A stretch of DNA of 64,000 bases from an uncultured Pseudomonadota bacterium. Its GTDB lineage: Bacteria; Pseudomonadota; Gammaproteobacteria; Natronospirales; REEB76. The DNA lies in assembly GCA_963774895.1 (NCBI GenBank), contig CAVZGN010000001.1, positions 450,419 to 514,418 on the forward strand, in the 5' to 3' direction. The position numbers and the translations under genes are program-made. This document shows positions 1 through 64,000 of the stretch, piece after piece (positions within the stretch are counted from its first letter, which is position 1; every line of letters begins with the position of its first letter). The notes under the pieces were generated by a model. That model saw only the letters and a program-made list of their open reading frames with translations. It was not told the origin of the DNA and ran no database searches.

Positions 1-324
1 GGCCGCTGGATACTGGATAACTCGCATGCGCAAGCGCGCTCCGAATACGCATTGAACTATTTCGACGGACAGCGCCTGGATACAAAAATCACCGACCGCA
101 CGTTCGTGGACACGGACGGCACCCGCTGGATCGTGGACTACAAGACCAGCCGGCATCGCGGCGGCGATGTGGAAGTGTTCCTGGCGCGTGAACAGGCACG
201 TTACCGCGGGCAGCTGGAGACCTATGCGCGGCTGATGCGCGGCCTGGAACAGCGGCGTGTTAAAGTGGGCCTGTACTTCCCGCTGTTGCGGCGCTTCGTG
301 GAATGGGAACCCGCCTATGGCTGA
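1..324 (+). CDS. PD-(D/E)XK RecB/AddB-type nuclease domain protein, 3' end only (gene starts left of window)
   Basis: The frame is open to the window edge. The motif WIVDYKTSRH resembles the D-Y-K nuclease motif of RecB/AddB-family enzymes. The stop overlaps the next gene. Confidence 0.5.
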   Translation, partial: GRWILDNSHAQARSEYALNYFDGQRLDTKITDRTFVDTDGTRWIVDYKTSRHRGGDVEVFLAREQARYRGQLETYARLMRGLEQRRVKVGLYFPLLRRFVEWEPAYG

Positions 325-1213
325 AACTCTGGCGCATTGTCTGGTGGTGGCGATTTCCTCGCGGGCGCTATTCGATCTCGAAGAAAGTCATCGCATCTTC
401 ACCCAGCAGGGACTCGAAGCGTATGCCCGCTATCAGATCGAACATGAAGACGACCTCCTGGAACCTGGTGTGGCGTTCACGCTGGTGAAGAAACTGCTGC
501 ATCTGAATATCTCGGGCCAGGACCAGCGCGTGGAAGTGATCCTGCTATCCCACAACAGCGCCGACACCGGTCTGCGCATCTTTAATTCCATCCAGTATTA
601 CCAGATGAATATCACGCGCGCGGCCTTCACCAACGGCGCGGCGCCCTGGCGTTATGTGGAACCCTTCAGCGCCGACCTGTTCCTGTCGGCCGAACCCAAG
701 GACGTGGTGGCGGCGCTGGATGCGGGCCGGGCGGCGGCTGCCATCGTGCCGTCACGCGCCGAGAGTGAGGTATCCGAGCAATTGCGCATTGCCTTCGACG
801 GCGATGCGGTATTGTTCTCGGACGAGGCTGAACGCGTCTATCAGGAGCAGGGGTTGGCGGCTTTCGCCGCGAGCGAGAAGGCCCAGGCACACGCACCCTT
901 GAGCGGCGGCCCCTTCAAGAATTTCCTGGCGGCGCTGCACCGCATCCAGGCGGACTATCCCATGGACCAATCGCCGATCCGCACCGCGCTGGTGACCGCG
1001 CGCTCGGCGCCGGCCCACGAACGCGCGATCCGCACGCTGCGCGCCTGGAATATACGGATAGACGAGGCGCTGTTTCTAGGCGGCCTGCCCAAAGGCGCAT
1101 TCCTCAAGACTTTCGGCGCGGATATCTTCTTCGATGACCAGAAGGGCCACGTGGAAGCCGCCGCCGGCTATGTGACCACCGGCCATGTGCCGCATGGCGT
1201 CACCAACAAATAA
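317..1213 (+). CDS. 5'-nucleotidase family protein (PF06189-like)
   Basis: ATG at 317, inside track ORF 257..1213, gives MAETLAHCLVVAISSRALFDLEESH. The strings EVILLSHNSADTGLRIFNSI, FDGDAVLFSDEAE and FFDDQKGH match my memory of this family. Confidence 0.65.
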   Translation: MAETLAHCLVVAISSRALFDLEESHRIFTQQGLEAYARYQIEHEDDLLEPGVAFTLVKKLLHLNISGQDQRVEVILLSHNSADTGLRIFNSIQYYQMNITRAAFTNGAAPWRYVEPFSADLFLSAEPKDVVAALDAGRAAAAIVPSRAESEVSEQLRIAFDGDAVLFSDEAERVYQEQGLAAFAASEKAQAHAPLSGGPFKNFLAALHRIQADYPMDQSPIRTALVTARSAPAHERAIRTLRAWNIRIDEALFLGGLPKGAFLKTFGADIFFDDQKGHVEAAAGYVTTGHVPHGVTNK

Positions 1214-1230
1214 TGACTTCACAGGTGCTT

Positions 1231-1286
1231 AATGACTACTTATACCCTTCTCCCCTGGTGGGAGAGGGTGAGGGGGGGTAGTCATT
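1231..1286. repeat. REP-like nested palindrome
   Basis: aatgactac (1231-1239) pairs with gtagtcatt (1278-1286), with an inner ctccc/gggag stem. The core cttctcccctggtgggagagggtgaggggg resembles common proteobacterial extragenic palindromes. Confidence 0.4.
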
Positions 1287-1339
1287 TTGATAATCACACT
1301 TACTCATTTAATTAATAAAACTATCAGTAATATAACGTT

Positions 1340-2380
1340 ATGAACGAACTCGACAGTTGGCAGGAAGAACAGCAATCGGCGCATCTGTATCGGGTAATCG
1401 CCGACTGTGAGCCCAAGCCGGAACTGCGCACCCTGTTCGTGAAACTGGCGGAAGCCGCCGAAGCGCAGTCAAGGTATTGGGCGCAGCTTGCGACTGGCAA
1501 GGGCGCGACAGTGCCGGCGCACTTTCATCCGGCGTTGCGCGCGCGCCTGGTGGCGCAGTTAGTGAGACTCATGGGACCGCATCGTCTGTTGCCGATCCTG
1601 GCGGCTATGAAAGTGCGCGGACTGTCGGTGTACACCGGCGCCACGGCGAGTGGTCACGACGCGCCCGTAGCCGGCTGTCAGGAATCACGCCACCGGCATC
1701 TGGCCGGCGGCGGCAGTTTCCGTGCCTCGGTGTTCGGCGTGAACGACGGGCTGGTGTCGAACGCCAGCCTTATGCTGGGCGTGGCCGGCGCGGCCTTCAA
1801 TAGCCACGTGATCCTGCTGGCTGGCATCGCCGGCCTGCTGGCGGGCGCGGCTTCCATGGCCGCCGGTGAGTACGTGTCCATGCGTTCCCAGCGGGAGATG
1901 TTCGAATACCAGATCGGCCTGGAGCGAGACGAACTGGCCGCCTATCCGGAGGAGGAGGCCGAGGAACTGGCGCTCATCTATGAAGCGCGCGGTGTGGCGC
2001 CTGGCGAGGCACGGCATCTCGCCGATACTTTAACCCGCGATCCTACGCGCGCACTGGACACGCTGGCGCGCGAGGAACTGGGACTCAATCCTAAGGAATT
2101 GGGCTCCGCCTGGGGCGCGGCTATCTCATCGTTCGTCGCCTTCGCCCTGGGAGCATTGATCCCCTTGATCCCGTTCTTCTGGCCGCAACCACGGCACGGC
2201 ATCTACTGGTCCATCGGTTTGACAGCGGTAGTGCTGTTCGCCACCGGCGCCACCGTCAGCCTGTTTACCGGCCGCGGCCTTTTGTGGAGCGCGCTGCGCA
2301 TGGTGTTGATCGGCGCGCTGGCCGCCGGCGCTACGTTCCTAGTGGGGCACTTGTTTGGAGTAGCACTGGGTTCGGCTTAA
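1340..2380 (+). CDS. VIT1/CCC1-family iron/manganese transporter with N-terminal ferritin-like domain
   Basis: 346-aa ORF. GVNDGLVSNASLMLGVAGA and AGEYVSMRSQRE are typical VIT-family motifs, and the C-terminal TM helices fit. Confidence 0.8.
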   Translation: MNELDSWQEEQQSAHLYRVIADCEPKPELRTLFVKLAEAAEAQSRYWAQLATGKGATVPAHFHPALRARLVAQLVRLMGPHRLLPILAAMKVRGLSVYTGATASGHDAPVAGCQESRHRHLAGGGSFRASVFGVNDGLVSNASLMLGVAGAAFNSHVILLAGIAGLLAGAASMAAGEYVSMRSQREMFEYQIGLERDELAAYPEEEAEELALIYEARGVAPGEARHLADTLTRDPTRALDTLAREELGLNPKELGSAWGAAISSFVAFALGALIPLIPFFWPQPRHGIYWSIGLTAVVLFATGATVSLFTGRGLLWSALRMVLIGALAAGATFLVGHLFGVALGSA

Positions 2381-2398
2381 CCGCAAATTCAATGGAGT

Positions 2399-2573
2399 CA
2401 GACTCGATTGATTGATGAGCTATTGCTAGTGTAGACCCGGATATTAGCCAGGGAGTGGCTGTGATGGCGCGATTACCACGATTTGTATTGCCTGGACACC
2501 CGCAGCTGTCATCCAGCGAGGAAATAATCGGCAGAGTGTTCTTGTGATGCTAACACGGTATCAATCGAGTCTG
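2399..2573. repeat. 14-bp perfect inverted repeat pair flanking a transposase remnant
   Basis: cagactcgattgat (2399-2412) is the exact reverse complement of atcaatcgagtctg (2560-2573). Confidence 0.7.
2464..2543 (+). pseudogene. N-terminal remnant of a REP-associated tyrosine transposase (RayT / IS200 Y1-like), frameshifted and truncated
   Basis: ATG 2464 reads MARLPRFVLPGHPQ, then the next frame reads AVIQRGNNRQ. The canonical N-terminus is MARLPR..PG.P.HVIQRGNNRQ. One nucleotide appears to be missing in the His codon (ccgcag-c-t-gtcatccag), and the rest of the gene is absent. Confidence 0.55.
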
Positions 2574-2618
2574 TCCCCTATTATCATTATCATTCTAGGA
2601 GAAAGAATTGTGACTCGT

Positions 2619-2909
2619 ATGTATAACCCCGCGCATCCCGGCGAAGTGCTGAGGGATGGCGTATTTTCTGAGACTGGAGTAACGGTAACGAGCGCTGCTG
2701 TAGCCCTTGGCGTCACGCGCGTCGCCCTGTCGCGGGTACTGAATGGCAAGGCCGCTGTCAGCGCGGAAATGGCCATACGGCTCGGCAAGTGGCTGAACAC
2801 CGGCCCGGAGGTATGGCTCAACATGCAGGCACAGTATGACCTGTGGCGGGCGGAGCGCGGTTTGCGAGGCGAAATCAAACGCATTCGGGCTCGGGTGCAT
2901 GCCGATTGA
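2619..2909 (+). CDS. higA: HigA-family antitoxin (XRE HTH), no partner toxin ORF seen
   Basis: MYNPAHPGEVLRDGV...VTSAAVALGVTRVALSRVLNGKAAVSAEMAIRLGKW is the HigA signature. The aggag SD lies at 2597-2601, and GTG 2610 is an alternative start. Confidence 0.8.
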   Translation: MYNPAHPGEVLRDGVFSETGVTVTSAAVALGVTRVALSRVLNGKAAVSAEMAIRLGKWLNTGPEVWLNMQAQYDLWRAERGLRGEIKRIRARVHAD

Positions 2910-2957
2910 TTCCTTCAGTTGAAGTGCTGGCGATTTTCAAGGATTAATATTTCTGCT

Positions 2958-4145
2958 ATGAAAGACAGGTTCATATTTTTTCTATTCGCACTCAGTGCCG
3001 GGTTCATGGCTAGCAGCGCCGGCGCGATGGATATGCCATACCATCCCCCTCAGCCGTATGACCTGCAGACGTTGTACAAGCAAGCCAATACCGACTGTCA
3101 TAAAAATGACTGGCCGTGTTTCGAAAACGAGCTGTTTGGTTTCACCATGACCTATGGCCCGAAGGCGGCAGTCGATACCTTCACGCTTCTCAAGCAGCGC
3201 AACGATATCCCTCCGACTGTCGATGCGCATCATTTCGTGCACCATATCGGACACCATACCGCCATGGCGTTCGGCTCAAATCTCCAGGCCTTCAAGCTCT
3301 GTCCGACCGACTTCGATTACGGTTGCTTGCACGGATTCTTTCAATATGCTCTTAGCGAGGGTGGGATGACCGAGGCCGCCGCCGCCGGTATCTGCAAACA
3401 ACTCCGGAAAGATTCGACGGCGTTGGATAAGACCAAATATGAGTGCTACCACGGATTCGGCCACGGGGTCATGATGCATGAAGATCATGACCTGATGAAA
3501 TCGCTGGCTGTGTGCGACAACCTGAGATTCTCCCTTGGACAGGATGGCTGCTGGCAGGGCGTATTCATGGAAAACGTGGATGTGGCCGAGGAAGGCGCAT
3601 GGCAGAAGGGAATGTTTTCGATGCAGGACCCGCTCGCGCCCTGCGACAAGGTGGAAGATAAGTACCAGTATGAGTGTTTCATCAACCACTCGGGTTGGCT
3701 GATGAAGTTTTTCGGAAACGACATGACCAAGGGTGCACAAGCTTGTCTGAAAGCCCCGCCAGCCCAGGTTGACACCTGTCTACAAACACTGGGCCTGTTA
3801 GCCACCAACCCATCCTGGCAGACTGCGCTCCTGAAGGATGACTACACACCGGATATCTCCGAAAACGCCTGGAGGATCTGCAAGAAATTTCCGCATGATT
3901 ACGTGGAGCGGTGCGTGCTCTCTGCATTGGATAATCTTATGAACTCCACTAACGTCGATGCGCCCTTGATCCACAGAGCCCAGAACTTTTGCCAGGTTGT
4001 GGATACTCAGTTTCGTACCGACTGCTACAAACAGATCGGCAAGGACCTGCGTTATCTGACGGCCGACACCAAAGCCGCCCACACTGCTTGCCGGTACCTG
4101 AAGGGCGATTCTGAGCAACGCCAATGCCTCTTGGGTTTGGGTTAA
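2958..4145 (+). CDS. secreted Cys/His-rich repeat protein, unknown function
   Basis: ATG 2958 gives the signal-like N-terminus MKDRFIFFLFALSAGFMASSAGA. The motifs C-x-HG-F-G-H-G / GCLHGF / GCWQGVF recur. I recognise no family. Confidence 0.6.
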   Translation: MKDRFIFFLFALSAGFMASSAGAMDMPYHPPQPYDLQTLYKQANTDCHKNDWPCFENELFGFTMTYGPKAAVDTFTLLKQRNDIPPTVDAHHFVHHIGHHTAMAFGSNLQAFKLCPTDFDYGCLHGFFQYALSEGGMTEAAAAGICKQLRKDSTALDKTKYECYHGFGHGVMMHEDHDLMKSLAVCDNLRFSLGQDGCWQGVFMENVDVAEEGAWQKGMFSMQDPLAPCDKVEDKYQYECFINHSGWLMKFFGNDMTKGAQACLKAPPAQVDTCLQTLGLLATNPSWQTALLKDDYTPDISENAWRICKKFPHDYVERCVLSALDNLMNSTNVDAPLIHRAQNFCQVVDTQFRTDCYKQIGKDLRYLTADTKAAHTACRYLKGDSEQRQCLLGLG

Positions 4146-4498
4146 AGAGCAGTTCCTGATGTATTGATGATAATTGTTCGCCGGCTGGCAGCATGCATGC
4201 GGCTCGTGCGGATGCGTTCCCAGCCAGGATGCTCCGAGCGCAGCTGCCCGGTGCGGGAGCCAAGTCCTGAGCGCCGTTCATTCCGTGAACTGCACTGGGC
4301 AACGGAGCCGTAGCAAGGATTTGAGATAGAATAGCCGCGTCACTCATGACACATGGAAGTGTTGCAATGCATTCATCACGTCCCCCTTTCATTTTAATTT
4401 CCCAATACTTCTTTAGCATGTGCCGTTGTGGGTGCGCCGCCGGCACTTCTCATGGATCACAGTGATGTAGTTCAAACAGACGACAAATGGAGGTTGTT

Positions 4499-5269
4499 AT
4501 GTCCAAGTCCAAACAGAATGCCTGGTATGGGTGGGTACCTGACCGGCCCGATTACCGCGACAAACTCTATGCCAGCATCGCGGCGCCACCCAGGAAGCTG
4601 CCGCGCAAGGTGGATCTGAGACCCGGTTGCCCGCCGGTGGAGAACCAGGGAACACTCGGCAGCTGCACGGCCAACGCGCTGGTGGGCAACCTGGAATTCC
4701 TGGAAAAGAAAACCCGGCGCACGGCCACCAACCTGAGTCGCCTGTTCGTTTACTACAATGAGCGCGCCATGGAAGGCACCGTGAATGAGGATGCGGGTGC
4801 GGTAATCCGTGACGGGGTCAAATCGCTCGTCAAACAGGATGTATGCGCGGAAAAAATCTGGCCCTACCAGATCGCCGCATTCACCAAGAAACCTTCCGCA
4901 ACATGCTACCGGCAAGCCAGGAATCATCAGGTGACTTCCTATAATCGCATCCTCGGGTTGCAGCAGATGCGCCAGTGTCTGGCGGAAGGTTATCCCTTCG
5001 TGTTCGGCTTTTCGGTGTATACCGCCTTCGAATCGGCCGCGGTGGCCAAATCCGGTCGCTTGAACCTGCCGAAGCGCGGCGAGAAGAACCTGGGCGGCCA
5101 TGCCGTGTGCGCCATGGGCTATGACGACGGCGACAAACGCCTGCTAGTGCGTAACTCCTGGGGTTCAGACTGGGGTGTGAAGGGTTATTTCACCATGCCG
5201 TACGACTATGTGGACAACGCCAACTTGGCGGATGATTTCTGGACGTTGCGGGCGTTTGAGAATAGTTGA
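4499..5269 (+). CDS. papain-like cysteine peptidase (C1A family)
   Basis: NQGTLGSCTANA supplies the Gln and catalytic Cys, GGHAVCAMGYDD the His, and VRNSWGSDWGVKGYF the Asn/Trp. A ggagg SD lies 6 nt before ATG 4499. No signal peptide is obvious. Confidence 0.8.
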   Translation: MSKSKQNAWYGWVPDRPDYRDKLYASIAAPPRKLPRKVDLRPGCPPVENQGTLGSCTANALVGNLEFLEKKTRRTATNLSRLFVYYNERAMEGTVNEDAGAVIRDGVKSLVKQDVCAEKIWPYQIAAFTKKPSATCYRQARNHQVTSYNRILGLQQMRQCLAEGYPFVFGFSVYTAFESAAVAKSGRLNLPKRGEKNLGGHAVCAMGYDDGDKRLLVRNSWGSDWGVKGYFTMPYDYVDNANLADDFWTLRAFENS

Positions 5270-5290
5270 AGCGGCGGGGATTCCGCGGTC

Positions 5291-6952
5291 TCACGGCGGA
5301 CTTATTTTCTGGCGCTGCGCCTGAAACCGCTCCCAGCCGGGGTTCTCCGAGCGCAGCAGGTGCATAAGGTTGTTGTGTATACGGCGGCGGAACCCGGTAT
5401 CCGGATTCGTAGGTTGGCCCAGCAAAGCAATATTGGTCACGCGCCGCGTCAATGTCAGCGGTACCGGCTGCGGCGGTAGTACGTAGTCGTCGGTACGGTC
5501 GGTGGTGCCCTGGTTGTTGGTCTGCACGAAAAACGGCACGAACGCCTGGCCGATGATGGTTAGAGACTGGTAGTCGCCCAGGAACAGGCCTTCCGAATCG
5601 GGCGCCAGATCCAGGTCGAAGGGGCCTGAGATGTGTTGCTCGCTCCAGTGCACACTGTCGGTGGATGAAGTGAACCAGTAATCGGTGATCAGCTGACTCG
5701 GGTTGCTGGTGTTGTTCCTGAAATCGAAATAACTCACGCCGATTGTGCCGTCGTTGAGCACCGCGACGCTGGGCGTGAACGCCGGCACCGACGGCACCGA
5801 GTTGATCTCCACCGGTGCGGACCAGGTCTCGCCGTCGTCCGCTGATTGGGACAGGGCGATGCCATCGTGTTGGCCGTTGCTGAAGCGCCCGTCCTGCCAT
5901 ACCAGCACCAGCTTGTTGCCGGGTCCGGCTGTCATTTGCGGCAGGCCGGCACCGGCGCGCACCAAGGCGCCGGTGTTCGGGTCCTGGGTTCCGACGGACA
6001 GATCCTGGGCCACCATGACCGGCGCAGACCAGTTGGCGCCGTTATCGATCGAAGTGATCACCTTGAGCGCGGCGCTGGCGTTATTGGTATTGGTGCCGTC
6101 GATCTCCACGAACACATCCACGAGAGTGCCATCCGCCAATCCCACGATCTCGTTGCTGAGGGTCTGGTTGTTGACGCCTGGGTCATAGATGGGCGCCGCT
6201 GTCTGCCACGACGTTCCGCTATTGGCGGTGCGCGCGAAATACGCGGGGCCATGGCCGCTGCTATCCAGCCGGTCCCAGACCGCATACACGTAATTGGGAT
6301 CATTGGGGTCGGCGGTGATGGTCTCCTTGTCGTTGAAGGCAGTCGCGCCGTCGAGGATCAGCGTGGCTGGATCGCTCCAGCTGGCACCACCATCGGCAGA
6401 ATTGCTGACCAGCACGCTGCTGAGCGAACCCGGCGTCAGCATGTTGCCGGTGAAAGAGATGGAAATCACATAAGCCACGCCATTCGGCGAGAACGTCACC
6501 CAGGGATCCGAAGCGCGGGCATAGTCGCCACCGTTACCACTGTTACCGCCGCCGCAGATGGACAAGTTCAAGGTCTGTTCGCTCCAGGTCTTGCCATTAT
6601 CCAGGCTGCGCGCCACCACCAATCCGTGGGCACCACCGTCGGACCAGCGGTCCTGCTGCCAGATGCTGATGAGATTGGAAGGATTGGTCGGATTGACCGC
6701 CACATAAGGCTCCACCTCGGCATCTTCGTAATTGACGCTACCCGCCATCGCGCCGCCACATCCAGAGGCGTAAGGAGATGCGCCGGAGACTCTCACCAGC
6801 GGTGCACCTGGTGGAAGCAGTGTTACCGGGGGTGGCGTGCTTGACGACGTGGTGGATGCACTGGAACCGCCACCACAGCCGGCGAGTGCCAGACACAGCG
6901 GTAGGCCGAAGGACAACAGGTGCCAGCGCATCGCCCGGATCATCTTCGTCAC
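5291..6952 (-). CDS. BNR/Asp-box repeat (sialidase-like beta-propeller) lipoprotein
   Basis: Lipobox LALAGC is present. Five Asp-box repeats S-x-D-x-G-x-(T/S)-W are seen: SLDNGKTW, SADGGASW, TANSGTSW, SIDNGANW, SADDGETW. Confidence 0.75.
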   Translation of the reverse strand: MTKMIRAMRWHLLSFGLPLCLALAGCGGGSSASTTSSSTPPPVTLLPPGAPLVRVSGASPYASGCGGAMAGSVNYEDAEVEPYVAVNPTNPSNLISIWQQDRWSDGGAHGLVVARSLDNGKTWSEQTLNLSICGGGNSGNGGDYARASDPWVTFSPNGVAYVISISFTGNMLTPGSLSSVLVSNSADGGASWSDPATLILDGATAFNDKETITADPNDPNYVYAVWDRLDSSGHGPAYFARTANSGTSWQTAAPIYDPGVNNQTLSNEIVGLADGTLVDVFVEIDGTNTNNASAALKVITSIDNGANWSAPVMVAQDLSVGTQDPNTGALVRAGAGLPQMTAGPGNKLVLVWQDGRFSNGQHDGIALSQSADDGETWSAPVEINSVPSVPAFTPSVAVLNDGTIGVSYFDFRNNTSNPSQLITDYWFTSSTDSVHWSEQHISGPFDLDLAPDSEGLFLGDYQSLTIIGQAFVPFFVQTNNQGTTDRTDDYVLPPQPVPLTLTRRVTNIALLGQPTNPDTGFRRRIHNNLMHLLRSENPGWERFQAQRQKISPP

Positions 6953-7058
6953 CGTGTGATATCCACTATGTCTAATACGAGTTATTTATAGCACGACTGT
7001 AACGGAACGCCGTTCTTCACGACTCTATTTGATAAATATTTCAGGAATAAAGGCAAAG

Positions 7059-7090
7059 AAAATCGGCGGGCTGATGCCCGCCGATTTTTT
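7059..7090. terminator. bidirectional rho-independent terminator
   Basis: aaaatcggcgggc-tgat-gcccgccgatttttt: a 10-bp GC-rich stem with A- and T-tracts on either side. It lies just downstream of the pepO remnant on the minus strand. Confidence 0.6.
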
Positions 7091-7113
7091 GTATCTGTAA
7101 CTACGTCGGGCAG

Positions 7114-7251
7114 TTACCAGATCACGCAGATATCCTTGTTGACCATGGGGCCGTTGTTCGGCACCTGGAAAGCCTGCCGAAATTGCGGCAGATTGGAGAG
7201 TGTGCCGTTGACCCGGAATATAGCCGGCGGATGCGGATCTGTCGGCACACG
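7114..7251 (-). pseudogene. 3'-terminal remnant of an M13 (PepO/neprilysin-type) metallopeptidase gene
   Basis: The last ~45 codons of ORF 7114..7458 read TDPHPPAIFRVNGTLSNLPQFRQAFQVPNNGPMVNKDICVIW. This is the typical M13 C-terminus (DPH.P...RVNG...N...F..AF........C.(I/V)W). The upstream part of the ORF has no similarity. Confidence 0.6.
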
Positions 7252-7268
7252 ACGGCGCGCCTCTTCGG

Positions 7269-7305
7269 ATTTTAAGGATTGGCAGGGAGAGCCAATCCTT
7301 AAAAT
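7269..7305. repeat. 15-bp perfect-stem hairpin at the pepO truncation point
   Basis: attttaaggattggc (7269-7283), 7-nt loop, gccaatccttaaaat (7291-7305). Confidence 0.6.
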
Positions 7306-7379
7306 GAATCTGCGACCCCGTATTAAACGGACGTCGCAGGTTCTATTGAATGAGCAGAATCTTGTGGATGCGAAATTTA

Positions 7380-7397
7380 ATTGGTCGGGGTGACAGG
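7380..7397. repeat. 18-bp exact duplicate of the tRNA-Pro 3' end (att-like)
   Basis: attggtcggggtgacagg at 7380-7397 is identical to 7514-7531, which covers the tRNA 3' acceptor end. A second degenerate tRNA-like piece, gaatctgcgaccccgta, lies at 7306-7322. Confidence 0.7.
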
Positions 7398-7515
7398 GTG
7401 AGACGGGTGTTTTAACAGACTGCCAGTGGCAGTCTGTTCCCGCCGAACGCCACGCCATGGATGGCGTGGCCGGTTAGCCGGCCATGGATGGCTATGTGAG
7501 TGAGAAGTTTTGTGA

Positions 7516-7592
<77 letters not shown>

Positions 7593-7679
7593 GAAAGGCC
7601 GCATACTATAGGTGAAGGTGGTGAGCAGTGCAATTACATGTTTCTGCCCGGCATCGGAATCTTCACTTCATAGAATGAG

Positions 7680-8681
7680 CTACGAATGGCGTTCCACCGA
7701 AAACCTGACCAAATCGCCCAGCGCATCCTTATAAGCGGAGTCTGATAACAGCTTCAGGGCATCGAGAGCCTGGGTGGCTTGCTGTTGTGCACACTGATAG
7801 GTGTATTCCAGGGCGCCGGTCTTGTGGATGATGGTCAGGATCTCCTGGATGTGCTCACGGCCACCGTCCGTGATCGCCTTGCGGATGATTTCGCGCTGCT
7901 TCGGCGCAGCCTTGTGCATGGCCTGGATCAAAGGCAAGGTCGGCTTGCCCTCGGCGAGATCGTCGCCCACGTTTTTGCCGAGCTCGCTGGTGGAGGCGCT
8001 GTAATCCAGCATGTCGTCCACCAGCTGGAACGCGTTACCCAGGTGCAGGCCGTAGTCCGCCAGCGCCTGCTGCTCATTTTCTGGACGCTGGGCAATCACC
8101 GCGCCGAGCTGCGCACCAGCTTGAAACAGGGTCGCAGTCTTGCGGCGGATGACCTCCAGGTAGCGCGCTTCGGTGGTATCGGGATCGTTGCAGTTGAGCA
8201 GTTGCAGCACCTCACCCTCGGCGATGAGGTTGGTGGCATCGGCCAGAATGCGCATGACACGCATGTCGTCGACCGCCACCATCATCTGGAAAGCGCGCGA
8301 ATATAAAAAGTCACCCACCAATACGCTGGCTTCGTTGCCCCAGATGGCATTGGCGGTCTCGCGGCCGCGACGCAGGCTGGAGGCATCCACCACATCGTCA
8401 TGCAGCAGGGTGGCGGTATGGATGAATTCGATGATGGCGGCGAGCGTGACATGGCAGTCGTCATGCACCCTGCAGGCGCGCGCCGCCAGCAGCACCAGCA
8501 TGGGGCGCAGGCGCTTGCCGCCGCCGCTGATGATGTAGTCGCCCAGCTGGTTGATAAGCGCCACGTCCGAGCGCAGTTCCTCGCGGATCAGCCGGTCGGT
8601 GGCGCGAAAATCCTCCGCCACCAGCGCGCGCAACTTGCCCAGATCAGGCGCAGCAGCAGTCTTGAGGGTGGCTGAAAGCAT
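7680..8681 (-). CDS. ispB: octaprenyl-diphosphate synthase
   Basis: 333 aa. The first DDxxD region is LLHDDVVDASSLRRGRETAN and the second is QLVDDMLDY. It is divergent from rplU, as in many proteobacteria. Confidence 0.9.
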   Translation of the reverse strand: MLSATLKTAAAPDLGKLRALVAEDFRATDRLIREELRSDVALINQLGDYIISGGGKRLRPMLVLLAARACRVHDDCHVTLAAIIEFIHTATLLHDDVVDASSLRRGRETANAIWGNEASVLVGDFLYSRAFQMMVAVDDMRVMRILADATNLIAEGEVLQLLNCNDPDTTEARYLEVIRRKTATLFQAGAQLGAVIAQRPENEQQALADYGLHLGNAFQLVDDMLDYSASTSELGKNVGDDLAEGKPTLPLIQAMHKAAPKQREIIRKAITDGGREHIQEILTIIHKTGALEYTYQCAQQQATQALDALKLLSDSAYKDALGDLVRFSVERHS

Positions 8682-8762
8682 GCTTGAGTCGTAGAACGCG
8701 GCGGTGGCGGAAGGGCGATGCTAGGGGTGGCCTCTGGGGGTGTCAAGGCGCAGGTAGCCGGT

Positions 8763-8791
8763 TTGACCCGCAGCCCCGCAAGCCTTAGAAT
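8763..8791 (+). promoter_or_regulatory. sigma70-type promoter for rplU-rpmA
   Basis: TTGACC (8763-8768), a 17-nt spacer, then TAGAAT (8786-8791), 46 nt upstream of the rplU ATG. Confidence 0.45.
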
Positions 8792-8837
8792 TCGCGCCCT
8801 TCGACGGCATTTAGCCCAAGATTTTCCGGAGATTCCC

Positions 8838-9155
8838 ATGTACGCGGTGATTGAGACCGGTGGCAAACAGTACCGGGTGAGCGAGGGCGACGTGGTCCGC
8901 ATCGAGAAACTCGAGGCGGAAGCGGGCGCCGCGGTGGAATTCGTCCGCGTGTTGCTGGTGGCCAAGGACGATGGCGCGCCGGTGCTGGGGACACCGTTCC
9001 TGAAGGGCGGCAAGGTCACAGGCACGGTCAAGGGACTGGGCCGCCACGACAAGATCTTCATCTTCAAGATGCGTCGGCGCAAGAACTACCGCCGTCGCGC
9101 CGGTCACCGGCAGGCCTATAGCGATGTCCAGATCACCGGCATCCAGGCCGGTTGA
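8838..9155 (+). CDS. rplU: 50S ribosomal protein L21
   Basis: ATG 8838 gives MYAVIETGGKQYRVSEGD..., the canonical L21 N-terminus. The track ORF extends upstream spuriously. Confidence 0.95.
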   Translation: MYAVIETGGKQYRVSEGDVVRIEKLEAEAGAAVEFVRVLLVAKDDGAPVLGTPFLKGGKVTGTVKGLGRHDKIFIFKMRRRKNYRRRAGHRQAYSDVQITGIQAG

Positions 9156-9175
9156 GTTTTAGAGGTTAAGCGAAC

Positions 9176-9433
9176 ATGGCACACAAGAAAGCAGGCGGCA
9201 GCACCCGCAACGGTCGCGACTCCGAATCCAAACGCCTGGGCGTCAAGCTCTACGGCGGGCAGCAGGTGATCGCTGGCAACATCATCATCCGCCAGCGCGG
9301 TACCCAGTATCACGCCGGCGTGAACGTAGGCATGGGCCGCGACCACACGCTGTTCGCCAAGGCCGACGGCAAGATCAAGTTTGCTCTCAAGGGCCGGCCG
9401 CAGCGCCGTGTCGTGAGTGTGGTGACTGAATAA
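9176..9433 (+). CDS. rpmA: 50S ribosomal protein L27
   Basis: [24 protein letters not shown] is the canonical L27 N-terminus. Confidence 0.95.
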
Positions 9434-9457
9434 CTGACCCGCAGCCGCACTATGCGA

Positions 9458-9482
9458 AGCCCCGGCTAGCCCGGGGCTTTTA
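9458..9482 (+). terminator. rho-independent terminator after rpmA
   Basis: agccccgg-ctagc-ccggggct followed by tttt. Confidence 0.6.
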
Positions 9483-9536
9483 GTCTGTGATGGTTGAGGC
9501 TTGAAGCGCAGGAGTGACAGTCAGTCGCCGGGATGA

Positions 9537-10637
<1,101 letters not shown>

Positions 10638-10743
10638 TCGGTCATCGACTTTAGAATGTATCCAGACCACTCGACAACCGCTGTCTGTTGGCGGAGGATT
10701 TAGCTGTAAAACAGGGTGCACCTATCGTCAAAGGCTACTACCG

Positions 10744-11505
10744 ATGCCCATGTTTGAGACCACCAAGGAAAAAGTCGAATTGACCGAACGCCAGATCTCG
10801 GAACTGGATGCCGGATTTGGCGCGTTTCTTCATGCCGGCTATTGCACCTGGGAATCCACCACTGATACTGACAATAGCATCCTGTCTTTCGCAGTGCATT
10901 GTCCCGAGCAGCTTCCTCTGGACTTGACTCTGATGCTTGGGGAAGTGATTACTAATCTCCGTTCAGTACTTGATTATGCAACGAGTGAACTGATCGGCAT
11001 CGACACTAAAACAGAAGATGTCAGGATGGTCTTCCCCACAGCCGCGAAACAGGCGGAATACGTGGCGCGTTGTCGCGATATCAAGACGCGGCGTGACGAT
11101 ACCAAGGCCTTCTTCATGAATCTGGCCGTGTATCCCGATGGCGCTGGAAAGCTGCTATATGCACTGGATCAGCTGGACGCCACCGGCAAACACACGGTAT
11201 TAACCCCTGTCGTCGGTATCGCCAAGATCGGTCCGGTCAAGGTTCTTAATTCGGATGGTAGCTTGGCTTCGACGGCTGCTAGCATGGATTGCTCGATGGA
11301 AATCGATGGGCGCACCCGATTGGTGAATCTGAGTGCCGGTAAGTCCGTTGAGATCGATGTAAACGCTAAACCCACATTTGATGTATTTTTCGGTGATGTC
11401 GGGGCATTCAAGTTCCAGCGAATCGTTCCAACACTCCAGATCCTGCTAACCACGGTGAAAGATACGGTACGGCGAATGGAGCGATTCGTGACTACGAGAT
11501 TCTAG
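10744..11505 (+). CDS. hypothetical protein (253 aa), no recognised family
   Basis: ATG 10744 (MPMFETTKEK...) avoids overlap with obg. The gene is AT-richer than its neighbours and has no signal peptide or TM. Confidence 0.55.
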   Translation: MPMFETTKEKVELTERQISELDAGFGAFLHAGYCTWESTTDTDNSILSFAVHCPEQLPLDLTLMLGEVITNLRSVLDYATSELIGIDTKTEDVRMVFPTAAKQAEYVARCRDIKTRRDDTKAFFMNLAVYPDGAGKLLYALDQLDATGKHTVLTPVVGIAKIGPVKVLNSDGSLASTAASMDCSMEIDGRTRLVNLSAGKSVEIDVNAKPTFDVFFGDVGAFKFQRIVPTLQILLTTVKDTVRRMERFVTTRF

Positions 11506-11667
11506 ATATGACATATAGATTTTCGAAATTGCTATAAAAAAAGCTCAAGTTGAGCAGCTGCTTCCAGCCAGAAACGGACATTCAACCGAGTCAGATATTC
11601 GCGAGATTACGGTGAAGCCTCGAACCAGGTAATTTTTAGAATTAAGGAAAAGGTAACGCAATAAAGG

Positions 11668-11910
11668 ATGGCTGATTTAACGATACGCATGCTGAACATT
11701 CTCATATATTTTGTAGCCGGTAGAATCATGACCATGGCCATAGTGCTATTGGAGGAAAGCGGTTATCGCCTCCTTTCGGGATTGGCAACTCTAATGCGGG
11801 CGTTCACACTCGTAGCATACTTCTTCGTGGGCGAATCGCGGGGCGGCAAGGCTCTGAACCAACATGCTGAATTGATGCTAGTGGACACGCTCGCCGCGTG
11901 GGTGCCTTAA
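11668..11910 (+). CDS. possible small membrane protein
   Basis: 80-aa ORF with two hydrophobic stretches and an aaggaaaagg region upstream. Coding evidence is weak. Confidence 0.3.
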   Translation: MADLTIRMLNILIYFVAGRIMTMAIVLLEESGYRLLSGLATLMRAFTLVAYFFVGESRGGKALNQHAELMLVDTLAAWVP

Positions 11911-12150
11911 ATGCTCGCGGTCATCGTGCTGGCGCCGCGTCTTTCTACTTACAAGACGATCGGCGCAGGTTTCCTTGTATTTTTATTTGTGCGGTGGTGT
12001 TCCTATCGCTTACCCAACACTTTCGCTGGTTTCGCTAGGGGCAAGGACGCATCCATGCCATCCGACATCAGCGCCAAGGTCGTCCCGTAAGGGGTGGTGG
12101 ATGACGCCCCTACAGTGTTCTAATCGGGTCATCGCCCCCAAACGGCCGGT

Positions 12151-13401
12151 ATGTCCACGCCGCCCGTGACACTGTTCCTGGTCTGCGTCGCTGCCATCTT
12201 CCTCATCGGCACTTTCGGCGAGTTTGTATTCTCGCGCACGAAAGTGCCGGACGTAATCTGGTTGATCCTGGTAGGCATCCTCCTCGGCCCCGTGCTGGGG
12301 CTGGCGACCCGCGCCCAGCTCCTGAGTGTCGCACCGTATTTCTCCGTCATCACCCTGGTGTTCGTCCTTTTCGAGGGTGGTAGTCGGCTGGACCTGGTAG
12401 AACTTTATCGGGCCGCACCGCGTTCGGTGTTTCTTTCACTGCTCACATTCCTATTTTCCACTGTGGCTGCCATGCTGGCGGTCAGGCTGATGGTCGAGGC
12501 TGGGATGCTGCCGGCGGCCTGGTCCTGGCGCCAGGAACTCCTCACCGGCGCGATTGTCGGGGGCACCAGTCCCATCGTCATCATGGCTGCCATCGCTCGG
12601 GTCGGGATGCCGTCCCGGGTGGCCAACCTGCTGAGCCTGGAATCAGCCCTGAGCGACGTGCTTTGTATTGTCGCAGTCAGCTCGCTAATCGAATTCTTCA
12701 AGTTCGGCCCCGCGGCAGACGCCGCACCGTGGCTCCCCCTAGTGCGTTCGCTCGGTCTCGGCGTGGTCCTCGGCGCTGTCGCCGGCGCGCTTTGGTTGAT
12801 GCTGCTCAACTGGCTGAAAGAGAACGAGCACGCGTACCCCATCACGCTTGCGGCCTTGCTGCTGCTATACGTGGCGGTGGAGGCGGCTGGCGGTGCCGGC
12901 GCTCTGGGAGTGCTGGCCTTCGCCGTGGTGGTGGGCAATGCCGGCCACATCGGCCGCATGGTCAAGGTTTCCACGGAACTTGGGATGCATGATGACCTGC
13001 GTGGCTTCCATAGCCAGATGGTCTTCATCATCAAATCGTTCTTTTTTACCTTCATCGGCGCCATGCTCGGCCCGCCTTGGGGCCTGGCCGTGGCCGGTGT
13101 GTTGCTGGCAGTGGTGCTTCTGGTGGCGCGTTTCCCCGGCGCTTGGCTCGCGATGTTGAGATCACCGTTCAGCCCGCAAGAAAGGCGTATCGTATTTCTC
13201 AGCCTGCCGCGCGGTGTGGCGGCAGGCGTGCTGGCCACCCTGCCGGTGGCCGCAGGCCTTGCCGGCATGGAAGAATTGCCGGTAGTGGTATTTGCTTGTG
13301 TGTTCGGTACTCTCATCATCTTCGCTGTGGGCTTCCCGCTGGTGATGCGCGGCAGCTCGGGAGCGACAGATGCTGAGCCTGCAGGCGATGCCCATGTGTA
13401 G
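12151..13401 (+). CDS. cation:proton antiporter (Na+/H+ exchanger family)
   Basis: 416 aa and polytopic. The N-terminus ...IGTFGEFVFSRTKVPDVIWLILVGILLGP is typical of CPA-type exchangers. Confidence 0.85.
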   Translation: MSTPPVTLFLVCVAAIFLIGTFGEFVFSRTKVPDVIWLILVGILLGPVLGLATRAQLLSVAPYFSVITLVFVLFEGGSRLDLVELYRAAPRSVFLSLLTFLFSTVAAMLAVRLMVEAGMLPAAWSWRQELLTGAIVGGTSPIVIMAAIARVGMPSRVANLLSLESALSDVLCIVAVSSLIEFFKFGPAADAAPWLPLVRSLGLGVVLGAVAGALWLMLLNWLKENEHAYPITLAALLLLYVAVEAAGGAGALGVLAFAVVVGNAGHIGRMVKVSTELGMHDDLRGFHSQMVFIIKSFFFTFIGAMLGPPWGLAVAGVLLAVVLLVARFPGAWLAMLRSPFSPQERRIVFLSLPRGVAAGVLATLPVAAGLAGMEELPVVVFACVFGTLIIFAVGFPLVMRGSSGATDAEPAGDAHV

Positions 13402-13424
13402 ATTTTTGATTTGCGCGGAAGACC

Positions 13425-14672
13425 GCTTTGGGTTGCGATTTCAACTGATCGACGCAACACGCTAGATTCTGCGCGAGCAGAAGGAGGTGTTGCAAGTGAC
13501 ATACAGAACTCGGATTTATTACACCGAACGCCAGAAGGCCCTGATGTGGGAGCGCTGGCAGAAAGGGGAATCTCTCCAACAGATCGCCCAGCTGTTTGAC
13601 CGGTCGCACGGATCGGTCCACGGCATACTGGTTAAGACCGGCGGCATTCGCCCGAGGCCGCGCCGGCGTTCGCGTTTAGCGCTAAGCTTGGCGGAGCGTG
13701 AAGAGCTATCGCGCGCCGTAGCACAGGGCTTCTCATGTCGCTCGATCGCGCGCTCCCTGGGACGCGCACCCTCGAGTGTCAGCCGTGAGCTTAAACGCAA
13801 TGGCGGCCCGGGGTGCTACCGGGCGAGCCAGGCCGACCAGAGTGCTTGGGACCGGGGCCGCCGCCCCAAGGTCTGCAAGCTGGTCGAGCATCGAGCCTTG
13901 GCGCGCCTGGTGACCGACAAGCTGCAGTCATCCTGGTCGCCGGAGCAGATCGCCGGATGGCTGAAGCGGCGCTTTCCCGATGATGAGGGTCTGCAGGTGT
14001 CACACGAGACGATCTATAAGACTCTGTTCATCCAGGCGCGCGGGGCCTTGAAAAAAGAGCTGTTAGAGCACTTGCGGCGTAGCCGTGCCATGCGCCGTTC
14101 ACGCCATCACACCCAGAAGACCGATGACCATGGCCGGATCCTGAACGCCGTGTCGATCCGCGAGCGTCCGGCCACCGTCGAAGACCGTGCGGTGCCGGGC
14201 CACTGGGAAGGCGACTTGCTGTTCGGCAACCAGCGCAGCCAGATTGCCACCCTGGTCGAACGGCATACCCGCTATGTCATGCTGGTGAAAGTCGCGAGCA
14301 AAGATACCGAGACCGTCATCAGCGCATTGATCAAACATGCCCATAAGCTGCCGCAGGAGCTCTATAAATCCTTGACCTGGGATCGCGGCAAAGAGATGGC
14401 CGACCACCAACGCTTCACCCTGGCGACGGATGTCAAAGTCTACTTCTGTGATCCGCAAAATCCCTGGCAACGTGGCAGTAACGAGAATACCAACGGGCTA
14501 CTGAGGCAGTACTTTCCTAAGGGCACCGATCTGTCGGTGTACTCGCAGGCTAAACTCAACGCAGTCGCCAGGCAGTTAAATGAGCGGCCGAGGAAGACGC
14601 TGAACTATGAAACGCCGGCTGAACGCTTTGGCCAATGTGTTGCGTCGATCAGTTGAAACCGCAGTCGGAAGC
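13425..14672 (+). mobile_element. IS30-family insertion sequence, copy A
   Basis: The 1248-bp unit is shared with 23129-24376 at an offset of 9704. All track ORFs inside are identical in both copies (389, 93, 70, 123 aa). The imperfect terminal IRs are gctttgggttgcgatttcaactgatcgacgcaacac and, as reverse complement, gcttccgactgcggtttcaactgatcgacgcaacac. The inner 26 nt resemble the IS30 IR as I remember it. Confidence 0.9.
13496..14656 (+). CDS. IS30-family DDE transposase
   Basis: There is an N-terminal HTH region, and PGHWEGDLLFG plus the downstream D/E residues are typical of IS30 transposases. The aaggagg SD at 13481-13487 favours GTG 13496; the track ORF starts at 13487. Confidence 0.9.
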   Translation: MTYRTRIYYTERQKALMWERWQKGESLQQIAQLFDRSHGSVHGILVKTGGIRPRPRRRSRLALSLAEREELSRAVAQGFSCRSIARSLGRAPSSVSRELKRNGGPGCYRASQADQSAWDRGRRPKVCKLVEHRALARLVTDKLQSSWSPEQIAGWLKRRFPDDEGLQVSHETIYKTLFIQARGALKKELLEHLRRSRAMRRSRHHTQKTDDHGRILNAVSIRERPATVEDRAVPGHWEGDLLFGNQRSQIATLVERHTRYVMLVKVASKDTETVISALIKHAHKLPQELYKSLTWDRGKEMADHQRFTLATDVKVYFCDPQNPWQRGSNENTNGLLRQYFPKGTDLSVYSQAKLNAVARQLNERPRKTLNYETPAERFGQCVASIS

Positions 14673-14730
14673 GGTCGTTCGCAGCGAAACGTTATCAGAC
14701 CTGTTTCTCCAATCGAATGCATTGACGTTC

Positions 14731-16251
14731 TCATCCAAGTACAGATGATGCCATGGAATCCACTCGGTTATTGGTCCTGAATTGATTCGCACTTTCTTGA
14801 TCACCTCCTGCCGCACTGAGCAGGTACATGGCAGCGTACGCACGCCAGGGCTTCCAGGTTTCAGCACGTCGTAGTATTGCCTCTCGCAATGGGTTAGTGC
14901 TAATTATAGGCTGTAGTACCCGATGTCCAATCGGAAACGCGTCCGGGTCATTAAGTGCACGCATCGCAATATATTGAATAGTAGGTTCTTCAATATCTTT
15001 GATGTCTTTTAATTTGGCTAGGAGTTGGTCAAGAGATGTGTCAGCCCCAGACATGGTCACGGCCTGCGCAGCGGTCCGAATTGTGCGTGCACATGATGAC
15101 GGTAGGCATGAAAGACGGGCGCTGGCCAGTGTCTTAGTTTGCGGAAAAATACGGGAAAACTCCTGCGTATCAGAAGATGCCATTGGTTCACCAAAACACT
15201 CGACCAATCGACCTGCCAGCATCCCGGCCTCGTGCAAAGGGAAGTGCTGACTTAAAATTGCATGCACGATGAGCTCAAAACTATCCCAAGTTCCAGGTAT
15301 CCGCATTCCTGGATGACGTCGTAATAGGTGTACCAGTAAGCGATCGCGACCTAAGTGCTTGCAGATAACTTCCGGATCTGCAGCCAAGTCAAACATCGCA
15401 CGCACCCGTGTGACGATCTGAAGCAAACATTCCGGTTGAGGGAATCGGATGTGAGCTCGCAACATATGGGTGCCGGCCATCGGTCTTACTTCTAGAATTC
15501 CATGATGATCGTGGATTGCGATACTGCGGCGATAAATGCCCTTCGTTATTGATTCCACCCCGGGCGTCAAACTAGCGGTAAGGTATGTCAGCAGTGAGTT
15601 CCAATTGTACGGCGGGCGGTAAGCCAGATGAAATACATACTCGTCTGGGACTCGAGAGTGAAGGCCCATGCGCCGCAATTCGGAAGGTGGGCGCCCATAG
15701 CATTTATGAAAAACCTCATTAAATCGCCGGATACTTCTGAAACCAGAAGCCATCGCGATTTGGGCCATAGACAGATTGGTATCACTAATTAACTGCTTGG
15801 CAAAATGCAGTCGTCGCGTCTGGGCAACAGTCGTGGGTAATGCCCCCAAATGCCGCAAAAACAGTCGTGACAGGTGGCGCGCACTCATTCCAAGGCGGTT
15901 TGCGAGCATTTCTACATTACCTTCATCCAATGCACCCTCGGCAATGAGTCGCAGGCCGCGGTTTACGGTGGCCGATGTTCCATTCCAGGCAGGTGTGCCT
16001 GGCGCCACTTCCGGGCGGCAGCGCAGACAGGGGCGAAATCCGGCTTGGGTCGCCGCCGCGGCCGAGGGGAAATACCGCACATGCACACGTTTTGCATGTG
16101 GCGAGGGGCAAATAGGTCTGCAATAGATGCCTGTGGACGTGACTCCAATAAACACACGTCCGTCAAAACGCGCATCCCGATTGAGCCGCGCTTGCTCGCA
16201 TGTTTGTTCGTCTAGTAGTTCCACTTGGCAATCCAAGCTTAGAGAACACAC
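14731..16251 (-). CDS. Ada-type Zn-finger / AraC HTH / AlkA (DNA-3-methyladenine glycosylase II) fusion protein
   Basis: The N-terminus DARFDGRVFIGVTSTGIYCRPICPS...GFRPCLRCRPE is an Ada Zn-binding domain. The AraC HTH is MSARHLSRLF...IAMASGFRSIRRFNEVF. The C-terminus is HhH-GPD-like (IQYIAMRALNDPDAFP). Confidence 0.8.
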   Translation of the reverse strand: MCSLSLDCQVELLDEQTCEQARLNRDARFDGRVFIGVTSTGIYCRPICPSPHAKRVHVRYFPSAAAATQAGFRPCLRCRPEVAPGTPAWNGTSATVNRGLRLIAEGALDEGNVEMLANRLGMSARHLSRLFLRHLGALPTTVAQTRRLHFAKQLISDTNLSMAQIAMASGFRSIRRFNEVFHKCYGRPPSELRRMGLHSRVPDEYVFHLAYRPPYNWNSLLTYLTASLTPGVESITKGIYRRSIAIHDHHGILEVRPMAGTHMLRAHIRFPQPECLLQIVTRVRAMFDLAADPEVICKHLGRDRLLVHLLRRHPGMRIPGTWDSFELIVHAILSQHFPLHEAGMLAGRLVECFGEPMASSDTQEFSRIFPQTKTLASARLSCLPSSCARTIRTAAQAVTMSGADTSLDQLLAKLKDIKDIEEPTIQYIAMRALNDPDAFPIGHRVLQPIISTNPLREAILRRAETWKPWRAYAAMYLLSAAGGDQESANQFRTNNRVDSMASSVLG

Positions 16252-16605
16252 TGGTCATTCTACTGACATAGATTCTTCTTCGGCTAGCCGTTTTCAGACG
16301 TTATTGTCTTTGGTTCGTTGTTTCGCCTAGACACTATGGTTTGCACTGTTGAATGTTGGGGCGAAGGTGGAAACATTGCCCGCAGGCACGTCTCACATAT
16401 GAGTGACCATGAGAGACCGTAATTTGATACACATTGAGGTCCTAATACCGCCAGCAATTAAATGCGTTCGGCCTAGTATTTTGTCGCAGGGTGACGAATG
16501 TGCTCTCCGAATTGAAATGCATCGCATACGTAACCTGTCAGTGCTCGCGATCCCACCCTGGAGTCAATTCAAAGTGTTGAGTTGGATTTCGTAAAGGAGA
16601 AAATT

Positions 16606-17835
16606 ATGAATATCAAATTTATATCCAGACTATGTTTGATGTCGGCCGCCCTGCTATTCGCTCGCAGCGCCTATGCTGGCAATTCCGAAAACACGCTTTA
16701 TCAAGTAATTAACCTCGGAAATCCGCTTGGTGGCGCTTTGAGCCAAGGCACCAGCAATAATCAGCCGGGACAGGTTCTTGGATTTTCCACCTTTCCGAGT
16801 ACCTACATCATGCACGCGGAGCTATGGCGGGATAACTCTGCGCATGATCTTGGCACGCTGGGCGGACCCAACAGCGCGGTGGCTTGGCCGAATCGTAACG
16901 ATCACGGCGTGATCGTGGGCATATCCGAGACTACCAACCTGCAGCCTCTGGGTGAGCTATGGAGCTGTTACCTGGCGGTTTTCTACTACGCCGACGGGCA
17001 TGTGTGCCGCGGATTTGTTTGGCAGGATGGGGTGATGACCACGCTTCCCACCTTGGGAGGCGACAACGGCTTTGCGACTGGTGTCAATAACAGCGATCAG
17101 ATTGTGGGCTGGGCCGAAAATACCAATCATGATCCCACCTGCGGCGAGTACACGAATAATAACCAGGTACTGCAATTCGAGGCTGTCATGTGGACGCGAC
17201 AGAATGGTCACTATCAAGCGAGCGAACTACCCCCCTATCCCGGCGATATGGACGGTGCGGCCACGGCAATCAATCAGGAAGGCCAAGTCGTGGGTATTAC
17301 AGGCATCTGTGACGGCGCAATCGGAGGCGCAACGGCTGAGCATATGGTGATGTGGCAGAACGGGAGAGTGGTCCGTGAGTTGCCGACGTTGGGCGGTGCT
17401 TACTGGAATACACCCATGGACATTAACAACCGCGGAAACGTCGTTGGATTTTCCGATCTTCCCGGCGATGGGCCGACGATTGGTGACGCGAATTTCCAGG
17501 CCTTTTTCTGGTCTACAAAGCCTTTCATTTGCAACGACAAGCGAATCACGGGCACTTGCAACCTGGGTGCGCTTCCGGGCGACAGCATAAGTGAAGCCCT
17601 AGGAGTCAATGATCGGGACCAGGTCGTGGGCGTGTCATTTCCTTCGGGTCACGCATTCATTTGGCAAGACGGCGTGATGACGGATATCAATACCCTGCTG
17701 GCGCCGGGTACCACGTTGGTACTCACCGATGCCCAGGATATCAACGACCAAGGTGAGATTACCGGTCAAGCATATGACTCCAATACCGGCACAACTGTCG
17801 CGTTTAAAGCGATTCCCACGCGTACGGCACATTGA
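16606..17835 (+). CDS. secreted HAF-repeat protein
   Basis: ATG 16606 follows an aaggaga SD, and the signal peptide is ...ARSAYA. Repeated units (H/G)A(F/V)xWxxG...LxTLGG...A.xINxxGQVVG are present, including HAFIWQDGVMTDINTL. Confidence 0.75.
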   Translation: MNIKFISRLCLMSAALLFARSAYAGNSENTLYQVINLGNPLGGALSQGTSNNQPGQVLGFSTFPSTYIMHAELWRDNSAHDLGTLGGPNSAVAWPNRNDHGVIVGISETTNLQPLGELWSCYLAVFYYADGHVCRGFVWQDGVMTTLPTLGGDNGFATGVNNSDQIVGWAENTNHDPTCGEYTNNNQVLQFEAVMWTRQNGHYQASELPPYPGDMDGAATAINQEGQVVGITGICDGAIGGATAEHMVMWQNGRVVRELPTLGGAYWNTPMDINNRGNVVGFSDLPGDGPTIGDANFQAFFWSTKPFICNDKRITGTCNLGALPGDSISEALGVNDRDQVVGVSFPSGHAFIWQDGVMTDINTLLAPGTTLVLTDAQDINDQGEITGQAYDSNTGTTVAFKAIPTRTAH

Positions 17836-17986
17836 GAACCCGGCTTAGACCGCGCCTCGCTGACGTCGAGTCGGAACGCGAGGAAGTGTGGTAATCAATG
17901 CCATAGCATGGGGGCAGGATAATATCCTGTCCCCATTTTTAAGATTGAACATAGAAATGAAATCCCCTCAAAATCGGAGATCAGTC

Positions 17987-18430
17987 ATGAGTACGAACTT
18001 TCAGCGCGGAATACTGCTGGGTATTGCGGCGATTCTCTTGTTCGCTGCATTGACGATCAGCGCTTCCACTTCGCCCTTTGTAGGCTCTATCATGACGGAG
18101 CACGCTGCATTGTATCTGAATATAGATCAGCGAGCCCCCCAAATCTGGCCTGTGGAGATCTGGGCCGTGGGCGGAGTTCTGAGCAACCGGTCGAACCAAG
18201 GGGTGCTGTGGATCCGGCCCGGTGTCTACACTTTCACGCTGCGTGTCAGCCAGGCAGTGAACCTAGCCGACGTGCCAGGGCTCGCCCGTTCTGCAGGTTA
18301 TAGTCGGACTGAACATGAACTGAAGCTGCAGGCACAAATGGGCAAAGCGTATTACATCGGCGCCAAATTCGAAGCCTCTGGCGTCTGGAAACCGGTGGTA
18401 TGGAAGGTCCGGGACATCAGCGCTAAGTGA
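17987..18430 (+). CDS. hypothetical membrane-anchored/secreted protein (147 aa)
   Basis: A ggaga SD lies 6 nt before ATG 17987. The N-terminal hydrophobic helix is GILLGIAAILLFAALTISA. Confidence 0.5.
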   Translation: MSTNFQRGILLGIAAILLFAALTISASTSPFVGSIMTEHAALYLNIDQRAPQIWPVEIWAVGGVLSNRSNQGVLWIRPGVYTFTLRVSQAVNLADVPGLARSAGYSRTEHELKLQAQMGKAYYIGAKFEASGVWKPVVWKVRDISAK

Positions 18431-18645
18431 GCGCTACTGCAAAGCTAAAACTTAGCTATCGAATTTATATAAAGATTTCTATGAAAAACTAGAAATGAAT
18501 AAGTTTTATTTCAAATAATGATCAGAGTTAACTTAATGGAGATGCGCTATAGATTATATAATTATTAATGTTCGAAAATTCGAAAGCTGACGAGCAGCAT
18601 TTATAACAGTACCAAACAATGTCCACACTAAAACTGGGAGATAGC

Positions 18646-19155
18646 ATGTGTAAATGGTTGCTCACGATCATCCTGCTGGGCCTCAGTTTGCCTGTCTTGG
18701 CAGTAACATCAACAGCTTGTACGGCTCCGGAATACAACCGACTCAATTTTTGGCTCGGAGACTGGGATACATACGAAGCAGACGGCAAGGGACCATCGGA
18801 AGCCAGCAATCACGTTACATCCATCTTGGGCGGCTGTGCCATCTTGGAACGTTACGAAGGGACTGACGGTCACATCGGGGAGAGCATGACTGTCTATGAC
18901 GCTTCACGGAACGTCTGGCACCAGACCTGGGTTACGAATCAAGGTCATCTCTTAGTATTGGAAGGGCACTTCAACGGCTTTATGCTCACGCTGGAAGGCT
19001 CTGAGATGAGTAATAATCACAAGCAAGAATTGATCCGTGGGACATGGTTACCGCAACTGGATGGGGTGCGCGAGACGGCGTATATATCCAAAGATGGCGG
19101 CAAAACTTGGAGTATAGATTTTGACATCCTTTTTAAGCCGCATCATGGAAAGTAA
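18646..19155 (+). CDS. secreted hypothetical protein (DUF1579-like pattern)
   Basis: A gggaga SD precedes ATG 18646, and a signal peptide is present. The pattern FWLGDWD...LGGCAILERYEG...MTVYD...WHQTWV resembles DUF1579-type beta-barrel proteins from memory. Confidence 0.5.
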   Translation: MCKWLLTIILLGLSLPVLAVTSTACTAPEYNRLNFWLGDWDTYEADGKGPSEASNHVTSILGGCAILERYEGTDGHIGESMTVYDASRNVWHQTWVTNQGHLLVLEGHFNGFMLTLEGSEMSNNHKQELIRGTWLPQLDGVRETAYISKDGGKTWSIDFDILFKPHHGK

Positions 19156-19706
19156 CAGTAGATTAATATTTACTAACCCTCACAGTGCATTAAATTCTTG
19201 TGATCTCATATTCGAAGGCTACTTTTTGAATGACTGCTACGGGTCGACTGCAGAACTTGAAGGAGTGAATCACCGATGCCGGATATTAAGTGCTGCATCC
19301 GGCCATAAGCAGCCGCTCGGGTTTTTGCACGTTGCCAAAATTATTGTGTCTGCGGTAATAAGCGAAGTCCAATTGGCCGAATTTGACCGTATGGGCTTCC
19401 GCGAGCCGCGCTGCCTAGTGAAGCAATTCCGAGCTTCTTCTTCCAGTGCCAACTTTCTACTAAGCGTTTGAGCGGTCAACGCATTTTGGCGTCCGTGCGA
19501 CTGCCACTTGCTACGACGCGTTTAAAGCCTGCGCTAAAAACGCAAATCTGCGACTTAATATTCGGATATACCTGTCGAATGTCTTCTACGCTGCTGAATC
19601 TGATTGCTTTCTATGTTAGGGGCCGGTCGCCTAGTAGACACGTGTAGAGCGTGGAGTATATTGAATTTGGACAGCAAGAGGTCGCGATACAAGGTCGTCT
19701 GTACTA

Positions 19707-22187
19707 ATGGTTGCGCCCAATATAATGTTAATCAAAGCCAGATTAACCTTCGATCGCATCCGCGACACTTGGATAAAATTTCCAGGGCATCTCCTGACCC
19801 TCGTCGCGATCTTCATTCTTGTGTTCCTCACAGTCCTCGTCATCTGTTATGCCGCGATCACCGTGCAGTCCGGCGTACGCGCATATGTAGCTGGCGAGGG
19901 ACAGTGGTCGAAATCGGAGAAGGATGCCTATATATATCTGTCGCGTTACGTCGACACCGGCGATGAGCGGTACTTTCGCCTCTTCCGTGAGCAGATGGCG
20001 GTACCAATAGGCGATCACGACGCCCGTCTTGCCATGCTCGTTCAAAATTTGGACTGGAAGGCGGCTACCGATGGTTTAATTCGTGGGCGTAATAGCCCGG
20101 CGGATATCCCAGTGATGATTCGCATGTTCCGCTACGCAGGTCGCATGCCATACATGGCGGACGCGATCGCTATCTGGACCAAAGCGGATCCCATTATGCT
20201 GCAATTGGCGGCCTTAGGGGAGCAAATACATGTGCTGCGCGCCAGCCAGCCCCGCAATCTGGGCCAGTTGCGCCAGCTGCGTCTGCGGGCATTCGCAATC
20301 AATTCCGAGTTGCGGCCAATGGAAGACGATTTCTCCGCCTCTCTTGCGTTAGGCGCTCAATTTATCAACAAGCTGCTGCTCGCTGTGGTCGCCTTAGGTG
20401 CTTTACTAGCCATGTTACTGGAGTTCTTGCTGGTGCGGCGTATCGTTCTCACGCTGCATGATTCGGAAACGAGATTCCGTGGGATGTTCGAGCAAGCAGC
20501 CGTCGGGCTGGCTCATATCTCGTTGGACGGCGTCATACTGCGTGTCAATGACAAGTATTGTGCGATCACAGGTCATAAGTACGATAACCTGATTGACCAT
20601 AGTTTTCTGCCCGTACTCAGTTCGAAAGATGCAGGCGACACTTGGCTGCATTGTGGCCGTCTGCTGCGCGTTGAAGAGCAGGAATACACCACCAGACTGC
20701 AGTTGGAGAAATCGGACCAGACGCGCTGGGCACGCATAACGCTGACCCTGGTGAAGAACACGAAAGGCGAACCCCTGTATTTCTTGAACGTGCTGGAAGA
20801 CATATCCAGGGAGCGGCGCCTCGGCGAACAACTGTCCTATCTGGCAACCCACGACGCACTTACGCAATTGGTGAACAGAGTCGAATATGAAAAACGCGTC
20901 AGCGTTGCTCTCGGCAAGGTAGCAAGCGGCGGAGACGCGGGGGCAGTGTTTTACCTGGATCTTGATCAATTTAAGGTGATCAACGACACCCTTGGACACA
21001 TGGCGGGTGATGAGCTGCTGCGACAGTTGGGCATGGAACTTAAGAACCGATTGCGGGCCGGCGATACACTGGCAAGGCTTGGGGGCGATGAATTCGGAGT
21101 ACTGCTGGAGGGCTGCCCGATCAGCGCGGCCAGCAACATCGCGGAAGGTATGCGCCGCACCGTGGACGAGATGGGTTTCGTTTGGAAAGGACGTGAATAT
21201 CGGGTCGGAGTCAGCATCGGCGTGGTTCCCGTGAAACCGGACACTGAGTCGGTACAGCAACTCCTGAGCGATGCGGACGAAGCCTGTTACATTGCCAAGG
21301 ATAAAGGCCGTAATTTGGTCTATATGCACGAGCCGAGCAGCGCACGTTCTATGCAACGGCAGCATGAGGTGCAGTCGGTGAACCGGTTACGTGAAGCGCT
21401 CGATGGTGAAGGATTGTTCCTCATGTTCCAAAGTATCCAACCGCTGCTTCTCACGCACACTACTGGCCTTCATTTCGAGATGCTGCTGCGCATGCGGCAA
21501 CCCTCGGGTGAGATCGTGACACCGGCATCCTTCTTGCCAGTGGCTGAAAGATACAACTTGGCTTACCGTGTGGATGAATGGGTGGTACGCAAAACTCTCG
21601 GCTGGCTATCCGATCACCTCAACGAAATTCACAAAATCATGCTTTGCAGCATAAACCTCTCTGCGCAGTCCCTAAATAACAGCCGCTTCCTGGAGTTCCT
21701 CGAATCAGAAATTTATCGCAGTGGTGTTCCGACTAACAAATTGTGCTTTGAACTTACGGAGATGAGCGCTGTGGCAGACATCGCCGTTGCCACCAAATTT
21801 ATCAACAGGATTCGTGACAAAGGCTGCCGCTTCGCGCTGGATGACTTTGGCGGTGGCATGTCCTCGTTCGCCCACCTGCATGCTCTGCCGGTGGATATAA
21901 TCAAGATCGATGGCTCGTTCATTCGGGACATGGACCGAGATTCCGTCAATCGTGCGTTGGTGTCGTCCATTAACGACATCAGCCACATACCAGGCAAGCT
22001 CACGATTGGTGAATTTGTGGAGACCGACTCCATCCTTGAAGCTGCGCGCGAGCTCCAGCTGGACTATGCCCAAGGCTATGCCGTAGCCAAGCCCAGCGAC
22101 CTCTCGGATCTCTTCAATCGAGTCGCGAAAGAGAGCCTCACACTTGAAGGCCCACTGTCAGCGCCAGGAAAGAATCCGGCGACCTAA
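19707..22187 (+). CDS. membrane-anchored PAS-GGDEF-EAL c-di-GMP signalling protein
   Basis: 826 aa. GGDEFGVLL marks the GGDEF domain. The EAL domain shows CFELTEMSAV, DDFGGGMSS and KIDGSFIRD. A PAS-like segment lies after the TM region. Confidence 0.9.
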   Translation: MVAPNIMLIKARLTFDRIRDTWIKFPGHLLTLVAIFILVFLTVLVICYAAITVQSGVRAYVAGEGQWSKSEKDAYIYLSRYVDTGDERYFRLFREQMAVPIGDHDARLAMLVQNLDWKAATDGLIRGRNSPADIPVMIRMFRYAGRMPYMADAIAIWTKADPIMLQLAALGEQIHVLRASQPRNLGQLRQLRLRAFAINSELRPMEDDFSASLALGAQFINKLLLAVVALGALLAMLLEFLLVRRIVLTLHDSETRFRGMFEQAAVGLAHISLDGVILRVNDKYCAITGHKYDNLIDHSFLPVLSSKDAGDTWLHCGRLLRVEEQEYTTRLQLEKSDQTRWARITLTLVKNTKGEPLYFLNVLEDISRERRLGEQLSYLATHDALTQLVNRVEYEKRVSVALGKVASGGDAGAVFYLDLDQFKVINDTLGHMAGDELLRQLGMELKNRLRAGDTLARLGGDEFGVLLEGCPISAASNIAEGMRRTVDEMGFVWKGREYRVGVSIGVVPVKPDTESVQQLLSDADEACYIAKDKGRNLVYMHEPSSARSMQRQHEVQSVNRLREALDGEGLFLMFQSIQPLLLTHTTGLHFEMLLRMRQPSGEIVTPASFLPVAERYNLAYRVDEWVVRKTLGWLSDHLNEIHKIMLCSINLSAQSLNNSRFLEFLESEIYRSGVPTNKLCFELTEMSAVADIAVATKFINRIRDKGCRFALDDFGGGMSSFAHLHALPVDIIKIDGSFIRDMDRDSVNRALVSSINDISHIPGKLTIGEFVETDSILEAARELQLDYAQGYAVAKPSDLSDLFNRVAKESLTLEGPLSAPGKNPAT

Positions 22188-22504
22188 TCAAACTGCCCGT
22201 TCACGCGTCATGCATGGAGAACTCGTGCTGACACGCTCAGTTCACCCAGGGCTTCCAGCACTAGCTGTGTGTCGGGGCTTCAGCGGTTTGGGTGTTTAGG
22301 GATCGCCCGCGCGGTGCCCAGGTGGGACATGCGGATACGTAAAATACGCAAGTAGATAAAGCTACCACTTAAATTAGCATAGACCCATGTTATCTGCTCA
22401 TTTACATAAACGACCGCAATGGGTCGGGAGCAGAAGTGGAGGGAGTAGAATCTCATGGATGCTGGAAGTACTACTGGAATATTACCTACAAAGGAGACCA
22501 AATT

Positions 22505-22978
22505 ATGCGCCGTCATATCATATTCAATTCAATCTTGCTTAGCCTGACGATCCTGCTGACTGTTGCTGCCCCATCTTCCGCGCTGGCAAAGAAAAGCGCC
22601 GATACGAAACAACCTTTTCAGACACAGATGAGCCTAAACTTGGCAGACGGTATCAGCGGAGCTAACGCTGCCGTTACTATTCCATCTGGCAAGCGGCTAG
22701 TAATCCAATATGCCTCTGCATGGGCTCAGACACCGAGTGGACAGACAGTGACGTTCACGATCCAGACGATGCTCAATGATGCCACGAAATTCACACCACA
22801 TTACCTGCCCGCTGTCCAACAAAATTCAGATGCCATCAATGAGATTTTCATTGCTGGCACGGCTGTCCACCTTTACGCTGATGCACCCCAGGTGATGCTG
22901 CGAGTCGATCGTGGTTCGGTTATCACCGGTGCAGTGATAGCGTACATTTCTATATCCGGATACCTCATAGACCAATAA
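22505..22978 (+). CDS. secreted hypothetical protein (157 aa)
   Basis: An aaaggaga SD precedes ATG 22505, and the signal peptide is ...APSSALA. I recognise no family. Confidence 0.5.
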   Translation: MRRHIIFNSILLSLTILLTVAAPSSALAKKSADTKQPFQTQMSLNLADGISGANAAVTIPSGKRLVIQYASAWAQTPSGQTVTFTIQTMLNDATKFTPHYLPAVQQNSDAINEIFIAGTAVHLYADAPQVMLRVDRGSVITGAVIAYISISGYLIDQ

Positions 22979-23128
22979 ATATTTATAGACGATGAGTGTT
23001 GTTTTTAGGTGCATCCAAGGACGCAGGGGGTCACGAAGTGGCGCTGAATTTTCATAATGATTGTATTTGAGGCGAGTTTGTTGGTGGTGCAGAAATAATT
23101 ATTACTGGGTCAAAATCGGTTAATGGCT

Positions 23129-24376
23129 GCTTTGGGTTGCGATTTCAACTGATCGACGCAACACGCTAGATTCTGCGCGAGCAGAAGGAGGTGTTGCAAG
23201 TGACATACAGAACTCGGATTTATTACACCGAACGCCAGAAGGCCCTGATGTGGGAGCGCTGGCAGAAAGGGGAATCTCTCCAACAGATCGCCCAGCTGTT
23301 TGACCGGTCGCACGGATCGGTCCACGGCATACTGGTTAAGACCGGCGGCATTCGCCCGAGGCCGCGCCGGCGTTCGCGTTTAGCGCTAAGCTTGGCGGAG
23401 CGTGAAGAGCTATCGCGCGCCGTAGCACAGGGCTTCTCATGTCGCTCGATCGCGCGCTCCCTGGGACGCGCACCCTCGAGTGTCAGCCGTGAGCTTAAAC
23501 GCAATGGCGGCCCGGGGTGCTACCGGGCGAGCCAGGCCGACCAGAGTGCTTGGGACCGGGGCCGCCGCCCCAAGGTCTGCAAGCTGGTCGAGCATCGAGC
23601 CTTGGCGCGCCTGGTGACCGACAAGCTGCAGTCATCCTGGTCGCCGGAGCAGATCGCCGGATGGCTGAAGCGGCGCTTTCCCGATGATGAGGGTCTGCAG
23701 GTGTCACACGAGACGATCTATAAGACTCTGTTCATCCAGGCGCGCGGGGCCTTGAAAAAAGAGCTGTTAGAGCACTTGCGGCGTAGCCGTGCCATGCGCC
23801 GTTCACGCCATCACACCCAGAAGACCGATGACCATGGCCGGATCCTGAACGCCGTGTCGATCCGCGAGCGTCCGGCCACCGTCGAAGACCGTGCGGTGCC
23901 GGGCCACTGGGAAGGCGACTTGCTGTTCGGCAACCAGCGCAGCCAGATTGCCACCCTGGTCGAACGGCATACCCGCTATGTCATGCTGGTGAAAGTCGCG
24001 AGCAAAGATACCGAGACCGTCATCAGCGCATTGATCAAACATGCCCATAAGCTGCCGCAGGAGCTCTATAAATCCTTGACCTGGGATCGCGGCAAAGAGA
24101 TGGCCGACCACCAACGCTTCACCCTGGCGACGGATGTCAAAGTCTACTTCTGTGATCCGCAAAATCCCTGGCAACGTGGCAGTAACGAGAATACCAACGG
24201 GCTACTGAGGCAGTACTTTCCTAAGGGCACCGATCTGTCGGTGTACTCGCAGGCTAAACTCAACGCAGTCGCCAGGCAGTTAAATGAGCGGCCGAGGAAG
24301 ACGCTGAACTATGAAACGCCGGCTGAACGCTTTGGCCAATGTGTTGCGTCGATCAGTTGAAACCGCAGTCGGAAGC
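23129..24376 (+). mobile_element. IS30-family insertion sequence, copy B (identical to copy A)
   Basis: See copy A. The flanks diverge immediately outside 23129 and 24376. Confidence 0.9.
23200..24360 (+). CDS. IS30-family DDE transposase
   Basis: The translation is identical to that of 13496..14656. Confidence 0.9.
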   Translation: MTYRTRIYYTERQKALMWERWQKGESLQQIAQLFDRSHGSVHGILVKTGGIRPRPRRRSRLALSLAEREELSRAVAQGFSCRSIARSLGRAPSSVSRELKRNGGPGCYRASQADQSAWDRGRRPKVCKLVEHRALARLVTDKLQSSWSPEQIAGWLKRRFPDDEGLQVSHETIYKTLFIQARGALKKELLEHLRRSRAMRRSRHHTQKTDDHGRILNAVSIRERPATVEDRAVPGHWEGDLLFGNQRSQIATLVERHTRYVMLVKVASKDTETVISALIKHAHKLPQELYKSLTWDRGKEMADHQRFTLATDVKVYFCDPQNPWQRGSNENTNGLLRQYFPKGTDLSVYSQAKLNAVARQLNERPRKTLNYETPAERFGQCVASIS

Positions 24377-24406
24377 AGTCCTTCGTATTTAAGGCAAAAC
24401 ACACAT

Positions 24407-24431
24407 AAAAGCCGGTCATTGACCGGTTTTT
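24407..24431. terminator. bidirectional hairpin terminator
   Basis: aaaagccggtc-att-gaccggttttt, downstream of the minus-strand DUF2059 gene. Confidence 0.5.
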
Positions 24432-24453
24432 ATATTGGCATGAACCGTCGGGC

Positions 24454-24987
24454 TTAATGCGGAGGCGCACCCGCAGAATCATCGAGCTTGATGCCTTCCT
24501 GCTGGAAGCGCGCGCGGATGCGTTTCACCAGTTCCGGTGCCAACACGTCTTTACCCCACTGCTCGCCATCCTGCATGCTGGCTTGGGCGATCGCGGGGTT
24601 GTTCTGGATGATCTTCTGACCGAGCGGCGTCTTGTAGAAGGCGATCATTTGGCGCACGTCGGCGTCGGTGTAGTACTTGGCATAGATCGGCACAAGCATC
24701 TCCACCAGCTGCTTGTTGATGGCCGGATCCGCCAGCATGTTGCTGGTCTCTTCCTTGATGATGGTGAAGGCCTTGGGCGTGATGTCGGGATGGGAGGCCT
24801 GCAGGTTGTTGATGATCTGCTGAGCGATGGCATCACCGAACAGCTGTCCCATATGTGTGCCGCCGGTCATGTCGATGAGCTGCAGGATGTCTGTGCGCAG
24901 GGGTGCGGGTATCTTGTCGGTTTCGGCGGCGAAAGCGGATGCCGGCAGCGTGAATAGAAGTGTGAAAAGCAGAATCCCTGATTTCAT
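24454..24987 (-). CDS. periplasmic DUF2059-like protein
   Basis: The internal Met gives the signal peptide MKSGILLFTLLFTLPASAFA. The C-terminal YAKYYTDADVRQMIAFYKTPLGQKII pattern is typical of DUF2059 from memory. Confidence 0.65.
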   Translation of the reverse strand: MKSGILLFTLLFTLPASAFAAETDKIPAPLRTDILQLIDMTGGTHMGQLFGDAIAQQIINNLQASHPDITPKAFTIIKEETSNMLADPAINKQLVEMLVPIYAKYYTDADVRQMIAFYKTPLGQKIIQNNPAIAQASMQDGEQWGKDVLAPELVKRIRARFQQEGIKLDDSAGAPPH

Positions 24988-25064
24988 GGTCGTACCCGCC
25001 GGACTATTAAATAGGTATGGGAGCATACGAATCAACTATGGCACGTTGAACCACAGTCGGCAAT

Positions 25065-25091
25065 AAAAAAGCCGGCACTGGGGCCGGCTTT
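25065..25091 (-). terminator. rho-independent terminator of rpsT
   Basis: agccggc-actggg-gccggct, with a T-tract on the minus strand (a65-a70 on plus). Confidence 0.6.
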
Positions 25092-25116
25092 GGATATGGG
25101 ATAGGATACGCAGGTC

Positions 25117-25383
25117 TCAGGCTTTGAGCGCGCGGATGCGTTCGTTCAGGCGGCTCTTGTGGCGCGCGGCCTTGTTGTGATGAATCAGGCCCTTGTCGGC
25201 GATGCGGTCGATGACCGGCACGGCCTCCTTGTAGGCGGCTTCGGCCTCGGTTTTCTTGCCTTCGGCCGTGAGTTTCACCACTTTCTTGATGTAGCTGCGC
25301 ACCATGGAACGCAGGGCGGCGTTGTGCTCGCGATGCACCACCGACTGGCGGGCGCGCTTCTTGGATTGCTTGGTATTGGCCAA
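25117..25383 (-). CDS. rpsT: 30S ribosomal protein S20
   Basis: A TTG start gives (M)ANTKQSKKRARQSVVHREHNAALRS..., the canonical S20 sequence. The longer track ORF is an upstream extension. Confidence 0.9.
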   Translation of the reverse strand: MANTKQSKKRARQSVVHREHNAALRSMVRSYIKKVVKLTAEGKKTEAEAAYKEAVPVIDRIADKGLIHHNKAARHKSRLNERIRALKA

Positions 25384-25576
25384 GTTACAGACTCCTGAAA
25401 CTACTGGTTGGCCGCCCCGAAGGCGGCTGGAAAGGTTGCGTACTATACGGATTTGGGCCGGCCCGCGCAACGCGGTTGAAGGTTGAAGCACGCCTGCGCC
25501 GGTTTGCGTGGCAGCGACGGCGGAAGGCCGGTATCATGCAGGCCACAGAATAGTTTGGTTTTTGGGATCGCGTTCC

Positions 25577-27142
25577 ATGTCTCGCGCACTCTTCAAGGCC
25601 ACCTCCCTGGTGGGAGGTATGACCCTCATCTCGCGCATCCTGGGCTTCGCCCGGGACATGGTGCTGGCGCGCTATTTTGGCGCCGGTACCGTCATGGACG
25701 CATTCTTCGTGGCCTTCAAGATTCCCAACTTCATGCGTCGCACCTTCGGCGAGGGCGCCTTCTCGCTGGCTTTCGTGCCGGTGATCTCGGAATACAAGAC
25801 CACGCGCGAGCATCATGAAGTCCAGGAACTGGCGGACCAGGTAGCCGGCACTCTGGGTCTGGTGCTGGTCGGGATCACCGTTATCGGCGTGATTGCCGCA
25901 CCGGTGCTGGTGTGGATCTTCGCGCCCGGGTTCAGCGTCAACCAGAGCAAGTACGACCTGACGGTCGCCATGGTGCGGGTGACGTTTCCCTATCTGTTGT
26001 TCATCTCGCTGACGGCCTTCGCCGGCGGCATCCTCAACACCTATGGCAAATTCGGCGTGCCGGCCTTCACGCCGGTAATCCTTAATATAGTGATGATCGC
26101 CGCCGCCATCTGGCTGGCACCGCATATGGCCAACCCCGGCATGGCGCTGGCCTGGGGCGTGTTCATCGCCGGCGTGCTGCAACTGCTATTTCAGGTGCCG
26201 TACCTGTTCAGGCTCAAACTCATGCCGCGTCCGAAACTCTCGGAGGGCCACGAGGCGGTGAAGCGCATCATGAAACTCATGCTGCCGGCGCTGTTCGGTT
26301 CCTCGGTGTCGCAGATCAACATGGTGGTGGACACGGTGATCGCATCGTTCCTGGCCACTGGCAGCGTCAGCTGGTTGTACTATTCCGACCGCCTGATGGA
26401 ATTCCCGCTGGGGGTATTCTCCATCGCGCTGGGCACCGTGATCCTGCCGAACATGGCGCAGCACTTCGCGGCGAAATCTGACGCCGGGTTCTCGGCGACA
26501 CTGGACTGGGCGCTGCGGCTCACGGCGGTGGTGGTGGTGCCGGCGGCGGTCGGTCTGTTGTGCCTGTCCGGGCCAGTGCTGATCACGCTATTCCATTACG
26601 GCCAATTCAATACATTGGATGCGCGCATGGCTACCGTCAGCCTATCGGCATATGCCTTCGGCCTTTTGGGATTCACACTGGTGAAAGTCTTCGCACCTGG
26701 ATTCTATGCGCGCCAGGATACGCGCACCCCGGTCAAGATCGGCGTGATCTCGGTGGTCGCCAACATCGTGCTCAACATCATGATTACCATCCCCTGGGCC
26801 ATGAGCGGCGTCAGCGCGCCGCACGCAGGACTGGCGCTGTCCACATCACTGGCGGCGTTCATCAATGCCTGGCTGCTGTACCGCGGTCTGCGGCGTCTGG
26901 GCGTATATAGCCCGGCCCCGGGTTGGAAGCCTTTGGCATGGCGGGTGCTGATCGCCAACTTGGCGATGGGTGGGCTGTTGTGGCTGGGCAGCGGCAATCT
27001 GGATGTGTGGCTGGGCCGTAACGCCATGCACCGCGGACTGTGGCTGGCGTTCTGGATACTGGCAGCGATGGCAATGTATTTTCTGGTGCTGTTCCTCAGC
27101 GGTTTTCGCCTGCGGCATCTGCGGCGGGTGCCAGCCGCCTAG
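25577..27142 (+). CDS. murJ: lipid II flippase MurJ (MviN)
   Basis: ATG 25577 gives MSRALFKATSLVGGMTLISRILGFARD, the canonical MurJ N-terminus. The protein is polytopic. Confidence 0.9.
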   Translation: MSRALFKATSLVGGMTLISRILGFARDMVLARYFGAGTVMDAFFVAFKIPNFMRRTFGEGAFSLAFVPVISEYKTTREHHEVQELADQVAGTLGLVLVGITVIGVIAAPVLVWIFAPGFSVNQSKYDLTVAMVRVTFPYLLFISLTAFAGGILNTYGKFGVPAFTPVILNIVMIAAAIWLAPHMANPGMALAWGVFIAGVLQLLFQVPYLFRLKLMPRPKLSEGHEAVKRIMKLMLPALFGSSVSQINMVVDTVIASFLATGSVSWLYYSDRLMEFPLGVFSIALGTVILPNMAQHFAAKSDAGFSATLDWALRLTAVVVVPAAVGLLCLSGPVLITLFHYGQFNTLDARMATVSLSAYAFGLLGFTLVKVFAPGFYARQDTRTPVKIGVISVVANIVLNIMITIPWAMSGVSAPHAGLALSTSLAAFINAWLLYRGLRRLGVYSPAPGWKPLAWRVLIANLAMGGLLWLGSGNLDVWLGRNAMHRGLWLAFWILAAMAMYFLVLFLSGFRLRHLRRVPAA

Positions 27143-27180
27143 ATGGGCACATACCTTATATATAATCACGGGCACTGGTC

Positions 27181-28107
27181 ATGGAGCTGATCCGCGGTCT
27201 GGTCAATCTCAAGCCGCGACATCGCGGCTGCGTCGCCAGCATCGGCAATTACGACGGCGTGCATCTGGGCCACCAGCACGTACTGAAGCAATTAGTCGGC
27301 CATGCGCGTGAGCACGCGCTGCCGGCGACGGTGGTGGTGTTCGAGCCCACGCCACAGGAATATTTCGCCGCCGCCGCGCCGCCGGCGCGCCTCATGAGCT
27401 TTTGTGAGAAATGGCAGGCGCTGGCGCGACACGGCGTGGACCGGGTGGTGTGCCTGCGTTTCGATCGCCGGCTCGCCGAGACGCTGGCCGAGACGTTCAT
27501 CGAGCGCGTGCTGATCCACGGCTTGGGCGTGCGTCATCTGGTGGTGGGTGACGATTTCCGTTTTGGCCGCGACCGGGCCGGCGATTTCGCCATGCTTAAG
27601 ACGGCCGGTGAGGTCCATGGGTTCGAGGTGCAGGCGGCGCGCACACTGAGCGTGGCGGGAAAACGGGTGAGCAGCGGACGCATTCGCAGATACCTGGCTA
27701 CCGGCGATCTGGAATCCGCGGCCCGCATTCTGGGCGCGCCGTTTTCAGTCAGCGGACGGGTAGTCCACGGCGACCGGCTCGGGCATGCCCTGGGATACCC
27801 GACGGCGAATATCCCGCTGAAGCGGCGGGTCTCGCCGGTGCACGGCATCTTCGTGGCGGCAGTCCATGGCATCGGCGGCGCTTCACGCCAGGCAGCCGCC
27901 TATGTGGGCAACCGGCCGGCGGTCGGAGGCAGACACGAGATGCTGGAGGTTTTCGTGTTCGATTTCGACGGCGAACTGTACGGACAGCGCCTTAAAGTGC
28001 AATTGCTGCACCAGTTGCGCGCGGATGCCAGTTTCGCAAACATGGAAGCCCTCAAGACGCAGATGACGCGAGACATGGACGCGGCGCGCGCCTGGCTGCG
28101 ACACTAG
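27181..28107 (+). CDS. ribF: bifunctional riboflavin kinase / FAD synthetase
   Basis: 308 aa. IGNYDGVHLGHQ is the FAD synthetase motif, and the C-terminal riboflavin kinase pattern is PTANI...GIF.... Confidence 0.9.
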   Translation: MELIRGLVNLKPRHRGCVASIGNYDGVHLGHQHVLKQLVGHAREHALPATVVVFEPTPQEYFAAAAPPARLMSFCEKWQALARHGVDRVVCLRFDRRLAETLAETFIERVLIHGLGVRHLVVGDDFRFGRDRAGDFAMLKTAGEVHGFEVQAARTLSVAGKRVSSGRIRRYLATGDLESAARILGAPFSVSGRVVHGDRLGHALGYPTANIPLKRRVSPVHGIFVAAVHGIGGASRQAAAYVGNRPAVGGRHEMLEVFVFDFDGELYGQRLKVQLLHQLRADASFANMEALKTQMTRDMDAARAWLRH

Positions 28108-28149
28108 GGCATGAACTGGGGTGACGGGCATTATTTAAAAAACACAGGC

Positions 28150-30981
28150 ATGACAGTGAGCAACTATAAAGACACCCTGAATCTACCGCGCACCGCCTTC
28201 CCCATGAAGGCCAATCTGCCGGTGCGCGAACCGGAACTGCTGAAACACTGGCAGCAACAGGACGTGTACCAGCTGCTACGCAAAGCGCGCGCCGGCCGGC
28301 CCAAGTTCGTCCTGCTGGACGGACCGCCCTACGCCAACGGTAACATCCACATCGGCCACGCGGTCAACAAGATCCTCAAGGACATGGTGGTCAAATTTCG
28401 CGGGCTTGACGGAATGGATGCGCCTTACGTGCCCGGCTGGGACTGCCACGGTCTGCCCATCGAGCAGCAGGTGGAGAAAAAGATCGGACGGGTGGGCCAG
28501 AAAGTGGACGCCAAAGCGTTCCGGGCCGCCTGCCGCGCGTATGCACAGGAGCAGGTAAACCGCCAGCGCGCGGATTTCAAACGCCTGGGAGTGTTTGGCG
28601 ACTGGGAGCACCCGTACCTGACCATGGATGCCAGCTATGAAGGCAACCAGTTGCGGGCCCTGGGAGAGGTGATCCGGCGCGGACACCTATATAAAGGTCT
28701 CAAGCCGGTGCACTGGTGCCTGGAATGCGGATCGGCGCTGGCGGAAGCGGAGGTTGAATACGAGGACAAGGTCTCGCCGTCCATCTACGTGATGTTTCCG
28801 GTGGCGGATGAGAAAGCATTCCTAGCAAAAATGCAGCATGGAAAATTTCTTGGTGATGGGCCGTTAGCTGTACTTGTTTGGACCACTACACCTTGGACAT
28901 TACCAGCAAATCAAGCTGTTGCACTTCGTCCTGGATATACTGAGTATTCTTTATTACAAATTAAAATTAATGATAAGCCAATACGCATTTTAGTTGCCAC
29001 ATCTTTGGAGGATGTGATCGCAAAGAAATGTGGATTTATTATCCAAGGAGCGTCAGCAAGAGCGAGAGGCGATGATCTGGAGGGTTTGAAACTCAAACAT
29101 CCATTTTATGATCGCATCGTACCCATCGTGCTGGGCGAGCACGTAACCCTGGATGAGGGCACCGGCGCGGTGCATACCGCTCCGGGTCACGGTCGCGAGG
29201 ACTTCGCCCTGGGCATCCAGTACGACCTGCCGCTGGAGAATCCGGTGGACAGCCATGGGATTTTCGTACCCGGCACGCCGCTGTTTGCCGGCGAGCAGGT
29301 GTTCAAGGCCAATGAGCACATCATCGAAGTGCTGCGCGAGCACGGTACGCTGTTGCAACATGCACCATACACGCATAGCTATCCGCATTGCTGGCGGCAC
29401 AAGACGCCGGTGATTTTCCGCGCCACACCCCAATGGTTCATTGGCATGGACCAGAATGGCCTGCGCCAACAGGCGCTGGAAGAAATCAAGAAGGTTAAGT
29501 GGACACCGGGCTGGGGCGAGCAACGCATCGAGGGCATGGTGGCCAATCGTCCCGACTGGTGCGTGTCACGCCAGCGCACCTGGGGCGTGCCGATCGCCTT
29601 GTTCGTGCACAAGCACAGCGGCGAACTGCACCCGCGCACTGCGGAGCTCTTGGAGCAGGTGGCGCAGAAAGTGGAAAAACACGGCATCGATGTCTGGTTC
29701 GATATGCAGGCGGCGGAACTCCTGGGCAAGGACGCGGACCAGTACGAGAAAGTGCCTGACATCCTGGATGTGTGGTTCGATTCCGGCGTGGCACATTATT
29801 GCGTGGGGGAAAAGCGCCTCGGCATCGGCGTCAACCAAAAAGCCGATTTATATTTGGAAGGCTCCGACCAGCACCGCGGCTGGTTCCAATCCTCGCTACT
29901 GACCTCGGTGGCCATGCGCGGCCAGGCGCCGTACCAGGGCGTGCTTACCCATGGGTTCACCGTGGACGAGCAGGGCCGCAAGATGTCCAAATCCCTGGGC
30001 AACGTGATCGCGCCCCAAGACGTCATCAAGCATCTGGGCGCCGACGTGCTGCGCCTGTGGGTGGCGGCCACGGACTATAGCGGCGAACTCTCGGTATCCA
30101 ACACCATCCTGGAGCACATGGCGGAAGCCTATCGCAAGATGCGCAACACCCTGCGTTACTTGCTGGCGAACCTCTACGATTTCGATCCGGCGGCGAATGC
30201 GGTGCCGGCGGCTGACATGCTGATGCTGGACCAGTGGCTGCTGGAGCGCGCGCGGCAGTTGCAGCAGGAGGTGCGTTCGGCCTATGAGCGCTATGAATTC
30301 CATCACATCTACCAGAAGATCTATCACTTCTGCGTGGTGGATCTTTCCGGTTTCTATCTGGATGTGGTCAAGGACCGTGAATACACCACCCAAGCTGACA
30401 GTCCGGCACGGCGCTCCTGCCAGACGGCCATGTGGCAGGTGGCGGAAGCCATGCTGCGCTGGCTAATGCCGATCCTGAGCTTCACCGCCGAGGAAGCCTG
30501 GGGCTTCATGCCCGGCAAACGTACTGCCTCGGTTTTCCTGGCCACCTGGCATGAACTTCCGCCGGCTACCGGTGTGGACCAGGGGCTTTGGCAGACGCTG
30601 CTGAAAGTGCGCGAGTCGGTGAAGAAGGAGCTGGAATTTCTGCGCATGATGGGCAGCATCGGTTCACCCCTGGATGCGGAAGTGGATCTGTATTGCGATC
30701 CGGAGCTCGCCAACAAGCTGCGGCCACTCGGCGAGGAACTGCGCTTTCTGTTCATCACTTCATATGCGCGTACCCACGCCGCCGACCAGCGACCGGCGGA
30801 TGCCAAAGCCTCCGAAGAACTGCCCGGTCTGTGGGCGGTGGCACATGCGTCCACACACACCAAGTGCGTGCGCTGTTGGCACCATCGGGAGGATGTGGGC
30901 AAGAATCAGGAACATCCGGAACTCTGTGGCCGGTGTGTGCAGAACGTCTCAGGTAAGGGTGAAGTCCGGAGGTTCGCATGA
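28150..30981 (+). CDS. ileS: isoleucine--tRNA ligase
   Basis: [23 protein letters not shown]. The HIGH motif is [17 protein letters not shown] is present, and there is a C-terminal Zn-finger (CVRCWHH...CGRC). A low-GC patch lies at about 28811-29112. Confidence 0.95.
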
Positions 30982-31493
30982 ATGTACCTGCTGGCAAGCT
31001 GAGTACCGCGGGTTACGGCGCCTGGCGATGGCTGTGGTTATCTGCGGCAGTCATCGTAGTGGATCGGATCAGCAAATACCTGATTGCCGGCCATCTGGGC
31101 CTGTACGACTCCATCGTGCTGCTGCCGGTATTCAACCTGACGCTGTTGCACAACAGCGGTGCCGCCTGGAGTTTCCTCGCTGGCGCGTCCGGCTGGCAGC
31201 GCTGGGTTTTCATTGTTCTGGCGCTGGCGGTGAGCGTGGGCATCATTGTGTGGCTGCGTTATCTGCCAGGTAGGCAGCACCGCTGGCGCGCGGCGGCACT
31301 GTCGTTGATATTGGGCGGCGCACTCGGAAATGTCATCGACCGTTTAGGACATGGCTACGTCATCGATTTCATCCAGGTCCATTACCACAGCTGGTATTTT
31401 CCGGCTTTTAATCTGGCGGATTCTGCCATCACCGTCGGTGCCATCATGCTGATCTTCGAAGGGCTGCGGTCGGACCAGCGAAGCGTAAAATAG
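30978..31493 (+). CDS. lspA: lipoprotein signal peptidase II
   Basis: 171 aa with an ATGA overlap with ileS. Motifs [10 protein letters not shown] and [10 protein letters not shown] are present. Confidence 0.9.
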
Positions 31494-31497
31494 CCTC

Positions 31498-32448
31498 ATG
31501 GATATATTGCTTGCCAATCCGCGTGGTTTTTGTGCCGGTGTCGACCGTGCCATCGAGATCGTGGAGCGCGCTTTGGAGATCCACGGCGCGCCCATCTACG
31601 TGCGTCATGAAGTGGTGCATAACCGGTATGTGGTGGAACGCCTGCGCGATAGGGGTGCGGTGTTCGTGGATGAACTGCACGAGGTCCCGGACGATGCCAT
31701 CGTGATCTTCAGCGCCCATGGGGTGGCGCGCGCGGTGCGTGACGAAGCCGAACGCCGTGGTCTGCGCATATTCGACGCCACCTGCCCGCTAGTGACCAAG
31801 GTGCATCTGGAAGTCAGCCGCTATGCGCGCGCCGGCCTGGATGTGGTGCTCATTGGCCACCAGGGTCATCCGGAAGTGGAGGGCACCATGGGCCAGTTCG
31901 ATACCCGCTTCGGCGGCGCGATCCATCTGATACAGACGCCGGAGGATGTCGGCAAGCTCCAGGTACGCGATCCGGCGCGCGTGACTTTCGTGACCCAGAC
32001 GACCCTGTCGGTGGACGATACTGCGCGCATCATCGAGGCGCTGCGCCGGCGATTTCCGGACATCCAGGCACCGCGCAAAGACGACATCTGCTATGCCACC
32101 CAGAACCGCCAGGATGCGGTCAAGCAATTGGCGCGCGCCTGTGAAGTATTGCTGGTGGTGGGTTCGCGCAACAGTTCCAATTCCAACCGTCTCAGAGAGA
32201 TCGCGGCAAGCGAAGGCGCAACTGCTTATTTGATTGACGGGCCGGACGACATCCGGCGCGCATGGGTGGAGGGTAAAGAGCGTGTGGGCGTGACCGCCGG
32301 TGCATCAGCGCCCGAGAGCATCGTCCAGAAAGTGGTGGCGCGTCTGGGTGAATGGGGTGGTGCCAGCGTCCATGAGACGCATGGCATACCGGAGCATATG
32401 GTGTTCGCCTTGCCCAGGGAATTGCGCAAACCGCTAACCAGCACTTGA
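31498..32448 (+). CDS. ispH: 4-hydroxy-3-methylbut-2-enyl diphosphate reductase
   Basis: [19 protein letters not shown]...VRHEVVHN...TCPLVTKVH is the LytB/IspH signature. Confidence 0.95.
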
Positions 32449-32451
32449 ATG

Positions 32452-32982
32452 TCAGGGGCAGGTGAGTGTGGTATCCGCATTCGGCCTGTCCGAAATCCTT
32501 ACCCTTCCCATGACATTTACGATCAGTGCACGATCGTTACGGCCATCTTCGGAACAGTACCGGAACGTACCGTTGACGCTGCGCACATCCATGGGTCTGA
32601 AGGTGAACGAATTATGGTTGCTGACGATGGGTGTCTGCGGCCGGGCCGGGCCATGCACCTGCAATGTGGGTTCACCTGGGTCCACATGCGCCGTGCTGTC
32701 GCGATCGAGATTGTCGAAGATCAGCCAACCGCTGTTCCAGTCGCTGAGCGCATGATTACAGCTCACGCCATCGTTGCTCTTGCACATCACCACGTAGCTG
32801 TTACGGGCGATGGCCGCCTGGCGTGCAAAATTCAGTGAAGTATGTAACCCGTTGACCTCAGCGGCAGCCCGGTCGTGGCGGATCATGGCGGTAAAGCCGG
32901 GTACCGCGATAGTCGCGAGTATTGCGACTACCGCCAGGGTCGTGAGTAATTCTAGGATAGTAAAACCAGCATCCGTGCGCAT
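32452..32982 (-). CDS. type IV pilus minor pilin / pseudopilin (FimT/GspH family)
   Basis: MRTDAGFTILELLTTLAVVAILATIAVPGF is a prepilin N-methylation motif (G|FTxxE). FimT-like size. Confidence 0.75.
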   Translation of the reverse strand: MRTDAGFTILELLTTLAVVAILATIAVPGFTAMIRHDRAAAEVNGLHTSLNFARQAAIARNSYVVMCKSNDGVSCNHALSDWNSGWLIFDNLDRDSTAHVDPGEPTLQVHGPARPQTPIVSNHNSFTFRPMDVRSVNGTFRYCSEDGRNDRALIVNVMGRVRISDRPNADTTLTCP

Positions 32983-33048
32983 AATATCCTCCTCGGCAAA
33001 CATCCTGTTTTGCCCTGACCGGAATCAGCACCCCGGTCAGTTCAGCGT

Positions 33049-33067
33049 CTAAATGATTATCATTTTG
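33049..33067. promoter_or_regulatory. Fur-box-like palindrome
   Basis: ctaaatgattatcattttg matches 13/19 of GATAATGATAATCATTATC. The core aatgat-t-atcatt (33052-33064) is a perfect palindrome. It lies between the divergent fimT-like and fur genes. Confidence 0.45.
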
Positions 33068-33177
33068 ATCGAGTTAGTCAATAAAGAGTCCGTAAGCAAG
33101 CCTGAGGCTGCAGACGTAGACAGTATATAATTCTTGCGCCTATACTAAATCCAATCTGGGCGGACTACTTACTCTAA

Positions 33178-33612
33178 GTGACTGATTTAACTGCCATATC
33201 GCTGAACGGTGAGAAGCTTGCGGCGCATCTTGCCACCCACGGTGTAACACCCACATCCCAGCGACTCAAGATCGCAGAGGTGCTGTTTCGCAAGCCGCAG
33301 CATCTATCGGCGGAGCAGATCATGGCCGCCGTCAACCGCCAGCCGCCGAAGGTCTCCAAAGCCACGGTGTACAACACCCTCAAGCTGTTTTCGGACAAGG
33401 GCCTGGTGCGGGCAGTGATCGTGGATCCGGCGCGGGTGTTCTACGATCCCACCGCCGGCAACCATCACCATTTCTACAATGCCGATACTGGCGAGCTCAT
33501 GGATATCGAGCCCGAGCAGGTGAAGTTTGCACAACTCCCGGAATTGCCGCCGGGCACCCAGCAGGCTGGCGTCGAAGTCATCGTGCGGCTGAGGCGCAGC
33601 AATAAAAACTGA
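33178..33612 (+). CDS. Fur-family transcriptional regulator (no CxxC pairs, HHH motif; Irr-like)
   Basis: GTG start. TSQRLKIAEVLF...HLSAEQI...VSKATVYNTLKLFSDKGLV is a Fur winged helix. GNHHHFYNADTGELMDI lacks the structural-Zn cysteines. Confidence 0.8.
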   Translation: MTDLTAISLNGEKLAAHLATHGVTPTSQRLKIAEVLFRKPQHLSAEQIMAAVNRQPPKVSKATVYNTLKLFSDKGLVRAVIVDPARVFYDPTAGNHHHFYNADTGELMDIEPEQVKFAQLPELPPGTQQAGVEVIVRLRRSNKN

Positions 33613-33674
33613 GTTTTACCGTCACGCACGCGTTCCGATATACTGCGCGCCTTCAAATAAGTTTGGTCACACAA

Positions 33675-33750
<76 letters not shown>

Positions 33751-33900
33751 ATAACGACGCCCGAGAGATCATGCGCCTCTAGAAAACCGTGGTCAGTCCC
33801 AATTATACGATGATATATTTCGGCCTCAGCGAGATATTTCAATGAGCTTCTTGGTAAACAAGGAATATACAAGAAGGAATGCCCCAAATGCGGCTACTGA

Positions 33901-34428
33901 CTAATCAAGGCAGTCAGCAATAGACAAGAGTAAGAAGTTATCATTACCATTTTTAATCAAGATTATATTTCCATTAGTGTATTTCAGCTGTGCGCTGTTA
34001 TCTCCACTCGCTGTCCAATCCATATGTGGAATGTTCTGAATAATACTATTCGCAATTGATACGGCAGTTAATGATGACTCATTACCAGGTATATCAACAT
34101 AAATTGCGTCAATGGTAGGATTCGCAGTTAATCCTGACCATTCTAGGGTGATGATTCGATGATTTAGCACTATCTGTGATGCATATTGACCACAGGCTGG
34201 AAAGGCTTGTGCGTGAATATCAATTCTGTTACCTAATTGTTTTTCTACATCGCTGTGTGTTTCATTTATATATATTCCAGACCAGCCAAGTCTTCCAGCA
34301 TTTATAGCTACATAATCACCTGTATTATTTAAATGCGGGGTAGGGCGTGAGGCACACGTACAAATAAGCGTGCAGGTGCACAACAACCCCAATAGTTGGC
34401 CTAACCTCAAAGCGATCACTACTTGCAT
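33901..34428 (-). CDS. hypothetical secreted/membrane-anchored protein (175 aa)
   Basis: ATG 34428 gives the hydrophobic, Cys-rich N-terminus MQVVIALRLGQLLGLLCTCTLICTCAS. It is the last gene of the minus-strand island operon. Confidence 0.5.
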   Translation of the reverse strand: MQVVIALRLGQLLGLLCTCTLICTCASRPTPHLNNTGDYVAINAGRLGWSGIYINETHSDVEKQLGNRIDIHAQAFPACGQYASQIVLNHRIITLEWSGLTANPTIDAIYVDIPGNESSLTAVSIANSIIQNIPHMDWTASGDNSAQLKYTNGNIILIKNGNDNFLLLSIADCLD

Positions 34429-34498
34429 CAACTCTATCCACAAGCACCGGCTAATCGGAGTCCCATGGGGCGTATGTAAATAGATTCGAATGCGCGCA

Positions 34499-34831
34499 TT
34501 ATTCTGTCGACTCTCTCAAATCTGCTTCGAATGTATTAACACGCTCCGATCCATCCAAAGTAGAACTATCCACCGACCCCACGATGAGTTCATTGTCGAT
34601 TACTTGAGTGGCATATTGGCTTCCGTACTCAACGATCTCCTCCGGGGTCGCGTAAATCCCCTTTGGATGAATCCAATGTATCTGATCCGACAGCCTGCCT
34701 TCTTCGGGTCGAATTATTGCAATTGAAGCTACATACTTAAGTTGCGCAATCGTGTTCAATACACTTGATGGCAATTTATGTGCCGTCACTTTTATTACAA
34801 ATCCCTTGTATCCAAATACTTTTGGTTGCAT
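34499..34831 (-). CDS. island paralog family member P1 (110 aa), unknown function
   Basis: A ggaggg SD lies 7 nt before the ATG. MQPKVFGYKGFVIKV...YVASIAII...HPKGIYATPEEIVEYGSQYATQVIDNE shares the family pattern with P2-P4. Confidence 0.7.
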   Translation of the reverse strand: MQPKVFGYKGFVIKVTAHKLPSSVLNTIAQLKYVASIAIIRPEEGRLSDQIHWIHPKGIYATPEEIVEYGSQYATQVIDNELIVGSVDSSTLDGSERVNTFEADLRESTE

Positions 34832-34977
34832 CGAAAAACCCTCCAAGTTCGTAATGATGACTACTGACGGCCAGTAGATATCAACCGCACATAATCGATG
34901 TAATGCCCTATATCATAAAATACATTGATGATCTAAAAAGTATTATCATTCACGCTCTACCCTAAAGATCCATGTCA

Positions 34978-35298
34978 CTAACTACATTTGACTGAGAGAT
35001 CATTCTCGACAGACTTTACGCCTTTAACATGTCTGGCAACGTTGACGGCTTTGTCAATATCAGATTTAGAATTGATAAAGCCGCTCAATTTGACAATGCC
35101 TTTATATGTTTCAACGGTGATTTCGGTAGATTTGAGTCCTGTCGTGTGTAATAACGCGGTTTTGACGTCGGTTGTAATGACCGCATCGTCTGTGTATGCA
35201 GCTGCGTTCTCACACCTGGCGCCGGAGGAATATGTTATTAGCGGTGCGAATAGTAATATTGAGAGAATGAATGCAATCAGACGTTGATTAATTGACAT
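34978..35298 (-). CDS. periplasmic BON-domain protein (OsmY-like)
   Basis: A signal peptide is present. DDAVITTDVKTALLHTTGLKSTEITVETYKGIVKLSGFINSKSDIDKAVNVARHVKGVKSVENDL is a BON domain. Confidence 0.8.
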   Translation of the reverse strand: MSINQRLIAFILSILLFAPLITYSSGARCENAAAYTDDAVITTDVKTALLHTTGLKSTEITVETYKGIVKLSGFINSKSDIDKAVNVARHVKGVKSVENDLSVKCS

Positions 35299-35341
35299 GA
35301 GATATCCTCCGCATCAAGTTGAGTAATCGTATCGTTGCTCA

Positions 35342-35620
35342 TCAAGCATGACTTAAAGTCAGATCGCTAAAAGTTGTGCAACATAACCCATCATCTAGAG
35401 TGCGCATCGCAAACTGCCTTCCATGTTCCAAAGCTCTCTGTGGAGAGCTGGAGATTCTGCCAGGGTGCAGCCATTTCTCCTGGCATTTATCCGGCATCCA
35501 CGACATACGCACAATTGCAATGGAGACAAATCGCGGGCGATTACTATTACTTTTTGAGGCTAGTTTTACCGGAACTACTTTTATTATGAATCCCATGTAT
35601 TCGAAGTTTTCTTCTAGCAT
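35342..35620 (-). CDS. island paralog family member P2 (92 aa)
   Basis: An aagagg SD lies 7 nt before the ATG. MLEENFEYMGFIIKV...FVSIAIV...LHPGRISSSPQRALEHGRQFAMRTLDD. Confidence 0.7.
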   Translation of the reverse strand: MLEENFEYMGFIIKVVPVKLASKSNSNRPRFVSIAIVRMSWMPDKCQEKWLHPGRISSSPQRALEHGRQFAMRTLDDGLCCTTFSDLTLSHA

Positions 35621-35702
35621 GGCAATACCTCTTTACTCGTATGGTTATGTGAAATGCCCAATGAGGAATTCAAAAACCTATTCTCGACTCAGAGAGATAT
35701 TG

Positions 35703-35718
35703 AGCAATTGGAATGCCA
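35703..35718 (-). promoter_or_regulatory. sigma54 (-24/-12) promoter for the P2-BON-P1 operon
   Basis: The minus strand reads TGGCAT-tccaa-TTGCT, 82 nt upstream of the P2 ATG. Confidence 0.7.
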
Positions 35719-35794
35719 ATGCGAAAAAGCAGCATTCCTCCAATGGGTTATCTCGATTTTATAAGTATGGAATTAATAAAATGCAGATGAAGGA

Positions 35795-35995
35795 TGTCTC
35801 CTTGTGGAGACGAATTTACGCAGGTTGTTGAGTAATACCTTGAAAAAAACGGGTATGCGGGTGTCGGCTCAAGGAGACAGTGTTAACAAAAGCGAGCTAC
35901 CACTCATTCCAAGGCATTAATCAGTACCTCTGCATTGAAGAAATCGTCCGACCTCTTTGTTTACGGAGAACTGCATCTGTCGTCAACGGATGACG
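35795..35995. promoter_or_regulatory. three TGTC-N10-GAC(A/G) sites (candidate enhancer-binding sites) in the divergent control region
   Basis: The sites are TGTCtccttgtggaGACG (35795-35812), TGTCggctcaaggaGACA (35862-35879) and TGTCgtcaacggatGACG (35978-35995). They lie between the two divergent sigma54 promoters. Confidence 0.55.
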
Positions 35996-36078
35996 TTCGA
36001 TTTGTATTTGTGCGTCTTTCGCACAACCGGCGTTAATAAATTATCAGTAAATGTCCCAGTTTGGCAGCGATGCAGCCT

Positions 36079-36094
36079 TGGCATGGCATTTGCT
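36079..36094 (+). promoter_or_regulatory. sigma54 promoter for the 36175-P3-exbBD-tonB operon
   Basis: TGGCAT-ggcat-TTGCT, 80 nt upstream of ATG 36175. Confidence 0.7.
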
Positions 36095-36174
36095 CCTTTG
36101 TATATGCCGGCACGCATAAGCCTATTTGCCGTTGGGAAACTGCATAGCCGCTGCATATTTCTTCAGGAGCAGTT

Positions 36175-36564
36175 ATGAAAAGCGTATGCCTAGTACTGCT
36201 AATGATGTCGTCAGCTTTAGGGTTCAAGTTCGTTGATGCGTATAGCACTGCGCACATCAGCCAGGCTCTAACCCAAGCTGCAACAGGCAAAACAGGCAAT
36301 AACCAGCAGGTAGGAAGCACGTCGCCATTTACATTGGCGTTGGCAGACGCGACGGCAGTGCCGCCTGCGTCAGCTTCCAAAGTTCCAGCAGCGAAAGCGA
36401 AAAAAGCGGGTGCGCCAGCATGCAGCAGGCAACCCCCAGTCAATCATGACGCCCAAGTGATTCCGGCTCGAAATAAGGCGCAGTGGCCGCAATCAAGACT
36501 TCCAGCTGAACAGCAAACGCAATGCCAGGCTCAAAAGCCGTTGCATAAGCCTCCGCCCATCTAA
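36175..36564 (+). CDS. small secreted low-complexity (A/P/Q/K-rich) protein ending in KPPPI
   Basis: The signal peptide is MKSVCLVLLMMSSALGFKFVDA. An aggag SD is present. The C-terminal PPPI tail is shared with the two small lipoproteins at 39059 and 39791. Confidence 0.6.
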   Translation: MKSVCLVLLMMSSALGFKFVDAYSTAHISQALTQAATGKTGNNQQVGSTSPFTLALADATAVPPASASKVPAAKAKKAGAPACSRQPPVNHDAQVIPARNKAQWPQSRLPAEQQTQCQAQKPLHKPPPI

Positions 36565-36649
36565 ATAGATGATTCCTATGCATGCCGGCAGTGCGTCAAG
36601 ACTTAAGACCAAGCGAATCCCAATAACACACAGTGAGAGGAGAGCCAGC

Positions 36650-36943
36650 ATGATCATCGAGAAATTCAGCTATAAGGGTTTCACCATAAAGGTGAGTGCA
36701 CACGAGTTGTTTCACGGTTTTGGTCCTTCGGGAGTCAATTTAGGCTGGTATACCAGTGCAGTCGCCATATCAAAAAAACCGGATGGCGAGTGTCACGATT
36801 GTGAGGAAACCCTGCATCCCGGCAGGATTTCTGTCAGCCCCGAAAGAGCCATGGACTATGGCAAAAATTATGCCAGGCACGTTATTGATGAAGAAATTTT
36901 GTATTCAAACCTGAGTAAATTTCTGACGACGCGTCCGATATGA
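36650..36943 (+). CDS. island paralog family member P3 (97 aa)
   Basis: The SD is gagaggag. MIIEKFSYKGFTIKV...YTSAVAI...LHPGRISVSPERAMDYGKNYARHVIDEE. Confidence 0.7.
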   Translation: MIIEKFSYKGFTIKVSAHELFHGFGPSGVNLGWYTSAVAISKKPDGECHDCEETLHPGRISVSPERAMDYGKNYARHVIDEEILYSNLSKFLTTRPI

Positions 36944-36990
36944 ATACGTTTATTAATCGGACATGACTCTTTGGAAATGGAGGGATGCAC

Positions 36991-37695
36991 ATGAATGCCG
37001 TGACCGACCCAAATATCAACAATATTATCAACCCACCCAACCTGTCGCTCGGCCAACTTGTGCTGCATGCGGATCCAATCGTGCAAGCCGTATTGCTGCT
37101 GCTCTTGGTATTGTCCATATGGAGCTGGGCTGTCATTGTGCAGAAGGCCTTTGAACTGCATCGCGCTAAAAGGGTAGTGAAAAAACTGGAAACCGCTATC
37201 GAAAATGGGCATTCACCGGACGAAATCGGCGTAGTTGAAACGCATCCAGCCGCGGTCGTAATCAAGGCCGGGGTATTGGAATGGCAAACACAAATTCAGC
37301 CGAACTTAGGTGAAACCCCGGGCGAAGAACGTGAACGCATAGAACAAAGCATGCGCAACGCCCTGGGTCGCGAGATGCGCCGCATGCAGAAACGCCTGCC
37401 GCTACTCGCTACCGTGGGTTCGGTCGCAGTATTCATCGGTCTATTTGGCACGGTTTGGGGAATTATGAACAGTTTCACGGCAATTGCCCAAGCCCATGAC
37501 ACAAGTCTCGCTGTGGTAGCTCCCGGCATAGCCCAAGCGCTCATCGGCACAGCAGCTGGTTTGGCTGCGGCGATTCCCGCCGTCATCGGCTACAACAAAT
37601 TGGTAACCGAACTGAACTATTACGCGGGGCGGCTGCAGACGCTTATCAGCGTTTGCAGCAACATGATGGTCAAAAGCATTCGCGTTGGAGCATGA
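36991..37695 (+). CDS. exbB: MotA/TolQ/ExbB proton-channel protein
   Basis: A ggaggg SD lies 6 nt before ATG 36991. FIGLFGTVWGIMNSF and ALIGTAAGLAAAIPAVIGYN are ExbB/TolQ motifs. Confidence 0.85.
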   Translation: MNAVTDPNINNIINPPNLSLGQLVLHADPIVQAVLLLLLVLSIWSWAVIVQKAFELHRAKRVVKKLETAIENGHSPDEIGVVETHPAAVVIKAGVLEWQTQIQPNLGETPGEERERIEQSMRNALGREMRRMQKRLPLLATVGSVAVFIGLFGTVWGIMNSFTAIAQAHDTSLAVVAPGIAQALIGTAAGLAAAIPAVIGYNKLVTELNYYAGRLQTLISVCSNMMVKSIRVGA

Positions 37696-37699
37696 CGAC

Positions 37700-38197
37700 A
37701 TGGGCATGAATGTAACCCCCGGTGCGATGTCCGAAGATACGTTATCCGGTTATCAGCCAATGGCTGAAATCAATGTGACGCCACTGGTTGACGTTATGCT
37801 GGTATTACTCATCATATTTATGATTACAGCGCCTCTTATGATGGCGCAACTGCCCATTGAACTGCCCAAAACCAGCGCGGCGGAACTAGGTAAACCGAAA
37901 CAGCCGCTGATTGTTAGTCTGGATACAAAGGGGCAGTATTATATCGATGACAAACCTACTGCATCTGTGGACTTGCCCACGCAACTCAAGACACTTGCCA
38001 ACCAGGATCCCGATCAGACTGTGTATGTACGCGCTGATAAAGCCATCCCCTACGGGCAAGTGATGGCACTGCTGGGCGAAGTAGGCCAATCCGGGTTTTA
38101 CAGGATATCCTTGATAAGCAAACGGGCGAGTGCCTCAACGAATAGCTCCGGCGCCGCATCGCCTGCTCCCTTGGCAGGCACGCAGCCGCCACGCTGA
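37700..38197 (+). CDS. exbD: biopolymer transport protein ExbD/TolR
   Basis: AEINVTPLVDVMLVLLIIFMITAP is the signature TM segment. Confidence 0.85.
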   Translation: MGMNVTPGAMSEDTLSGYQPMAEINVTPLVDVMLVLLIIFMITAPLMMAQLPIELPKTSAAELGKPKQPLIVSLDTKGQYYIDDKPTASVDLPTQLKTLANQDPDQTVYVRADKAIPYGQVMALLGEVGQSGFYRISLISKRASASTNSSGAASPAPLAGTQPPR

Positions 38198-38200
38198 ATC

Positions 38201-38827
38201 ATGCTCCAATTCAGCCACAGTCTCGGGATATCGGTCGGTATCCATATAGCAGCGGTTCTGCTCCTAATCTTGATTGCCGAATATCATTCGGCCACACCTC
38301 TGCCACCTTCCAACGCATCTTTGGCCGATGCCATCGCCGTCAACATTGTGCCACCACCGCCACCGCAATCACCTCCGCAGCCGCCACAACCACGGGTGCC
38401 ACAGCCGACGCCGCCGGTCCTACAGCCGCCCCCGCAGACTATTTCTACCGAAGCCGCTCAGGCCGATATATCAACACCACCGCCCAAGAGCATTCCAGCT
38501 CCGGCACCGCCGCCGCCCACGCAGAGTCAAACTACGCCTCTGGAAGCGACCTATGCGCAGATTGTCAGCGCCCTTCTGGAAGCAAATAAGCGCTACCCAC
38601 GCCAGGCATTGCTTGCCGGAGAACAGGGCACCGTGATCTTGTGGTTTGTGCTTAACCGTGAAGGTACGGTACTTGCGTATCGGATTGAACAGTCTTCAGG
38701 GCAACTGATATTCGATGAAGCAGTGAAACGCCTTATTCAGCGTATTCATTTTCCACCCTTTCCGAATCGCGATCTGAGCCAACGCAAGACCTTCATGGTA
38801 CCCATACAATTCGAGTTAACGGGATAA
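38201..38827 (+). CDS. tonB: energy transducer TonB
   Basis: An N-terminal TM is followed by a Pro-rich spacer (PPPPPQSPPQPPQPRVPQP). The C-terminal TonB domain reads YPRQALLAGEQGTVILWFVLNREGTV. Confidence 0.85.
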   Translation: MLQFSHSLGISVGIHIAAVLLLILIAEYHSATPLPPSNASLADAIAVNIVPPPPPQSPPQPPQPRVPQPTPPVLQPPPQTISTEAAQADISTPPPKSIPAPAPPPPTQSQTTPLEATYAQIVSALLEANKRYPRQALLAGEQGTVILWFVLNREGTVLAYRIEQSSGQLIFDEAVKRLIQRIHFPPFPNRDLSQRKTFMVPIQFELTG

Positions 38828-38835
38828 ATTGTTGT

Positions 38836-38920
38836 TGTCTCATTCCACCGACATCATATTTTTCACTGAATTCAAGGCGTTGTAGATTCAATCCGGTCTA
38901 AGCGTCACCCTCAGGCGACA
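38836..38920. promoter_or_regulatory. two (T/C)GTC-N10-GACA sites upstream of the third sigma54 promoter
   Basis: The sites are TGTCtcattccaccGACA (38836-38853) and CGTCaccctcaggcGACA (38903-38920). Confidence 0.5.
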
Positions 38921-38982
38921 GATTTCCAGATAACGGTCGGTAAGACCCGCCGAATTAACCGTGTTTGCTGAATATCGGATTC

Positions 38983-38998
38983 TGGCACGTCGTTTGCA
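38983..38998 (+). promoter_or_regulatory. sigma54 promoter for the lipoprotein-P4 operon
   Basis: TGGCAC-gtcgt-TTGCA is a perfect consensus, 60 nt upstream of ATG 39059. Confidence 0.75.
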
Positions 38999-39058
38999 GG
39001 AGTATTCATCGGGTATCGAACCCAGGCTTTTCACTCCATTAAACATGCAGGTGGCGTT

Positions 39059-39262
39059 ATGAAAATCATAGTTGCTGGATGCTTGACAGCTTCGCTGATC
39101 CTCGGGGCACTCTGTGCTTGTAATGGCAATAATCCACAAAATAACCCGCAAGCGACTCCTGCCCCCACTACCCAGCAGGCGCCCGCACAGACAACACAGC
39201 CGGCGCCTACAGCCACGACCAAATCGAAGGCAGGATCGAACGTCGTACCGCCACCCCTCTGA
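39059..39262 (+). CDS. small secreted/lipoprotein, Q/P/T/A-rich, ending in VPPPL
   Basis: 67 aa, with an N-terminal hydrophobic segment and Cys residues (ILGALCAC). TTQQAPAQTTQPAPTATT is paralogous to the 39791 protein. Confidence 0.6.
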   Translation: MKIIVAGCLTASLILGALCACNGNNPQNNPQATPAPTTQQAPAQTTQPAPTATTKSKAGSNVVPPPL

Positions 39263-39290
39263 GGAAAGCCGTTTCACCAGGAGAATTGCC

Positions 39291-39566
39291 ATGACCCATA
39301 AAATCTTCGGCTATAAGGGATTTATCGTAAAGGTGATACCGCGTGAAGTCATTGCCATGCAATCCGCAGCCAACAGACGTATCCGTTATGCAGCATCCGT
39401 GGTGATCATGCGTTTTGTGGATGCCACACGCCACAAAAACGCGATGCGCTGCTATCCGGGTGGCACATGCGTGACGCCGGAGCAAGCGCTGAAGCTGGGC
39501 ACGGAATATGCCACTCACCTGATTGACGATGATTTCTCCATTACTGCGACGGCTGAACAATTCTGA
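39291..39566 (+). CDS. island paralog family member P4 (91 aa)
   Basis: A caggaga SD lies 6 nt before the ATG. MTHKIFGYKGFIVKV...YAASVVI...YPGGTCVTPEQALKLGTEYATHLIDDD. Confidence 0.7.
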   Translation: MTHKIFGYKGFIVKVIPREVIAMQSAANRRIRYAASVVIMRFVDATRHKNAMRCYPGGTCVTPEQALKLGTEYATHLIDDDFSITATAEQF

Positions 39567-39699
39567 ATTGACCGGCATTATTTTACGCTGCTGATCGTCG
39601 CAATGAGACAACGCTTCATTCATACGTTATGCCTATAACAAATGCTATTTGGAATTGGATCTATGCAAAAGGCTTTTAAAATCGGGTGTATTCGAAGCT

Positions 39700-39715
39700 T
39701 GGCATGCAGCTTGCT
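39700..39715 (+). promoter_or_regulatory. sigma54 promoter for the lipoprotein/EF-hand operon
   Basis: TGGCAT-gcagc-TTGCT, 75 nt upstream of ATG 39791. Confidence 0.7.
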
Positions 39716-39790
39716 GCATTTCAATCGGAGACGATATAAAACCATCGTGTTGCTTGTATCAATTTCATCACAACTGGGAAGGAGAGAACC

Positions 39791-39982
39791 ATGAAAATCG
39801 CTAATGCATTGGCTGCGCTACTGACACTCGGCCTTATTGCTGGGTGTTCTGGTAATCCGTCGCAGGACTCACAACAACAAGGTATGAACCCTGCAGGAAC
39901 CACCACACAACAGGCGCCGGCTCCGGCCACGCAGCCAGCACCGGCTCCAACGACCCACCAGCCACCACCCCCGTCGATATGA
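39791..39982 (+). CDS. small lipoprotein, Q/P/T/A-rich, ending in PPPPSI
   Basis: Canonical lipobox LIAGC. An aggagag SD is present. TTTQQAPAPATQPAPAPTT is paralogous to the 39059 protein. Confidence 0.65.
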   Translation: MKIANALAALLTLGLIAGCSGNPSQDSQQQGMNPAGTTTQQAPAPATQPAPAPTTHQPPPPSI

Positions 39983-40060
39983 TCGTGTCATCAGCCTCAG
40001 ACTGACAACGAAAATATCATGTTCAGAGGTAAATCACGCACTCTTATTTTAGAGGCATTT

Positions 40061-40438
40061 ATGAAAAACGTAATCGCAGTAATTTCAGGAATTGTGTTGG
40101 CAATCAGCCTGGGCGCCGCTTTCGCGGGCAATACACCAGCTAGCGGCAAGCAGGATATGCAGAATCCGGAGCAGGCATCGCAGACTCCATCCGATCCTCA
40201 AAATGCATGCAATACCAAATACCCAAGCTTCAGCCAGCTTGATACCAAACATAAGGATTATCTCACCAAGAAAGAAGTAAGCCGGGTTCACGGCCTGGAA
40301 CAGGCATTCAAGAAAGCTGACACCGACCATAATGGGAAACTGAGCGATTCTGAATATACGGCGTGGGTGGAATCCCATTGCAAAAGCAGCATGCTGAACC
40401 AGCAACCGCAGGGGCAGACACCACCACCGGTTGGATGA
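40061..40438 (+). CDS. periplasmic EF-hand calcium-binding protein
   Basis: A signal peptide is present. The EF-hand loop is DTDHNGKLSDSE, with a second degenerate loop DTKHKDYLTKKE. Confidence 0.7.
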   Translation: MKNVIAVISGIVLAISLGAAFAGNTPASGKQDMQNPEQASQTPSDPQNACNTKYPSFSQLDTKHKDYLTKKEVSRVHGLEQAFKKADTDHNGKLSDSEYTAWVESHCKSSMLNQQPQGQTPPPVG

Positions 40439-40486
40439 TTTAAATCGCGCGGTTATTAAACGCGTCTGCTATCAGCAGAACCTGTG

Positions 40487-40530
40487 TTCCGGCAGGGTCC
40501 GTTGGACCCTGCCGGAATGTTGTATATTTG
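40487..40530 (+). terminator. strong rho-independent terminator
   Basis: ttccggcagggtcc-gtt-ggaccctgccggaa forms a 14-bp stem, followed by a T-rich tract. Confidence 0.7.
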
Positions 40531-40705
40531 AATGGCAACTGTGCAAACTATGAAAGCCAGGCACCACCAGCTAGTAGCAAATAAGAAATAAACAGGCGGA
40601 TTTTGCTATAGCTCTTGGCAGAGCTCGACTACAAAGTTTCAGGGAAGGCGCGCAGAACCGCTGTATTTTGGGTGTCAATGGAAATAAGGAGTGTGTGTAG
40701 CACTT

Positions 40706-42142
40706 ATGAAAATTCTTCAGCCCAGCTCGATACGCAAACGGATCCTGTTCTCATTTTCGCTAGTCATGTTACCCCTGGTCTTTGGACTGGCAGTAGCAAT
40801 ACTCTCCATACATAATCTGGCTACACAGGGGCAAAACGCAGTTCTAAACGCCGCCGATACCGTTCAATACAGCCGCACGTTGCTGGAAGAACTACCCGAT
40901 ATGGAACGTAATGCGCTCCAGTACCGGGTACTGCAAGATCAATCGCTGTATAAGCTTTATACAGAACGGCATCAAGAATTCCAGCAGACCAGTACTGCCT
41001 TCTCACGCTTGAAGCTTAATGACACCATGCGTGAAAAACTCAACGAACTTACCACACGAGAGCAAGTCGTTTTCAATAATTTTTCGCGGTTCGATCCAAA
41101 TTCAGACGATTCCAATATGGCAGTGGATCAATTTGAGGATTTGAACAATCTGGCACGCTCCATACTCGCATTAGGCACGCAATCCATCGAAAATGAAATC
41201 AATAATATGCAGACGACTTCCAAAACCCGTCAAAGCCAACTGGCGTGGCTGGTGGCAATTCTGATACTCGCGGGTTTTTGCATGGCTGCAATATCCATCG
41301 TTCTGATCACTCGGCCAATGCGATCAATAGACCAGGCGATAAAGGGAATCGGCGCCGGAGATCTGGCCACCCCGATCGCGGTGAAAGGACCCCAGGATCT
41401 GAATGAACTTGGCAAACGCTTGGACTGGTTGCGCTCCAGGTTGCTTGATCTCGAGCAGCATCGCGTTCGCTTTCTCAGGCATATCTCACATGAACTCAAG
41501 ACACCGTTGACAAACATCCGTGAAGGTTCGCAGTTGTTGACGGATCAGATCGTGGGACCGCTTAATACTGAACAATTGGAAATTGCGCAGATTCTGCAAA
41601 AGAATGGCATGCAGTTGCAACAACGCATCGAAGATCTGCTGAATTACAGCGCCGCGCAAGGGCCTCAATTGTTCGGTGAAAACCAATTGATCAAGTTCAA
41701 TCAGGTGATTGTCAAAGTGATCGAGGACCAGAAGATGGCCATCAAGGCCAAACACATAAAAATCGATGCGCACTTGCATGAAGTCGCCATACTGGCTGAT
41801 GCGGAAAAAATTCGTATCGTAGTGGACAATCTGCTTTCCAACGCCATCAAATACTCGCCCATGGGCGGTGTAATCGGGCTGAATCTAAAGGTAGAGAATG
41901 GTCAAGCGGTTTTGAATGTGGAAGATCAAGGTCCAGGCATCAAAGCGGATGAGCGGGAGAAGGTTTTTGAAGCTTTTTATCAGGGCCAGGGCAGTGACAG
42001 CGGTTATGTAAAAGGCACCGGATTGGGTCTATCCATCGCCCGCGAATATATACGTCTGCACCAAGGTATGATTGAGATCGTCGAACGACAGCATGGAGCA
42101 GGCTTTCGGATTGCTCTACCCGCTACGGGATCAGGAGGCTGA
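40706..42142 (+). CDS. sensor histidine kinase (GlrK/QseE-like)
   Basis: Two TM segments, a HAMP-like region, the H-box FLRHISHELKTPLTNI and the ATPase motifs NAIKYSP, DQGPGI, GTGLGLSI. GTG 40691 is an alternative start. Confidence 0.8.
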   Translation: MKILQPSSIRKRILFSFSLVMLPLVFGLAVAILSIHNLATQGQNAVLNAADTVQYSRTLLEELPDMERNALQYRVLQDQSLYKLYTERHQEFQQTSTAFSRLKLNDTMREKLNELTTREQVVFNNFSRFDPNSDDSNMAVDQFEDLNNLARSILALGTQSIENEINNMQTTSKTRQSQLAWLVAILILAGFCMAAISIVLITRPMRSIDQAIKGIGAGDLATPIAVKGPQDLNELGKRLDWLRSRLLDLEQHRVRFLRHISHELKTPLTNIREGSQLLTDQIVGPLNTEQLEIAQILQKNGMQLQQRIEDLLNYSAAQGPQLFGENQLIKFNQVIVKVIEDQKMAIKAKHIKIDAHLHEVAILADAEKIRIVVDNLLSNAIKYSPMGGVIGLNLKVENGQAVLNVEDQGPGIKADEREKVFEAFYQGQGSDSGYVKGTGLGLSIAREYIRLHQGMIEIVERQHGAGFRIALPATGSGG

Positions 42143-42754
42143 ATGCGCAGGAATTTGCCTGGCCTAGTTGTATCGCTCGTCATCAGCATTATTCTGGTTT
42201 TGACGGGATGTATTCCCCGCTCCACAAAGCCGGATGTGCTTATGATCCCTGAAACAGGTGACGGCCAAATTGTCAGATTGATGGACTACGTCAACACCGT
42301 CTTGAGTCTGCCACCGGCTGCTCAGGCGGCCACGCAGGAAAACCTTAGGCAGCAATATAATCTAACGCAGTTCCCCGAAGACCGGATGCGACTTGCGCTT
42401 TTGGATGTTCTGTCGGACAGGCCGTCGCGCAATCTGGATGAGGCTGTGTCATTAGTATCTGGATATAACTGGGAAGTAGTGGGGCCGGGATTCAAGGGCT
42501 TGGCCAATCTGCTATTAAATATTGCCAGTAGTCAGCAAGCAATCGCCACAATTGACCAGTCACTCGCGCAGCAATTGGCTTCGGAGCGCTCACAAAAAGA
42601 TCATCTTCAACAACAACTGGACGCGTTGAAGAGTATCGAGAAAACCATGGATAAACGCGACAAGTCGATAGTGGCTCCACCCATCCGCAAGCTGCCGCCA
42701 GCCTCAACCAGCAACTCACAACCTCCAGCCACACCCCCTGGGGAGCAGCTTTGA
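42143..42754 (+). CDS. lipoprotein encoded between kinase and regulator (QseG/YfhG-like position)
   Basis: Lipobox LVLTGC. 203 aa. The position mirrors E. coli glrK-qseG-glrR. I cannot assert sequence similarity to QseG. Confidence 0.55.
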   Translation: MRRNLPGLVVSLVISIILVLTGCIPRSTKPDVLMIPETGDGQIVRLMDYVNTVLSLPPAAQAATQENLRQQYNLTQFPEDRMRLALLDVLSDRPSRNLDEAVSLVSGYNWEVVGPGFKGLANLLLNIASSQQAIATIDQSLAQQLASERSQKDHLQQQLDALKSIEKTMDKRDKSIVAPPIRKLPPASTSNSQPPATPPGEQL

Positions 42755-44127
42755 AAGCCACGCCCGCAAAAGCGATCTTGACTACGGGACGTATTCTGGT
42801 TGCTGACGATGACCCCGGCCTGCTGCGCCTGTTAGTCATGCGTCTGACCGCTGCGGGGCACGAGGTGCGTACGGTGGAAAGCGGCGAACAGGCCTTGGCG
42901 CAGATCCCGCTGTTCCGGCCACACGCGGTCATAACCGATATGCGCATGGCGGGTATGGATGGTATTGAGCTATTTAACAACATACGGCGCCATGATCAAT
43001 CTTTGCCAGTGATCATTCTCACCGCTCATGGCACTATTCCTGACGCCGTGGATGCCACCCATAAAGGAGTATTTGCCTATCTCACCAAACCCTTCGATAG
43101 CAAATCACTGTTGAAATGGGTGAACGATGCCTTGCGGATATCCGGCAAGCTTGAATTAAAAGATGTTGAAAACGCAGATGCTGCATGGCGTGCGGACATT
43201 ATCACACGCAGCCTGCTGATGGAGGATTTGTTGCGTCAAGCGAAGCTCGTATCTGCGGGCGATACGGCGGTTCTCATACAAGGTGAGAGTGGTACCGGCA
43301 AGGAACTATTGGCGCGTGCCATTCACAACGCCAGCCCGCGCGGCGACAAGCCGTTCATAGCCGTCAACTGTGCCGCGATCCCGGAAACCCTGCTGGAATC
43401 CGAGCTTTTCGGATACAGCAAGGGCGCATTCACCGGTGCAACCTCGGACCGGCGCGGCCTGTTTCAGGCCGCACATACCGGTACTCTATTCCTGGATGAG
43501 ATTGGCGACATGCCTTTGAGTTTCCAGGTGAAATTGTTGCGTGCGTTGCAGGAGAAAGAAATCCGGCCGGTTGGTTCGAATAATCCTATCGCAGTGGATG
43601 TACGCATTATTTCGGCCACGAACCATGACCTTGAAAAGAAGGTCTCGGAACAGGGGTTCCGCGAAGATCTATATTATCGGCTGGCAGTAGTGCCGCTGAC
43701 CATGCCACCGCTGGCAGCCCGCCGCGAAGATATTCCGCTCCTGGTTACCCATTTCCTAAGCCATGCGGGAGGAAGCAATACAAAAAGCATCAAAGGATTT
43801 GCACCCCGGGCCATGGAACTATTATTGAGTGCGCCTTGGCCGGGCAATGTGCGGCAGCTACAGAACGTAGTGGAACAAACCGTAGCACTTACCACCACCC
43901 CCCTCATACCGGAAGTCCTGGTACAAAATGCCCTGCGTGAGAAGACCGGACAAGTCACTTCCCTGGTCGAAGCGCGGGAACATTTTGAACGCGAATACCT
44001 GGTACAACTACTGCAAATCACCGAGGGCAACGTAAGTCAGGCAGCACACCTGGCGCAGCGGAATCGCACTGAATTCTACAAACTTTTACACCGTTACCAA
44101 CTTAAACCAGAGGAATTCCGATCCTGA
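42751..44127 (+). CDS. sigma54-dependent response regulator (GlrR/QseF-like, NtrC family)
   Basis: The receiver domain reads ILVADDDPGLLRLLVMRLT...PVIILTAHGTIPDAVDATHKGVFAYLTKP, close to my memory of GlrR. The AAA+ domain shows GESGTGKE and GAFTGA. A C-terminal Fis-type HTH is present. The TTG start overlaps the upstream stop. Confidence 0.85.
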   Translation: MKATPAKAILTTGRILVADDDPGLLRLLVMRLTAAGHEVRTVESGEQALAQIPLFRPHAVITDMRMAGMDGIELFNNIRRHDQSLPVIILTAHGTIPDAVDATHKGVFAYLTKPFDSKSLLKWVNDALRISGKLELKDVENADAAWRADIITRSLLMEDLLRQAKLVSAGDTAVLIQGESGTGKELLARAIHNASPRGDKPFIAVNCAAIPETLLESELFGYSKGAFTGATSDRRGLFQAAHTGTLFLDEIGDMPLSFQVKLLRALQEKEIRPVGSNNPIAVDVRIISATNHDLEKKVSEQGFREDLYYRLAVVPLTMPPLAARREDIPLLVTHFLSHAGGSNTKSIKGFAPRAMELLLSAPWPGNVRQLQNVVEQTVALTTTPLIPEVLVQNALREKTGQVTSLVEAREHFEREYLVQLLQITEGNVSQAAHLAQRNRTEFYKLLHRYQLKPEEFRS

Positions 44128-44234
44128 TTCGGTGCGAGTTGATACCGCCCATATATTAACAGCGGATTCTGTACTTTGAGAAGGGCGAGCGCCGCATGTA
44201 AGTGATTTTGATCGAACGCTTAAATATAACTTGT

Positions 44235-44280
44235 ATTCGTAATGCGTGGGTCGGGAGTTCGACTCTCTCCGCCGGCACCA
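44235..44280 (+). repeat. attR: displaced 3' fragment of tRNA-Thr (46 bp)
   Basis: attcgtaatgcgtgggtcgggagttcgactctctccgccggcacca is identical to 33705-33750. Confidence 0.9.
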
Positions 44281-44468
44281 AAAGAGCAAATGAATTAGCT
44301 AGTTGATTGATTTCTTGGTTCCGCTACTGGCGTTCAAGTAGCGATCGTTTACAGACATCATCAATTGATGATATATCCGCGGAAGGGTAATATTCGAAGG
44401 GATGAGTTTCAGTAGTGCCGGCCGCTTAAGGAAATTCAAAGTCGCCTGTGTGACAAGGAACGGCCAGA

Positions 44469-44923
44469 ATGACGCCGGTACGCCGCAAGCGTCTGATGGT
44501 TGTCGCCGTTATCATTGTGGGCCTGGCGACCGCCGCTACTGCCTTGGGTTTGCAGGCATTCAAGAAAAACCTGCTGTATAACTTCACACCCGCACAGGTA
44601 GCGGCCGCCGTGCGCACCTCGGCCAGCTGTTCCACATAAGTGGCCATGGCGGCCATGGGGAGTATTCTGTGCCACCCTGGCAGTATGACACCTCCAAGGT
44701 TATGCAGAAATCCAGCCCGGTGGTGTATTCTGGGATGCTATCGGACCTGTTTCGTGAAGGCCAAGGCATAGTGGTGTATGGCAAGCTGGACAAGAATGCA
44801 TTGTTCGTGGCTCAACAGGTGCTGGCCAAGCACGATGCCACCTACACGCCGCCGGAAGTGAACGCCGCCATCAAGAAAGCCGAGGTCGAGCAGCGGGCCG
44901 CGGCCGTAAAAGGTGTTACATGA
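44469..44923 (+). pseudogene. ccmE: cytochrome c maturation heme chaperone CcmE, reading frame disrupted
   Basis: ATG 44469 gives [46 protein letters not shown] and stops at TAA 44637-44639. The conserved part [23 protein letters not shown]...[14 protein letters not shown] is in another frame, ending at 44923 with an ATGA overlap with ccmF. The span is 455 nt, not a multiple of 3. Confidence 0.7.
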
Positions 44924-46926
44924 TTCCCGAACTCGGTCATCTTGCGTTGATTATTGCCCTGTGTCTGGCAGCGGCCCAAAGTTTTTTTGGTCTCGGCGGT
45001 GCGCAGCGCTCCAATCTTATCTGGATGAGCGCAGTGCGCTCGGCAGCAGTCGGACAGTCCTTGTTTGTATTGCTGGCTTTTACAGCGCTGGCTTATTCGT
45101 TTCTGATGAATGATTTCTCCGTGGCTTACGTGGCAGCCAATTCCAATACTGCCTTGCCCTGGCCTTATAAATTCACGGCGGTTTGGGGCGCGCATGAAGG
45201 TTCTCTGTTGCTGTGGGTCAGCGTGCTTGCTATATGGACCCTGGCGGTCGCGCGCTTCAGCCGTCATCTGCCACAGGATTTTTCCAGCCGCGTTCTGGGC
45301 GTGCTCGGCGTGATCAGCATCGGATTCTTGCTGTTCATGCTGACCACCTCTGATCCGTTTGGACGGCTGTTGCCGCCTGCGCAACAGGGCGCAGACCTGA
45401 ATCCCGTACTCCAGGATCCCGGCATGGCGATCCATCCGCCGATGCTGTACATGGGCTATGTTGGGATGTCGGTGGCCTTCGCCTTTGCGGTAGCCGCATT
45501 GCTCAGCGGCCGCATGGATGTCATGTGGGCCCGCTGGTCGCGGCCCTGGACCCTGGTGGCCTGGCTGTTTCTGACCTGTGGAATCACGTTCGGCAGCTGG
45601 TGGTCCTATTACGTGCTGGGCTGGGGCGGGTTCTGGTTCTGGGACCCAGTGGAAAACGCGTCGTTTATGCCGTGGCTGGTTGGAACGGCGCTGGTGCATT
45701 CGCTGGCAGTAACTGAAAAACGCGGCGCCTTTAAAAGCTGGACCGCTTTGCTGGCTATCACGGCGTTTTCTCTGAGCCTGCTCGGCACCTTTCTGGTGCG
45801 TTCCGGGATCTTGATTTCGGTGCACGCCTTCGCTAGCGATCCTAAGCGCGGTATTTTTATATTGGCCATGCTCGGTTTATTTATCGGTGTCGCGCTCACT
45901 TTGTATGCCTGGCGCGCTCCCATGTTCAGCCAGCGTGGCGGGGGATTCAAAATATTTTCCCGTGAGACTTTCCTGCTGCTCAACAATGTCTTTCTGGTGG
46001 TGGCCGCAGCTGCGGTTCTGCTCGGCACGCTGTACCCGCTGGTGCTGGGAGCGCTCGGGCTTGGCCAGATTTCAGTCGGTCCACCGTACTTTGACCATAT
46101 ATTCGTACCTCTAATGGTGCCATTTTTCATTCTGGCGGGCATAGGTCCGTATGTACGCTGGAAACACGGCAATATCTCTGAAACACTTGCAAAATTGCGG
46201 GTGCCGGCAGCATTGGCATTGCTGGCGGGCGTGGTGGTGATCGTGCTGCTGCGGGCTGAGGCCAGTTTCATTGCTACGGCCGGTGTGCTGCTGGCGGCCT
46301 GGATGATCTTCAGCGCATTGCAGGAACCCGTGCAGCGTATGTGGCAGCGGCTGCATCATGGGCATGCCAGCTTGGCACACAGCATTCTCGGCATGAGCGT
46401 CGCACATTTTGGAGCTGGTCTCATGATTCTCGGCGTAACCGTAAACTCCATGCTGGGGATTACCGTGGACCAGGTGATGAAACCGGGTACCAGCGTCGAA
46501 GTGCACGGTTATAAGTATTCATTTCAAGGCGTACGGGATGTATCCGGCCCCAATTATCAGGCGGTCCAGGGTACCGTGGCGGTGACCCGTGGCGGAAAAA
46601 TACTCACGCTGATTCACCCGGAAAAGCGCCAGTTCGATACTGGTGGCATGACTACCACCGAAGCGGCCATTGCTCCGGGACCATTCCGGGATCTGTACGT
46701 GGCGCTCGGCAACCCGCTGGGGCAGGATGCCTGGAGCGTGCGTATTGAATATAAACCTCTGGTCAGGTTCATCTGGCTGGGCGGGCTGACCATGATGTTG
46801 GGCGGAATCATCGCGCTTATGGATAAGCGCTACCGGCGTACCCGGGTGCCAGTCGCAATCGACGCGAGCACCCCACCCAAGGATGCTGACGCGAATCTGC
46901 CTAAATCTCCTGCAACGGAACGCTGA
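44920..46926 (+). CDS. ccmF: cytochrome c-type biogenesis protein CcmF (heme lyase)
   Basis: 668 aa and polytopic. [11 protein letters not shown] and [19 protein letters not shown] form the WWD-type domain. Confidence 0.9.
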
Positions 46927-47468
46927 TGCGCCGTCGATTGATTTTCATTCTGCCGATGGCGGTGCTGATTGCACTCATTGGGTTCTTTTGGCGCGGTCTG
47001 TATCTCAATCCAACCATCGTGTCGTCACCGCTGATCGGCAAGCCGGTGCCGGATTTCAGCTTGTCGCGTTTGCATGATCCGAAACAGACATTCGATCAGA
47101 ACCAGCTCAAGGGTCAGGTGTCCCTGGTCAATGTCTGGGCCACCTGGTGCGTGGCCTGCCGTGATGAGCAGCAGACGCTGGTCGAATTCTCCAAGCAGAA
47201 TGTCGTGCCGATTTATGGGTTCGATTACAAAGATGACCGGCAGAGCGCCATTCAATGGCTCGCTGAACGCGGCAATCCTTATACCGCGGTGGTTTTCGAT
47301 CCGACCGGTAACGTGGCCATCAACTGGGGAATTTATGGAGCACCAGAGACCTTCTTGATTGATTCGCATGGCATCATCCGTTTCAAATATATCGGCCCTA
47401 TCACCCCCGATGTGATCCAGAAGGAATTGCTGCCTCGTATCCAGGCATTAAACCGCGAGCATACATGA
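46926..47468 (+). CDS. ccmG: thiol:disulfide oxidoreductase CcmG/DsbE
   Basis: VNVWATWCVACRDE is a thioredoxin CxxC, GVYGAPETFLID-like motifs are present, and there is an N-terminal anchor. Confidence 0.9.
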   Translation: MRRRLIFILPMAVLIALIGFFWRGLYLNPTIVSSPLIGKPVPDFSLSRLHDPKQTFDQNQLKGQVSLVNVWATWCVACRDEQQTLVEFSKQNVVPIYGFDYKDDRQSAIQWLAERGNPYTAVVFDPTGNVAINWGIYGAPETFLIDSHGIIRFKYIGPITPDVIQKELLPRIQALNREHT

Positions 47469-47881
47469 GATCCTGGATCCTGATTGTGGGCTGCATGATG
47501 TTGATGGTGTCCCACCTGGCGTGGGGGATCGATAGCGAACCGGCATTCACTGACCCCGTATTTGAGCACCGCTATGAACGTTTACTCCAGGAAATCCGCT
47601 GTTTGCAATGCATGAATGAAAACATTGCCAACTCCGATGCGCCGCTGGCCGTTGATTTCCGCCGCCAAATCCACGCGAAAGTTGCAGAGGGTCAAAGCGA
47701 GCAGCAGATCCTACAGTACATGGTCAATCGCTACGGGGATTTTATCCTTTACGATCCCCCGCTGCAGGCCAACACCTGGCTATTGTGGATGGGACCCTTC
47801 TTGTTGTTGGGTATCGCGTTGATCGTGGTGATTATGATAGTGCGGCGGCGGGCCAACATGGATGACGGGCGGGAGTCATAA
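47465..47881 (+). CDS. ccmH: cytochrome c-type biogenesis protein CcmH
   Basis: IRCLQCMNENIANSDAPLAVDFR matches the LRCxxC motif, and a C-terminal TM is present. Confidence 0.85.
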   Translation: MRSWILIVGCMMLMVSHLAWGIDSEPAFTDPVFEHRYERLLQEIRCLQCMNENIANSDAPLAVDFRRQIHAKVAEGQSEQQILQYMVNRYGDFILYDPPLQANTWLLWMGPFLLLGIALIVVIMIVRRRANMDDGRES

Positions 47882-47883
47882 GC

Positions 47884-49080
47884 ATGCTGTTTATTGCAAT
47901 TGCAGCTGTCATGCTCTGCGTCGCAGCCGCGTGCGTGGCGGTACCGCTGTGGCGGCACCGTTCGCCCGACGCTCCCTCCTATGAAACCGCCTATCGGTCC
48001 GCACATTTAAACCAAGTGGATGAACTGGCGAGGGATCTGGCGGCCGGCCGGCTCGCAACAGCCGATCATGTGGCGGCGCGCCGGGATCTGGAACGTGAGC
48101 TGGCTTTAAGCCTTAAAGCCGGTGATGTTGGAACGCATCAATACAGGTCGCCAGGACCGGGTAACCACATATTGGCGATCGCTGCCGGAGTGATTTTGTT
48201 AATCGCCATGGCCATTGGCTACTGGCAGTTGGGGAATTGGCGGGTGGCGGTTGAAGGTGTCACAGCCGCAAGTGCTTACAATATCGAGCAGATGGCGGCA
48301 GAACTATCCCATAAGCTTAACACCACTGAACCAAACAATTTGGAGGGCTGGCTGATGTTAGGACGTGCCTATGCGCTCATGGATCGATATAACGATGCAG
48401 TCCAGGCCTTTGGAAAGGCGAATAAATTATCAGGTGATGCCAATCCGGACATTCTGGCGGCTTATGCTGAAGCGATCTCGCTTGCGAATCCGGACCAATT
48501 CATGCAAAAAGCGGCGCCATTGTTCGAGCAAGTCCTGAAAATTGACCCGAACAATGAACAAGGATTATGGTACGGTGGGCTTGCTGCTTCAATACGTGGC
48601 GATAATAAGCTGGCGGTGCAGCGCTGGCAAACGCTACTTGGAGAGAATCTATCCCCACAATATCAAAAGCAGGTAATTCAGTATATTGAAGAAGCTGGCG
48701 GTCAGGCGATCGCAGCGCCTCCCATAACTGCGACAGCAATCCATATTTATCTGACGCTGGATCCAGCGTTGCTAAACAAGGTTAGCCCTGATGCAACTGT
48801 GTTTGTGTTTGCAGAATCATTGCAGCAATCTGGTGGACCACCGCTAGCCGTGCGTCGGCTTCAGGTACGCGATTTGCCGCTTGATGTAACTCTTAGCGAT
48901 GCTGACTCCATGGTGGCGGGCAGGACTTTGCAGGGTTTTCCTAAAGTCAAAGTAATTGCCCGCATTGCAATAAACGGGAATCCATTGCTCAGTCATGGGG
49001 ATTTTGAGGGTAGCGCCGTGTGGAATCGTAGCGCCAGCGATAAACTACTTGATATCGATATTAAAACCAAAGTCCCGTGA
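47884..49080 (+). CDS. ccmI: c-type cytochrome biogenesis protein CcmI (CycH), TPR
   Basis: An N-terminal TM pair, then TPR-like repeats (GWLMLGRAYALMDRYNDAVQAFGKA). It occupies the position after ccmH. Confidence 0.75.
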   Translation: MLFIAIAAVMLCVAAACVAVPLWRHRSPDAPSYETAYRSAHLNQVDELARDLAAGRLATADHVAARRDLERELALSLKAGDVGTHQYRSPGPGNHILAIAAGVILLIAMAIGYWQLGNWRVAVEGVTAASAYNIEQMAAELSHKLNTTEPNNLEGWLMLGRAYALMDRYNDAVQAFGKANKLSGDANPDILAAYAEAISLANPDQFMQKAAPLFEQVLKIDPNNEQGLWYGGLAASIRGDNKLAVQRWQTLLGENLSPQYQKQVIQYIEEAGGQAIAAPPITATAIHIYLTLDPALLNKVSPDATVFVFAESLQQSGGPPLAVRRLQVRDLPLDVTLSDADSMVAGRTLQGFPKVKVIARIAINGNPLLSHGDFEGSAVWNRSASDKLLDIDIKTKVP

Positions 49081-49138
49081 GCACTGTAATAAAGCTGTGC
49101 TAGTTTCAACGCCAATTGCAGAGTTCCTTTTTAATCTT

Positions 49139-50116
49139 TCAATGGGCAGCGCATATGTAATAGATGCTCGCAAGCGGCTCTCCGGTTCCAATGGCCTTTA
49201 TCTGTTGAGCAGCCTGCATCGCCAGGGGAGTACCACGAGCTCCAATTGCCGTTTGCACAAAATGTAATGCGGCACTTGTCCGTGTCTGACGAGAAAGGCC
49301 AGTGTCAATATCATCAGATGAAAGATAGGTATTGTCATTGACATTAGAAAATTCGGCTAAGCCAAACCAATCTTCAAATGCAACTGCGACCACGAAGTTT
49401 ATCCATGGATTTCTTGGGTCATCGGGGTGAGCACGAATATATTGTTCACCGAGCCGGATCATGGTGTGCAGCTCCTGATTTCCCTGCGCACAATTAAATG
49501 CATTTTTCAGATCCAATAAGAATGCATCTTTGCCCCACGTAGTATCTGGATATTCCTGCCATAGACTATGCAATATTTTTTCATAATCGATGGATCCCTT
49601 TGTAGGTGTGTTCTTAAATGCGATTCCATATCGTTCTAGTGTGGCACGAGCAGATTGCCATGTAGGGTCAGTTATATCCGCATTGTTGAGTCTAGCGGCT
49701 AGCCGCACCGATGCCAGCAATAGAATGGGTTTACTAACGGTAGGCGCACTTTCAGCTTTGCTCGAAACCTGAAGAAGCAGGCTGGTAAGTTGCCGTTGGT
49801 TGGCCCGTATCTCAGCGGCGGCGGTTAGAGAAGTGTAAGACAGTACGCTCTTTGCAAGCGCGGCCTGAATTCCGGGGAATTCGCTGTCTAGCTGTAGTCC
49901 CAGCTGGCGATCCACATATTGGTCGAAGCCGTCATCATCTTTGCTGGTTAAGAACCCTAAGCCATCCCGGCCGTCATATTGAATATCTACGGAGGTCATC
50001 GGACTAATGGGTACTGATTCTGAGCTTGAGCCTGCAGCTGCCAGTGCGGGCCTAGCCAAGATGAGTAAGGTTTCTATAGTGATGTAAATTTTCATGAGCT
50101 GCATATGAAAGGCCAT
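49139..50116 (-). CDS. hypothetical secreted protein, low-GC, no recognised family
   Basis: 360-aa track ORF. The probable start is at one of the Met codons 50116/50104/50095, before the hydrophobic segment IYITIETLLILARPALAAAG. Confidence 0.5.
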   Translation of the reverse strand: MAFHMQLMKIYITIETLLILARPALAAAGSSSESVPISPMTSVDIQYDGRDGLGFLTSKDDDGFDQYVDRQLGLQLDSEFPGIQAALAKSVLSYTSLTAAAEIRANQRQLTSLLLQVSSKAESAPTVSKPILLLASVRLAARLNNADITDPTWQSARATLERYGIAFKNTPTKGSIDYEKILHSLWQEYPDTTWGKDAFLLDLKNAFNCAQGNQELHTMIRLGEQYIRAHPDDPRNPWINFVVAVAFEDWFGLAEFSNVNDNTYLSSDDIDTGLSRQTRTSAALHFVQTAIGARGTPLAMQAAQQIKAIGTGEPLASIYYICAAH

Positions 50117-50242
50117 GCGATGTCTTCTAGGAAGATTTGCTGTAGATTTAGGGTTTATTGAAGAATGGATGCTGAAATCAAAATCATTTAGCATTAAAGA
50201 AATCTCATCATGCCTATGCATTTAAAATGCTAGCGTAAATTT

Positions 50243-51175
50243 TCAATGCATATTTTGCTTAACTATGCTTTGGCAATTATTATGCCTGAACAGGCTGGGT
50301 GGGATACCCACACTCTGTCTAAAAACGCTGGTAAAGTGGCTTTGCGAAGAAAAGCCACAACGCTCGCTGATATGGCTCATTGATAAAAATGTATCCGTGA
50401 GCAGTTGTTTTGCAAGTGCAATCCGACAACTGAGGATGTATTGATGTGGCGATGTTCCGAAAGTTGCCCGAAATTGCTTGATGAAATAGAAATTACTCAA
50501 TTTTGCGATTTGGGCAAGTTTACTGAGTTGCAGGTTTTTATGGAGGTTCTCTTGTATGAATACGGCCACGTGGCCAAGATCGGGTGTTTTTAGCTTCGGT
50601 GACCTATAGGATCCTAGTGAATCAATTCCATTGTTTCCATAAGCCTCAGCAAGGTGGAGCACCAGGAAGGTTGCCAGAGAATCCAAATAGGCGATACTGA
50701 CCCGTTTTGTATTTCCAGATATGAGCCTGGCAATTTCATGGGCAATTTGCGCCACGATGGGATCTCTCAAGCCCATATTGGCTAAGTTCAATAGCTTTGA
50801 ACTATGCAAGTCATGTTTTGTAGCGAGATCGCACACGAAAGTATGCGATAGCCGCATTTGCAGAACTTCTACGAACCCATCCCATTTGCAATAAACGGAT
50901 TCTCCTGCCGGACTGAAACTTACGGTATCCAAACCTAATTGAACAACCGACACCTCACCGCGCAAATGGCGTTCAAACCGAACACTTCGAGTGGAGAAAA
51001 ATACGCTGATCCACAGATCGGGGTTTGCTGGAAGCGCAACTTCTCCAGCTGGAAGGTTATAAAATAAGGCACGCAAGGCACTCCACTGGGGAAATGCCTC
51101 GGTACTCGAATAAGTGGCCGGCCTTGGCATACAAGCATCCAGGTCCTCCGAGGCCTGGATTGCCACGTCATACAT
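50243..51175 (-). CDS. AraC-family transcriptional regulator
   Basis: The C-terminal double HTH reads LSKLAQIAKLSNFYFIKQFRATFGTSPHQY...ISERCGFSSQSHFTSVFRQSVGIPPSLF. Confidence 0.85.
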   Translation of the reverse strand: MYDVAIQASEDLDACMPRPATYSSTEAFPQWSALRALFYNLPAGEVALPANPDLWISVFFSTRSVRFERHLRGEVSVVQLGLDTVSFSPAGESVYCKWDGFVEVLQMRLSHTFVCDLATKHDLHSSKLLNLANMGLRDPIVAQIAHEIARLISGNTKRVSIAYLDSLATFLVLHLAEAYGNNGIDSLGSYRSPKLKTPDLGHVAVFIQENLHKNLQLSKLAQIAKLSNFYFIKQFRATFGTSPHQYILSCRIALAKQLLTDTFLSMSHISERCGFSSQSHFTSVFRQSVGIPPSLFRHNNCQSIVKQNMH

Positions 51176-51463
51176 GCTGCTCCGCCCCTCACTAGATGCG
51201 TCTGTTTATAGGAGCTTGTGTCTATTTGGCAACTTATAGGCCAATGGCCAGATGGCGTCAAGTCATATTTAGGCGGCCGTTGATACCGGACATTAGACGA
51301 ACTTTGGGCGGAGGTGTCGTATATATACGTCACCACAATAGCAAGAAAATGACATGGCAATAGCAATATTTTGACAGTATTTACGCCAATTCTTGCCAAA
51401 CTTAAATCCCTAACGCGGAAGTCCAGCGTTCCTCTAAACCGATTTTCGAGTGGAGGCCTGACG

Positions 51464-51931
51464 ATGAAAATGTCCCGAACGACCTTTATAAGTCTCGTGA
51501 TAATCGCTGTAGTTGGTTTCTTGGCCGGTATCCCGGCATGGGCCGGTGATCCTTCGGATAATCAACCTGATCAATCCCAGGTAATGGGCATGGCGACGCA
51601 GTTGTGGAATGGCCCGACGCAGTTCCAGATGCACTGTTCCGGATGCCACGGATACTGGGGGCAGGGCATCACCATATATGGCCCACCCCTGAAAGGCGAT
51701 GCTTTCGTAATGCATGCCAGCGTCGACCTCATTGCTCAGACCATCGAGCAGGGCAGGCAGGGTGCCTTCAAGCACTTTCGCGCTTACTCCGGTATGCCTA
51801 GATTCAACCAGCTGTCGGTCGGGGAAATTTACTCGATCATCGATTACCTGAAAAACGGACTGCAGAGCGCGACTGAAGAGTCAGGACTTTCTGCAAACCG
51901 CACCGCCATTCCGTCAGGCGATCCTCCGTGA
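51464..51931 (+). CDS. periplasmic monoheme c-type cytochrome
   Basis: A ggagg SD precedes ATG 51464, and a signal peptide is present. One CSGCH site, with the distal Met in SGMPRF. It is paralogous to 53560..53928. Confidence 0.8.
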   Translation: MKMSRTTFISLVIIAVVGFLAGIPAWAGDPSDNQPDQSQVMGMATQLWNGPTQFQMHCSGCHGYWGQGITIYGPPLKGDAFVMHASVDLIAQTIEQGRQGAFKHFRAYSGMPRFNQLSVGEIYSIIDYLKNGLQSATEESGLSANRTAIPSGDPP

Positions 51932-51986
51932 GGATCACGGATACGAGATTCACTGGGTATAGCAACTTCTTCTGGGGAACTAAACC

Positions 51987-53420
51987 ATGAAACATTTACA
52001 AGAGTTACTTATCCGACTGGGCCTGACGGCGATAGGCGTGTTGACGTTGAGCGTGCTCACCGTCGGCGCGGTGCAGGCCATGCCGTCATTCTCACGCCAG
52101 ACCGGCATGAGCTGCAACCAATGCCATTTCACCCATGACCCAACGCCGAGCTTCACCATCCAAGCCATGAAGTTCCGCGCCAACGGGTACCGGTTTGCGG
52201 AACGCAGGACCAAGCTGCTGGCCGGCCAGCCGGGCGCGGAGGGCGGCGAGACGCTCGATATTCCATGGGATGACTATCTGTCTTACCGCTTCGAAAGCGT
52301 TGTCGCCAACAAATCCCAGGCGCCGGGCCAGGCTTCCACCGAACTCACTTCCAATCCGACCACCCGTCTCGCGTGGTTCGTGACCGGTCCGGTGACCAAG
52401 AACATCGGCTTCTGGAACGAGTTCTATATCGTCGGCGACTACGGCGCCAACAATTGCAGCCCGTCGACTGCGTGTACCGGGGGCAGTACCTGGGCGCCGG
52501 GTCTGGTTACTTGGGATGAATATGATCTGGTCTATACCATCAATCCCGATGCGATCCAGGACAATGGCGATATCTATAACATCCGCTTCACCAACCAGGG
52601 TCTCGATGAAGAGCCTTGGGGTCCTAATCAGATTGGCGCACCCTCCGCGATCGGCCCGCGCGGCGAACTCGATGGCAATGCGCATCCGAACCTCGGCGCC
52701 TTCCGCTTTACTGCCTGGATGCATGACCGCTGGGTCTGGCAACTCGGAGCGTGGACCGGTGATAACAACAGCGGCTGGGATCAGAAGATGGAAGATGGTG
52801 ACATCGAATATTACTTCGATAACCGCAGCGACAACACGGTGGCAGCAAGGATACAGGCGCAGACGGGTGATGATGAAATTCCGTATGTCACCACTGATGC
52901 CCTCCAGGAAGGTGCCAACCAGAATCCGCTGGTATACACCTACCATGACGCCATCACCGGCATTTCGGCGACGCGGGCGTGCGATTGCGCTTACCTGAAT
53001 ACCGATCTGAAGAACAACGTCGCCGTCGACCCAACTTTCCGCTGGCAGCGGTCGGACGTCGGGGATGACGGCGATATAAGCTGGGCCTGGGCGATCGGGC
53101 TGGCCTATGGCAGAGATGAGTACACCGATGGTGCCAGCTTCACGGAGGAACTCTTCGGAACCGGGCTCATCTGGTGCTACGCGCATACGCACTGCTTGCA
53201 GCCGACCTTCTCACACACCCTGAAGTACACATTCACCGACCACAACAATGTGTCGTACGACGTCCCCGAGCCTAATTCGTACTCTCTGAGCTACGTCTAT
53301 CAACCGGCCATGAACTTCGCGGTTGTTGTCTCGCTCTCGACCTCATCGACCACATCGCTGACCGGGCCGGCTAAAACGGGTGGGTGGAGCTTCTCGACAA
53401 CCCTTGACTTCCCAATGTAA
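51987..53420 (+). CDS. Cyc2-like fused monoheme cytochrome-porin (candidate outer-membrane Fe(II) oxidase)
   Basis: The signal peptide (...GAVQA|MP) is followed by the single heme site SFSRQTGMSCNQCH (C43-H47). The remaining ~430 aa are rich in G/Y/W/T/N/D with alternating patterns, consistent with a beta-barrel. Size and layout fit Cyc2. Confidence 0.55.
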   Translation: MKHLQELLIRLGLTAIGVLTLSVLTVGAVQAMPSFSRQTGMSCNQCHFTHDPTPSFTIQAMKFRANGYRFAERRTKLLAGQPGAEGGETLDIPWDDYLSYRFESVVANKSQAPGQASTELTSNPTTRLAWFVTGPVTKNIGFWNEFYIVGDYGANNCSPSTACTGGSTWAPGLVTWDEYDLVYTINPDAIQDNGDIYNIRFTNQGLDEEPWGPNQIGAPSAIGPRGELDGNAHPNLGAFRFTAWMHDRWVWQLGAWTGDNNSGWDQKMEDGDIEYYFDNRSDNTVAARIQAQTGDDEIPYVTTDALQEGANQNPLVYTYHDAITGISATRACDCAYLNTDLKNNVAVDPTFRWQRSDVGDDGDISWAWAIGLAYGRDEYTDGASFTEELFGTGLIWCYAHTHCLQPTFSHTLKYTFTDHNNVSYDVPEPNSYSLSYVYQPAMNFAVVVSLSTSSTTSLTGPAKTGGWSFSTTLDFPM

Positions 53421-53436
53421 CCCGTAGAAATCATCT

Positions 53437-53474
53437 GGAGGGTCGGGAAATATTCCCGACCCTCCATTTTTTTT
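53437..53474 (+). terminator. rho-independent terminator after the cyc2-like gene
   Basis: ggagggtcggg-aaatatt-cccgaccctcc followed by a T8 tract. Confidence 0.8.
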
Positions 53475-53559
53475 GCTATGATGATGTATAGGCTCACACT
53501 GCGGAAGTTAGAGATTTAAAACTCCATAATTTTTAGATAATTGTGGGAGAACCATTCTC

Positions 53560-53928
53560 ATGAACAAAAGCAACTTGATTAAAGCACTGGCCTGCGCTGT
53601 TACTGCAGCAGGACTTATCGGATTCAGTAGCGCCGATGCAGCCGATGACGACTCAGCCGGCGCCAAAATATTCCAGACCCAGGACTGCACCGGCTGCCAT
53701 GGCCCAAAAGGAGAGGGTATCGAAGGTCTGGCACCGCCGCTCAAGGGCAGCAACTTCGTGATGACGGCCAGCGAAGCGGATGTTGCACACACCATCAAGT
53801 ATGGACGTAGCGGATCGGAGAAGCATTTCAAGGACATCCAACAGGACATGCCGGCGCATCCCACTCTCAGTGATCAGCAACTTCAGGAACTTGTTCAGTA
53901 TCTGAAGAACGGCTTGCAGAAAGGATAA
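53560..53928 (+). CDS. periplasmic monoheme c-type cytochrome
   Basis: A signal peptide is present. One CTGCH site, with the distal Met in QDMPAH. The shared C-terminal YLKNGLQ is also found in 51464..51931. Confidence 0.8.
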   Translation: MNKSNLIKALACAVTAAGLIGFSSADAADDDSAGAKIFQTQDCTGCHGPKGEGIEGLAPPLKGSNFVMTASEADVAHTIKYGRSGSEKHFKDIQQDMPAHPTLSDQQLQELVQYLKNGLQKG

Positions 53929-54055
53929 CAGGCAAGTGGCTGTTTTTTAGAACCAGAGCCCGGTGTAACGGCTGTACAGGCAAGGTTGGCGTTAACGTAA
54001 CTCCAGCCTGTATCGTGATTCACCCGCATCACAATGTGAATTGAGACAAAGCAAG

Positions 54056-54820
54056 ATGTATCAGTGCCGGCTCATTGTCTGTATGACTATGATCAGCTTA
54101 TTGCTGATTGCCTGTGCGACAGCCAACGAACCGCCGCCCATCGGTTCCGAACCTACCGGCCCTACCACTTATCCCGTTACTGTGAGCGCAACGACGCTGA
54201 AATTTCTCAGCTCACCACAAGATCAAACACAAAATGGACTTGAAATAAGCCTGCATGCCTTGGATACCGTACCGCAGCTTTACTATCGCTACCAGATGGC
54301 TTCCAAGGTCAATGGAACTTACCTCGTGTTTATGATAAAACCACCAAAACTGTATTCGGTTTATCGTGTTCCATTTTATAAAAATGATCCCGACCGGGTC
54401 ATCGTCAAAGTCGAATTGACAAATCATTCAGCCCAAATCCTGGATACCGCTAATGCCGTGTGCGCGTTCGAGCTGGATGGACAAACTGTGGTGACACAGC
54501 CGCTCAAGGCGGGTGACTTACTGCCGGACCAAACGAAGGTTGTACCCGTTCAAGGACCAAGTCTGGAACAGCTCAAGGGACATGAAGAACTGGCCGTATG
54601 GATTTTTCAGCCCAGCTCGGCAAATGCGGCACTGAGCAAAACTCCTTTCAAATGGACCCTTCATTACACTTTGACAGTCGAAACCGAGGCTGCAAATGCA
54701 ATATTGGTGGCTCAGTCGCCGTACGAATCAGGGGTCAGTAATTATGCGGGACGGATTGAACCGGCCAATTCTGATACCACATCAACATCAGATACTGCGA
54801 AACCACCCCCAATCCGGTAA
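54056..54820 (+). CDS. hypothetical lipoprotein
   Basis: The lipobox-like motif LLLIAC lies near the N-terminus. I recognise no family. Confidence 0.5.
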   Translation: MYQCRLIVCMTMISLLLIACATANEPPPIGSEPTGPTTYPVTVSATTLKFLSSPQDQTQNGLEISLHALDTVPQLYYRYQMASKVNGTYLVFMIKPPKLYSVYRVPFYKNDPDRVIVKVELTNHSAQILDTANAVCAFELDGQTVVTQPLKAGDLLPDQTKVVPVQGPSLEQLKGHEELAVWIFQPSSANAALSKTPFKWTLHYTLTVETEAANAILVAQSPYESGVSNYAGRIEPANSDTTSTSDTAKPPPIR

Positions 54821-55184
54821 CCCGGTGCCGAAAGAATGCCTGATCCTGTAAAACAGGATTATCAGGGCCTGAACCGCCAACGGGCCGAAATTGCGGTAAA
54901 GAAAAATGCAATTCAGAGCTTGCTGAAGTTTCGTTAATTGTGAAAATATGCGCGTCCTTGGTAATGCTTATAGCTGCGAAAGACATCTTTTATCCACGAA
55001 AAACCTGCAAGCAGTGCGAACATCAATTAATAGCCTTTAGTGTAATTGGCTTATTTATTATTGCTTTTATTACAGCGACTGCTGTATTTTGCTTGAGGTA
55101 AATTATTGTGCACATTCAGCATCAGATATCAGCAGTATCTGATGGCGCTGGCTTTCGTAGAAACTGAACGATTAGGTCATTCCG

Positions 55185-55949
55185 CTAGCGCTTCGGCCGT
55201 GCCAGCGAGTCTGCCACCACCCAGGCGACGCCGATCAGGGCGAGAGTGGTAGCGCTCTCAGTCCAGTTCTCATGACTCCCGGGTGCGACCAGCAGCATAG
55301 GCACCCACACCAGCAGGGCGAAGGACACATACATGGCGGTCAGCAGAATCGCACCGAGGCGCGCCCACACGCCCGTGAGTATTGCCAAGCCTGCCGCCAT
55401 GTGGCCGACCCCGGTCGCATAGCCCCAGAAAACTTGCGAAGGCGGCAGCCATTTGGGAACCACCGGGGCGGTCAGGTTCATATAGACAAAATGCGCACCG
55501 CCGAATAGCAGCGCACAAACTCCGAATGCCAGTTGGCCGACGCGCGTGAGGCGCGCGGCCAGGGTCGCATCGATTTTCGCGTAGTTGGCGTAGACGATCA
55601 GCGCACCTGCTGCGATCGCGACCTGCTCGGCGAGGCTTTCGTAGGTATAGTATTTATCGTAATGGGCGAGCACCACGCGGCCGTTCATCAGGATGACGAC
55701 GATGAGCGTGTAGTAGGCGGTGAGTGCAGCGGCGCCCCAGGCTGCGGTCCGGCGCCATTCGACGGCCGCGCCCGCGACCAGCATGAACACCGCGGCGGCG
55801 TAGGCGAGCGTGGTGCGGTCGGGAAAGTTCTTGGGCACCGGCTGCCCTGGATCGAAGTTCCCGTACACCAGACAGAGAATGGCCAATGCCATCACGCCCA
55901 GGCCGTAGACGTGCCAGCCAAAGACCATCGACCTTTTTTCTGTAGTCAT
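55185..55949 (-). CDS. polytopic inner-membrane protein (DoxX-like), unknown function
   Basis: 254 aa with about 8 hydrophobic helices. High GC with consistent codon bias. Confidence 0.6.
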   Translation of the reverse strand: MTTEKRSMVFGWHVYGLGVMALAILCLVYGNFDPGQPVPKNFPDRTTLAYAAAVFMLVAGAAVEWRRTAAWGAAALTAYYTLIVVILMNGRVVLAHYDKYYTYESLAEQVAIAAGALIVYANYAKIDATLAARLTRVGQLAFGVCALLFGGAHFVYMNLTAPVVPKWLPPSQVFWGYATGVGHMAAGLAILTGVWARLGAILLTAMYVSFALLVWVPMLLVAPGSHENWTESATTLALIGVAWVVADSLARPKR

Positions 55950-56047
55950 GTTTTTTTACCTTCGATTGCGAACGCCCGACTGGGGCGATGATTGCGCTAA
56001 ACAATAGCATGCCGCCATTTTCTCAGCGGAGTCTTGCCTCCAGCGGC

Positions 56048-56656
56048 TCAAGGCCGTGGATCAATCGCCAGATCCTCCACATAAACCAGCTCGCAGGCAC
56101 CGGGGCCGGTGTCATCCCGGGTCATGGAGCTGCGCCAGCGCCAGCCGCCGGGGCGGTCCGCTTCCACCAATAGACCGTCCAATGTCACCAGATCACCCAC
56201 GCGTACGCGCTTGAGCGCGCGCGCCACCTCGTCATTGGCGGGGATCATGTGCATGTTGGCGCTGCTGGTCTCGATCTCGCGGCGCGGGATGGGGAACTCC
56301 TGCACGCTCCAGGTGTAAAAGCGCACGCCCTGATGGATGTCGATGTGGCTGAGCACCGCGCTGTCGGACATGCGCCCCCAGCCCAGGGCCAGGTCGGTGG
56401 GCGAGAGCACGGCGCCCTCATCGAACTCATAATCCTCGCGCGACAGCACGCGCGCCGTGAGCGCGAATTTCGCCAGAGGCTCCAGGGTGGCGTCCTTCAT
56501 GTGCAGCAGTGGCTGCGGCTGGTCAAGATCGGTTTGCAGCGGCGCGTCCGGCGCTATAACACCGGCGCTGTGCTCTACTGGGCGCGTGGAAAATTTGTGC
56601 AGCGCCGCCAGCGCGACCAGCACTATCGCTGCAATCCATAGGATTCGTCGCATCAT
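56048..56656 (-). CDS. hypothetical membrane-anchored periplasmic protein
   Basis: The N-terminal TM is MMRRILWIAAIVLVALAAL. 202 aa with a backbone-like GC. Confidence 0.55.
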   Translation of the reverse strand: MMRRILWIAAIVLVALAALHKFSTRPVEHSAGVIAPDAPLQTDLDQPQPLLHMKDATLEPLAKFALTARVLSREDYEFDEGAVLSPTDLALGWGRMSDSAVLSHIDIHQGVRFYTWSVQEFPIPRREIETSSANMHMIPANDEVARALKRVRVGDLVTLDGLLVEADRPGGWRWRSSMTRDDTGPGACELVYVEDLAIDPRP

Positions 56657-56713
56657 TCAAGTGCACTCGATGCTTGAGAGTTGTTTAATTCTAAAGTGAT
56701 AGCCGTCCGCGAA

Positions 56714-58204
56714 CTAGCGTCTTTCTTGTTTACCAACCAGCTTATTCAGCAGCGGGATCACGGCGCTCATCACCAGAGCGCAGACGAGCGCACCGACCCC
56801 GAGCCCCGTGAACAGCCGCATGTAGATCGGCAACGTTGTTATAGCTTCTGTAATGCCGGCGGGGATACCGGCGAGGCCGGCGATGGCGCCGCCCAGGTAG
56901 TTGCTTACGCCCATCCCCAGGAACCAGGCGCCCATGACGATGCCGCGGGAACGTTCCGGCACCAGTTGCGAGACCATGGAAAAACCCAGAGCACTGATCA
57001 AAAGTTCGCCCAGCGATTGGGCCGCGTAGCCGGCAACCAGCCACCAGGGGGATACGATGCCGGCCCGTGCCGTAAAGCCGCTGGCCGCATACAGGAAAAA
57101 CGCGGCAGCCAGAAGATATAGGCCGGCGGTGTACTTGACCGCAATGGAGAAGTCTCCACGGCGGGATTTTTGCAGGCGGTTGTAGAGCCAGGCCAATGGC
57201 AACGCCAGCAGCACCAGCCAGAACTGGTTGAGATCCTGGAACTGCGCGGGCGCCACATGTATGCCCAGCAGTGTGTGCTCCACGTTGCGCAGGGCGAACA
57301 ATGTGAGTGAGGTATAGATCTGCTGGTTATAGATGGCCCAGATGGCCGATATGCCGGTAAACACGATGCAGGCGATGATGCGTTTGCGCTCGTGTTGTTT
57401 TCCGCTGATCAAAAGGTGTGCGAATACGTAGATCATCAGAATAAAGAACAATCCGACGACGCCGAGCGCCAGGGCGCGATGGCGGATGATCTCCGAGAGC
57501 AGATAGGCGATGAGCAGCGAGGCCGCGATCACCAGTGCGAGTTTCCGCCAATTCAATTTCTCGAAATCCGGGGCCGCGCCATAGGGACGCAGGTAATGCT
57601 GGAAGGCTCCGTAGTTGAGCAATCCCAGCGTCAGGCCGATGGCGCTCAGGCCGAAGGCCAGGTGCCAGCTGTCGAAGTGCAGGGGGCCCAGCGTGATCAC
57701 CCAGCTGGTCTGGTCCTTGATCCAGGGCGTGAGCAGGATCGAGACGAACGAGCCGATATTCAGTGAGGTGTAATACAGCGTGAACAGGATGTCGAGCTTG
57801 GAATGCTGGCCCTCGTACAGCCGCGACACCAGATTGTTGGGATTGACCTTGAACAGGCCATTGCCCAGGGCGATGAGTCCCATGGCCGGGAACAGGGTCT
57901 CCGTCAGCGGGATGGACAGCAGCAGATAGCCGAGACCCAGGGTGATGGCGCCCAGCACCAGCGTGCGGCGTGCGCCGAGCACACGGTCGCCCAGGTAACC
58001 GCCCAGCATCGGCATGGAATACACCAGCGCCGAGAACGCGCCCCAGATGATGTCGGTCTGCGCATCGGCGAAGCCCAGGCGCTCCACCATGTAGAGCACC
58101 ATGAGCGAGGCCATGCCGTAGTAGCCGAAACGTTCCCAGATCTCGATGAAGAACAGGACCAGGAAGGCTTTTCGAGGATGCCGGTCGATGCTTGTTGTTG
58201 TCAT
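56714..58204 (-). CDS. POT/PTR2-family di-/tripeptide:proton symporter
   Basis: FFIEIWERFGYYGMASLMVLYM matches the ExxERFxYYG signature. The protein is a polytopic MFS. Confidence 0.85.
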   Translation of the reverse strand: MTTTSIDRHPRKAFLVLFFIEIWERFGYYGMASLMVLYMVERLGFADAQTDIIWGAFSALVYSMPMLGGYLGDRVLGARRTLVLGAITLGLGYLLLSIPLTETLFPAMGLIALGNGLFKVNPNNLVSRLYEGQHSKLDILFTLYYTSLNIGSFVSILLTPWIKDQTSWVITLGPLHFDSWHLAFGLSAIGLTLGLLNYGAFQHYLRPYGAAPDFEKLNWRKLALVIAASLLIAYLLSEIIRHRALALGVVGLFFILMIYVFAHLLISGKQHERKRIIACIVFTGISAIWAIYNQQIYTSLTLFALRNVEHTLLGIHVAPAQFQDLNQFWLVLLALPLAWLYNRLQKSRRGDFSIAVKYTAGLYLLAAAFFLYAASGFTARAGIVSPWWLVAGYAAQSLGELLISALGFSMVSQLVPERSRGIVMGAWFLGMGVSNYLGGAIAGLAGIPAGITEAITTLPIYMRLFTGLGVGALVCALVMSAVIPLLNKLVGKQERR

Positions 58205-58277
58205 CTATAATCTACCGCTGTTCACCCTTGCGCATGATATTCACAAGTACCGAGGTCGCTGCGTGAAGATCAGTAAC

Positions 58278-58964
58278 ATGAACTGGGCCCAGGTCGAAGA
58301 ATACCTGAAGAAGGATGACCGGGCGGTGCTGCCCATCGGCAGCACCGAGCAGCATGCCCAGCTGAGCCTGTGTGTGGACTATATCCTCTCCGAACGGGTG
58401 GCCGTGGAAGCCGCGGAACCCCTGCAGGTGCCGGTATTCCCCGGGGTGCCTTACGGCATCACGCCTTATTTCATGGGTTATCCGGGCACCGTCAGCCTGA
58501 GCGCGGATACCTATGTGCGGGTGATACGCGACATCCTGGACAGCCTGGCCACCCATGGATTCAAGCGCATCGTCATGGTCAACGGGCACGGTGGCAACAC
58601 GCCGGTGCAGGCCGCTCTCAAAGAATGGCTGGCTGCCCATCCGGGCGTGACGGTGAAATTCCACAACTGGTGGAATGCGCCGGCCACCTGGAAAAAGGTC
58701 ATGGAGATCGATCCGCTGGCGTCGCACGCTTCGTGGATGGAAAACTTCCCATGGACCCGGATCGCGGGCGTGGATATTCCGACAGAACAAAAGTCCATGA
58801 TCGACATCGCGCGCATCCGCTCACTGGATCCGGCTGCGGCCAGACGCCACATCGGCGACGGCAATTTCGGCGGCTACTACCAGCGTTCCGATGAGGACAT
58901 GCTGGCTGTGTGGCGCACCGGGGTCGAAGAGACGCGCCAGGTGATCACCAATGACTGGACGTGA
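58278..58964 (+). CDS. creatininase-family amidohydrolase
   Basis: ATG 58278. AVLPIGSTEQHAQLSL and IVMVNGHGGN are typical of the creatininase family. Confidence 0.75.
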   Translation: MNWAQVEEYLKKDDRAVLPIGSTEQHAQLSLCVDYILSERVAVEAAEPLQVPVFPGVPYGITPYFMGYPGTVSLSADTYVRVIRDILDSLATHGFKRIVMVNGHGGNTPVQAALKEWLAAHPGVTVKFHNWWNAPATWKKVMEIDPLASHASWMENFPWTRIAGVDIPTEQKSMIDIARIRSLDPAAARRHIGDGNFGGYYQRSDEDMLAVWRTGVEETRQVITNDWT

Positions 58965-59454
58965 TGCCTGGGTTGATATTGATCAGTGGCTGGGAATTGT
59001 CCCAATCAGGTGAACACCCCGAGCAGTGCCGCGTACACGCCGAAACCAGCGGTGATGGCGCACTCACGAGTGAAGTTGATGACTGATGTGTCATATAGGT
59101 GATATATCCTCCAGTTTTATAGTCTAAAAAATCAAAAGGTTACAGGCCGTTCTAAAAATTGTATTCAATATTGAAGCACGCGAGCGTGGCGCGCTTGAAT
59201 TTGAGATTTGTAAGTGTGACTATCTGCCCCTTGGGGGCGAATAGCTCTGGGTGCGATGACAGTTGCTCTACCTGCCATCTAAAAGAAAATAAATCCAAGC
59301 ATTCGTTGTGAGTGGCACACATCATAAATATTTTATGTCCTTATGGATGTGGTGCACATTCTCTCCCTGAAAAAATCCTGGTACTTGTTACAATAACCAG
59401 GTCCGCGCAACGCATACCAGGTGGTGTTGCCATGGCCTCAGAGGAGAAATTAAG

Positions 59455-59847
59455 ATGAAACGTTTATTTATTGCGCTACTTGGCATATTTGCCATCGTCG
59501 CCGTGACGCCGGTGTTTGCTCAAGCCAGCCCGGCAATGTCTTCGGCCAAACAAACTTCAACGCCGGTCATGCATCGTTACCTGATCCAACGCACCTTCCC
59601 AGCCGGTGCCCTCGATGGTCTCGATCTAGCGACCAAAAACAAGGTCAATGCTACCAACGCCAAGTACCACGTGAAGTGGGTCGAGTCCTACGCCACCGGC
59701 GACAAGAACATGACGTTCTGCATCTACGAAGCGCCCAACGAGCAAGCCATCCGCGATGCCGCCAAGGCTAACGGCTTACCGGTGGATCAGATCTTTGCGG
59801 TGCCGGTGACTCTGATGCCGCATAGCAAGGATGTAGTCGGTCACTGA
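59455..59847 (+). CDS. secreted DUF4242-like protein
   Basis: A ggagaaa SD and a signal peptide are present. HRYLIQRTFPAG...VKWVESYATGDKNMTFCIYEAPNEQAIRDAAKANGLPVDQI matches my memory of the DUF4242 pattern. Confidence 0.6.
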   Translation: MKRLFIALLGIFAIVAVTPVFAQASPAMSSAKQTSTPVMHRYLIQRTFPAGALDGLDLATKNKVNATNAKYHVKWVESYATGDKNMTFCIYEAPNEQAIRDAAKANGLPVDQIFAVPVTLMPHSKDVVGH

Positions 59848-60004
59848 GTGCATCAGGAACCAAAGTAACAGGATTGCAGGTTCGGCGTCGCGGCTGACCG
59901 TGGCGCCGAACCTGTTAATTCCCATGTTGCTGGTTTCAAGCACAAGCTGGTGATTACCTGTACCTGAAACGTCATCACCTGTTTCAGATATTCAATAGAC
60001 AATT

Positions 60005-60763
60005 ATGACCATGAAAACCTGGTTGTTTCTAATCGCCTGTGTCATCTGCGCCAGCGGCGCCCAGGCACAGGAGTACCCGGCCCCAATCAAGGCGCTGGTT
60101 GCCAGGGGCATCACGATCATGGGTACGATGCAGGCTCCGCCGGGTTTCAAGGGCTATGTGGGCGAGTTCAGCGGTCAACTAACGCCGGTTTACCTGCTAC
60201 CCGATGGGCAAACTGTCACTATCGGCGTGTTGTATGACGAACATGGCAAGGATCTCACCAATGCAGCTTTCCGTGCGGCCACCATGTCCAGATTGGACCC
60301 TGCCTTGTGGCAGCAGCTTGGACATGCCACCTGGATTGCCGAGGGTTCATCTAAGCCCAAGCACATCGTCTATATTTTCACTGACACCGATTGCCCGTAT
60401 TGCCATATGCTCTGGCTTGACACGCAGCCGTATCTGAAGCACGGCGATGTACAGATCCGCAATATCATTGTGGCGGTGATCGCGCCAACCAGCCTGGGGC
60501 GCGGTGCAGCCGTACTCGTAGCCAGCGATCCAGCCGCGGCTCTGCGCAGGAACGAGCTGGCGTTCGGCCACAGCCCGATCAAGCCGTTGGCATCGGTGGA
60601 CCCTAAGGTACGCGCCGAGATCCAGTCTAACGAAGCCCTAATGAACCGTGTCGAAGCCTTTGCCACACCGGCCACTGTCTATCGCGGCGTGCACGGCCAT
60701 ATCCATATGATTCTGGGTATACCTGATACGGCGACTATGCAGGCCATCTTCGGCAACAGCTAA
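60005..60763 (+). CDS. dsbG: periplasmic thiol:disulfide interchange protein (DsbG/DsbC-like)
   Basis: A signal peptide is present. There is an N-terminal dimerisation-like region, then a thioredoxin fold with IFTDTDCPYCHMLW. Confidence 0.75.
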   Translation: MTMKTWLFLIACVICASGAQAQEYPAPIKALVARGITIMGTMQAPPGFKGYVGEFSGQLTPVYLLPDGQTVTIGVLYDEHGKDLTNAAFRAATMSRLDPALWQQLGHATWIAEGSSKPKHIVYIFTDTDCPYCHMLWLDTQPYLKHGDVQIRNIIVAVIAPTSLGRGAAVLVASDPAAALRRNELAFGHSPIKPLASVDPKVRAEIQSNEALMNRVEAFATPATVYRGVHGHIHMILGIPDTATMQAIFGNS

Positions 60764-60941
60764 TGTAGGCGTGGCGATTAAACCGGCTCATGTTCGTAAA
60801 CGCTTGCCCGGGCGCAAGCTTCTGCGAAATTATTATCCCATCCAGTTATTCGGCTCTCTCCGGCGTCGCCATACCTGTAGTTAGGTAAATACCCCAATCA
60901 AGGCCGCACACACCGAAACCGGCAGTGAGGGCGATCACGAT

Positions 60942-61052
60942 GGCGACGGCAATTTCGGCGGCTATTACCAGCGTTCCGATGAAGAGATGCTGGCCGTGTG
61001 GCGTACCGGGGTCGAAGAGACGCGCCAGGTGATCGCGGATAGCTGGACGTGA
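60942..61052 (+). pseudogene. relic 3' end of a creatininase-family gene (diverged duplicate of 58854-58964)
   Basis: 111 nt align without gaps to 58854-58964 with ~11 mismatches by eye, including the TGA. No 5' part precedes it. Confidence 0.75.
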
Positions 61053-61078
61053 GTGCAAAAATCAAAGATTGATGCCAT

Positions 61079-63208
61079 TCAAGCACCGGGTTGCATAGAC
61101 GTAAGAGTGACGTAATCAACCTTGCCAGTGCCCAGCAACGGCAGTTTATCCAGGTGGCGAATATCGCGTGGCACAGCCAGCTCCGGCAGCCCGCCGCTGC
61201 GGGCAACACGCAGCAGTGCGTCGCGTGTCAGGTCTGAAGCCGTAGTAAACAACACCAGTGCCTCGCCTTTGGATGCATCTGCACGGGTGATGACTGCATG
61301 TTGGTGGTCCGGCGCAGCCCGGGTGGCGATCTGTTCCACTACTTCCAGGGAAACCATCTCACCGCCAAGTTTGGCGAAGCGTTTAGCACGCCCCTGGATG
61401 GCTATGAAACCATCGGCGTCGACAGCCACAATGTCGCCTGTGTCGTACCAGCCTGGCTCGTCCATGAACTTGGGATTTTCGAGAATGCCTGGGCGCTCAA
61501 ACCTCAGGTATCCCAGCATGAGATTCGGGCCCGAAACCACCAACCGCCCACCTGCGGCAATTCCCTCCACCGGTTCAAGCCTGCGGTGCATACCCGGCAG
61601 CAGGCGACCGACGCTACCTCTACGGTTGGCTTGCGGTACATTAACCGCGATCACAGGCGCGCACTCGGTGACACCATAGCCTTCAAGCACGCGCAGCCCG
61701 AATTTATCAACCCATAGTTGGCGAACCTCGTCGCGCAGTTTTTCTGCACCGGCCACTACGTAACGCAGCCGGCCAAAATCATATGGGTGTGCGAACTTGC
61801 CATAGTTGGCAAGAAACGTATTGGTACCAAATAGTACCGTGCAATTGCGGTCGTAGACCAATTCCGGAATAATCCGATAGTGCAGCGGTGACGGATACAG
61901 AAATGATTTGCAGCCGGCGATCAACGGCAGCATGGCACCACACGTGAACCCGAAGCTGTGAAACAGCGGCAACGCCACCAGGAACCGGTCGGTAGGCATG
62001 AAGTCGGAAATGCTCCGCACCTGTGCGATGTTCGCCAGGATGGAATTATGGGAATGCACCACGCCCTTGGGTTTGCCCTCGGAGCCGGAAGTGAACAGGA
62101 TCACCGCCGGGTCACGCGCCTCACTGCGGTGAACCGCGAGTCTAGGGAAACGAGACAGAAATAGCACCGCAAGTTTGTCGATCCAGTTCAGCTCACCCCG
62201 CAGGTCTTCAAGATAAATGAGTTCCAATCCGGTGAGACGCGCGATCGTATCGGTGAGTTTGGCTTTTTCCAAGAAGGCATGCGAAGTGACCACGCGCTTG
62301 ACTTTGGCAGCGGTGCAAGCCGCCGACATGCCGTCAGCACCTGCCGTATAGTTGAGCATGGCCGGTATGCGGCCCGTCCGCCAAAGTGATAGCACCAGAC
62401 CCAATGTCACTACCGCATTGGGCAGCAACACGCCCACCGCTTCATCGGGCTCTGTCTTGCGCGAAATCAAACGTCCCAAGCCAATGCTCATGCGCGTCAA
62501 GGCGCCGTAAGTTTCTTCCGTGAGATTGATATCCTGCAACAAGGGATAGCGGCGGCCGAACGTCGACACGCTATCGAGAAACGCGCGATATAACGTGGTG
62601 CGCGGACGGGTGGCGACCAGCATCTCCAGCAGTACATCGCGCATGGCTTCGCCGGCTTTACGGCGGCGCTCTTTGGCGGTACCGACGGTCGGCATGGGTA
62701 TGCGCGTGGGCGGCTGGATAGACAGGGTGATGCGGGGGAACAGACGGCGCGGGAACAGACCGGCCAGGCGCGAGAAATAGCTCTGTCCTGCTCCATGGAT
62801 GCGCGTGGGCACCACCGTTGCGCCGCTCTTGGCGGCTACGAACGCGCCACCGTCATAGACCTTCATGAGCGAACCGGTGTTAGTAATACGACCTTCCGGA
62901 AAGATGACCACGCGCTCTCCGGCTTCAACAGCACGTAAAGCCGCACGGATCGCCAATGGCGAGGTTGGATCCACAGCTAGATGACGGATGTGCTTCAAAA
63001 ACCACCGGAATAGCGGCTTGCGTAGCACCTGGGTGTGGACGATGAATGTGGTTTCCACCGGCAAAAACAGTGCCAGCAGCAAACCGTCCAAAAAAGATTC
63101 GTGGTTGGTAACTATCAGGACCCGTTCATCGTGCAGAGGGTGTGTATCACCCTCAACCCGTACTCGGAACACCAACTTGAGAAGGTATCGCATAATGCGT
63201 TTGAACAT
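61079..63208 (-). CDS. aas: bifunctional 2-acyl-GPE acyltransferase / acyl-ACP synthetase (Aas-like)
   Basis: 709 aa. The N-terminal PlsC-type domain has VTNHESFLDG (HxxxxD). The C-terminal AMP-binding domain shows ILFTSGSEGKPKGVVHSH and YDTGD. Confidence 0.8.
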   Translation of the reverse strand: MFKRIMRYLLKLVFRVRVEGDTHPLHDERVLIVTNHESFLDGLLLALFLPVETTFIVHTQVLRKPLFRWFLKHIRHLAVDPTSPLAIRAALRAVEAGERVVIFPEGRITNTGSLMKVYDGGAFVAAKSGATVVPTRIHGAGQSYFSRLAGLFPRRLFPRITLSIQPPTRIPMPTVGTAKERRRKAGEAMRDVLLEMLVATRPRTTLYRAFLDSVSTFGRRYPLLQDINLTEETYGALTRMSIGLGRLISRKTEPDEAVGVLLPNAVVTLGLVLSLWRTGRIPAMLNYTAGADGMSAACTAAKVKRVVTSHAFLEKAKLTDTIARLTGLELIYLEDLRGELNWIDKLAVLFLSRFPRLAVHRSEARDPAVILFTSGSEGKPKGVVHSHNSILANIAQVRSISDFMPTDRFLVALPLFHSFGFTCGAMLPLIAGCKSFLYPSPLHYRIIPELVYDRNCTVLFGTNTFLANYGKFAHPYDFGRLRYVVAGAEKLRDEVRQLWVDKFGLRVLEGYGVTECAPVIAVNVPQANRRGSVGRLLPGMHRRLEPVEGIAAGGRLVVSGPNLMLGYLRFERPGILENPKFMDEPGWYDTGDIVAVDADGFIAIQGRAKRFAKLGGEMVSLEVVEQIATRAAPDHQHAVITRADASKGEALVLFTTASDLTRDALLRVARSGGLPELAVPRDIRHLDKLPLLGTGKVDYVTLTSMQPGA

Positions 63209-63231
63209 CGGTGTTTCTCCTGCAATCTTTG

Positions 63232-64000
63232 CTAGCGACTATCGCCGCGCAATGCCGCAACACGCTCACGCAGGTCGTCCAGACTCAAGTTTGCAGCTGC
63301 GACCGGCGTACCGATGCGCAGCGTCACTTTACGGAATAAGGCCAGGTGCAATCCCAGTTTTTTCCTCCAGGGAGCGCGCGACCAGACGCTGCCCCACAGT
63401 CCGGAGACTGCCATAGGAATCACCGGCACCGGCATCTGCTCGAGAACACGCAACATACCAGGGCGAAATTCAGCCGTCTCACCGTCGGCACATATGCGTC
63501 CTTCCGGGAACACGCAAACCAGTTCGCCATCTTTAAGCGCCTGGATGATTGCCGCATACGCCTGCTCGAGCATTGCTGGATCTTCTTTACGCGAGGCGAT
63601 TGGAATTGCTTTGCTGGTACGGAATATCCAGTGTAATACTGGAAAATCGTAGATGCGGTAGTCCATCACAAACCGCATCGGCCGCCACACGCCTGCGGCG
63701 GTGACTAGTGAGTCGGCGTAGCTCACGTGGTTGCACACCACGAGAGCCGCGCCGCTGTCCGGAATGTTTTCTGTGCCCCTGACGCGGAAACGGTAAACCA
63801 GTGTGACCAGGCACCAACACAGGAACCGGTAAAGAAATTCAGGAAGCAGTGTGTAGATATAAATTGCAACACCAGCATTGACTATGGCTGCAATCAATAA
63901 CAGGGTAGGTAATTTAACCCCAGCTTCCAGCAGCAGGCCGCTGGACACGGCACCCAGCACCAGGGCAAGTGCGTTCAAAGTGTTATTGGCCGCCTGTATT
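63232..64000 (-). CDS. MFS (LplT-like) transporter fused to a PlsC-type acyltransferase, 3' part (5' end right of window)
   Basis: The frame is open to the window edge. The C-terminal acyltransferase has VCNHVSYADS (HxxxxD) and VFPEGR, preceded by TM helices. It lies upstream of aas, as in lplT-aas operons. Confidence 0.7.
   Translation of the reverse strand, partial: IQAANNTLNALALVLGAVSSGLLLEAGVKLPTLLLIAAIVNAGVAIYIYTLLPEFLYRFLCWCLVTLVYRFRVRGTENIPDSGAALVVCNHVSYADSLVTAAGVWRPMRFVMDYRIYDFPVLHWIFRTSKAIPIASRKEDPAMLEQAYAAIIQALKDGELVCVFPEGRICADGETAEFRPGMLRVLEQMPVPVIPMAVSGLWGSVWSRAPWRKKLGLHLALFRKVTLRIGTPVAAANLSLDDLRERVAALRGDSR

Follow-up and report, generated by a model that had tools for sequence, protein, structure and literature searches.

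The 64,000-nucleotide stretch of DNA analysed here (the window) derives from an uncultured Pseudomonadota bacterium. A search for the sigma-54 -24/-12 pattern TGGCAY-N5-TTGCW yielded five matches, compared with 0.31 expected, all of them located within 4 kb of the window (35.7–39.7 kb). The features of the cluster are as follows.

33901–34428, minus strand: 175-aa exported protein, minus-strand operon
34499–34831, minus strand: P-family paralog, same operon
34978–35298, minus strand: BON protein, same operon
35342–35620, minus strand: P-family paralog, same operon
35703–35718, minus strand: sigma-54 match (TGGCATTCCAATTGCT) heading the minus-strand operon
35795–35995, no strand assigned: divergent control region with three GlrR/QseF-type sites, TGTCTCCTTGTGGAGACG (35795), TGTCGGCTCAAGGAGACA (35862) and TGTCGTCAACGGATGACG (35978)
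36079–36094, plus strand: sigma-54 match P1 (TGGCATGGCATTTGCT), 81 nt upstream of ORF1
36175–36564, plus strand: ORF1, 129-aa secreted protein with an NH2-terminal hydrophobic signal, disordered by prediction
36650–36943, plus strand: P-family gene, 97 aa, without a signal peptide; the cluster holds four paralogs in all
36991–37695, plus strand: exbB (Pfam MotA_ExbB), operon of ORF1
37700–38197, plus strand: exbD (Pfam ExbD), operon of ORF1
38201–38827, plus strand: tonB (Pfam TonB_C), operon of ORF1
38836–38920, no strand assigned: two GlrR/QseF-type sites 67 bp apart, TGTCTCATTCCACCGACA (38836) and CGTCACCCTCAGGCGACA (38903)
38983–38998, plus strand: sigma-54 match P2 (TGGCACGTCGTTTGCA), 61 nt upstream of ORF2
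39059–39262, plus strand: ORF2, 67-aa prolipoprotein; signal MKIIVAGCLTASLILGALCA followed by Cys; mature part 47 aa with Q/P/T/A repeats, ending VVPPPL
39291–39566, plus strand: P-family gene, 91 aa, starting 28 nt past the ORF2 stop codon
39700–39715, plus strand: sigma-54 match P3 (TGGCATGCAGCTTGCT), 76 nt upstream of ORF3
39791–39982, plus strand: ORF3, 63-aa prolipoprotein; signal MKIANALAALLTLGLIAG followed by Cys, with Ser at +2; mature part 45 aa, ending PPPPSI
40061–40438, plus strand: periplasmic EF-hand protein, 125 aa including the signal peptide (EF-hand_6, E 4.9e-7)
40484–40520, plus strand: strong intrinsic terminator-like hairpin, 17-bp stem then a T run, ending the ORF3/EF-hand transcript
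40706–42142, plus strand: QseE/GlrK-like histidine kinase
42143–42754, plus strand: lipoprotein in the QseG position, lipobox LVLTGC
42751–44127, plus strand: GlrR/QseF-like sigma-54 activator

Promoters, activator sites and partner genes

An earlier note on this DNA had described ORF1, ORF2 and ORF3 as small secreted proteins that share a C-terminal PPP[LI] tail and each lead a sigma-54 operon. The coordinates, lengths and ends that it gave for them (HKPPPI for ORF1, VVPPPL for ORF2 and PPPPSI for ORF3) were accurate, and all three were also predicted by an independent gene caller on a metagenome contig of identical sequence. It was likewise correct that three of four sigma-54 promoters head small ORFs, the fourth (35703–35718, minus strand) heading a P-family gene. 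Each of the three ORFs is indeed the first after a -24/-12 match, but this arrangement is not a conserved rule: in the related loci L007 and L008, the ORF3-type gene comes after the P-family gene, and the promoter precedes the EF-hand gene instead.

Most such promoters in the window and in related loci were accompanied by one or two upstream TGTC-N10-GACA sites, usually paired 67 to 68 bp apart, which are the same as the published GlrR site consensus, TGTCN10GACA (PMC3045617). The minus-strand promoter has two sites, whose starts precede its -24 element by approximately 94 and 161 nt, and both this promoter and the positions of the sites in the divergent control region are conserved in L003, L005 and L010. 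At P2 the corresponding distances are 147 and 80 nt; an ORF2-type gene with the same site pair and spacing was present in L003, L005, L007, L008, L009, L010, L011 and L012, and the position of the dual activator sites is conserved across nine loci. Upstream of P3 we observed only a degenerate site, with about three mismatches in the window copy, and L003 and L005 retain a one-mismatch site (TGTCGCAATGGGACAACA) whose start lies 104 nt upstream of the -24 element. We saw no clear IHF consensus.

The genes at 40706–44127 have the order kinase, lipoprotein, regulator that has been described for qseEGF (PMC12691602). The sensor region of the kinase matched only QseE in PDB (9M08 and 9M07, E 4.3e-5), and the regulator scored best as GlrR (598 bits, followed by AtoC with 416), below the NCBIfam equivalog cutoff of 763. 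The QseG-position protein showed no similarity to QseG detectable by sequence and no PDB sequence match. From the sequence, we infer that this adjacent QseE/QseG/QseF (GlrK/GlrR)-type envelope-sensing system would switch on a small regulon of four sigma-54 promoters, acting through TGTC-N10-GACA pairs at their 67- to 68-bp spacing, and that the regulon would comprise ORF1, ORF2, ORF3, exbB-exbD-tonB, the BON and EF-hand proteins, and four P proteins.

Only 8 representative clusters of the P-family were present among 1.84 billion proteins. Its AF2 model (pLDDT 75) showed a four-stranded sheet with two helices, for which the best meaningful fold match was CV_2116 (2kon; Foldseek probability 0.96, TM 0.51/0.59); the match to NCBIfam CV_2116_dom (E 0.01) was far under the cutoff (15.9 against 58 bits). 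The TonB orthologues at all loci retain the motifs AV[NTMA][IV]xPPP, QPPPQ[TA]I and TPPP[KL]S[IVM]P within a variable spacer.

The lipoprotein family of ORF2 and ORF3

ORF2 and ORF3 are real genes and paralogs, both from a lineage-restricted mini-lipoprotein family. Plain BLASTP gave no match, owing to their low complexity. Against an HMM built from ORF3-type sequences only, ORF2-type sequences scored 31 to 57 bits, whereas decoys that kept the signal peptide but had the mature part shuffled reached at most 30 bits, a result that bears out the paralogy claimed earlier. All members found sit in this one gene cluster, and both this family and the P-family are orphans confined to it, in a few uncultured gammaproteobacterial MAGs. 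Shine-Dalgarno sequences precede both ORFs, which are retained in every related locus (at least nine) with in-frame indels; their substitutions show the third-position excess of coding sequence, and dN/dS values of 0.11 to 0.35 for ORF2 and 0.10 to 0.23 for ORF3 indicate purifying selection.

The description of these proteins as exported and of low complexity was upheld for ORF2 and ORF3 by sequence features that predict export. All 28 homologues have a signal peptide and the lipobox Cys, which is invariant, and 27 of them matched a PROSITE-style lipobox pattern (the exception, L012_2, has CVCAC). The lipobox LIAGC reported for ORF3 is present, and ORF2, which was not recognized as a lipoprotein in the earlier note, has the lipobox ALCAC (LAAC, VAGC or LSAC in homologues). 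The mature peptides, 41 to 58 residues in length, consist of [AT]TQxAPxP-type repeats in variable number (P 21%, T 17%, Q 17%, A 15%, aliphatic residues <5%), with hydrophobic residues nearly absent except at the C-terminus, and they are almost certainly unstructured. Given that Asp is absent from position +2, the lipidated peptides would be directed to the outer membrane, as judged solely by the E. coli +2 rule, and may act as disordered tethers in the envelope.

ORF1 is a member of a different family, that of a secreted, disordered, Cys-containing protein. We rejected it as a third member of the tail family: it did not match the mini-lipoprotein HMM, it is not a lipoprotein, and its terminus is not conserved, with homologues ending in KPPPN, KPPSD, KPPPKK, KPPPNSS, CHPKKTA or CVPPGTGDLP and a hydrophobic last residue found only in the window copy. 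Distant homologues have canonical cleavage sites (VYA or VEA before Q). The invariant residues are C83, N90-H91-D92 (the NHD motif) and K121, with C117 almost invariant. Every lineage retains ORF1, its indels being in frame (dN/dS about 0.5), and its AF2 model had a pLDDT of 55 and a pTM of 0.12.

Conservation and possible role of the proline tail

The tail proposed for all three ORFs was thus found conserved in the ORF2/ORF3 family but not in ORF1. It takes the form hydrophobic-PPP-hydrophobic or PPPxS-hydrophobic, with the variants PPP[LIV] and PPPxS[IL]. PPP occurred within the last six residues of 21 of the 28 family sequences (0.8 in shuffles), the last residue was L, I, V or M in 23 (1.3 in shuffles), and both features were combined in 18 (0.03 in shuffles), although these counts overstate independence because the sequences share a phylogeny. 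Members without PPP or a hydrophobic end have TPPPR, KTPPR, QTPLR, KPPSP, PPPA, QTPTSI or SLPPGNLI. No part of the mature peptide other than the TTQQAP core is as well conserved as the tail, and the few hydrophobic residues of this peptide concentrate at -1 and -5/-6. The tail is kept across lineages with saturated synonymous sites, and its Pro codons differ synonymously between them (CCG, CCA, CCC and CCT); selection therefore acts on the peptide.

Downstream of ORF3, the EF-hand protein has the C-terminus QGQTPPPVG and so the same tail, which in most lineages reads TPPPVG, MTPPPV or MPPPPI; this strengthens the idea of a regulon-wide tail. The earlier note had overlooked this tail on the co-regulated protein. 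In L007, the EF-hand gene stops early, and an in-frame ALPPPHG lies beyond the stop codon. Overall, 4 of 16 cluster genes had PPP tails, whereas in the rest of the window the count was 1 of about 50 (Fisher p = 0.011). Given that ExbD (TQPPR), the QseG-like protein (ATPPGEQL) and an unrelated lipoprotein at 54041–54820 (AKPPPIR) also have Pro-rich C-termini, part of the tail signal may reflect a tendency of this lineage as a whole to put low-complexity ends on its envelope proteins.

The best explanation of the whole, to which we assign a probability of about 0.5, is that ORF2 and ORF3 encode disordered, lipid-anchored peptides with a C-terminal docking tail that belong to a QseF-type sigma-54 regulon. 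The earlier interpretation would thus stand for the exported, low-complexity ORF2 and ORF3 with their retained tail, but not for ORF1 or for operon leadership as a rule. The tail could plausibly serve in docking: it may constitute a short linear motif for a common periplasmic partner, and finding it on the unrelated EF-hand protein as well points to a single common receptor. The earlier note had suggested the TonB spacer, a protease or the QseG-like lipoprotein as partners. We list as candidates the co-regulated Ton motor, given that the TonB linker contains the similar conserved motifs PPPKS[IVM] and PPPQ[TA]I; the QseE/QseG sensor complex, as a possible feedback route; and a PDZ-type reader of C-termini. 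The resemblance of the ORF3 tail, PPPxSI, to these TonB-linker motifs is the sole lead on a partner.

A rather less probable but serious alternative is that the peptides are generic stress protectants or spacers, hydrophilic disordered "bristles" tethered to the membrane, of the OsmB or hydrophilin kind, produced in envelope or osmotic stress to keep the periplasm hydrated or spaced, with the tail as a protease-resistant cap lacking a specific receptor. Their extremely hydrophilic, repetitive composition and variable repeat number would suit such a role, as would co-regulation with a BON (OsmY-like) protein, the kdp genes that neighbour the cluster in L003, the several members without a hydrophobic last residue, and the P-rich ends of other envelope proteins of the organism. 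It is less consistent with the conservation of the tail and with the retention of hydrophobic residues at -1 and -5/-6 in a peptide that has no others, and the same tail occurs on a folded, unrelated EF-hand protein, which a role as a protease cap would not call for.

We consider it improbable that docking takes the specific form of TonB-linker mimicry, in which tails imitating PPPxS[IVM] or hydrophobic-PPP would tune the extra Ton motor by competing for or recruiting a partner of TonB, be it ExbD, peptidoglycan or an outer-membrane protein. The ORF3 tail PPP[PA]SI and the ORF2 tail [VLMT]PPP[LI] are comparable to the conserved TonB motifs, exbB-exbD-tonB belongs to the same regulon, and in E. 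coli a disordered TonB segment is clamped by ExbD (PMC10771500). The likeness, however, spans only 4 to 6 residues within very proline-rich sequences and could be due to chance, the published ExbD-bound segment is a beta-strand (ISVTMV) that the tails cannot form, and the motifs and tails show no co-variation across lineages.

Polyproline is a known ribosome-stalling motif, and every small ORF precedes another gene at a distance of 28 to 85 nt. The ORFs might then be regulatory leaders, in which PPP near the stop codon stalls ribosomes in an EF-P- or proline-dependent manner and thereby controls how the P-family or EF-hand gene that follows is translated, with no role for the peptide. We regard this as very unlikely: the signal peptide, lipobox Cys and TTQQAP core are under purifying selection yet needless for stalling, the ORF3-type gene shifts position in L007 and L008, the EF-hand tail sits at the end of its operon before the terminator, and the 28-nt gap between ORF2 and the P-family gene contains no conserved hairpin. 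That the promoters instead drive small RNAs and the ORFs are accidental, as the enterobacterial GlrR/QseF regulon of mainly sRNA genes next to qseE might suggest (GlrR with glmY and glmZ; PMC3045617, PMC8745638), can be virtually discounted, given that Rfam detected no RNA family in this DNA, GlmY and GlmZ included, and that the ORFs show coding-type substitution, persist in at least nine loci with in-frame length changes, and are called by independent gene callers.

Comparison with known systems

The system resembles QseE/QseG/QseF (GlrK/YfhG/GlrR) in its gene order, in a regulator closest to GlrR and a kinase sensor that matches QseE structures only, and in targets with -24/-12 promoters and upstream TGTC-N10-GACA sites. 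It differs in that the targets are four adjacent protein-coding operons rather than sRNA genes (known targets in Enterobacteriaceae being glmY, glmZ and rpoE P2), in having two sites at a fixed spacing of 67 to 68 bp instead of three, in the lack of a clear IHF consensus, in a QseG-position protein not recognizable as QseG by sequence, and in a regulator under the NCBIfam equivalog cutoff. The P-family resembles CV_2116 (PDB 2kon, NCBIfam NF046097) in the topology of its small alpha/beta fold and gives a weak match to its profile, but it scores far below that family's cutoff and is confined to this cluster.

Among small lipoproteins, Neisseria Lip (H.8 antigen) is likewise built of short Ala/Pro-rich repeats, the AAEAP pentapeptide, and its mature part consists essentially of repeats alone, with no known globular domain. 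The repeat here is [AT]TQxAPxP, with no sequence relationship, and Lip is surface-exposed in a pathogen; neither a conserved C-terminal motif nor sigma-54 control is known for it. E. coli OsmB and similar proteins are comparable in mature size (~45–50 aa), low complexity and induction by an envelope or osmotic stress pathway, whereas OsmB is Gly-rich rather than P/T/Q-rich, is controlled by RpoS and Rcs, and lacks a proline tail. The NCBIfam small-lipoprotein models YgdI/YgdR and Lpp/OprI gave scores far under cutoff. The functional analogy behind the tether model is provided by the outer-membrane lipoproteins LpoB and RcsF, in which the lipid anchor leads into a Pro-rich disordered segment of sufficient length to cross the periplasm to an inner-membrane partner; their linker carries a folded domain, whereas the cargo of ORF2 and ORF3 would be only a C-terminal motif of 4 to 6 residues.

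Promoters, activator sites and the adjoining sensor system

Three small open reading frames, ORF1, ORF2 and ORF3, were confirmed in the window sequence with the positions, lengths and C-terminal ends that the earlier note had reported.

Small ORFs of the cluster (window coordinates)
36175-36564, + strand, ORF1, 129 aa, C-terminal end HKPPPI
39059-39262, + strand, ORF2, 67 aa, C-terminal end VVPPPL
39791-39982, + strand, ORF3, 63 aa, C-terminal end PPPPSI

Each ORF has a Shine-Dalgarno sequence in front of it, and each was also predicted by an independent gene caller on a metagenome contig of identical sequence. The sigma-54 promoters proposed ahead of them were borne out as perfect -24/-12 matches located 61-81 nt 5' of each ORF. 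A promoter was defined by -24 GG and -12 GC elements, spaced as in TGGCAC-N5-TTGCW and located 5' of a gene. For TGGCAY-N5-TTGCW, 0.31 matches would be expected in 64 kb; the window has five, all of them between 35.7 and 39.7 kb. Four of these are intergenic, properly oriented and conserved in related loci, which are metagenome-assembled genomes (MAGs) or metagenome sequences with the same cluster. The fifth, on the minus strand at 36512-36527 inside ORF1, is absent from the closest relative (L003), has no activator sites and was dismissed as a chance match.

Sigma-54 promoters and GlrR/QseF-type sites (window coordinates)
35703-35718, - strand, intergenic sigma-54 match
36079-36094, + strand, intergenic sigma-54 match
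38983-38998, + strand, intergenic sigma-54 match
39700-39715, + strand, intergenic sigma-54 match ahead of ORF3 (P3)
35795-35995 and 38836-38920, GlrR/QseF-type sites, at the same positions in loci L003, L005 and L007-L012

Most sigma-54 promoters of the window and the related loci have upstream one or two copies, with at most one mismatch, of TGTC-N10-GACA, the published GlrR/QseF consensus (PMC3045617). The sites usually form a pair 67-68 bp apart, centre to centre, and this arrangement is conserved across 9 loci; the proximal sites start 80-104 nt and the distal sites 147-172 nt 5' of the -24 element, or lie 72-104 and 139-172 nt from it by other ways of measuring the offset. The divergent region 35718-36079 contains three sites serving both strands. 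P3 of the window is an exception, with only a degenerate activator site. A match to the IHF consensus WATCARNNNNTTR was found between activator sites and promoter in only 2 of ~30 promoters, and no IHF site is claimed. In L005, an extra sigma-54 match (12348-12363) lies 3' of the regulator gene and has no good GlrR-type site.

At the end of the cluster are genes for a kinase, a lipoprotein and a sigma-54 response regulator, in the order reported for qseEGF in Gamma- and Betaproteobacteria (PMC12691602). The regulator scored 598 bits against the NCBIfam GlrR model, with AtoC next at 416 bits and the equivalog cutoff at 763. Among PDB sequences, the sensor region of the kinase (residues 1-198) matched only Salmonella QseE (9M08 chain C, E 4.3e-5, and 9M07); it also gave a weak 4HB match. 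The protein encoded between kinase and regulator, at the position of QseG, is a 203-aa lipoprotein with the lipobox LVLTGC, and showed no sequence similarity to QseG in Pfam, NCBIfam or the PDB, solved QseG included. ORF2 and ORF3 lie behind sigma-54 promoters with GlrR-type sites, beside a QseE/GlrR-like system.

The predicted regulon would consist on one strand of ORF1 with a gene of the P-family (orphan proteins described below) and exbB-exbD-tonB, of ORF2 with another P gene, and of ORF3 with a gene for an EF-hand protein, this last unit ending in a strong terminator (40484-40520). On the opposite strand it would take in a P gene, a BON protein gene, a second P gene and a gene for a 175-aa exported protein. 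The earlier note had also made each small gene the leader of its operon, and this did not hold as a rule: in L007 and L008 a P gene comes before the ORF3-type gene, and the EF-hand gene holds the promoter. Judged by these gene orders, the leading place is therefore not conserved, and regulon membership is. In two further loci (L017 5141-6001 and L018 1448-2308), the gene call after exbD is not tonB but a 72-aa ORF on the minus strand; from the sequence, tonB may have been frameshifted or lost in this sub-lineage.

P-family genes of the window
34499-34831, - strand
35342-35620, - strand
36650-36943, + strand
39291-39566, + strand

P-family proteins, of ~95 aa and with an N-terminal MxxxxFxYKGFxIKV, occur as four paralogs per genome, and in the window each P gene has a neighbour that encodes an exported protein (the 175-aa protein, the BON protein, ORF1 or ORF2). 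The family is restricted to this cluster in a handful of MAGs: eight representative clusters were found among 1.84 billion proteins, and four MAG species among 185,579. The AlphaFold (AF2) model of the P protein (pLDDT 75) has a four-stranded sheet and two helices, and weakly resembles CV_2116 (PDB 2kon), which Foldseek retrieved with a probability of 0.96 at a TM-score of only 0.51/0.59 and an E value of 0.37. A sub-threshold match to the NCBIfam CV_2116 model (15.9 and 15.4 bits, cutoff 58) agrees with this weak resemblance.

Several features of the surrounding sequence were also recorded. Two 389-aa ORFs (13487-14656 and 23191-24360) share their first 25 and last 14 residues and represent two copies, ~9.7 kb apart, of one IS element; the transposase that they encode has HTH_38 and rve integrase-core domains (first copy scanned). 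Given that they flank a GGDEF/EAL/PAS protein gene (19707-22187) and other genes, the pair and the enclosed genes may constitute a composite transposon. A tRNA-Thr(CGT) gene (33675-33750) lies between a Fur-family gene (33178-33612) and the cluster. Just 3' of the regulator gene, 44184-44280 gave a weak, sub-threshold tmRNA/tRNA-like Rfam match (15.5 bits) and no ARAGORN call, and may be a tRNA remnant at the other cluster edge. In L003 the left-hand neighbours of the cluster are different (kdpFAB).

A family of small lipoproteins

Protein searches, four MAG loci from a species-level genome collection, three metagenome loci retrieved by a scan with a 4-sequence alignment, and contigs with divergent members together yielded 28 distinct sequences of the ORF2/ORF3 family. 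All 28 have an N-terminal MK, a hydrophobic core and an invariant Cys, and 27 match a PROSITE PS51257-style lipobox pattern. ORF2 and ORF3 both possess a type-II signal peptide as defined by a positive N-terminus, a hydrophobic core, the lipobox [LVI..][ASTVI..][GAS]-C and a Cys at position 15-35. The lipobox noted earlier for ORF3 is present (MK..LTLGLIAG/C, Cys19), and ORF2, which had not been called a lipoprotein, has one as well (MK..LILGALCA/C, Cys21), with canonical LAAC, VAGC and LSAC in its orthologues. Residue +2 is S, T, N or A and never D; because Asp is absent from this position, the +2 rule of E. coli would predict sorting of the peptides to the outer membrane.

The mature peptides, 41-58 residues long, consist of two to four [AT]TQxAPxP-like repeats and are composed of 21% P, 17% T, 17% Q, 15% A and 8.5% S. 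BLASTP, with its low-complexity filtering, gave no alignment between ORF2 and ORF3. A hidden Markov model (HMM) built from ORF3-type sequences only, however, assigned 31-57 bits to ORF2-type sequences, compared with a maximum of 30 bits for decoys that combined the same signal peptide with a shuffled mature part. The paralogy proposed in the earlier note is therefore upheld by the HMM scores, which indicate kinship beyond common composition. Codon-aligned comparisons of ORF2/ORF3-type genes gave dN/dS values of 0.10-0.35, with third-position changes clearly in excess, and length differences were always in frame. For ORF1, ORF2 and ORF3, neither Pfam nor NCBIfam yielded a match above cutoff. 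Known small-lipoprotein families (Lpp/OprI, YgdI/YgdR, TUL4, LppU and others) scored 11-17 bits against cutoffs of 35-3000, in matches confined to the signal peptide or the stretch of low complexity, and Pfam gave no match to such families. We consider ORF2 and ORF3 very probably genuine exported lipoproteins of this regulon, with a probability of roughly 0.85.

ORF1 had been counted as a third member of the proline-tailed set. Membership of the ORF2/ORF3 family was defined by a lipobox Cys, the repeat core TTQQAP and a conserved C-terminal end of PPP plus a hydrophobic residue, and HMM, lipobox and tail evidence place ORF1 in a family of its own, which comprises seven protein clusters and sequences from L003, L005, L007, L008, L009, L011 and L015. 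ORF1 does not match the lipoprotein-family HMM, and no lipobox occurs in its family; an N-terminal hydrophobic signal does, with canonical SPase-I sites in distant members (VYA/Q, VEA/Q). Its conserved motif is C-x6-NHD ... C, with C83, N90-H91-D92 and K121 invariant and C117 nearly so. With a dN/dS of ~0.5, and always 5' of a P-family gene and exbB-exbD-tonB, ORF1 is a real, fast-evolving secreted protein. It is probably disordered: the AF2 model is foldless (pLDDT 55, pTM 0.12).

The proline tail and its possible meaning

The shared PPP[LI] tail described in the earlier note was retained for ORF2 and ORF3, and fell for ORF1, whose KPPPI end is found in the window only and is variable or missing in homologues (KPPPN, KPPSD, KPPPKK, KPPPNSS, CHPKKTA, CVPPGTGDLP). 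PPP occurs within the last six residues of 21 of the 28 ORF2/ORF3 family sequences, whereas shuffling of each mature peptide gave a mean of 0.8; the last residue is L, I, V or M in 23 (shuffle mean 1.3), and both features coincide in 18 (shuffle mean 0.03). Aliphatic residues make up <5% of the mature peptides and are concentrated at -1, and in ORF2-type sequences also at -5/-6, with tail forms VPPPL, LPPPL, MPPPI and VTPPL. Exceptions are TPPPR, KTPPR and QTPLR in one ORF3-type sub-lineage and, elsewhere, KPPSP, PPPA, QTPTSI and SLPPGNLI. From one lineage to another the Pro codons of the tail vary (CCG, CCA, CCC, CCT) but the residues do not, so that conservation acts on the peptide and not on an RNA or DNA element. 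The products of ORF2 and ORF3 are conserved prolipoproteins whose C-terminal motif is under selection. Readings of these genes as leader peptides that stall the ribosome, or as small RNAs, were considered unlikely and rejected.

The same tail, overlooked previously, is present on the periplasmic EF-hand protein encoded 3' of ORF3, which ends in ..GQTPPPVG in the window and in ..MTPPPV, ..MPPPPV, ..MPPPPI or ..VPPPGI elsewhere.

EF-hand genes with the tail
window, 40061-40438
L003, 10273-10647
L010, 7427-7801
also in L011, L013, L015 and L017

This protein has a weak lanmodulin-like NCBIfam match (29 bits, far under the cutoff). In L007 (~9520-9940) the EF-hand gene ends early (..KCGSMG, TAA) and is followed in frame by PKDQALPPPHG and a stop; from this arrangement the tail looks recently cut off, or the stop codon is possibly read through.

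Within the window, PPP is found in the last six residues of 4/16 cluster genes and 1/~50 other genes (Fisher p = 0.011), a modest enrichment. Proline-rich ends are also seen on ExbD (..TQPPR) and on the lipoprotein at the QseG position (..ATPPGEQL). They occur outside the regulon too, since an unrelated 259-aa lipoprotein (54041-54820, lipobox ..LLIAC) with no Pfam family and no upstream sigma-54 promoter ends in ..TTSTSDTAKPPPIR (..AKPPPIR). Because of these three proteins, part of the tail signal may reflect a tendency common to envelope proteins of this lineage.

Because an unrelated co-regulated protein shares the hydrophobic-PPP-hydrophobic end, the tail is most simply read as a short linear motif that would dock onto one common partner; we advance this specific role tentatively, as a possibility. 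The QseE/GlrR-like envelope sensor is predicted to induce ORF2 and ORF3, whose products would be lipidated, pass to the outer membrane and act there as disordered tethers. At ~3 Å per residue, 45-58 residues would reach ~130-170 Å, comparable to the reported height of the periplasmic QseG-QseE complex, 169 Å. The main rival, which we judge somewhat unlikely, takes the peptides for generic stress lipoproteins, OsmB-like "bristles" whose end resists proteases.

If the tail does serve in docking, the co-regulated Ton motor is a candidate partner, because the linker of TonB keeps PPPKS[IVM], PPPQ[TA]I and AVxΦxPPP across lineages. In TonB (38201-38827; linker at residues ~45-105), AV[NTMA][IV]xPPP, QPPPQ[TA]I and TPPP[KL]S[IVM]P are kept in all lineages and the spacer varies; the last two motifs resemble the ORF3 tail PPPxSI, in a likeness of 4-6 residues only. 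Other candidates would be the QseE/QseG sensor, which would provide a feedback route, and a protein that reads hydrophobic C-termini, for example a PDZ protease. In an improbable extension of the docking proposal, the tail would be a regulon-wide address label by which disordered ORF2/ORF3-type peptides tethered to the outer membrane and the Ca2+-binding EF-hand protein are shown to one dedicated periplasmic receptor, either the QseE/QseG complex or the ExbBD-TonB motor, so that a QseEGF-type system would sense envelope geometry or cation status, or exert feedback on them, via tethered peptide ligands. To our knowledge, two-component signalling and Ton modulation through tethered peptide ligands have not been described. 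As a docking motif, the tail would offer a simple, synthesisable peptide handle with which to find periplasmic contacts of a widespread, poorly understood sensor; otherwise, the peptides would be ordinary lineage-specific stress lipoproteins. The earlier note was right in part: the promoters were upheld, as were ORF2 and ORF3 with their paralogy and conserved tail, and its functional idea is hypothetical.

Comparison with known systems

The system resembles QseEGF/GlrKR in its QseE-type sensor, its TGTCN10GACA DNA sites and its gene order. In Enterobacteriaceae, QseEGF/GlrKR has a glmY/glmZ small RNA target next to qseE, whereas a permissive Rfam scan of 33-45 kb detected no GlmY/GlmZ-like RNA and gave only a tRNA and sub-threshold noise. 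The cluster is a compact candidate regulon for an envelope sensor of the QseEGF/GlrKR type outside enterobacteria, with four sigma-54 promoters, conserved dual activator sites and proteins rather than small RNAs as products. It also defines two orphan families present only in this cluster: the mini-lipoproteins with their proline tail, and the CV_2116-like P proteins. QseEGF-type sigma-54 control is known already, as are small, low-complexity, stress-regulated lipoproteins as a kind, exemplified by OsmB and by Lip/H.8, a Neisseria lipoprotein with Ala/Pro repeats. What is new is a QseF-type regulon built of protein-coding operons, a lipoprotein family confined to one gene cluster in a few uncultured gammaproteobacterial MAGs, and a conserved C-terminal motif that is also carried by a co-regulated EF-hand protein.

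Follow-up and report, generated by a model that had tools for sequence, protein, structure and literature searches.

The window, the whole 64-kb stretch of DNA analysed here, comes from an uncultured Pseudomonadota bacterium and carries genes for System I of cytochrome c maturation on its plus strand. Using Pfam we found intact copies of ccmF (44920-46926), ccmG/dsbE (46926-47468), ccmH (47465-47881) and ccmI (47884-49080). The first three are equal in length to their counterparts in L089, a close relative whose CcmF is 91% identical at the amino-acid level. Open reading frames (ORFs) with CXXCH motifs at 51371, 51987 and 53560 agree with an earlier count of at least three c-type cytochromes in the window. 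Directly upstream of ccmF lies a 455-nt stretch (44469-44923, plus strand) related to ccmE, the gene for the haem chaperone of System I, CcmE (CycJ); we refer to this stretch as the relic. A 111-nt direct repeat with 91% identity was also seen at 58854-58964 and 60942-61052, 2.1 kb apart.

Genomic islands that target tRNA genes are bounded by a duplicated tRNA 3' end. Upstream of the relic, ARAGORN identified an intact tRNA-Thr(CGT) gene (33675-33750, plus strand). Its 3' 46 nt, together with one flanking base, form the left, attL-like copy of a direct repeat (33705-33751), and the right, attR-like copy (44235-44281), also on the plus strand, is 100% identical to it over 47 nt. Between the right copy and the ccmE ATG there are 187 nt, in agreement with the preliminary description, which had placed an attR beside ccmE. 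The 10.5-kb insert between the repeats (33752-44234) has a GC content of 42-55%, compared with 58-62% upstream and about 0.57 in ccmF, and it encodes a BON-domain protein, ExbB/ExbD/TonB, an EF-hand protein, a histidine kinase and a sigma-54 response regulator. The perfect 47-nt repeat of the tRNA-Thr 3' end and the lower GC inside are like those of tRNA-targeted islands. The insert differs from them in its cargo of TonB/ExbBD and a two-component sigma-54 system, and in that a Pfam search of 14 ORFs between 33901 and 44127, which covered ORFs shorter than 100 aa in part, revealed neither an integrase nor an excisionase domain. It may be a degenerate, immobilised island. Elsewhere in the window, two insertion sequence copies of about 1.27 kb (13415-14682 and 23122-24385) stand in direct orientation and bracket about 8.4 kb in a layout like that of a composite transposon. 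An ORF of 389 aa and terminal inverted repeats of some 45 nt are present in each copy, and over their first 300 nt the two are 100% identical.

The right repeat is separated from the ccmE ATG by a leader of 187 nt (44282-44468, plus strand). A simple consensus scan of the plus strand from 44050 to 45000 found no promoter or terminator, and transcription of ccmFGHI must now come either from this leader or by read-through from the insert. The leader contains a perfect 16-bp palindrome, ATCATCAATTGATGAT, at 44357-44372, which is flanked by the hexamers TTTACA and TATATC. The palindrome could act as an operator at a weak ccmFGHI promoter.

The relic is divided between two reading frames, as had been reported, and we confirmed both of its ORFs, the TAA at 44637-44639 and the 455-nt span. 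The 5' ORF (44469-44639, plus strand, 56 aa) starts with MTPVRRKRL and encodes the membrane anchor as far as FTPAQVAA, after which a run of out-of-frame residues leads to the TAA. Residues 1-46 of this ORF align to positions 1-45 of the NCBIfam model NF009729 and to intact homologs, so the N-terminal anchor is present, yet it is no longer joined to the haem-binding domain. The 3' ORF (44669-44923, plus strand, 84 aa) lies in the other frame, has a GTG start preceded by GGGGAG, and encodes the C-terminal half of the OB fold including the haem-binding motif HDATY. It matches positions 50-99 of the 99 in the Pfam CcmE family (PF03100) with E = 2.8e-16 and is identical to the database protein P0070. 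The histidine and tyrosine of its HxxxY motif fall in columns that are invariant in a 54-sequence alignment. The stop of the 84-aa ORF overlaps the ccmF ATG at 44920 (ATGA, 44920-44923), and a stop/ATG overlap of this kind, with ccmE directly upstream of ccmF, is also found in L089 and in a second relative, L002. What the relic lacks is a single uninterrupted ORF of about 150 aa.

Lesions were called in a five-way nucleotide alignment of the window with four intact ccmE genes, two of them operon-linked (L089 and L002) and two solo (the P0002 gene in L082/L083 and P0003 in L084). All four intact genes agree in core length, and the window alone shows five length differences. Three of these break the frame and are unique to the window: a loss of 1 nt between 44610 and 44611, a gain of 1 nt near 44646 and a loss of 10 nt between 44688 and 44689 (all on the plus strand), the last of which removed the codons for TVHF in the first β-strands. 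The other two keep the frame and measure 3 nt each, one being an insertion in the anchor and the other a difference in the variable tail. No indel falls within a homopolymer. The homologous reading path thus runs from the ATG frame to the -1 frame, returns to the ATG frame and then shifts to the -1 frame a second time, which bears out the earlier suspicion of more than one indel. In nucleotide alignments to intact ccmE, the most damaged part of the core is 44640-44692 (plus strand). The +1 lesion lies inside a near-repeat, ggccatggc/ggccatggg (44642-44659), that had been read as a 9-nt tandem duplication. The near-repeat is present, but a 9-nt duplication as the lesion was rejected, since relatives read GGxCTGGTGGCCATGGG (G-L-V-A-M-G) at this place and the window therefore has one extra base plus substitutions. 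Because the lesions sit 330-410 nt from the right tRNA-Thr repeat, the reading frame was not disrupted by the insertion itself.

Substitutions accompany the indels. We aligned the frame-corrected relic with 53 intact CcmE proteins, to which it is 49-74% identical, and found that it breaks 13 of the 55 columns that are invariant among them, 12 by substitution and one by deletion. In a leave-one-out control, intact CcmE proteins broke 0.25 invariant columns on average and four at most. The residues lost include RMGG (HISG in the relic), GSVxR (GSILC), TD (KV), LPDLF (LSDLF) and YMPPE (YTPPE). We also scored the sequences with NF009729, the CcmE equivalog model, which has a curated cut-off of 171 bits. 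P0002 (200.6 bits) and the L089 CcmE (204 bits) scored above the cut-off, whereas the fully frame-corrected relic (129.5 bits) and a reading of about 152 codons obtained by repairing one base (117.2 bits) both scored below it. The preliminary description had held that its claim of a disrupted gene would fail if resequencing restored a single open frame of about 151 codons. This proved too lenient, since the low scores of both repaired readings and the loss of 13 invariant positions indicate that one resequenced base would not rescue the relic. The segment 44580-44745 is the best conserved among intact ccmE genes (78-93%) and the least conserved in the window (67-76%), and a divergence peak at this place would be as expected for lifted constraint. 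Window-specific substitutions are distributed 8:11:11 over the three codon positions, a spread that fits neutral evolution but does not differ significantly from that in the other sequences (p = 0.38). Taken together, the relic is like CcmE in its place directly upstream of ccmF with the ATGA overlap and in its still recognisable N-terminal anchor, REGQG motif and HDATY motif. It is unlike a functional CcmE in a frame broken three times with a premature TAA, in the 10 nt deleted from the β-barrel core, and in the loss of invariant positions together with a score that stays under the cut-off even after repair.

These lesions could in principle be sequencing or assembly artefacts, the true ccmE being intact and the indels being consensus errors or the product of a mis-join between paralogs. 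The lesions rest on one assembly, as no independent assembly of 44469-44816 was found. Searched for as exact matches, the 56-aa and 84-aa ORFs and seven further candidate gene calls returned the source contig only, an exact 33-nt search over the TAA/+1 region gave no matches in JGI metagenomes, and a scan of metagenome contigs anchored on CcmF yielded distant relatives only (≤56% identity), none of them informative on the lesions. In addition, one added base suffices for an open frame of about 152 codons, the long-read relative L089 itself shows likely indel errors (a split ccmB, a truncated ccmI and a tRNA-Leu with an odd anticodon), and assemblies break at a 31-mer common to the relic and the P0002 gene. 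However, an artefact would have to account for three separate indels, one of them a 10-nt deletion and none in a homopolymer, as well as for 12 substitutions at invariant positions, which are impossible through indel errors, and repair of the frame does not bring the score up to that of a CcmE. From 44817 on, 12.1 kb of the window matches L001, a Logan contig that was built independently, with 100% identity, and this indicates that the assembly is accurate nearby. The first position of L001 (k=31), 44817, falls exactly on the 30-mer that the relic and the P0002 gene have in common; these two ccmE copies match exactly over 31 nt at most (44816-44846, plus strand). A Logan break at the shared 30-mer is expected if both copies are in that sample. 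A chimera with the P0002 gene is excluded by the position of the lesions, all of which lie upstream of the 31-mer, in sequence only 74-78% identical to that gene. Overall, we consider an artefact very unlikely. Contig L090 (JGI 3300082198, 1-105), which comes from another assembly and a related species (81% nucleotide identity), likewise begins about 100 nt upstream of ccmF, at nearly the same position as the Logan contig. A repeat shared with a solo ccmE of the same sample was rejected as the cause of that break, the longest match being 17 nt.

Another reading is that the stretch is expressed in a non-standard way, through programmed frameshifting, as a split CcmE of 56 and 84 aa, or with its 84 codons serving as a leader coupled to ccmF. 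An open 3' frame of 115 codons, a GTG (44669) with GGGGAG before it at a spacing of 6 nt, a stop that overlaps the ccmF start and a 3' third with few window-specific changes all fit this idea. Nevertheless, three shifts in different directions would be needed, and the homologs examined are single ORFs. The four closest genes are uninterrupted over 152-154 codons and do not share the frameshift, and 119 of the 120 protein matches listed are 144-156 aa long, the exception being P0070, the window's own 84-aa product. That product would have no signal or anchor and no first β-strands, and invariant residues of the fold are lost. The better preservation of the 3' third can be put down to a baseline constraint that is weaker there, or to gene conversion with the P0002 gene in the past. 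We therefore regard non-standard expression as highly improbable.

A second ccmE elsewhere in the genome was one of three outcomes foreseen in the preliminary description. A homology search bore out this outcome, as it revealed P0002, an intact CcmE of 154 aa recorded on a contig of 918,908 bp. The window's 56-aa ORF, 84-aa ORF, CcmF and sigma-54 regulator are likewise recorded on a contig of 918,908 bp, and it is almost certain, from this equal length and not from coordinates, that P0002 and the relic share one contig. The P0002 gene lies outside the 64-kb window. On two short contigs (L082/L083) it stands alone, with a gene upstream whose translation reads as a cytochrome-b-like membrane protein, and a gene downstream that is placed where the related solo locus L091 has Polyketide_cyc (PF03364). 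We infer that this solo gene works and provides the haem chaperone, and ccmFGHI presumably work with solo CcmE and separately encoded CcmABCD. These findings bear on the possibility that the relic is the sole ccmE of the organism and that cytochrome c maturation by System I is impaired or lost. Within the 64-kb window there is indeed no other ccm gene for haem delivery. Against such a loss, P0002 passes the equivalog cut-off and is recorded on a contig of the same 918,908 bp, ccmFGHI are intact and conserved, several nearby CXXCH cytochrome genes are intact, and a ccmABCD contig is found in the same sequencing run as the window (see below). A loss of maturation is barely credible on this evidence.

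The absence of ccmABCD upstream of the relic was verified with tblastn, in which CcmC and CcmD of a relative matched nothing in the 64-kb window. A homolog search with cluster listing found no CcmC on the 918,908-bp contig among the closest clusters. The best CcmC candidate, P0252, is on an NCBI/ENA contig of 481,421 bp and in Logan run ERR11593882, which also holds the contig identical to the window. The locus in this run, L092, has the order tRNA-Cys, tRNA-Leu, ccmA, ccmB, ccmC, ccmD, a ccmE stub of about 28 nt and unrelated genes. At L092 2400-2440 the stub directly follows ccmD, and its ATG is changed to GTG. From the shared run and the similar sources, the L092 contig is likely to come from the same genome as the window. 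Its ccmC is 78% identical to that of L089 at the nucleotide level, versus 84% for the window ccmF, and L092 could therefore belong to a co-occurring relative instead. A 3' ccmE scar in L092 was considered and rejected, the 26-nt match being too weak.

The leader in front of the relic carries a possible trace of the same junction. Its final stretch of about 45 nt (44424-44468), whose TGA overlaps the ccmE ATG, weakly resembles the 3' end of L092 ccmD and is, by this resemblance, a probable ccmD remnant. Across the ccmD/ccmE junction, the window and L092 agree at 34 of 41 nt (blastn E = 1e-4); the score of the upstream part of the ccmD likeness alone was reached by 47 of 1000 shuffles, which is marginal. 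The junction seemingly exists twice, in L092 and at 44424-44497 of the window, with about 83% identity. Its presence at both places would imply that the operon split was duplicative instead of clean.

We compared these arrangements with those of relatives. L089, found by protein look-ups, has an intact ccmABCDEFGHI operon in the order tRNA-Cys, integrase island, tRNA-Leu and ccmABCDEFGHI, followed by the same downstream neighbours as in the window. Its sequence becomes homologous to the window from the ccmE ATG onward. In L002 (CcmF 82% identical in amino acids), found in a genome scan with CcmF, ccmC, ccmD, ccmE and ccmF are contiguous and overlapping. In L084-L088 a solo gene next to Mtr/multihaem cytochrome genes is the only ccmE; some 4 kb from it are ccmFGHI, upstream of which no ccmE trace was detected. 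L091 again has a solo ccmE after multihaem cytochrome genes. Judged by this series of gene orders, the window is an intermediate between the intact operon (L089 and L002) and full loss of the operon copy of ccmE. Horizontal replacement at the ccmE/ccmF border was rejected, as identity shows no sharp step there and over the first 300 nt of ccmF, too, reaches only 76-78% to L089.

The neighbourhoods of these genes show further features. In L084 (2615-10465) the solo ccmE is beside an MtrB/PioB-like porin and decahaem-type and NapC/NirT-type cytochromes, and in L091 (1687-5262) beside multihaem and NapC/NirT-type cytochromes. Maturation or structural genes of NiFe hydrogenase also occur near solo ccmE in relatives. 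This company suggests that solo ccmE travels with genes for extracellular electron transfer. In L089 an integrase/AlpA island (982-6177) lies between tRNA-Cys and tRNA-Leu (7218-7304), immediately upstream of ccmA, and the neighbourhood of the ccm operon looks like a hot spot of repeated integration.

The clade may have three System I loci, namely ccmABCD, solo ccmE beside multihaem cytochrome clusters, and ccmFGHI. One can go further and propose that the clade runs System I from these three loci, with solo CcmE recruited for making multihaem cytochromes in large amounts, and that the 84-codon 3' ORF of the relic is kept by selection as a leader that couples translation into ccmF. The leader part of this proposal is based on the SD-like GGGGAG, the GTG at 44669, the stop overlapping the ccmF ATG and the fact that ccmABCD-E is no longer upstream. 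We consider the proposal as a whole unlikely.

The relationship between the two ccmE copies was examined at the nucleotide level. The 36 nt that follow the P0002 stop match the start of the window ccmF in register at 22 of 36 positions (p ~3e-5), and this resemblance suggests that solo ccmE originated when an operon copy was duplicated. Candidate ccmD remnants in front of the solo ccmE copies did not score significantly against shuffles and were dropped. Site patterns group the relic with the solo copies, and 15 sites support {L089, L002} against the rest. A simple history in which the relic is the plain ortholog of the operon gene, without gene conversion, leaves this grouping with the solo copies, and not with L089, unaccounted for. 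The Thr codon of HDATY (44841-44843), which lies within the exact 31-nt match, is ACC in the relic and the P0002 gene only; the remaining three genes of the alignment encode Lys there (AAG or AAA). This shared codon and the exact 31-mer hint at past gene conversion between the copies. Such conversion between the relic and the P0002 gene would explain both the grouping and the shared ACC codon.

We conclude, with a probability of about 0.85, that 44469-44923 is a pseudogene of the operon-linked ccmE of an ancestral ccmABCDEFGHI operon, redundant beside an intact solo ccmE on the same contig. This conclusion draws on the lesions, the losses of invariant residues, the gene orders of relatives and a paralog that is intact and recorded on a contig of equal length. 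In the history that we propose, the ancestor would have had a single ccmABCDEFGHI operon, as the close relative L089 still does. A duplication would have placed a solo ccmE elsewhere, and the operon would have been broken near the ccmD/ccmE junction, leaving ccmE-FGHI behind the tRNA-Thr gene, which would later have received the 10.5-kb insert. With a solo ccmE supplying the haem chaperone, the operon-linked copy would have become redundant and been released from selection, and would then have accumulated three indels, a premature stop and many replacements of invariant residues. Throughout, ccmFGHI would have stayed under selection and remained intact.

Decay of redundant paralogs is routine. 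The case described here is ordinary decay of a redundant ccmE copy, with no new mechanism and no defect in cytochrome c maturation. Distribution of System I genes outside one operon has been described in Shewanella oneidensis, in which ccmABCDE and ccmFGH form separate operons (PMC3769277). The window is similar in that ccmFGH(I) form a unit of their own. It differs in that the split falls between ccmD and ccmE, and in that the working ccmE is a third, stand-alone locus while a decayed ccmE is still attached to ccmF. A broken ccmE beside intact ccmFGHI and cytochrome genes could mislead annotation into a loss of maturation or a faulty assembly. Seen together with its relatives, the locus is a snapshot of operon fragmentation, from the intact operon of a relative, through a ccmE relic followed by ccmFGHI, to ccmFGHI without a trace of ccmE in other relatives.

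Follow-up and report, generated by a model that had tools for sequence, protein, structure and literature searches.

A Cyc2-related cytochrome-porin accompanied by small periplasmic cytochromes in a conserved gene cassette of uncultured bacteria

Results

Gene content of the locus

The window, by which we mean the whole 64-kb stretch of DNA analyzed here, contains a gene for a Cyc2-like fused cytochrome-porin that lies between two genes for small c-type cytochromes, cytA and cytB (Table 1). All open reading frames named in the original prediction were found where it had placed them, including the divergent AraC-family gene, and the same three proteins of 155, 477, and 122 aa were obtained when genes were called independently on a metagenome contig carrying this DNA.

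Table 1. Features of the cassette and its surroundings
Feature	Position	Strand	Details
ccmF-ccmG-ccmH-ccmI, System I cytochrome c maturation	44920..49080	+	CcmF_C 7e-113, Redoxin, CcmH 4e-45, and CycH domains (Pfam)
AraC/XylS-family transcriptional regulator, divergent	50243..51175	-	HTH_18 3e-20, HTH_AraC 1e-17, in the C-terminal 100 residues
Tandem 19-nt direct repeat	51336..51376	+	CAATAGCAAGAAAATGACA / CAATAGCAATATTTTGACA, 22-bp spacing; AraC-cytA intergenic region; candidate regulator site
cytA, periplasmic monoheme class I cytochrome c	51464..51931	+	155 aa; signal peptide; CSGCH 58-62; MP axial-Met motif
Cyc2-like fused monoheme cytochrome-porin gene	51987..53420	+	477 aa
Parts of the porin protein	residues		Signal peptide 1-31; AMPSFSRQT 31-39; CNQCH 43-47 (nucleotides 52113-52127); PSF 54-56; predicted beta-barrel ~98-476
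Intrinsic terminator or attenuator between porin gene and cytB	53436..53474	+	14-bp stem (53436-53466), 9 G-C pairs, then T8
cytB, second periplasmic monoheme class I cytochrome c	53560..53928	+	122 aa; CTGCH 43-47
Conserved lipoprotein, fourth cassette gene in closest sub-clade	54056..54820	+	254 aa from ATG 54056; lipobox LLIAC

The two flanking proteins are monoheme cytochromes, as had been proposed. Each has a single heme-binding motif, and both exceed the curated Pfam cut-offs for Cytochrom_C (PF00034, 21.3 bits) and Cytochrome_CBB3 (PF13442, 27 bits): CytA scores 37.1 bits (8.5e-9) and 30.9 bits (3.5e-7), respectively, and CytB 51.1 bits (3.4e-13) and 43.2 bits. These matches, the CXXCH motifs, and an aligned distal Met-Pro identify both as class I c-type cytochromes. 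They are paralogs, 48% identical across 79 residues (E 1e-22), and the PPLKG, FVM, KHF, MP, and YLKNGLQ residues on which the suggestion of paralogy had been based are part of their alignment. The closest solved relatives of CytB are CcoP-type and alcohol-dehydrogenase cytochrome domains. The ribosome-binding site of cytA is GGAGG.

The 477-aa protein carries a single N-terminal heme motif and a predicted porin barrel

By inspection, the 477-aa protein begins with a signal peptide, MKHLQELLIRLGLTAIGVLTLSVLTVGAVQA, followed by MPSF, with a positively charged n-region, a hydrophobic core, and an A-x-A site. The expectation of a sole CxxCH shortly after the cleavage site was borne out: CNQCH is the only such motif in the protein and stands 12 residues beyond the putative signal-peptidase site (VQA/M). 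Just before it, AMPSFSRQT agrees at 8 of 9 positions with AXPXFAR[Q/K][T/Y], the motif preceding CXXCH that Keffer et al. (2021) called unique to Cyc2. A strict regular expression fails at the A-to-S substitution, a position that is also variable in proteins accepted by FeGenie (FSRQH in Geobacter bemidjiensis, FERQT, and FGRKY), and FARQT is present in other members of the clade to which the window protein belongs. The three-residue gap between AMPSFSRQT and CNQCH equals that in all references, and the length of the protein exceeds the Cyc2 minimum of 365-375 aa. A tblastn search of a plasmid collection with the window protein gave no match.

The composition of the remaining residues had been described as beta-barrel-like. 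An AlphaFold2 model (pLDDT 76.5, pTM 0.76) agrees with this, predicting a porin-type barrel of about 16 long strands; the DSSP assignment gives 16 long strands and one short hairpin. The best PDB matches of the model in Foldseek are 16-strand porins (E 4e-8 to 1e-7), among them OprO (4RJW), which has the highest query TM-score (0.48) and has already been reported in the literature as a structural homolog of the Cyc2 of strain PV-1. The model and the sequence together indicate a predicted outer-membrane protein whose mature form starts with a very short monoheme c-type region of some 40 residues and continues as a porin barrel.

The alternative, a fortuitous CxxCH in an ordinary porin whose cytochrome neighbors are unrelated to it, would be consistent with our finding no Pfam or NCBIfam family match for the protein, but the conservation data effectively refute that reading. 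The heme motif and its surroundings are invariant at eight residues (F35, R37, Q38, T39, C43, Q45, C46, and H47) in 23 family members with identities down to 26%; exactly one CxxCH is found in 107 of 112 full-length relatives; and a cytochrome neighbor is kept in 26 of 27 loci from two phyla.

The protein belongs to a deep clade of the Cyc2 superfamily

We took the criteria for Cyc2 from Keffer 2021, McAllister 2020, and FeGenie. A family profile search gathered about 2,000 representatives, the bulk of them 420-490 aa long with the canonical N-terminus AVPSFARQTG..C..CH..PxL. When compared profile against profile (hhalign) with 40 canonical-motif Cyc2 proteins, the window protein matched with 99.9% probability (E 6e-32) over 387 columns that include the barrel, which, together with the N-terminal motif, upholds the proposed Cyc2-like identity. 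We also built surrogate HMMs from FeGenie-called reference sequences of the three published clusters: cluster 1 (Sideroxydans/Mariprofundus), cluster 2 (Acidithiobacillus ferrooxidans, Rhodoferax, and Dechloromonas), and cluster 3 (Leptospirillum Cyt572, Geobacter, and Nitrospira). The window protein scored 34.4, 33.4, and 54.8 bits, respectively, with the signal coming from residues ~10-145; these values lie in the range of genuine cross-cluster matches, and the cut-offs of FeGenie's own HMMs are 31.5, 27.8, and 27.3 bits. Likewise, when the clade HMM and the cluster HMMs were run against the FeGenie-called references, cross-scores were 26-58 bits, with one exception at 12.1 bits. With a cluster-2-type HMM built from 155 sequences, the window protein scored 51.7 bits, driven by the same N-terminal residues (~10-145), versus 298-512 bits for cluster 2 members.

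The clade of the window porin comprises about 40 representatives, all from uncultured metagenome-assembled genomes (MAGs) of Gemmatimonadales, Woeseiaceae, Usitatibacter, and other Gammaproteobacteria; cultured organisms and known iron oxidizers are not among their sources. In neighbor-joining trees, it separated from cluster-2-type proteins in 100 of 100 bootstrap replicates, with P0086 counted as a clade member. A tree that included references from clusters 1, 2, and 3 also kept it apart, in 53 of 60 replicates; the method is crude and the reference sampling limited, comprising 13 FeGenie references truncated at 400 residues together with named Ralstonia, Caballeronia, and A. ferrooxidans-plasmid proteins, but not the rus-operon Cyc2 of A. 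ferrooxidans, the PV-1 Cyc2, or Cyt572. Within this limited set of references, the window protein falls outside clusters 1, 2, and 3, and the mean distance from the clade to each cluster is 3.1-3.6, compared with 2.5-2.8 between clusters. Judged by its sequence, the window protein is a member of the Cyc2 superfamily that belongs to a separate, deep clade.

The heme environment of this clade is unlike that of every cluster 1-3 reference. In the window protein, the canonical PXL is absent and P54-S-F56 sits six residues after His47. Of 27 clade members that fit the motif pattern, 26 have a Px[hydrophobic] motif at +6 or +7 and 25 have PxF, whereas PxL occurs at +3 to +5 in 154 of 155 canonical-motif proteins and in all 13 FeGenie references. 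Given these differences, the redox potential and the substrate could differ from those of Cyc2.

The gene context is conserved across two phyla

The small cytochrome gene that directly adjoins the porin gene upstream is a same-strand ORF of 125-175 aa in 23 of the 27 loci and a diheme version in three more. Homologs of CytA (38-66% identity) occupy this place in 16 other distinct loci, and the Gemmatimonadales loci have a small heme-motif ORF in the position of cytA. Downstream, the porin gene is followed by the paralogous cytochrome and the lipoprotein, as in the window, or by a HiPIP gene (8 loci). The genes ccoN, ccoO, and fixS, encoding a cbb3 oxidase, lie immediately upstream in three clade loci, and a YceI-like periplasmic gene accompanies the cassette in Gemmatimonadales. 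Canonical Cyc2 loci follow the same logic: loci L034 and L035 have a downstream gene for a diheme cytochrome, and Caballeronia combines HiPIP, Cyc2, and a diheme cytochrome. No oxidase, bc1, or carbon-fixation genes were found within the 64-kb window.

The linkage to cytochrome c maturation also recurs. In locus L003, the cassette, together with the AraC gene, separates ccmE from ccmF; in L008, whose upstream region is limited by the contig end, the cassette lies directly upstream of ccmF; and ccm genes are found within 10 kb of the cassette in L007, L014, L017, L018, L022, L025, and L030. This recurrence of cytochrome, HiPIP, cbb3, AraC, and ccm genes around clade members strengthens the idea of a module put forward in the original prediction.

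Orthologs of cytB are found in the equivalent position in L002/L009, L003, and L008. The lipoprotein gene, which the original prediction did not mention, is a further conserved cassette gene: homologs directly follow cytB in L002/L009 (53% identity), L003 (35%), and L008 (35%), and the family is represented by only 6 clusters in 5.8 billion proteins. The lipoprotein matches no Pfam family. Its AlphaFold2 model (pLDDT 77) is all-beta and shows two domains resembling sandwiches; no PDB entry matched it at E≤1e-3.

Candidate regulatory elements

The AraC/XylS-family protein has a double helix-turn-helix (HTH_18, 72.8 bits; HTH_AraC, 64.3 bits), and its N-terminal ~195 residues match no Pfam family. 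Orthologs occupy the same divergent position in L003 (full-length, 38% identity) and L008 (partial), and AraC-family genes also occur downstream of the porin gene in L005 and L006; the AraC-family gene of the window is likely the regulator of the cassette. The tandem repeat upstream of cytA has TTGACA at the end of its second copy, 88 bp before the cytA start. The repeat has no clear conservation in L003 or L008, which share another intergenic motif (GCAATAAT..GCAA); therefore, it is only a lead as an AraC operator. The strong terminator claimed for the 3' side of the porin gene is present, and L002, L003, and L008 have an equivalent hairpin and T-run behind the porin gene, with compensatory base changes in the stem. 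No Rfam family matched between positions 49000 and 56000.

Discussion

Because a Cyc2-related heme porin sits here in a conserved cassette with small periplasmic carriers, this porin probably brings electrons in from outside the cell, and we infer that iron is their source. The whole of this explanation, a Cyc2-superfamily porin cassette with inward electron flow, most probably from Fe2+, we hold with moderate confidence. A soluble extracellular reductant, most probably Fe2+, would enter the pore and reduce the porin heme, which would pass the electron to the co-transcribed periplasmic CytA and to CytB, or to a HiPIP in other lineages. These carriers would in turn deliver it to a high-affinity cbb3-type terminal oxidase or to the bc1 complex. 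The products of the adjoining System I ccm genes would attach the three hemes of the cassette, the divergent AraC-type regulator would activate the cassette, and cytB and the lipoprotein gene, which lie beyond the conserved terminator, may be expressed at a lower level because of it.

The same architecture could also carry electrons inward from a donor other than Fe(II), such as Mn(II), reduced humics or quinones, reduced sulfur or iodine species, a solid surface, or a cathode. The heme pocket of the clade, with its CNQCH, longer spacer, and PxF, suggests that the potential or the path of access differs; the Gemmatimonadales and Woeseiaceae that host these proteins are heterotrophs of soil and sediment or sulfur oxidizers; one proteomic study found Woeseiaceae Cyc2-like proteins to cluster with that of the cathode-oxidizing Tenderia; and the N-terminal sensor domain of the AraC regulator is uncharacterized. 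Yet a narrow 16-strand pore with one heme favors a small soluble ion, and all three Cyc2 homologs tested biochemically to date oxidize Fe(II) (literature, including Keffer 2021), so that we consider another donor rather unlikely. A related proposal, which we put forward only tentatively, is that these fused cytochrome-porins make up a fourth cluster with a function of its own, in which the altered heme pocket and the dedicated monoheme or HiPIP partners are tuned to another redox window or to some donor that is not aqueous Fe(II). If this were true, an AraC-regulated and so far unrecognized extracellular electron uptake would exist in abundant uncultured soil and sediment heterotrophs, namely, Gemmatimonadales, Woeseiaceae, and Usitatibacteraceae.

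As to direction, electron transfer through a single heme is intrinsically reversible, and the cassette might instead drain the periplasmic cytochrome pool, passing its electrons to an acceptor outside the cell, e.g., soluble or chelated Fe(III). FeGenie labels cluster 3 Cyc2 "possible iron reduction" and detects it in Geobacter and Rhodoferax, and a survey of Gemmatimonadota found the direction ambiguous for the Cyc2 homologs of that phylum. However, HiPIP and cbb3 genes recur at the loci and encode high-potential components typical of flow towards oxygen, and no multiheme cytochromes or CymA-like quinol dehydrogenases were found in the loci examined. Outward transfer is, in our judgment, improbable.

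The inward transfer that we favor might also serve no energetic purpose: the porin could detoxify Fe(II) at the surface or act in redox-gated uptake of iron or solutes, the cytochromes only reoxidizing its heme. Such a role would suit hosts that are not known lithotrophs, a one-component AraC sensor of a kind frequent in stress and uptake systems, and the YceI-like gene beside Gemmatimonadales cassettes. The reaction would be the same as in the explanation that we prefer, with only the physiological pay-off differing, but the linkage to cbb3 genes suggests that the electrons are used; we give this role a low probability.

Cyc2 is the main marker gene for inferring microbial iron oxidation from genomes and metagenomes, and homologs are increasingly reported in lineages without known iron metabolism, where their meaning is disputed. 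The cassette represents a sub-family, coherent and with conserved synteny, from which part of the Cyc2 calls in Gemmatimonadota, Woeseiaceae, and related lineages probably stem. Its recognizable signature, RQTG[ML][ST]CNQCH, and its defined partner genes make it a tractable test case for distant Cyc2-like proteins in non-classical hosts. Our analysis suggests no new principle; its product is a well-supported annotation of moderate added value.

Comparison with known systems

The window protein shares with Cyc2 a signal peptide, a single N-terminal CXXCH with a preceding A-x-P-x-F-x-R-Q-T at a three-residue gap, a post-heme F-[KR]-x-x-G-Y stretch, a size of 420-490 aa, a hydrophobic C-terminal residue, a predicted OprO-like barrel of ~16 strands, and neighboring genes for soluble periplasmic carriers. 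It differs in that its clade has CNQCH with an invariant Gln, where the consensus of cluster-2-type Cyc2 is C-x-A-C-H, and PxF 6-7 residues after the heme, where Cyc2 has PxL at 3-5; moreover, unlike clusters 1-3, the clade is limited to uncultured lineages. The barrel fold is also common to OprO/OprP and to general 16-strand porins (Omp32, PorB, OmpT, and OmpF), which have no heme domain and no detectable sequence similarity to the window protein.

The original prediction also envisaged a soluble partner like Cyc1, the periplasmic diheme cytochrome c4 whose gene immediately follows cyc2 in A. ferrooxidans and Zetaproteobacteria. Part of this stands: as with Cyc1, which is the presumed acceptor of the porin's electrons, genes for soluble c-type cytochromes adjoin the cytochrome-porin gene. 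However, CytA and CytB have one heme and 155 and 122 aa, whereas Cyc1 has two hemes and ~200 aa, and the conserved partner in the window clade is encoded upstream of the porin gene rather than downstream.

The PioAB-PioC and MtoAB systems likewise combine an outer-membrane barrel and heme, through which electrons of extracellular Fe(II) reach a soluble carrier in the periplasm. PioC is a HiPIP that forms part of the Pio Fe(II)-oxidation operon (literature), and a PioC-like HiPIP gene is the one that follows the porin gene in eight loci of the window clade. In MtoAB, PioAB, and MtrAB, a separate decaheme cytochrome sits in a 26-strand barrel, whereas the window cassette contains no multiheme ORF and encodes one heme fused to a predicted barrel of ~16 strands.

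Gene content of the cassette

The four genes on which the original prediction was built (cytA, the large ORF, cytB, and the AraC-family gene) all lie where it had placed them, and a metagenome contig of identical sequence, with its genes called independently, yields the same CytA, porin, and CytB proteins. As predicted, the flanking cytochromes contain a single CxxCH each and are related to one another (48% identity over 79 residues; E 1e-22). The strong terminator proposed behind the porin gene is borne out as a 14-bp hairpin with 9 G-C pairs, followed by T8. It is the sole strong terminator-like site of the cassette region, and compensatory stem changes preserve it in the comparison loci L002, L003, and L008. 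A fourth gene encodes a lipoprotein whose family comprises only six 90% clusters among 5.8 billion proteins. Its predicted structure is confident, all-beta, and two-domained; the protein belongs to no Pfam family, and its model matches no PDB fold.

Positions of the cassette genes, their counterparts, and other features
Feature	Sequence	Position	Strand	Remarks
AraC-family gene	window	50243-51175	-	divergent from cytA-porin-cytB
cytA	window	51464-51931	+	155 aa; Pfam Cytochrom_C and Cytochrome_CBB3 matches
Large ORF (cytochrome-porin)	window	51987-53420	+	477 aa
CNQCH motif	window	52113-52127	+	residues 43-47
Terminator hairpin	window	53436-53466		
cytB	window	53560-53928	+	122 aa; Pfam Cytochrom_C and Cytochrome_CBB3 matches
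Lipoprotein gene	window	54056-54820		fourth cassette gene, after cytB
Lipoprotein homolog	L002	9866-10693		after cytB
Lipoprotein homolog	L003	5923-6480		after cytB
Lipoprotein homolog	L008	3264-3998		after cytB
IS30-like copies	window	13415-14682; 23122-24385		direct orientation, 9,704 bp apart
tRNA-Thr(CGT)	window	33675-33750		
VIT1-family gene; ExbB/(ExbD)/TonB cluster	window	1340-2380; 36985-38827		
Second cytochrome and porin start	L028	12990-13388; 15317-15439		

Two iron-related features elsewhere in the window are unlinked to the cassette: a gene for a VIT1-family transporter (iron or manganese) and an ExbB/(ExbD)/TonB cluster. Each IS30-like copy encodes a 389-aa HTH_38 and rve transposase between terminal inverted repeats of 43 to 46 nt, and the two agree at 100% identity over at least 300 nt. 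Because these direct copies bracket Ada/AlkA, DUF3466-like, and PAS-GGDEF-EAL genes, the whole may be a composite transposon. The tRNA-Thr(CGT) gene is followed by the lowest GC content of the window (0.42 at 34 to 36 kb versus approximately 0.55 elsewhere), and this stretch (33675-36000) could be a small tRNA-integrated island.

A Cyc2-like architecture with a distinct signature

The 477-aa protein matches no Pfam or NCBIfam model, and its homologs in the database search form only 23 clusters, all unnamed. It opens, as had been read from the sequence, with a classical signal peptide, which ends in VQA directly before M, and contains CNQCH as its sole CxxCH. F35, R37, Q38, T39, C43, Q45, C46, H47, F56, K62, F63, G67, and Y68 are invariant across the alignment of these clusters, and the C-terminal residue is hydrophobic or aromatic. 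The expected beta barrel appears in the AlphaFold2 model (family alignment as input; pLDDT 76.5, pTM 0.76) as approximately 16 long strands from residue 98 to the C terminus plus one short hairpin, with short helices around the heme motif. The top PDB matches of this model are the 16-strand porins Omp32, OmpT, PorB, and OprO (4RJW), among which OprO has the best query TM-score (0.48).

In the definition of Keffer et al. (2021), Cyc2 has a signal peptide, a single CXXCH, and at least 365 residues. They describe a motif directly N-terminal to CXXCH as unique to Cyc2 (AXPXFAR[Q/K][T/Y]); PXL downstream and a 16-strand porin barrel, with OprO/OprP as the modelling template, complete the definition. 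In the window protein, A-M-P-S-F-S-R-Q-T is followed by GMS and CNQCH; the A of FAR also varies among Cyc2 members accepted by FeGenie. In all 13 FeGenie-called references (clusters 1 to 3; Garber et al. 2020, supplementary output), PxL lies at +3 to +5 after the heme motif, whereas PxF stands at +6 in the window protein and at +6 or +7 in its clade.

Relationship to canonical Cyc2

At E<=1e-3, an exhaustive profile search recovered 2,005 representatives, of which only 41 pass E<=1e-30. The remainder are mostly proteins of 420 to 490 aa that align over the N-terminal 150 to 240 profile positions and contain AVPSFARQTG..C.ACHT.FP.LT.FGR.FKLNGYT. The homology spans the entire protein: profile-profile comparison of the clade with 40 canonical-motif proteins gave 99.9% probability (E 6e-32) over 387 columns that take in both cytochrome and barrel.

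The window protein is still a distant relative and scores 37 to 57 bits against canonical proteins by BLASTP. An HMM of 155 canonical-motif proteins gives named plasmid proteins 402 to 512 bits and the window protein 51.7, over residues 10 to 143 only; the clade HMM shows the opposite pattern (632 bits for the window protein versus 28 to 46 for named canonical proteins). With this cluster-2-type HMM of canonical-motif proteins, references of clusters 2, 1, and 3 reach 298 to 460, 89 to 126, and 40 to 93 bits, respectively, compared with 52 for the window protein. On small surrogate HMMs, one per cluster, it reaches 34 (cluster 1), 33 (cluster 2), and 55 bits (cluster 3), the range of true cross-cluster matches. 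The calibrated FeGenie cutoffs are 31.5, 27.8, and 27.3 bits for these clusters, and the three Cyc2 copies of Sideroxydans lithotrophicus ES-1 reach only 120 to 141 bits on their own cluster model (Garber et al. 2020). A low-scoring FeGenie call is probable for the window protein, with "cluster 3" as the most likely label.

A distance tree recovers the 43-member clade as monophyletic against cluster-2-type proteins (100/100), also with barrel columns alone (50/50), and largely so with references of all clusters (53/60). Its mean distance to each cluster (3.1 to 3.6) exceeds the distances between clusters (2.5 to 2.8). We conclude that the window protein belongs to the Cyc2 superfamily and, within it, probably to a separate, deep clade; because the placement comes from a crude method and a small reference sample, the clade may instead nest on the margin of one of the published clusters.

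Among 72,556 plasmids, tblastn finds no match to the window protein; with the canonical protein P0100 as the query, the same set yields full-length relatives in Ralstonia, Caballeronia, Acidiphilium, and an A. ferrooxidans plasmid. The last, YQ-N3 plasmid CP084173.1 (L037), carries a Cyc2-type gene annotated as hypothetical, with an FAAQT motif variant, beside a transposase and a monoheme cytochrome. This gene and one on Acidiphilium plasmids (NC_009469.1, NC_015179.1) match P0100 identically (25.7% identity, 123 bits, equal coordinates), suggesting one gene common to Acidithiobacillus and Acidiphilium plasmids, which fits horizontal spread of the module.

Distribution and gene context

Among GTDB genomes (one per species), the clade is confined to metagenome-assembled genomes: many Gemmatimonadales and also Woeseiaceae, Usitatibacter, Aquisalimonadaceae, Pseudomonadales, and unclassified Gammaproteobacteria. 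The nearest relative is 65% identical. Earlier reports of Cyc2 homologs in Woeseiaceae and Gemmatimonadota left subtype and electron-flow direction unresolved. Some Gemmatimonadales genomes have two copies, either a few kilobases apart (L028) or as porin N termini on two contigs of one genome (L029/L030, L031/L033). A canonical cyc2 of the cluster 2 type is present as well in Usitatibacter-type genomes (ENA contigs L035/L036; P0202, named "cytochrome C [Usitatibacter sp.]"). It is followed by a diheme cytochrome and adjoins an isc operon and an NtrB/NtrC-like pair similar to window positions 40691-44127; both Cyc2 types may thus occur together in this lineage.

In 26 of 27 distinct loci, the gene immediately preceding the porin gene, in the same orientation, encodes a small cytochrome c. 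This partner is a 125- to 175-aa monoheme protein in 23 and a 294-aa diheme protein, with the CytA homolog as its C-terminal domain, in 3. Subclade A (the window, the Usitatibacter loci L002/L009, L003, and L008) has cytA, porin, terminator, cytB, and lipoprotein; subclade B (L004, L010, L016) has ccoN, a ccoO fusion, and fixS directly 5' of cytochrome and porin; subclade C (8 gammaproteobacterial loci) has cytA, porin, and HiPIP; and subclade D (Gemmatimonadales) has a YceI-like gene, a monoheme cytochrome, porin, and at times a 219-aa protein. Within subclade A, the window, L003, and L008 have a divergent AraC ortholog. Together with the cassette, this gene occupies the interval between ccmE and ccmF in L003; in L008, ccmF lies directly 3' of the cassette, and the region farther upstream is cut by the contig end. 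L005 and L006 have an AraC-family gene downstream of the porin.

Proposed role and comparison with known systems

Electrons from an extracellular soluble donor would pass to the heme fused to the outer membrane pore, then to soluble carriers, and on to the aerobic respiratory chain. Such inward flow, as proposed for Cyc2, fits the pore-fused heme, the dedicated soluble high-potential carriers, the recurrent high-affinity oxidase and heme attachment genes, and the one-component regulator. Fe(II) is most likely the donor by homology, since all three biochemically tested Cyc2 proteins oxidize it. Given the altered heme pocket, the nonlithotrophic hosts, and the ambiguity acknowledged for distant Cyc2 homologs, a different donor, outward electron flow, or a role in detoxification may apply instead. 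The cautious reading of a candidate Fe(II)-oxidation module is supported, with the donor suggested by homology; new relative to it are the separate clade with its sequence signature, the partner genes conserved around the porin, and the lipoprotein gene.

The published gene order is cyc2-cyc1, with a diheme Cyc1. Canonical loci (L034, L035, and Caballeronia) have a diheme c4-like cytochrome immediately downstream, whereas the clade has a small cytochrome upstream; HiPIP precedes the Caballeronia gene and follows the porin in subclade C. Canonical and clade loci share the same logic, built from other parts.
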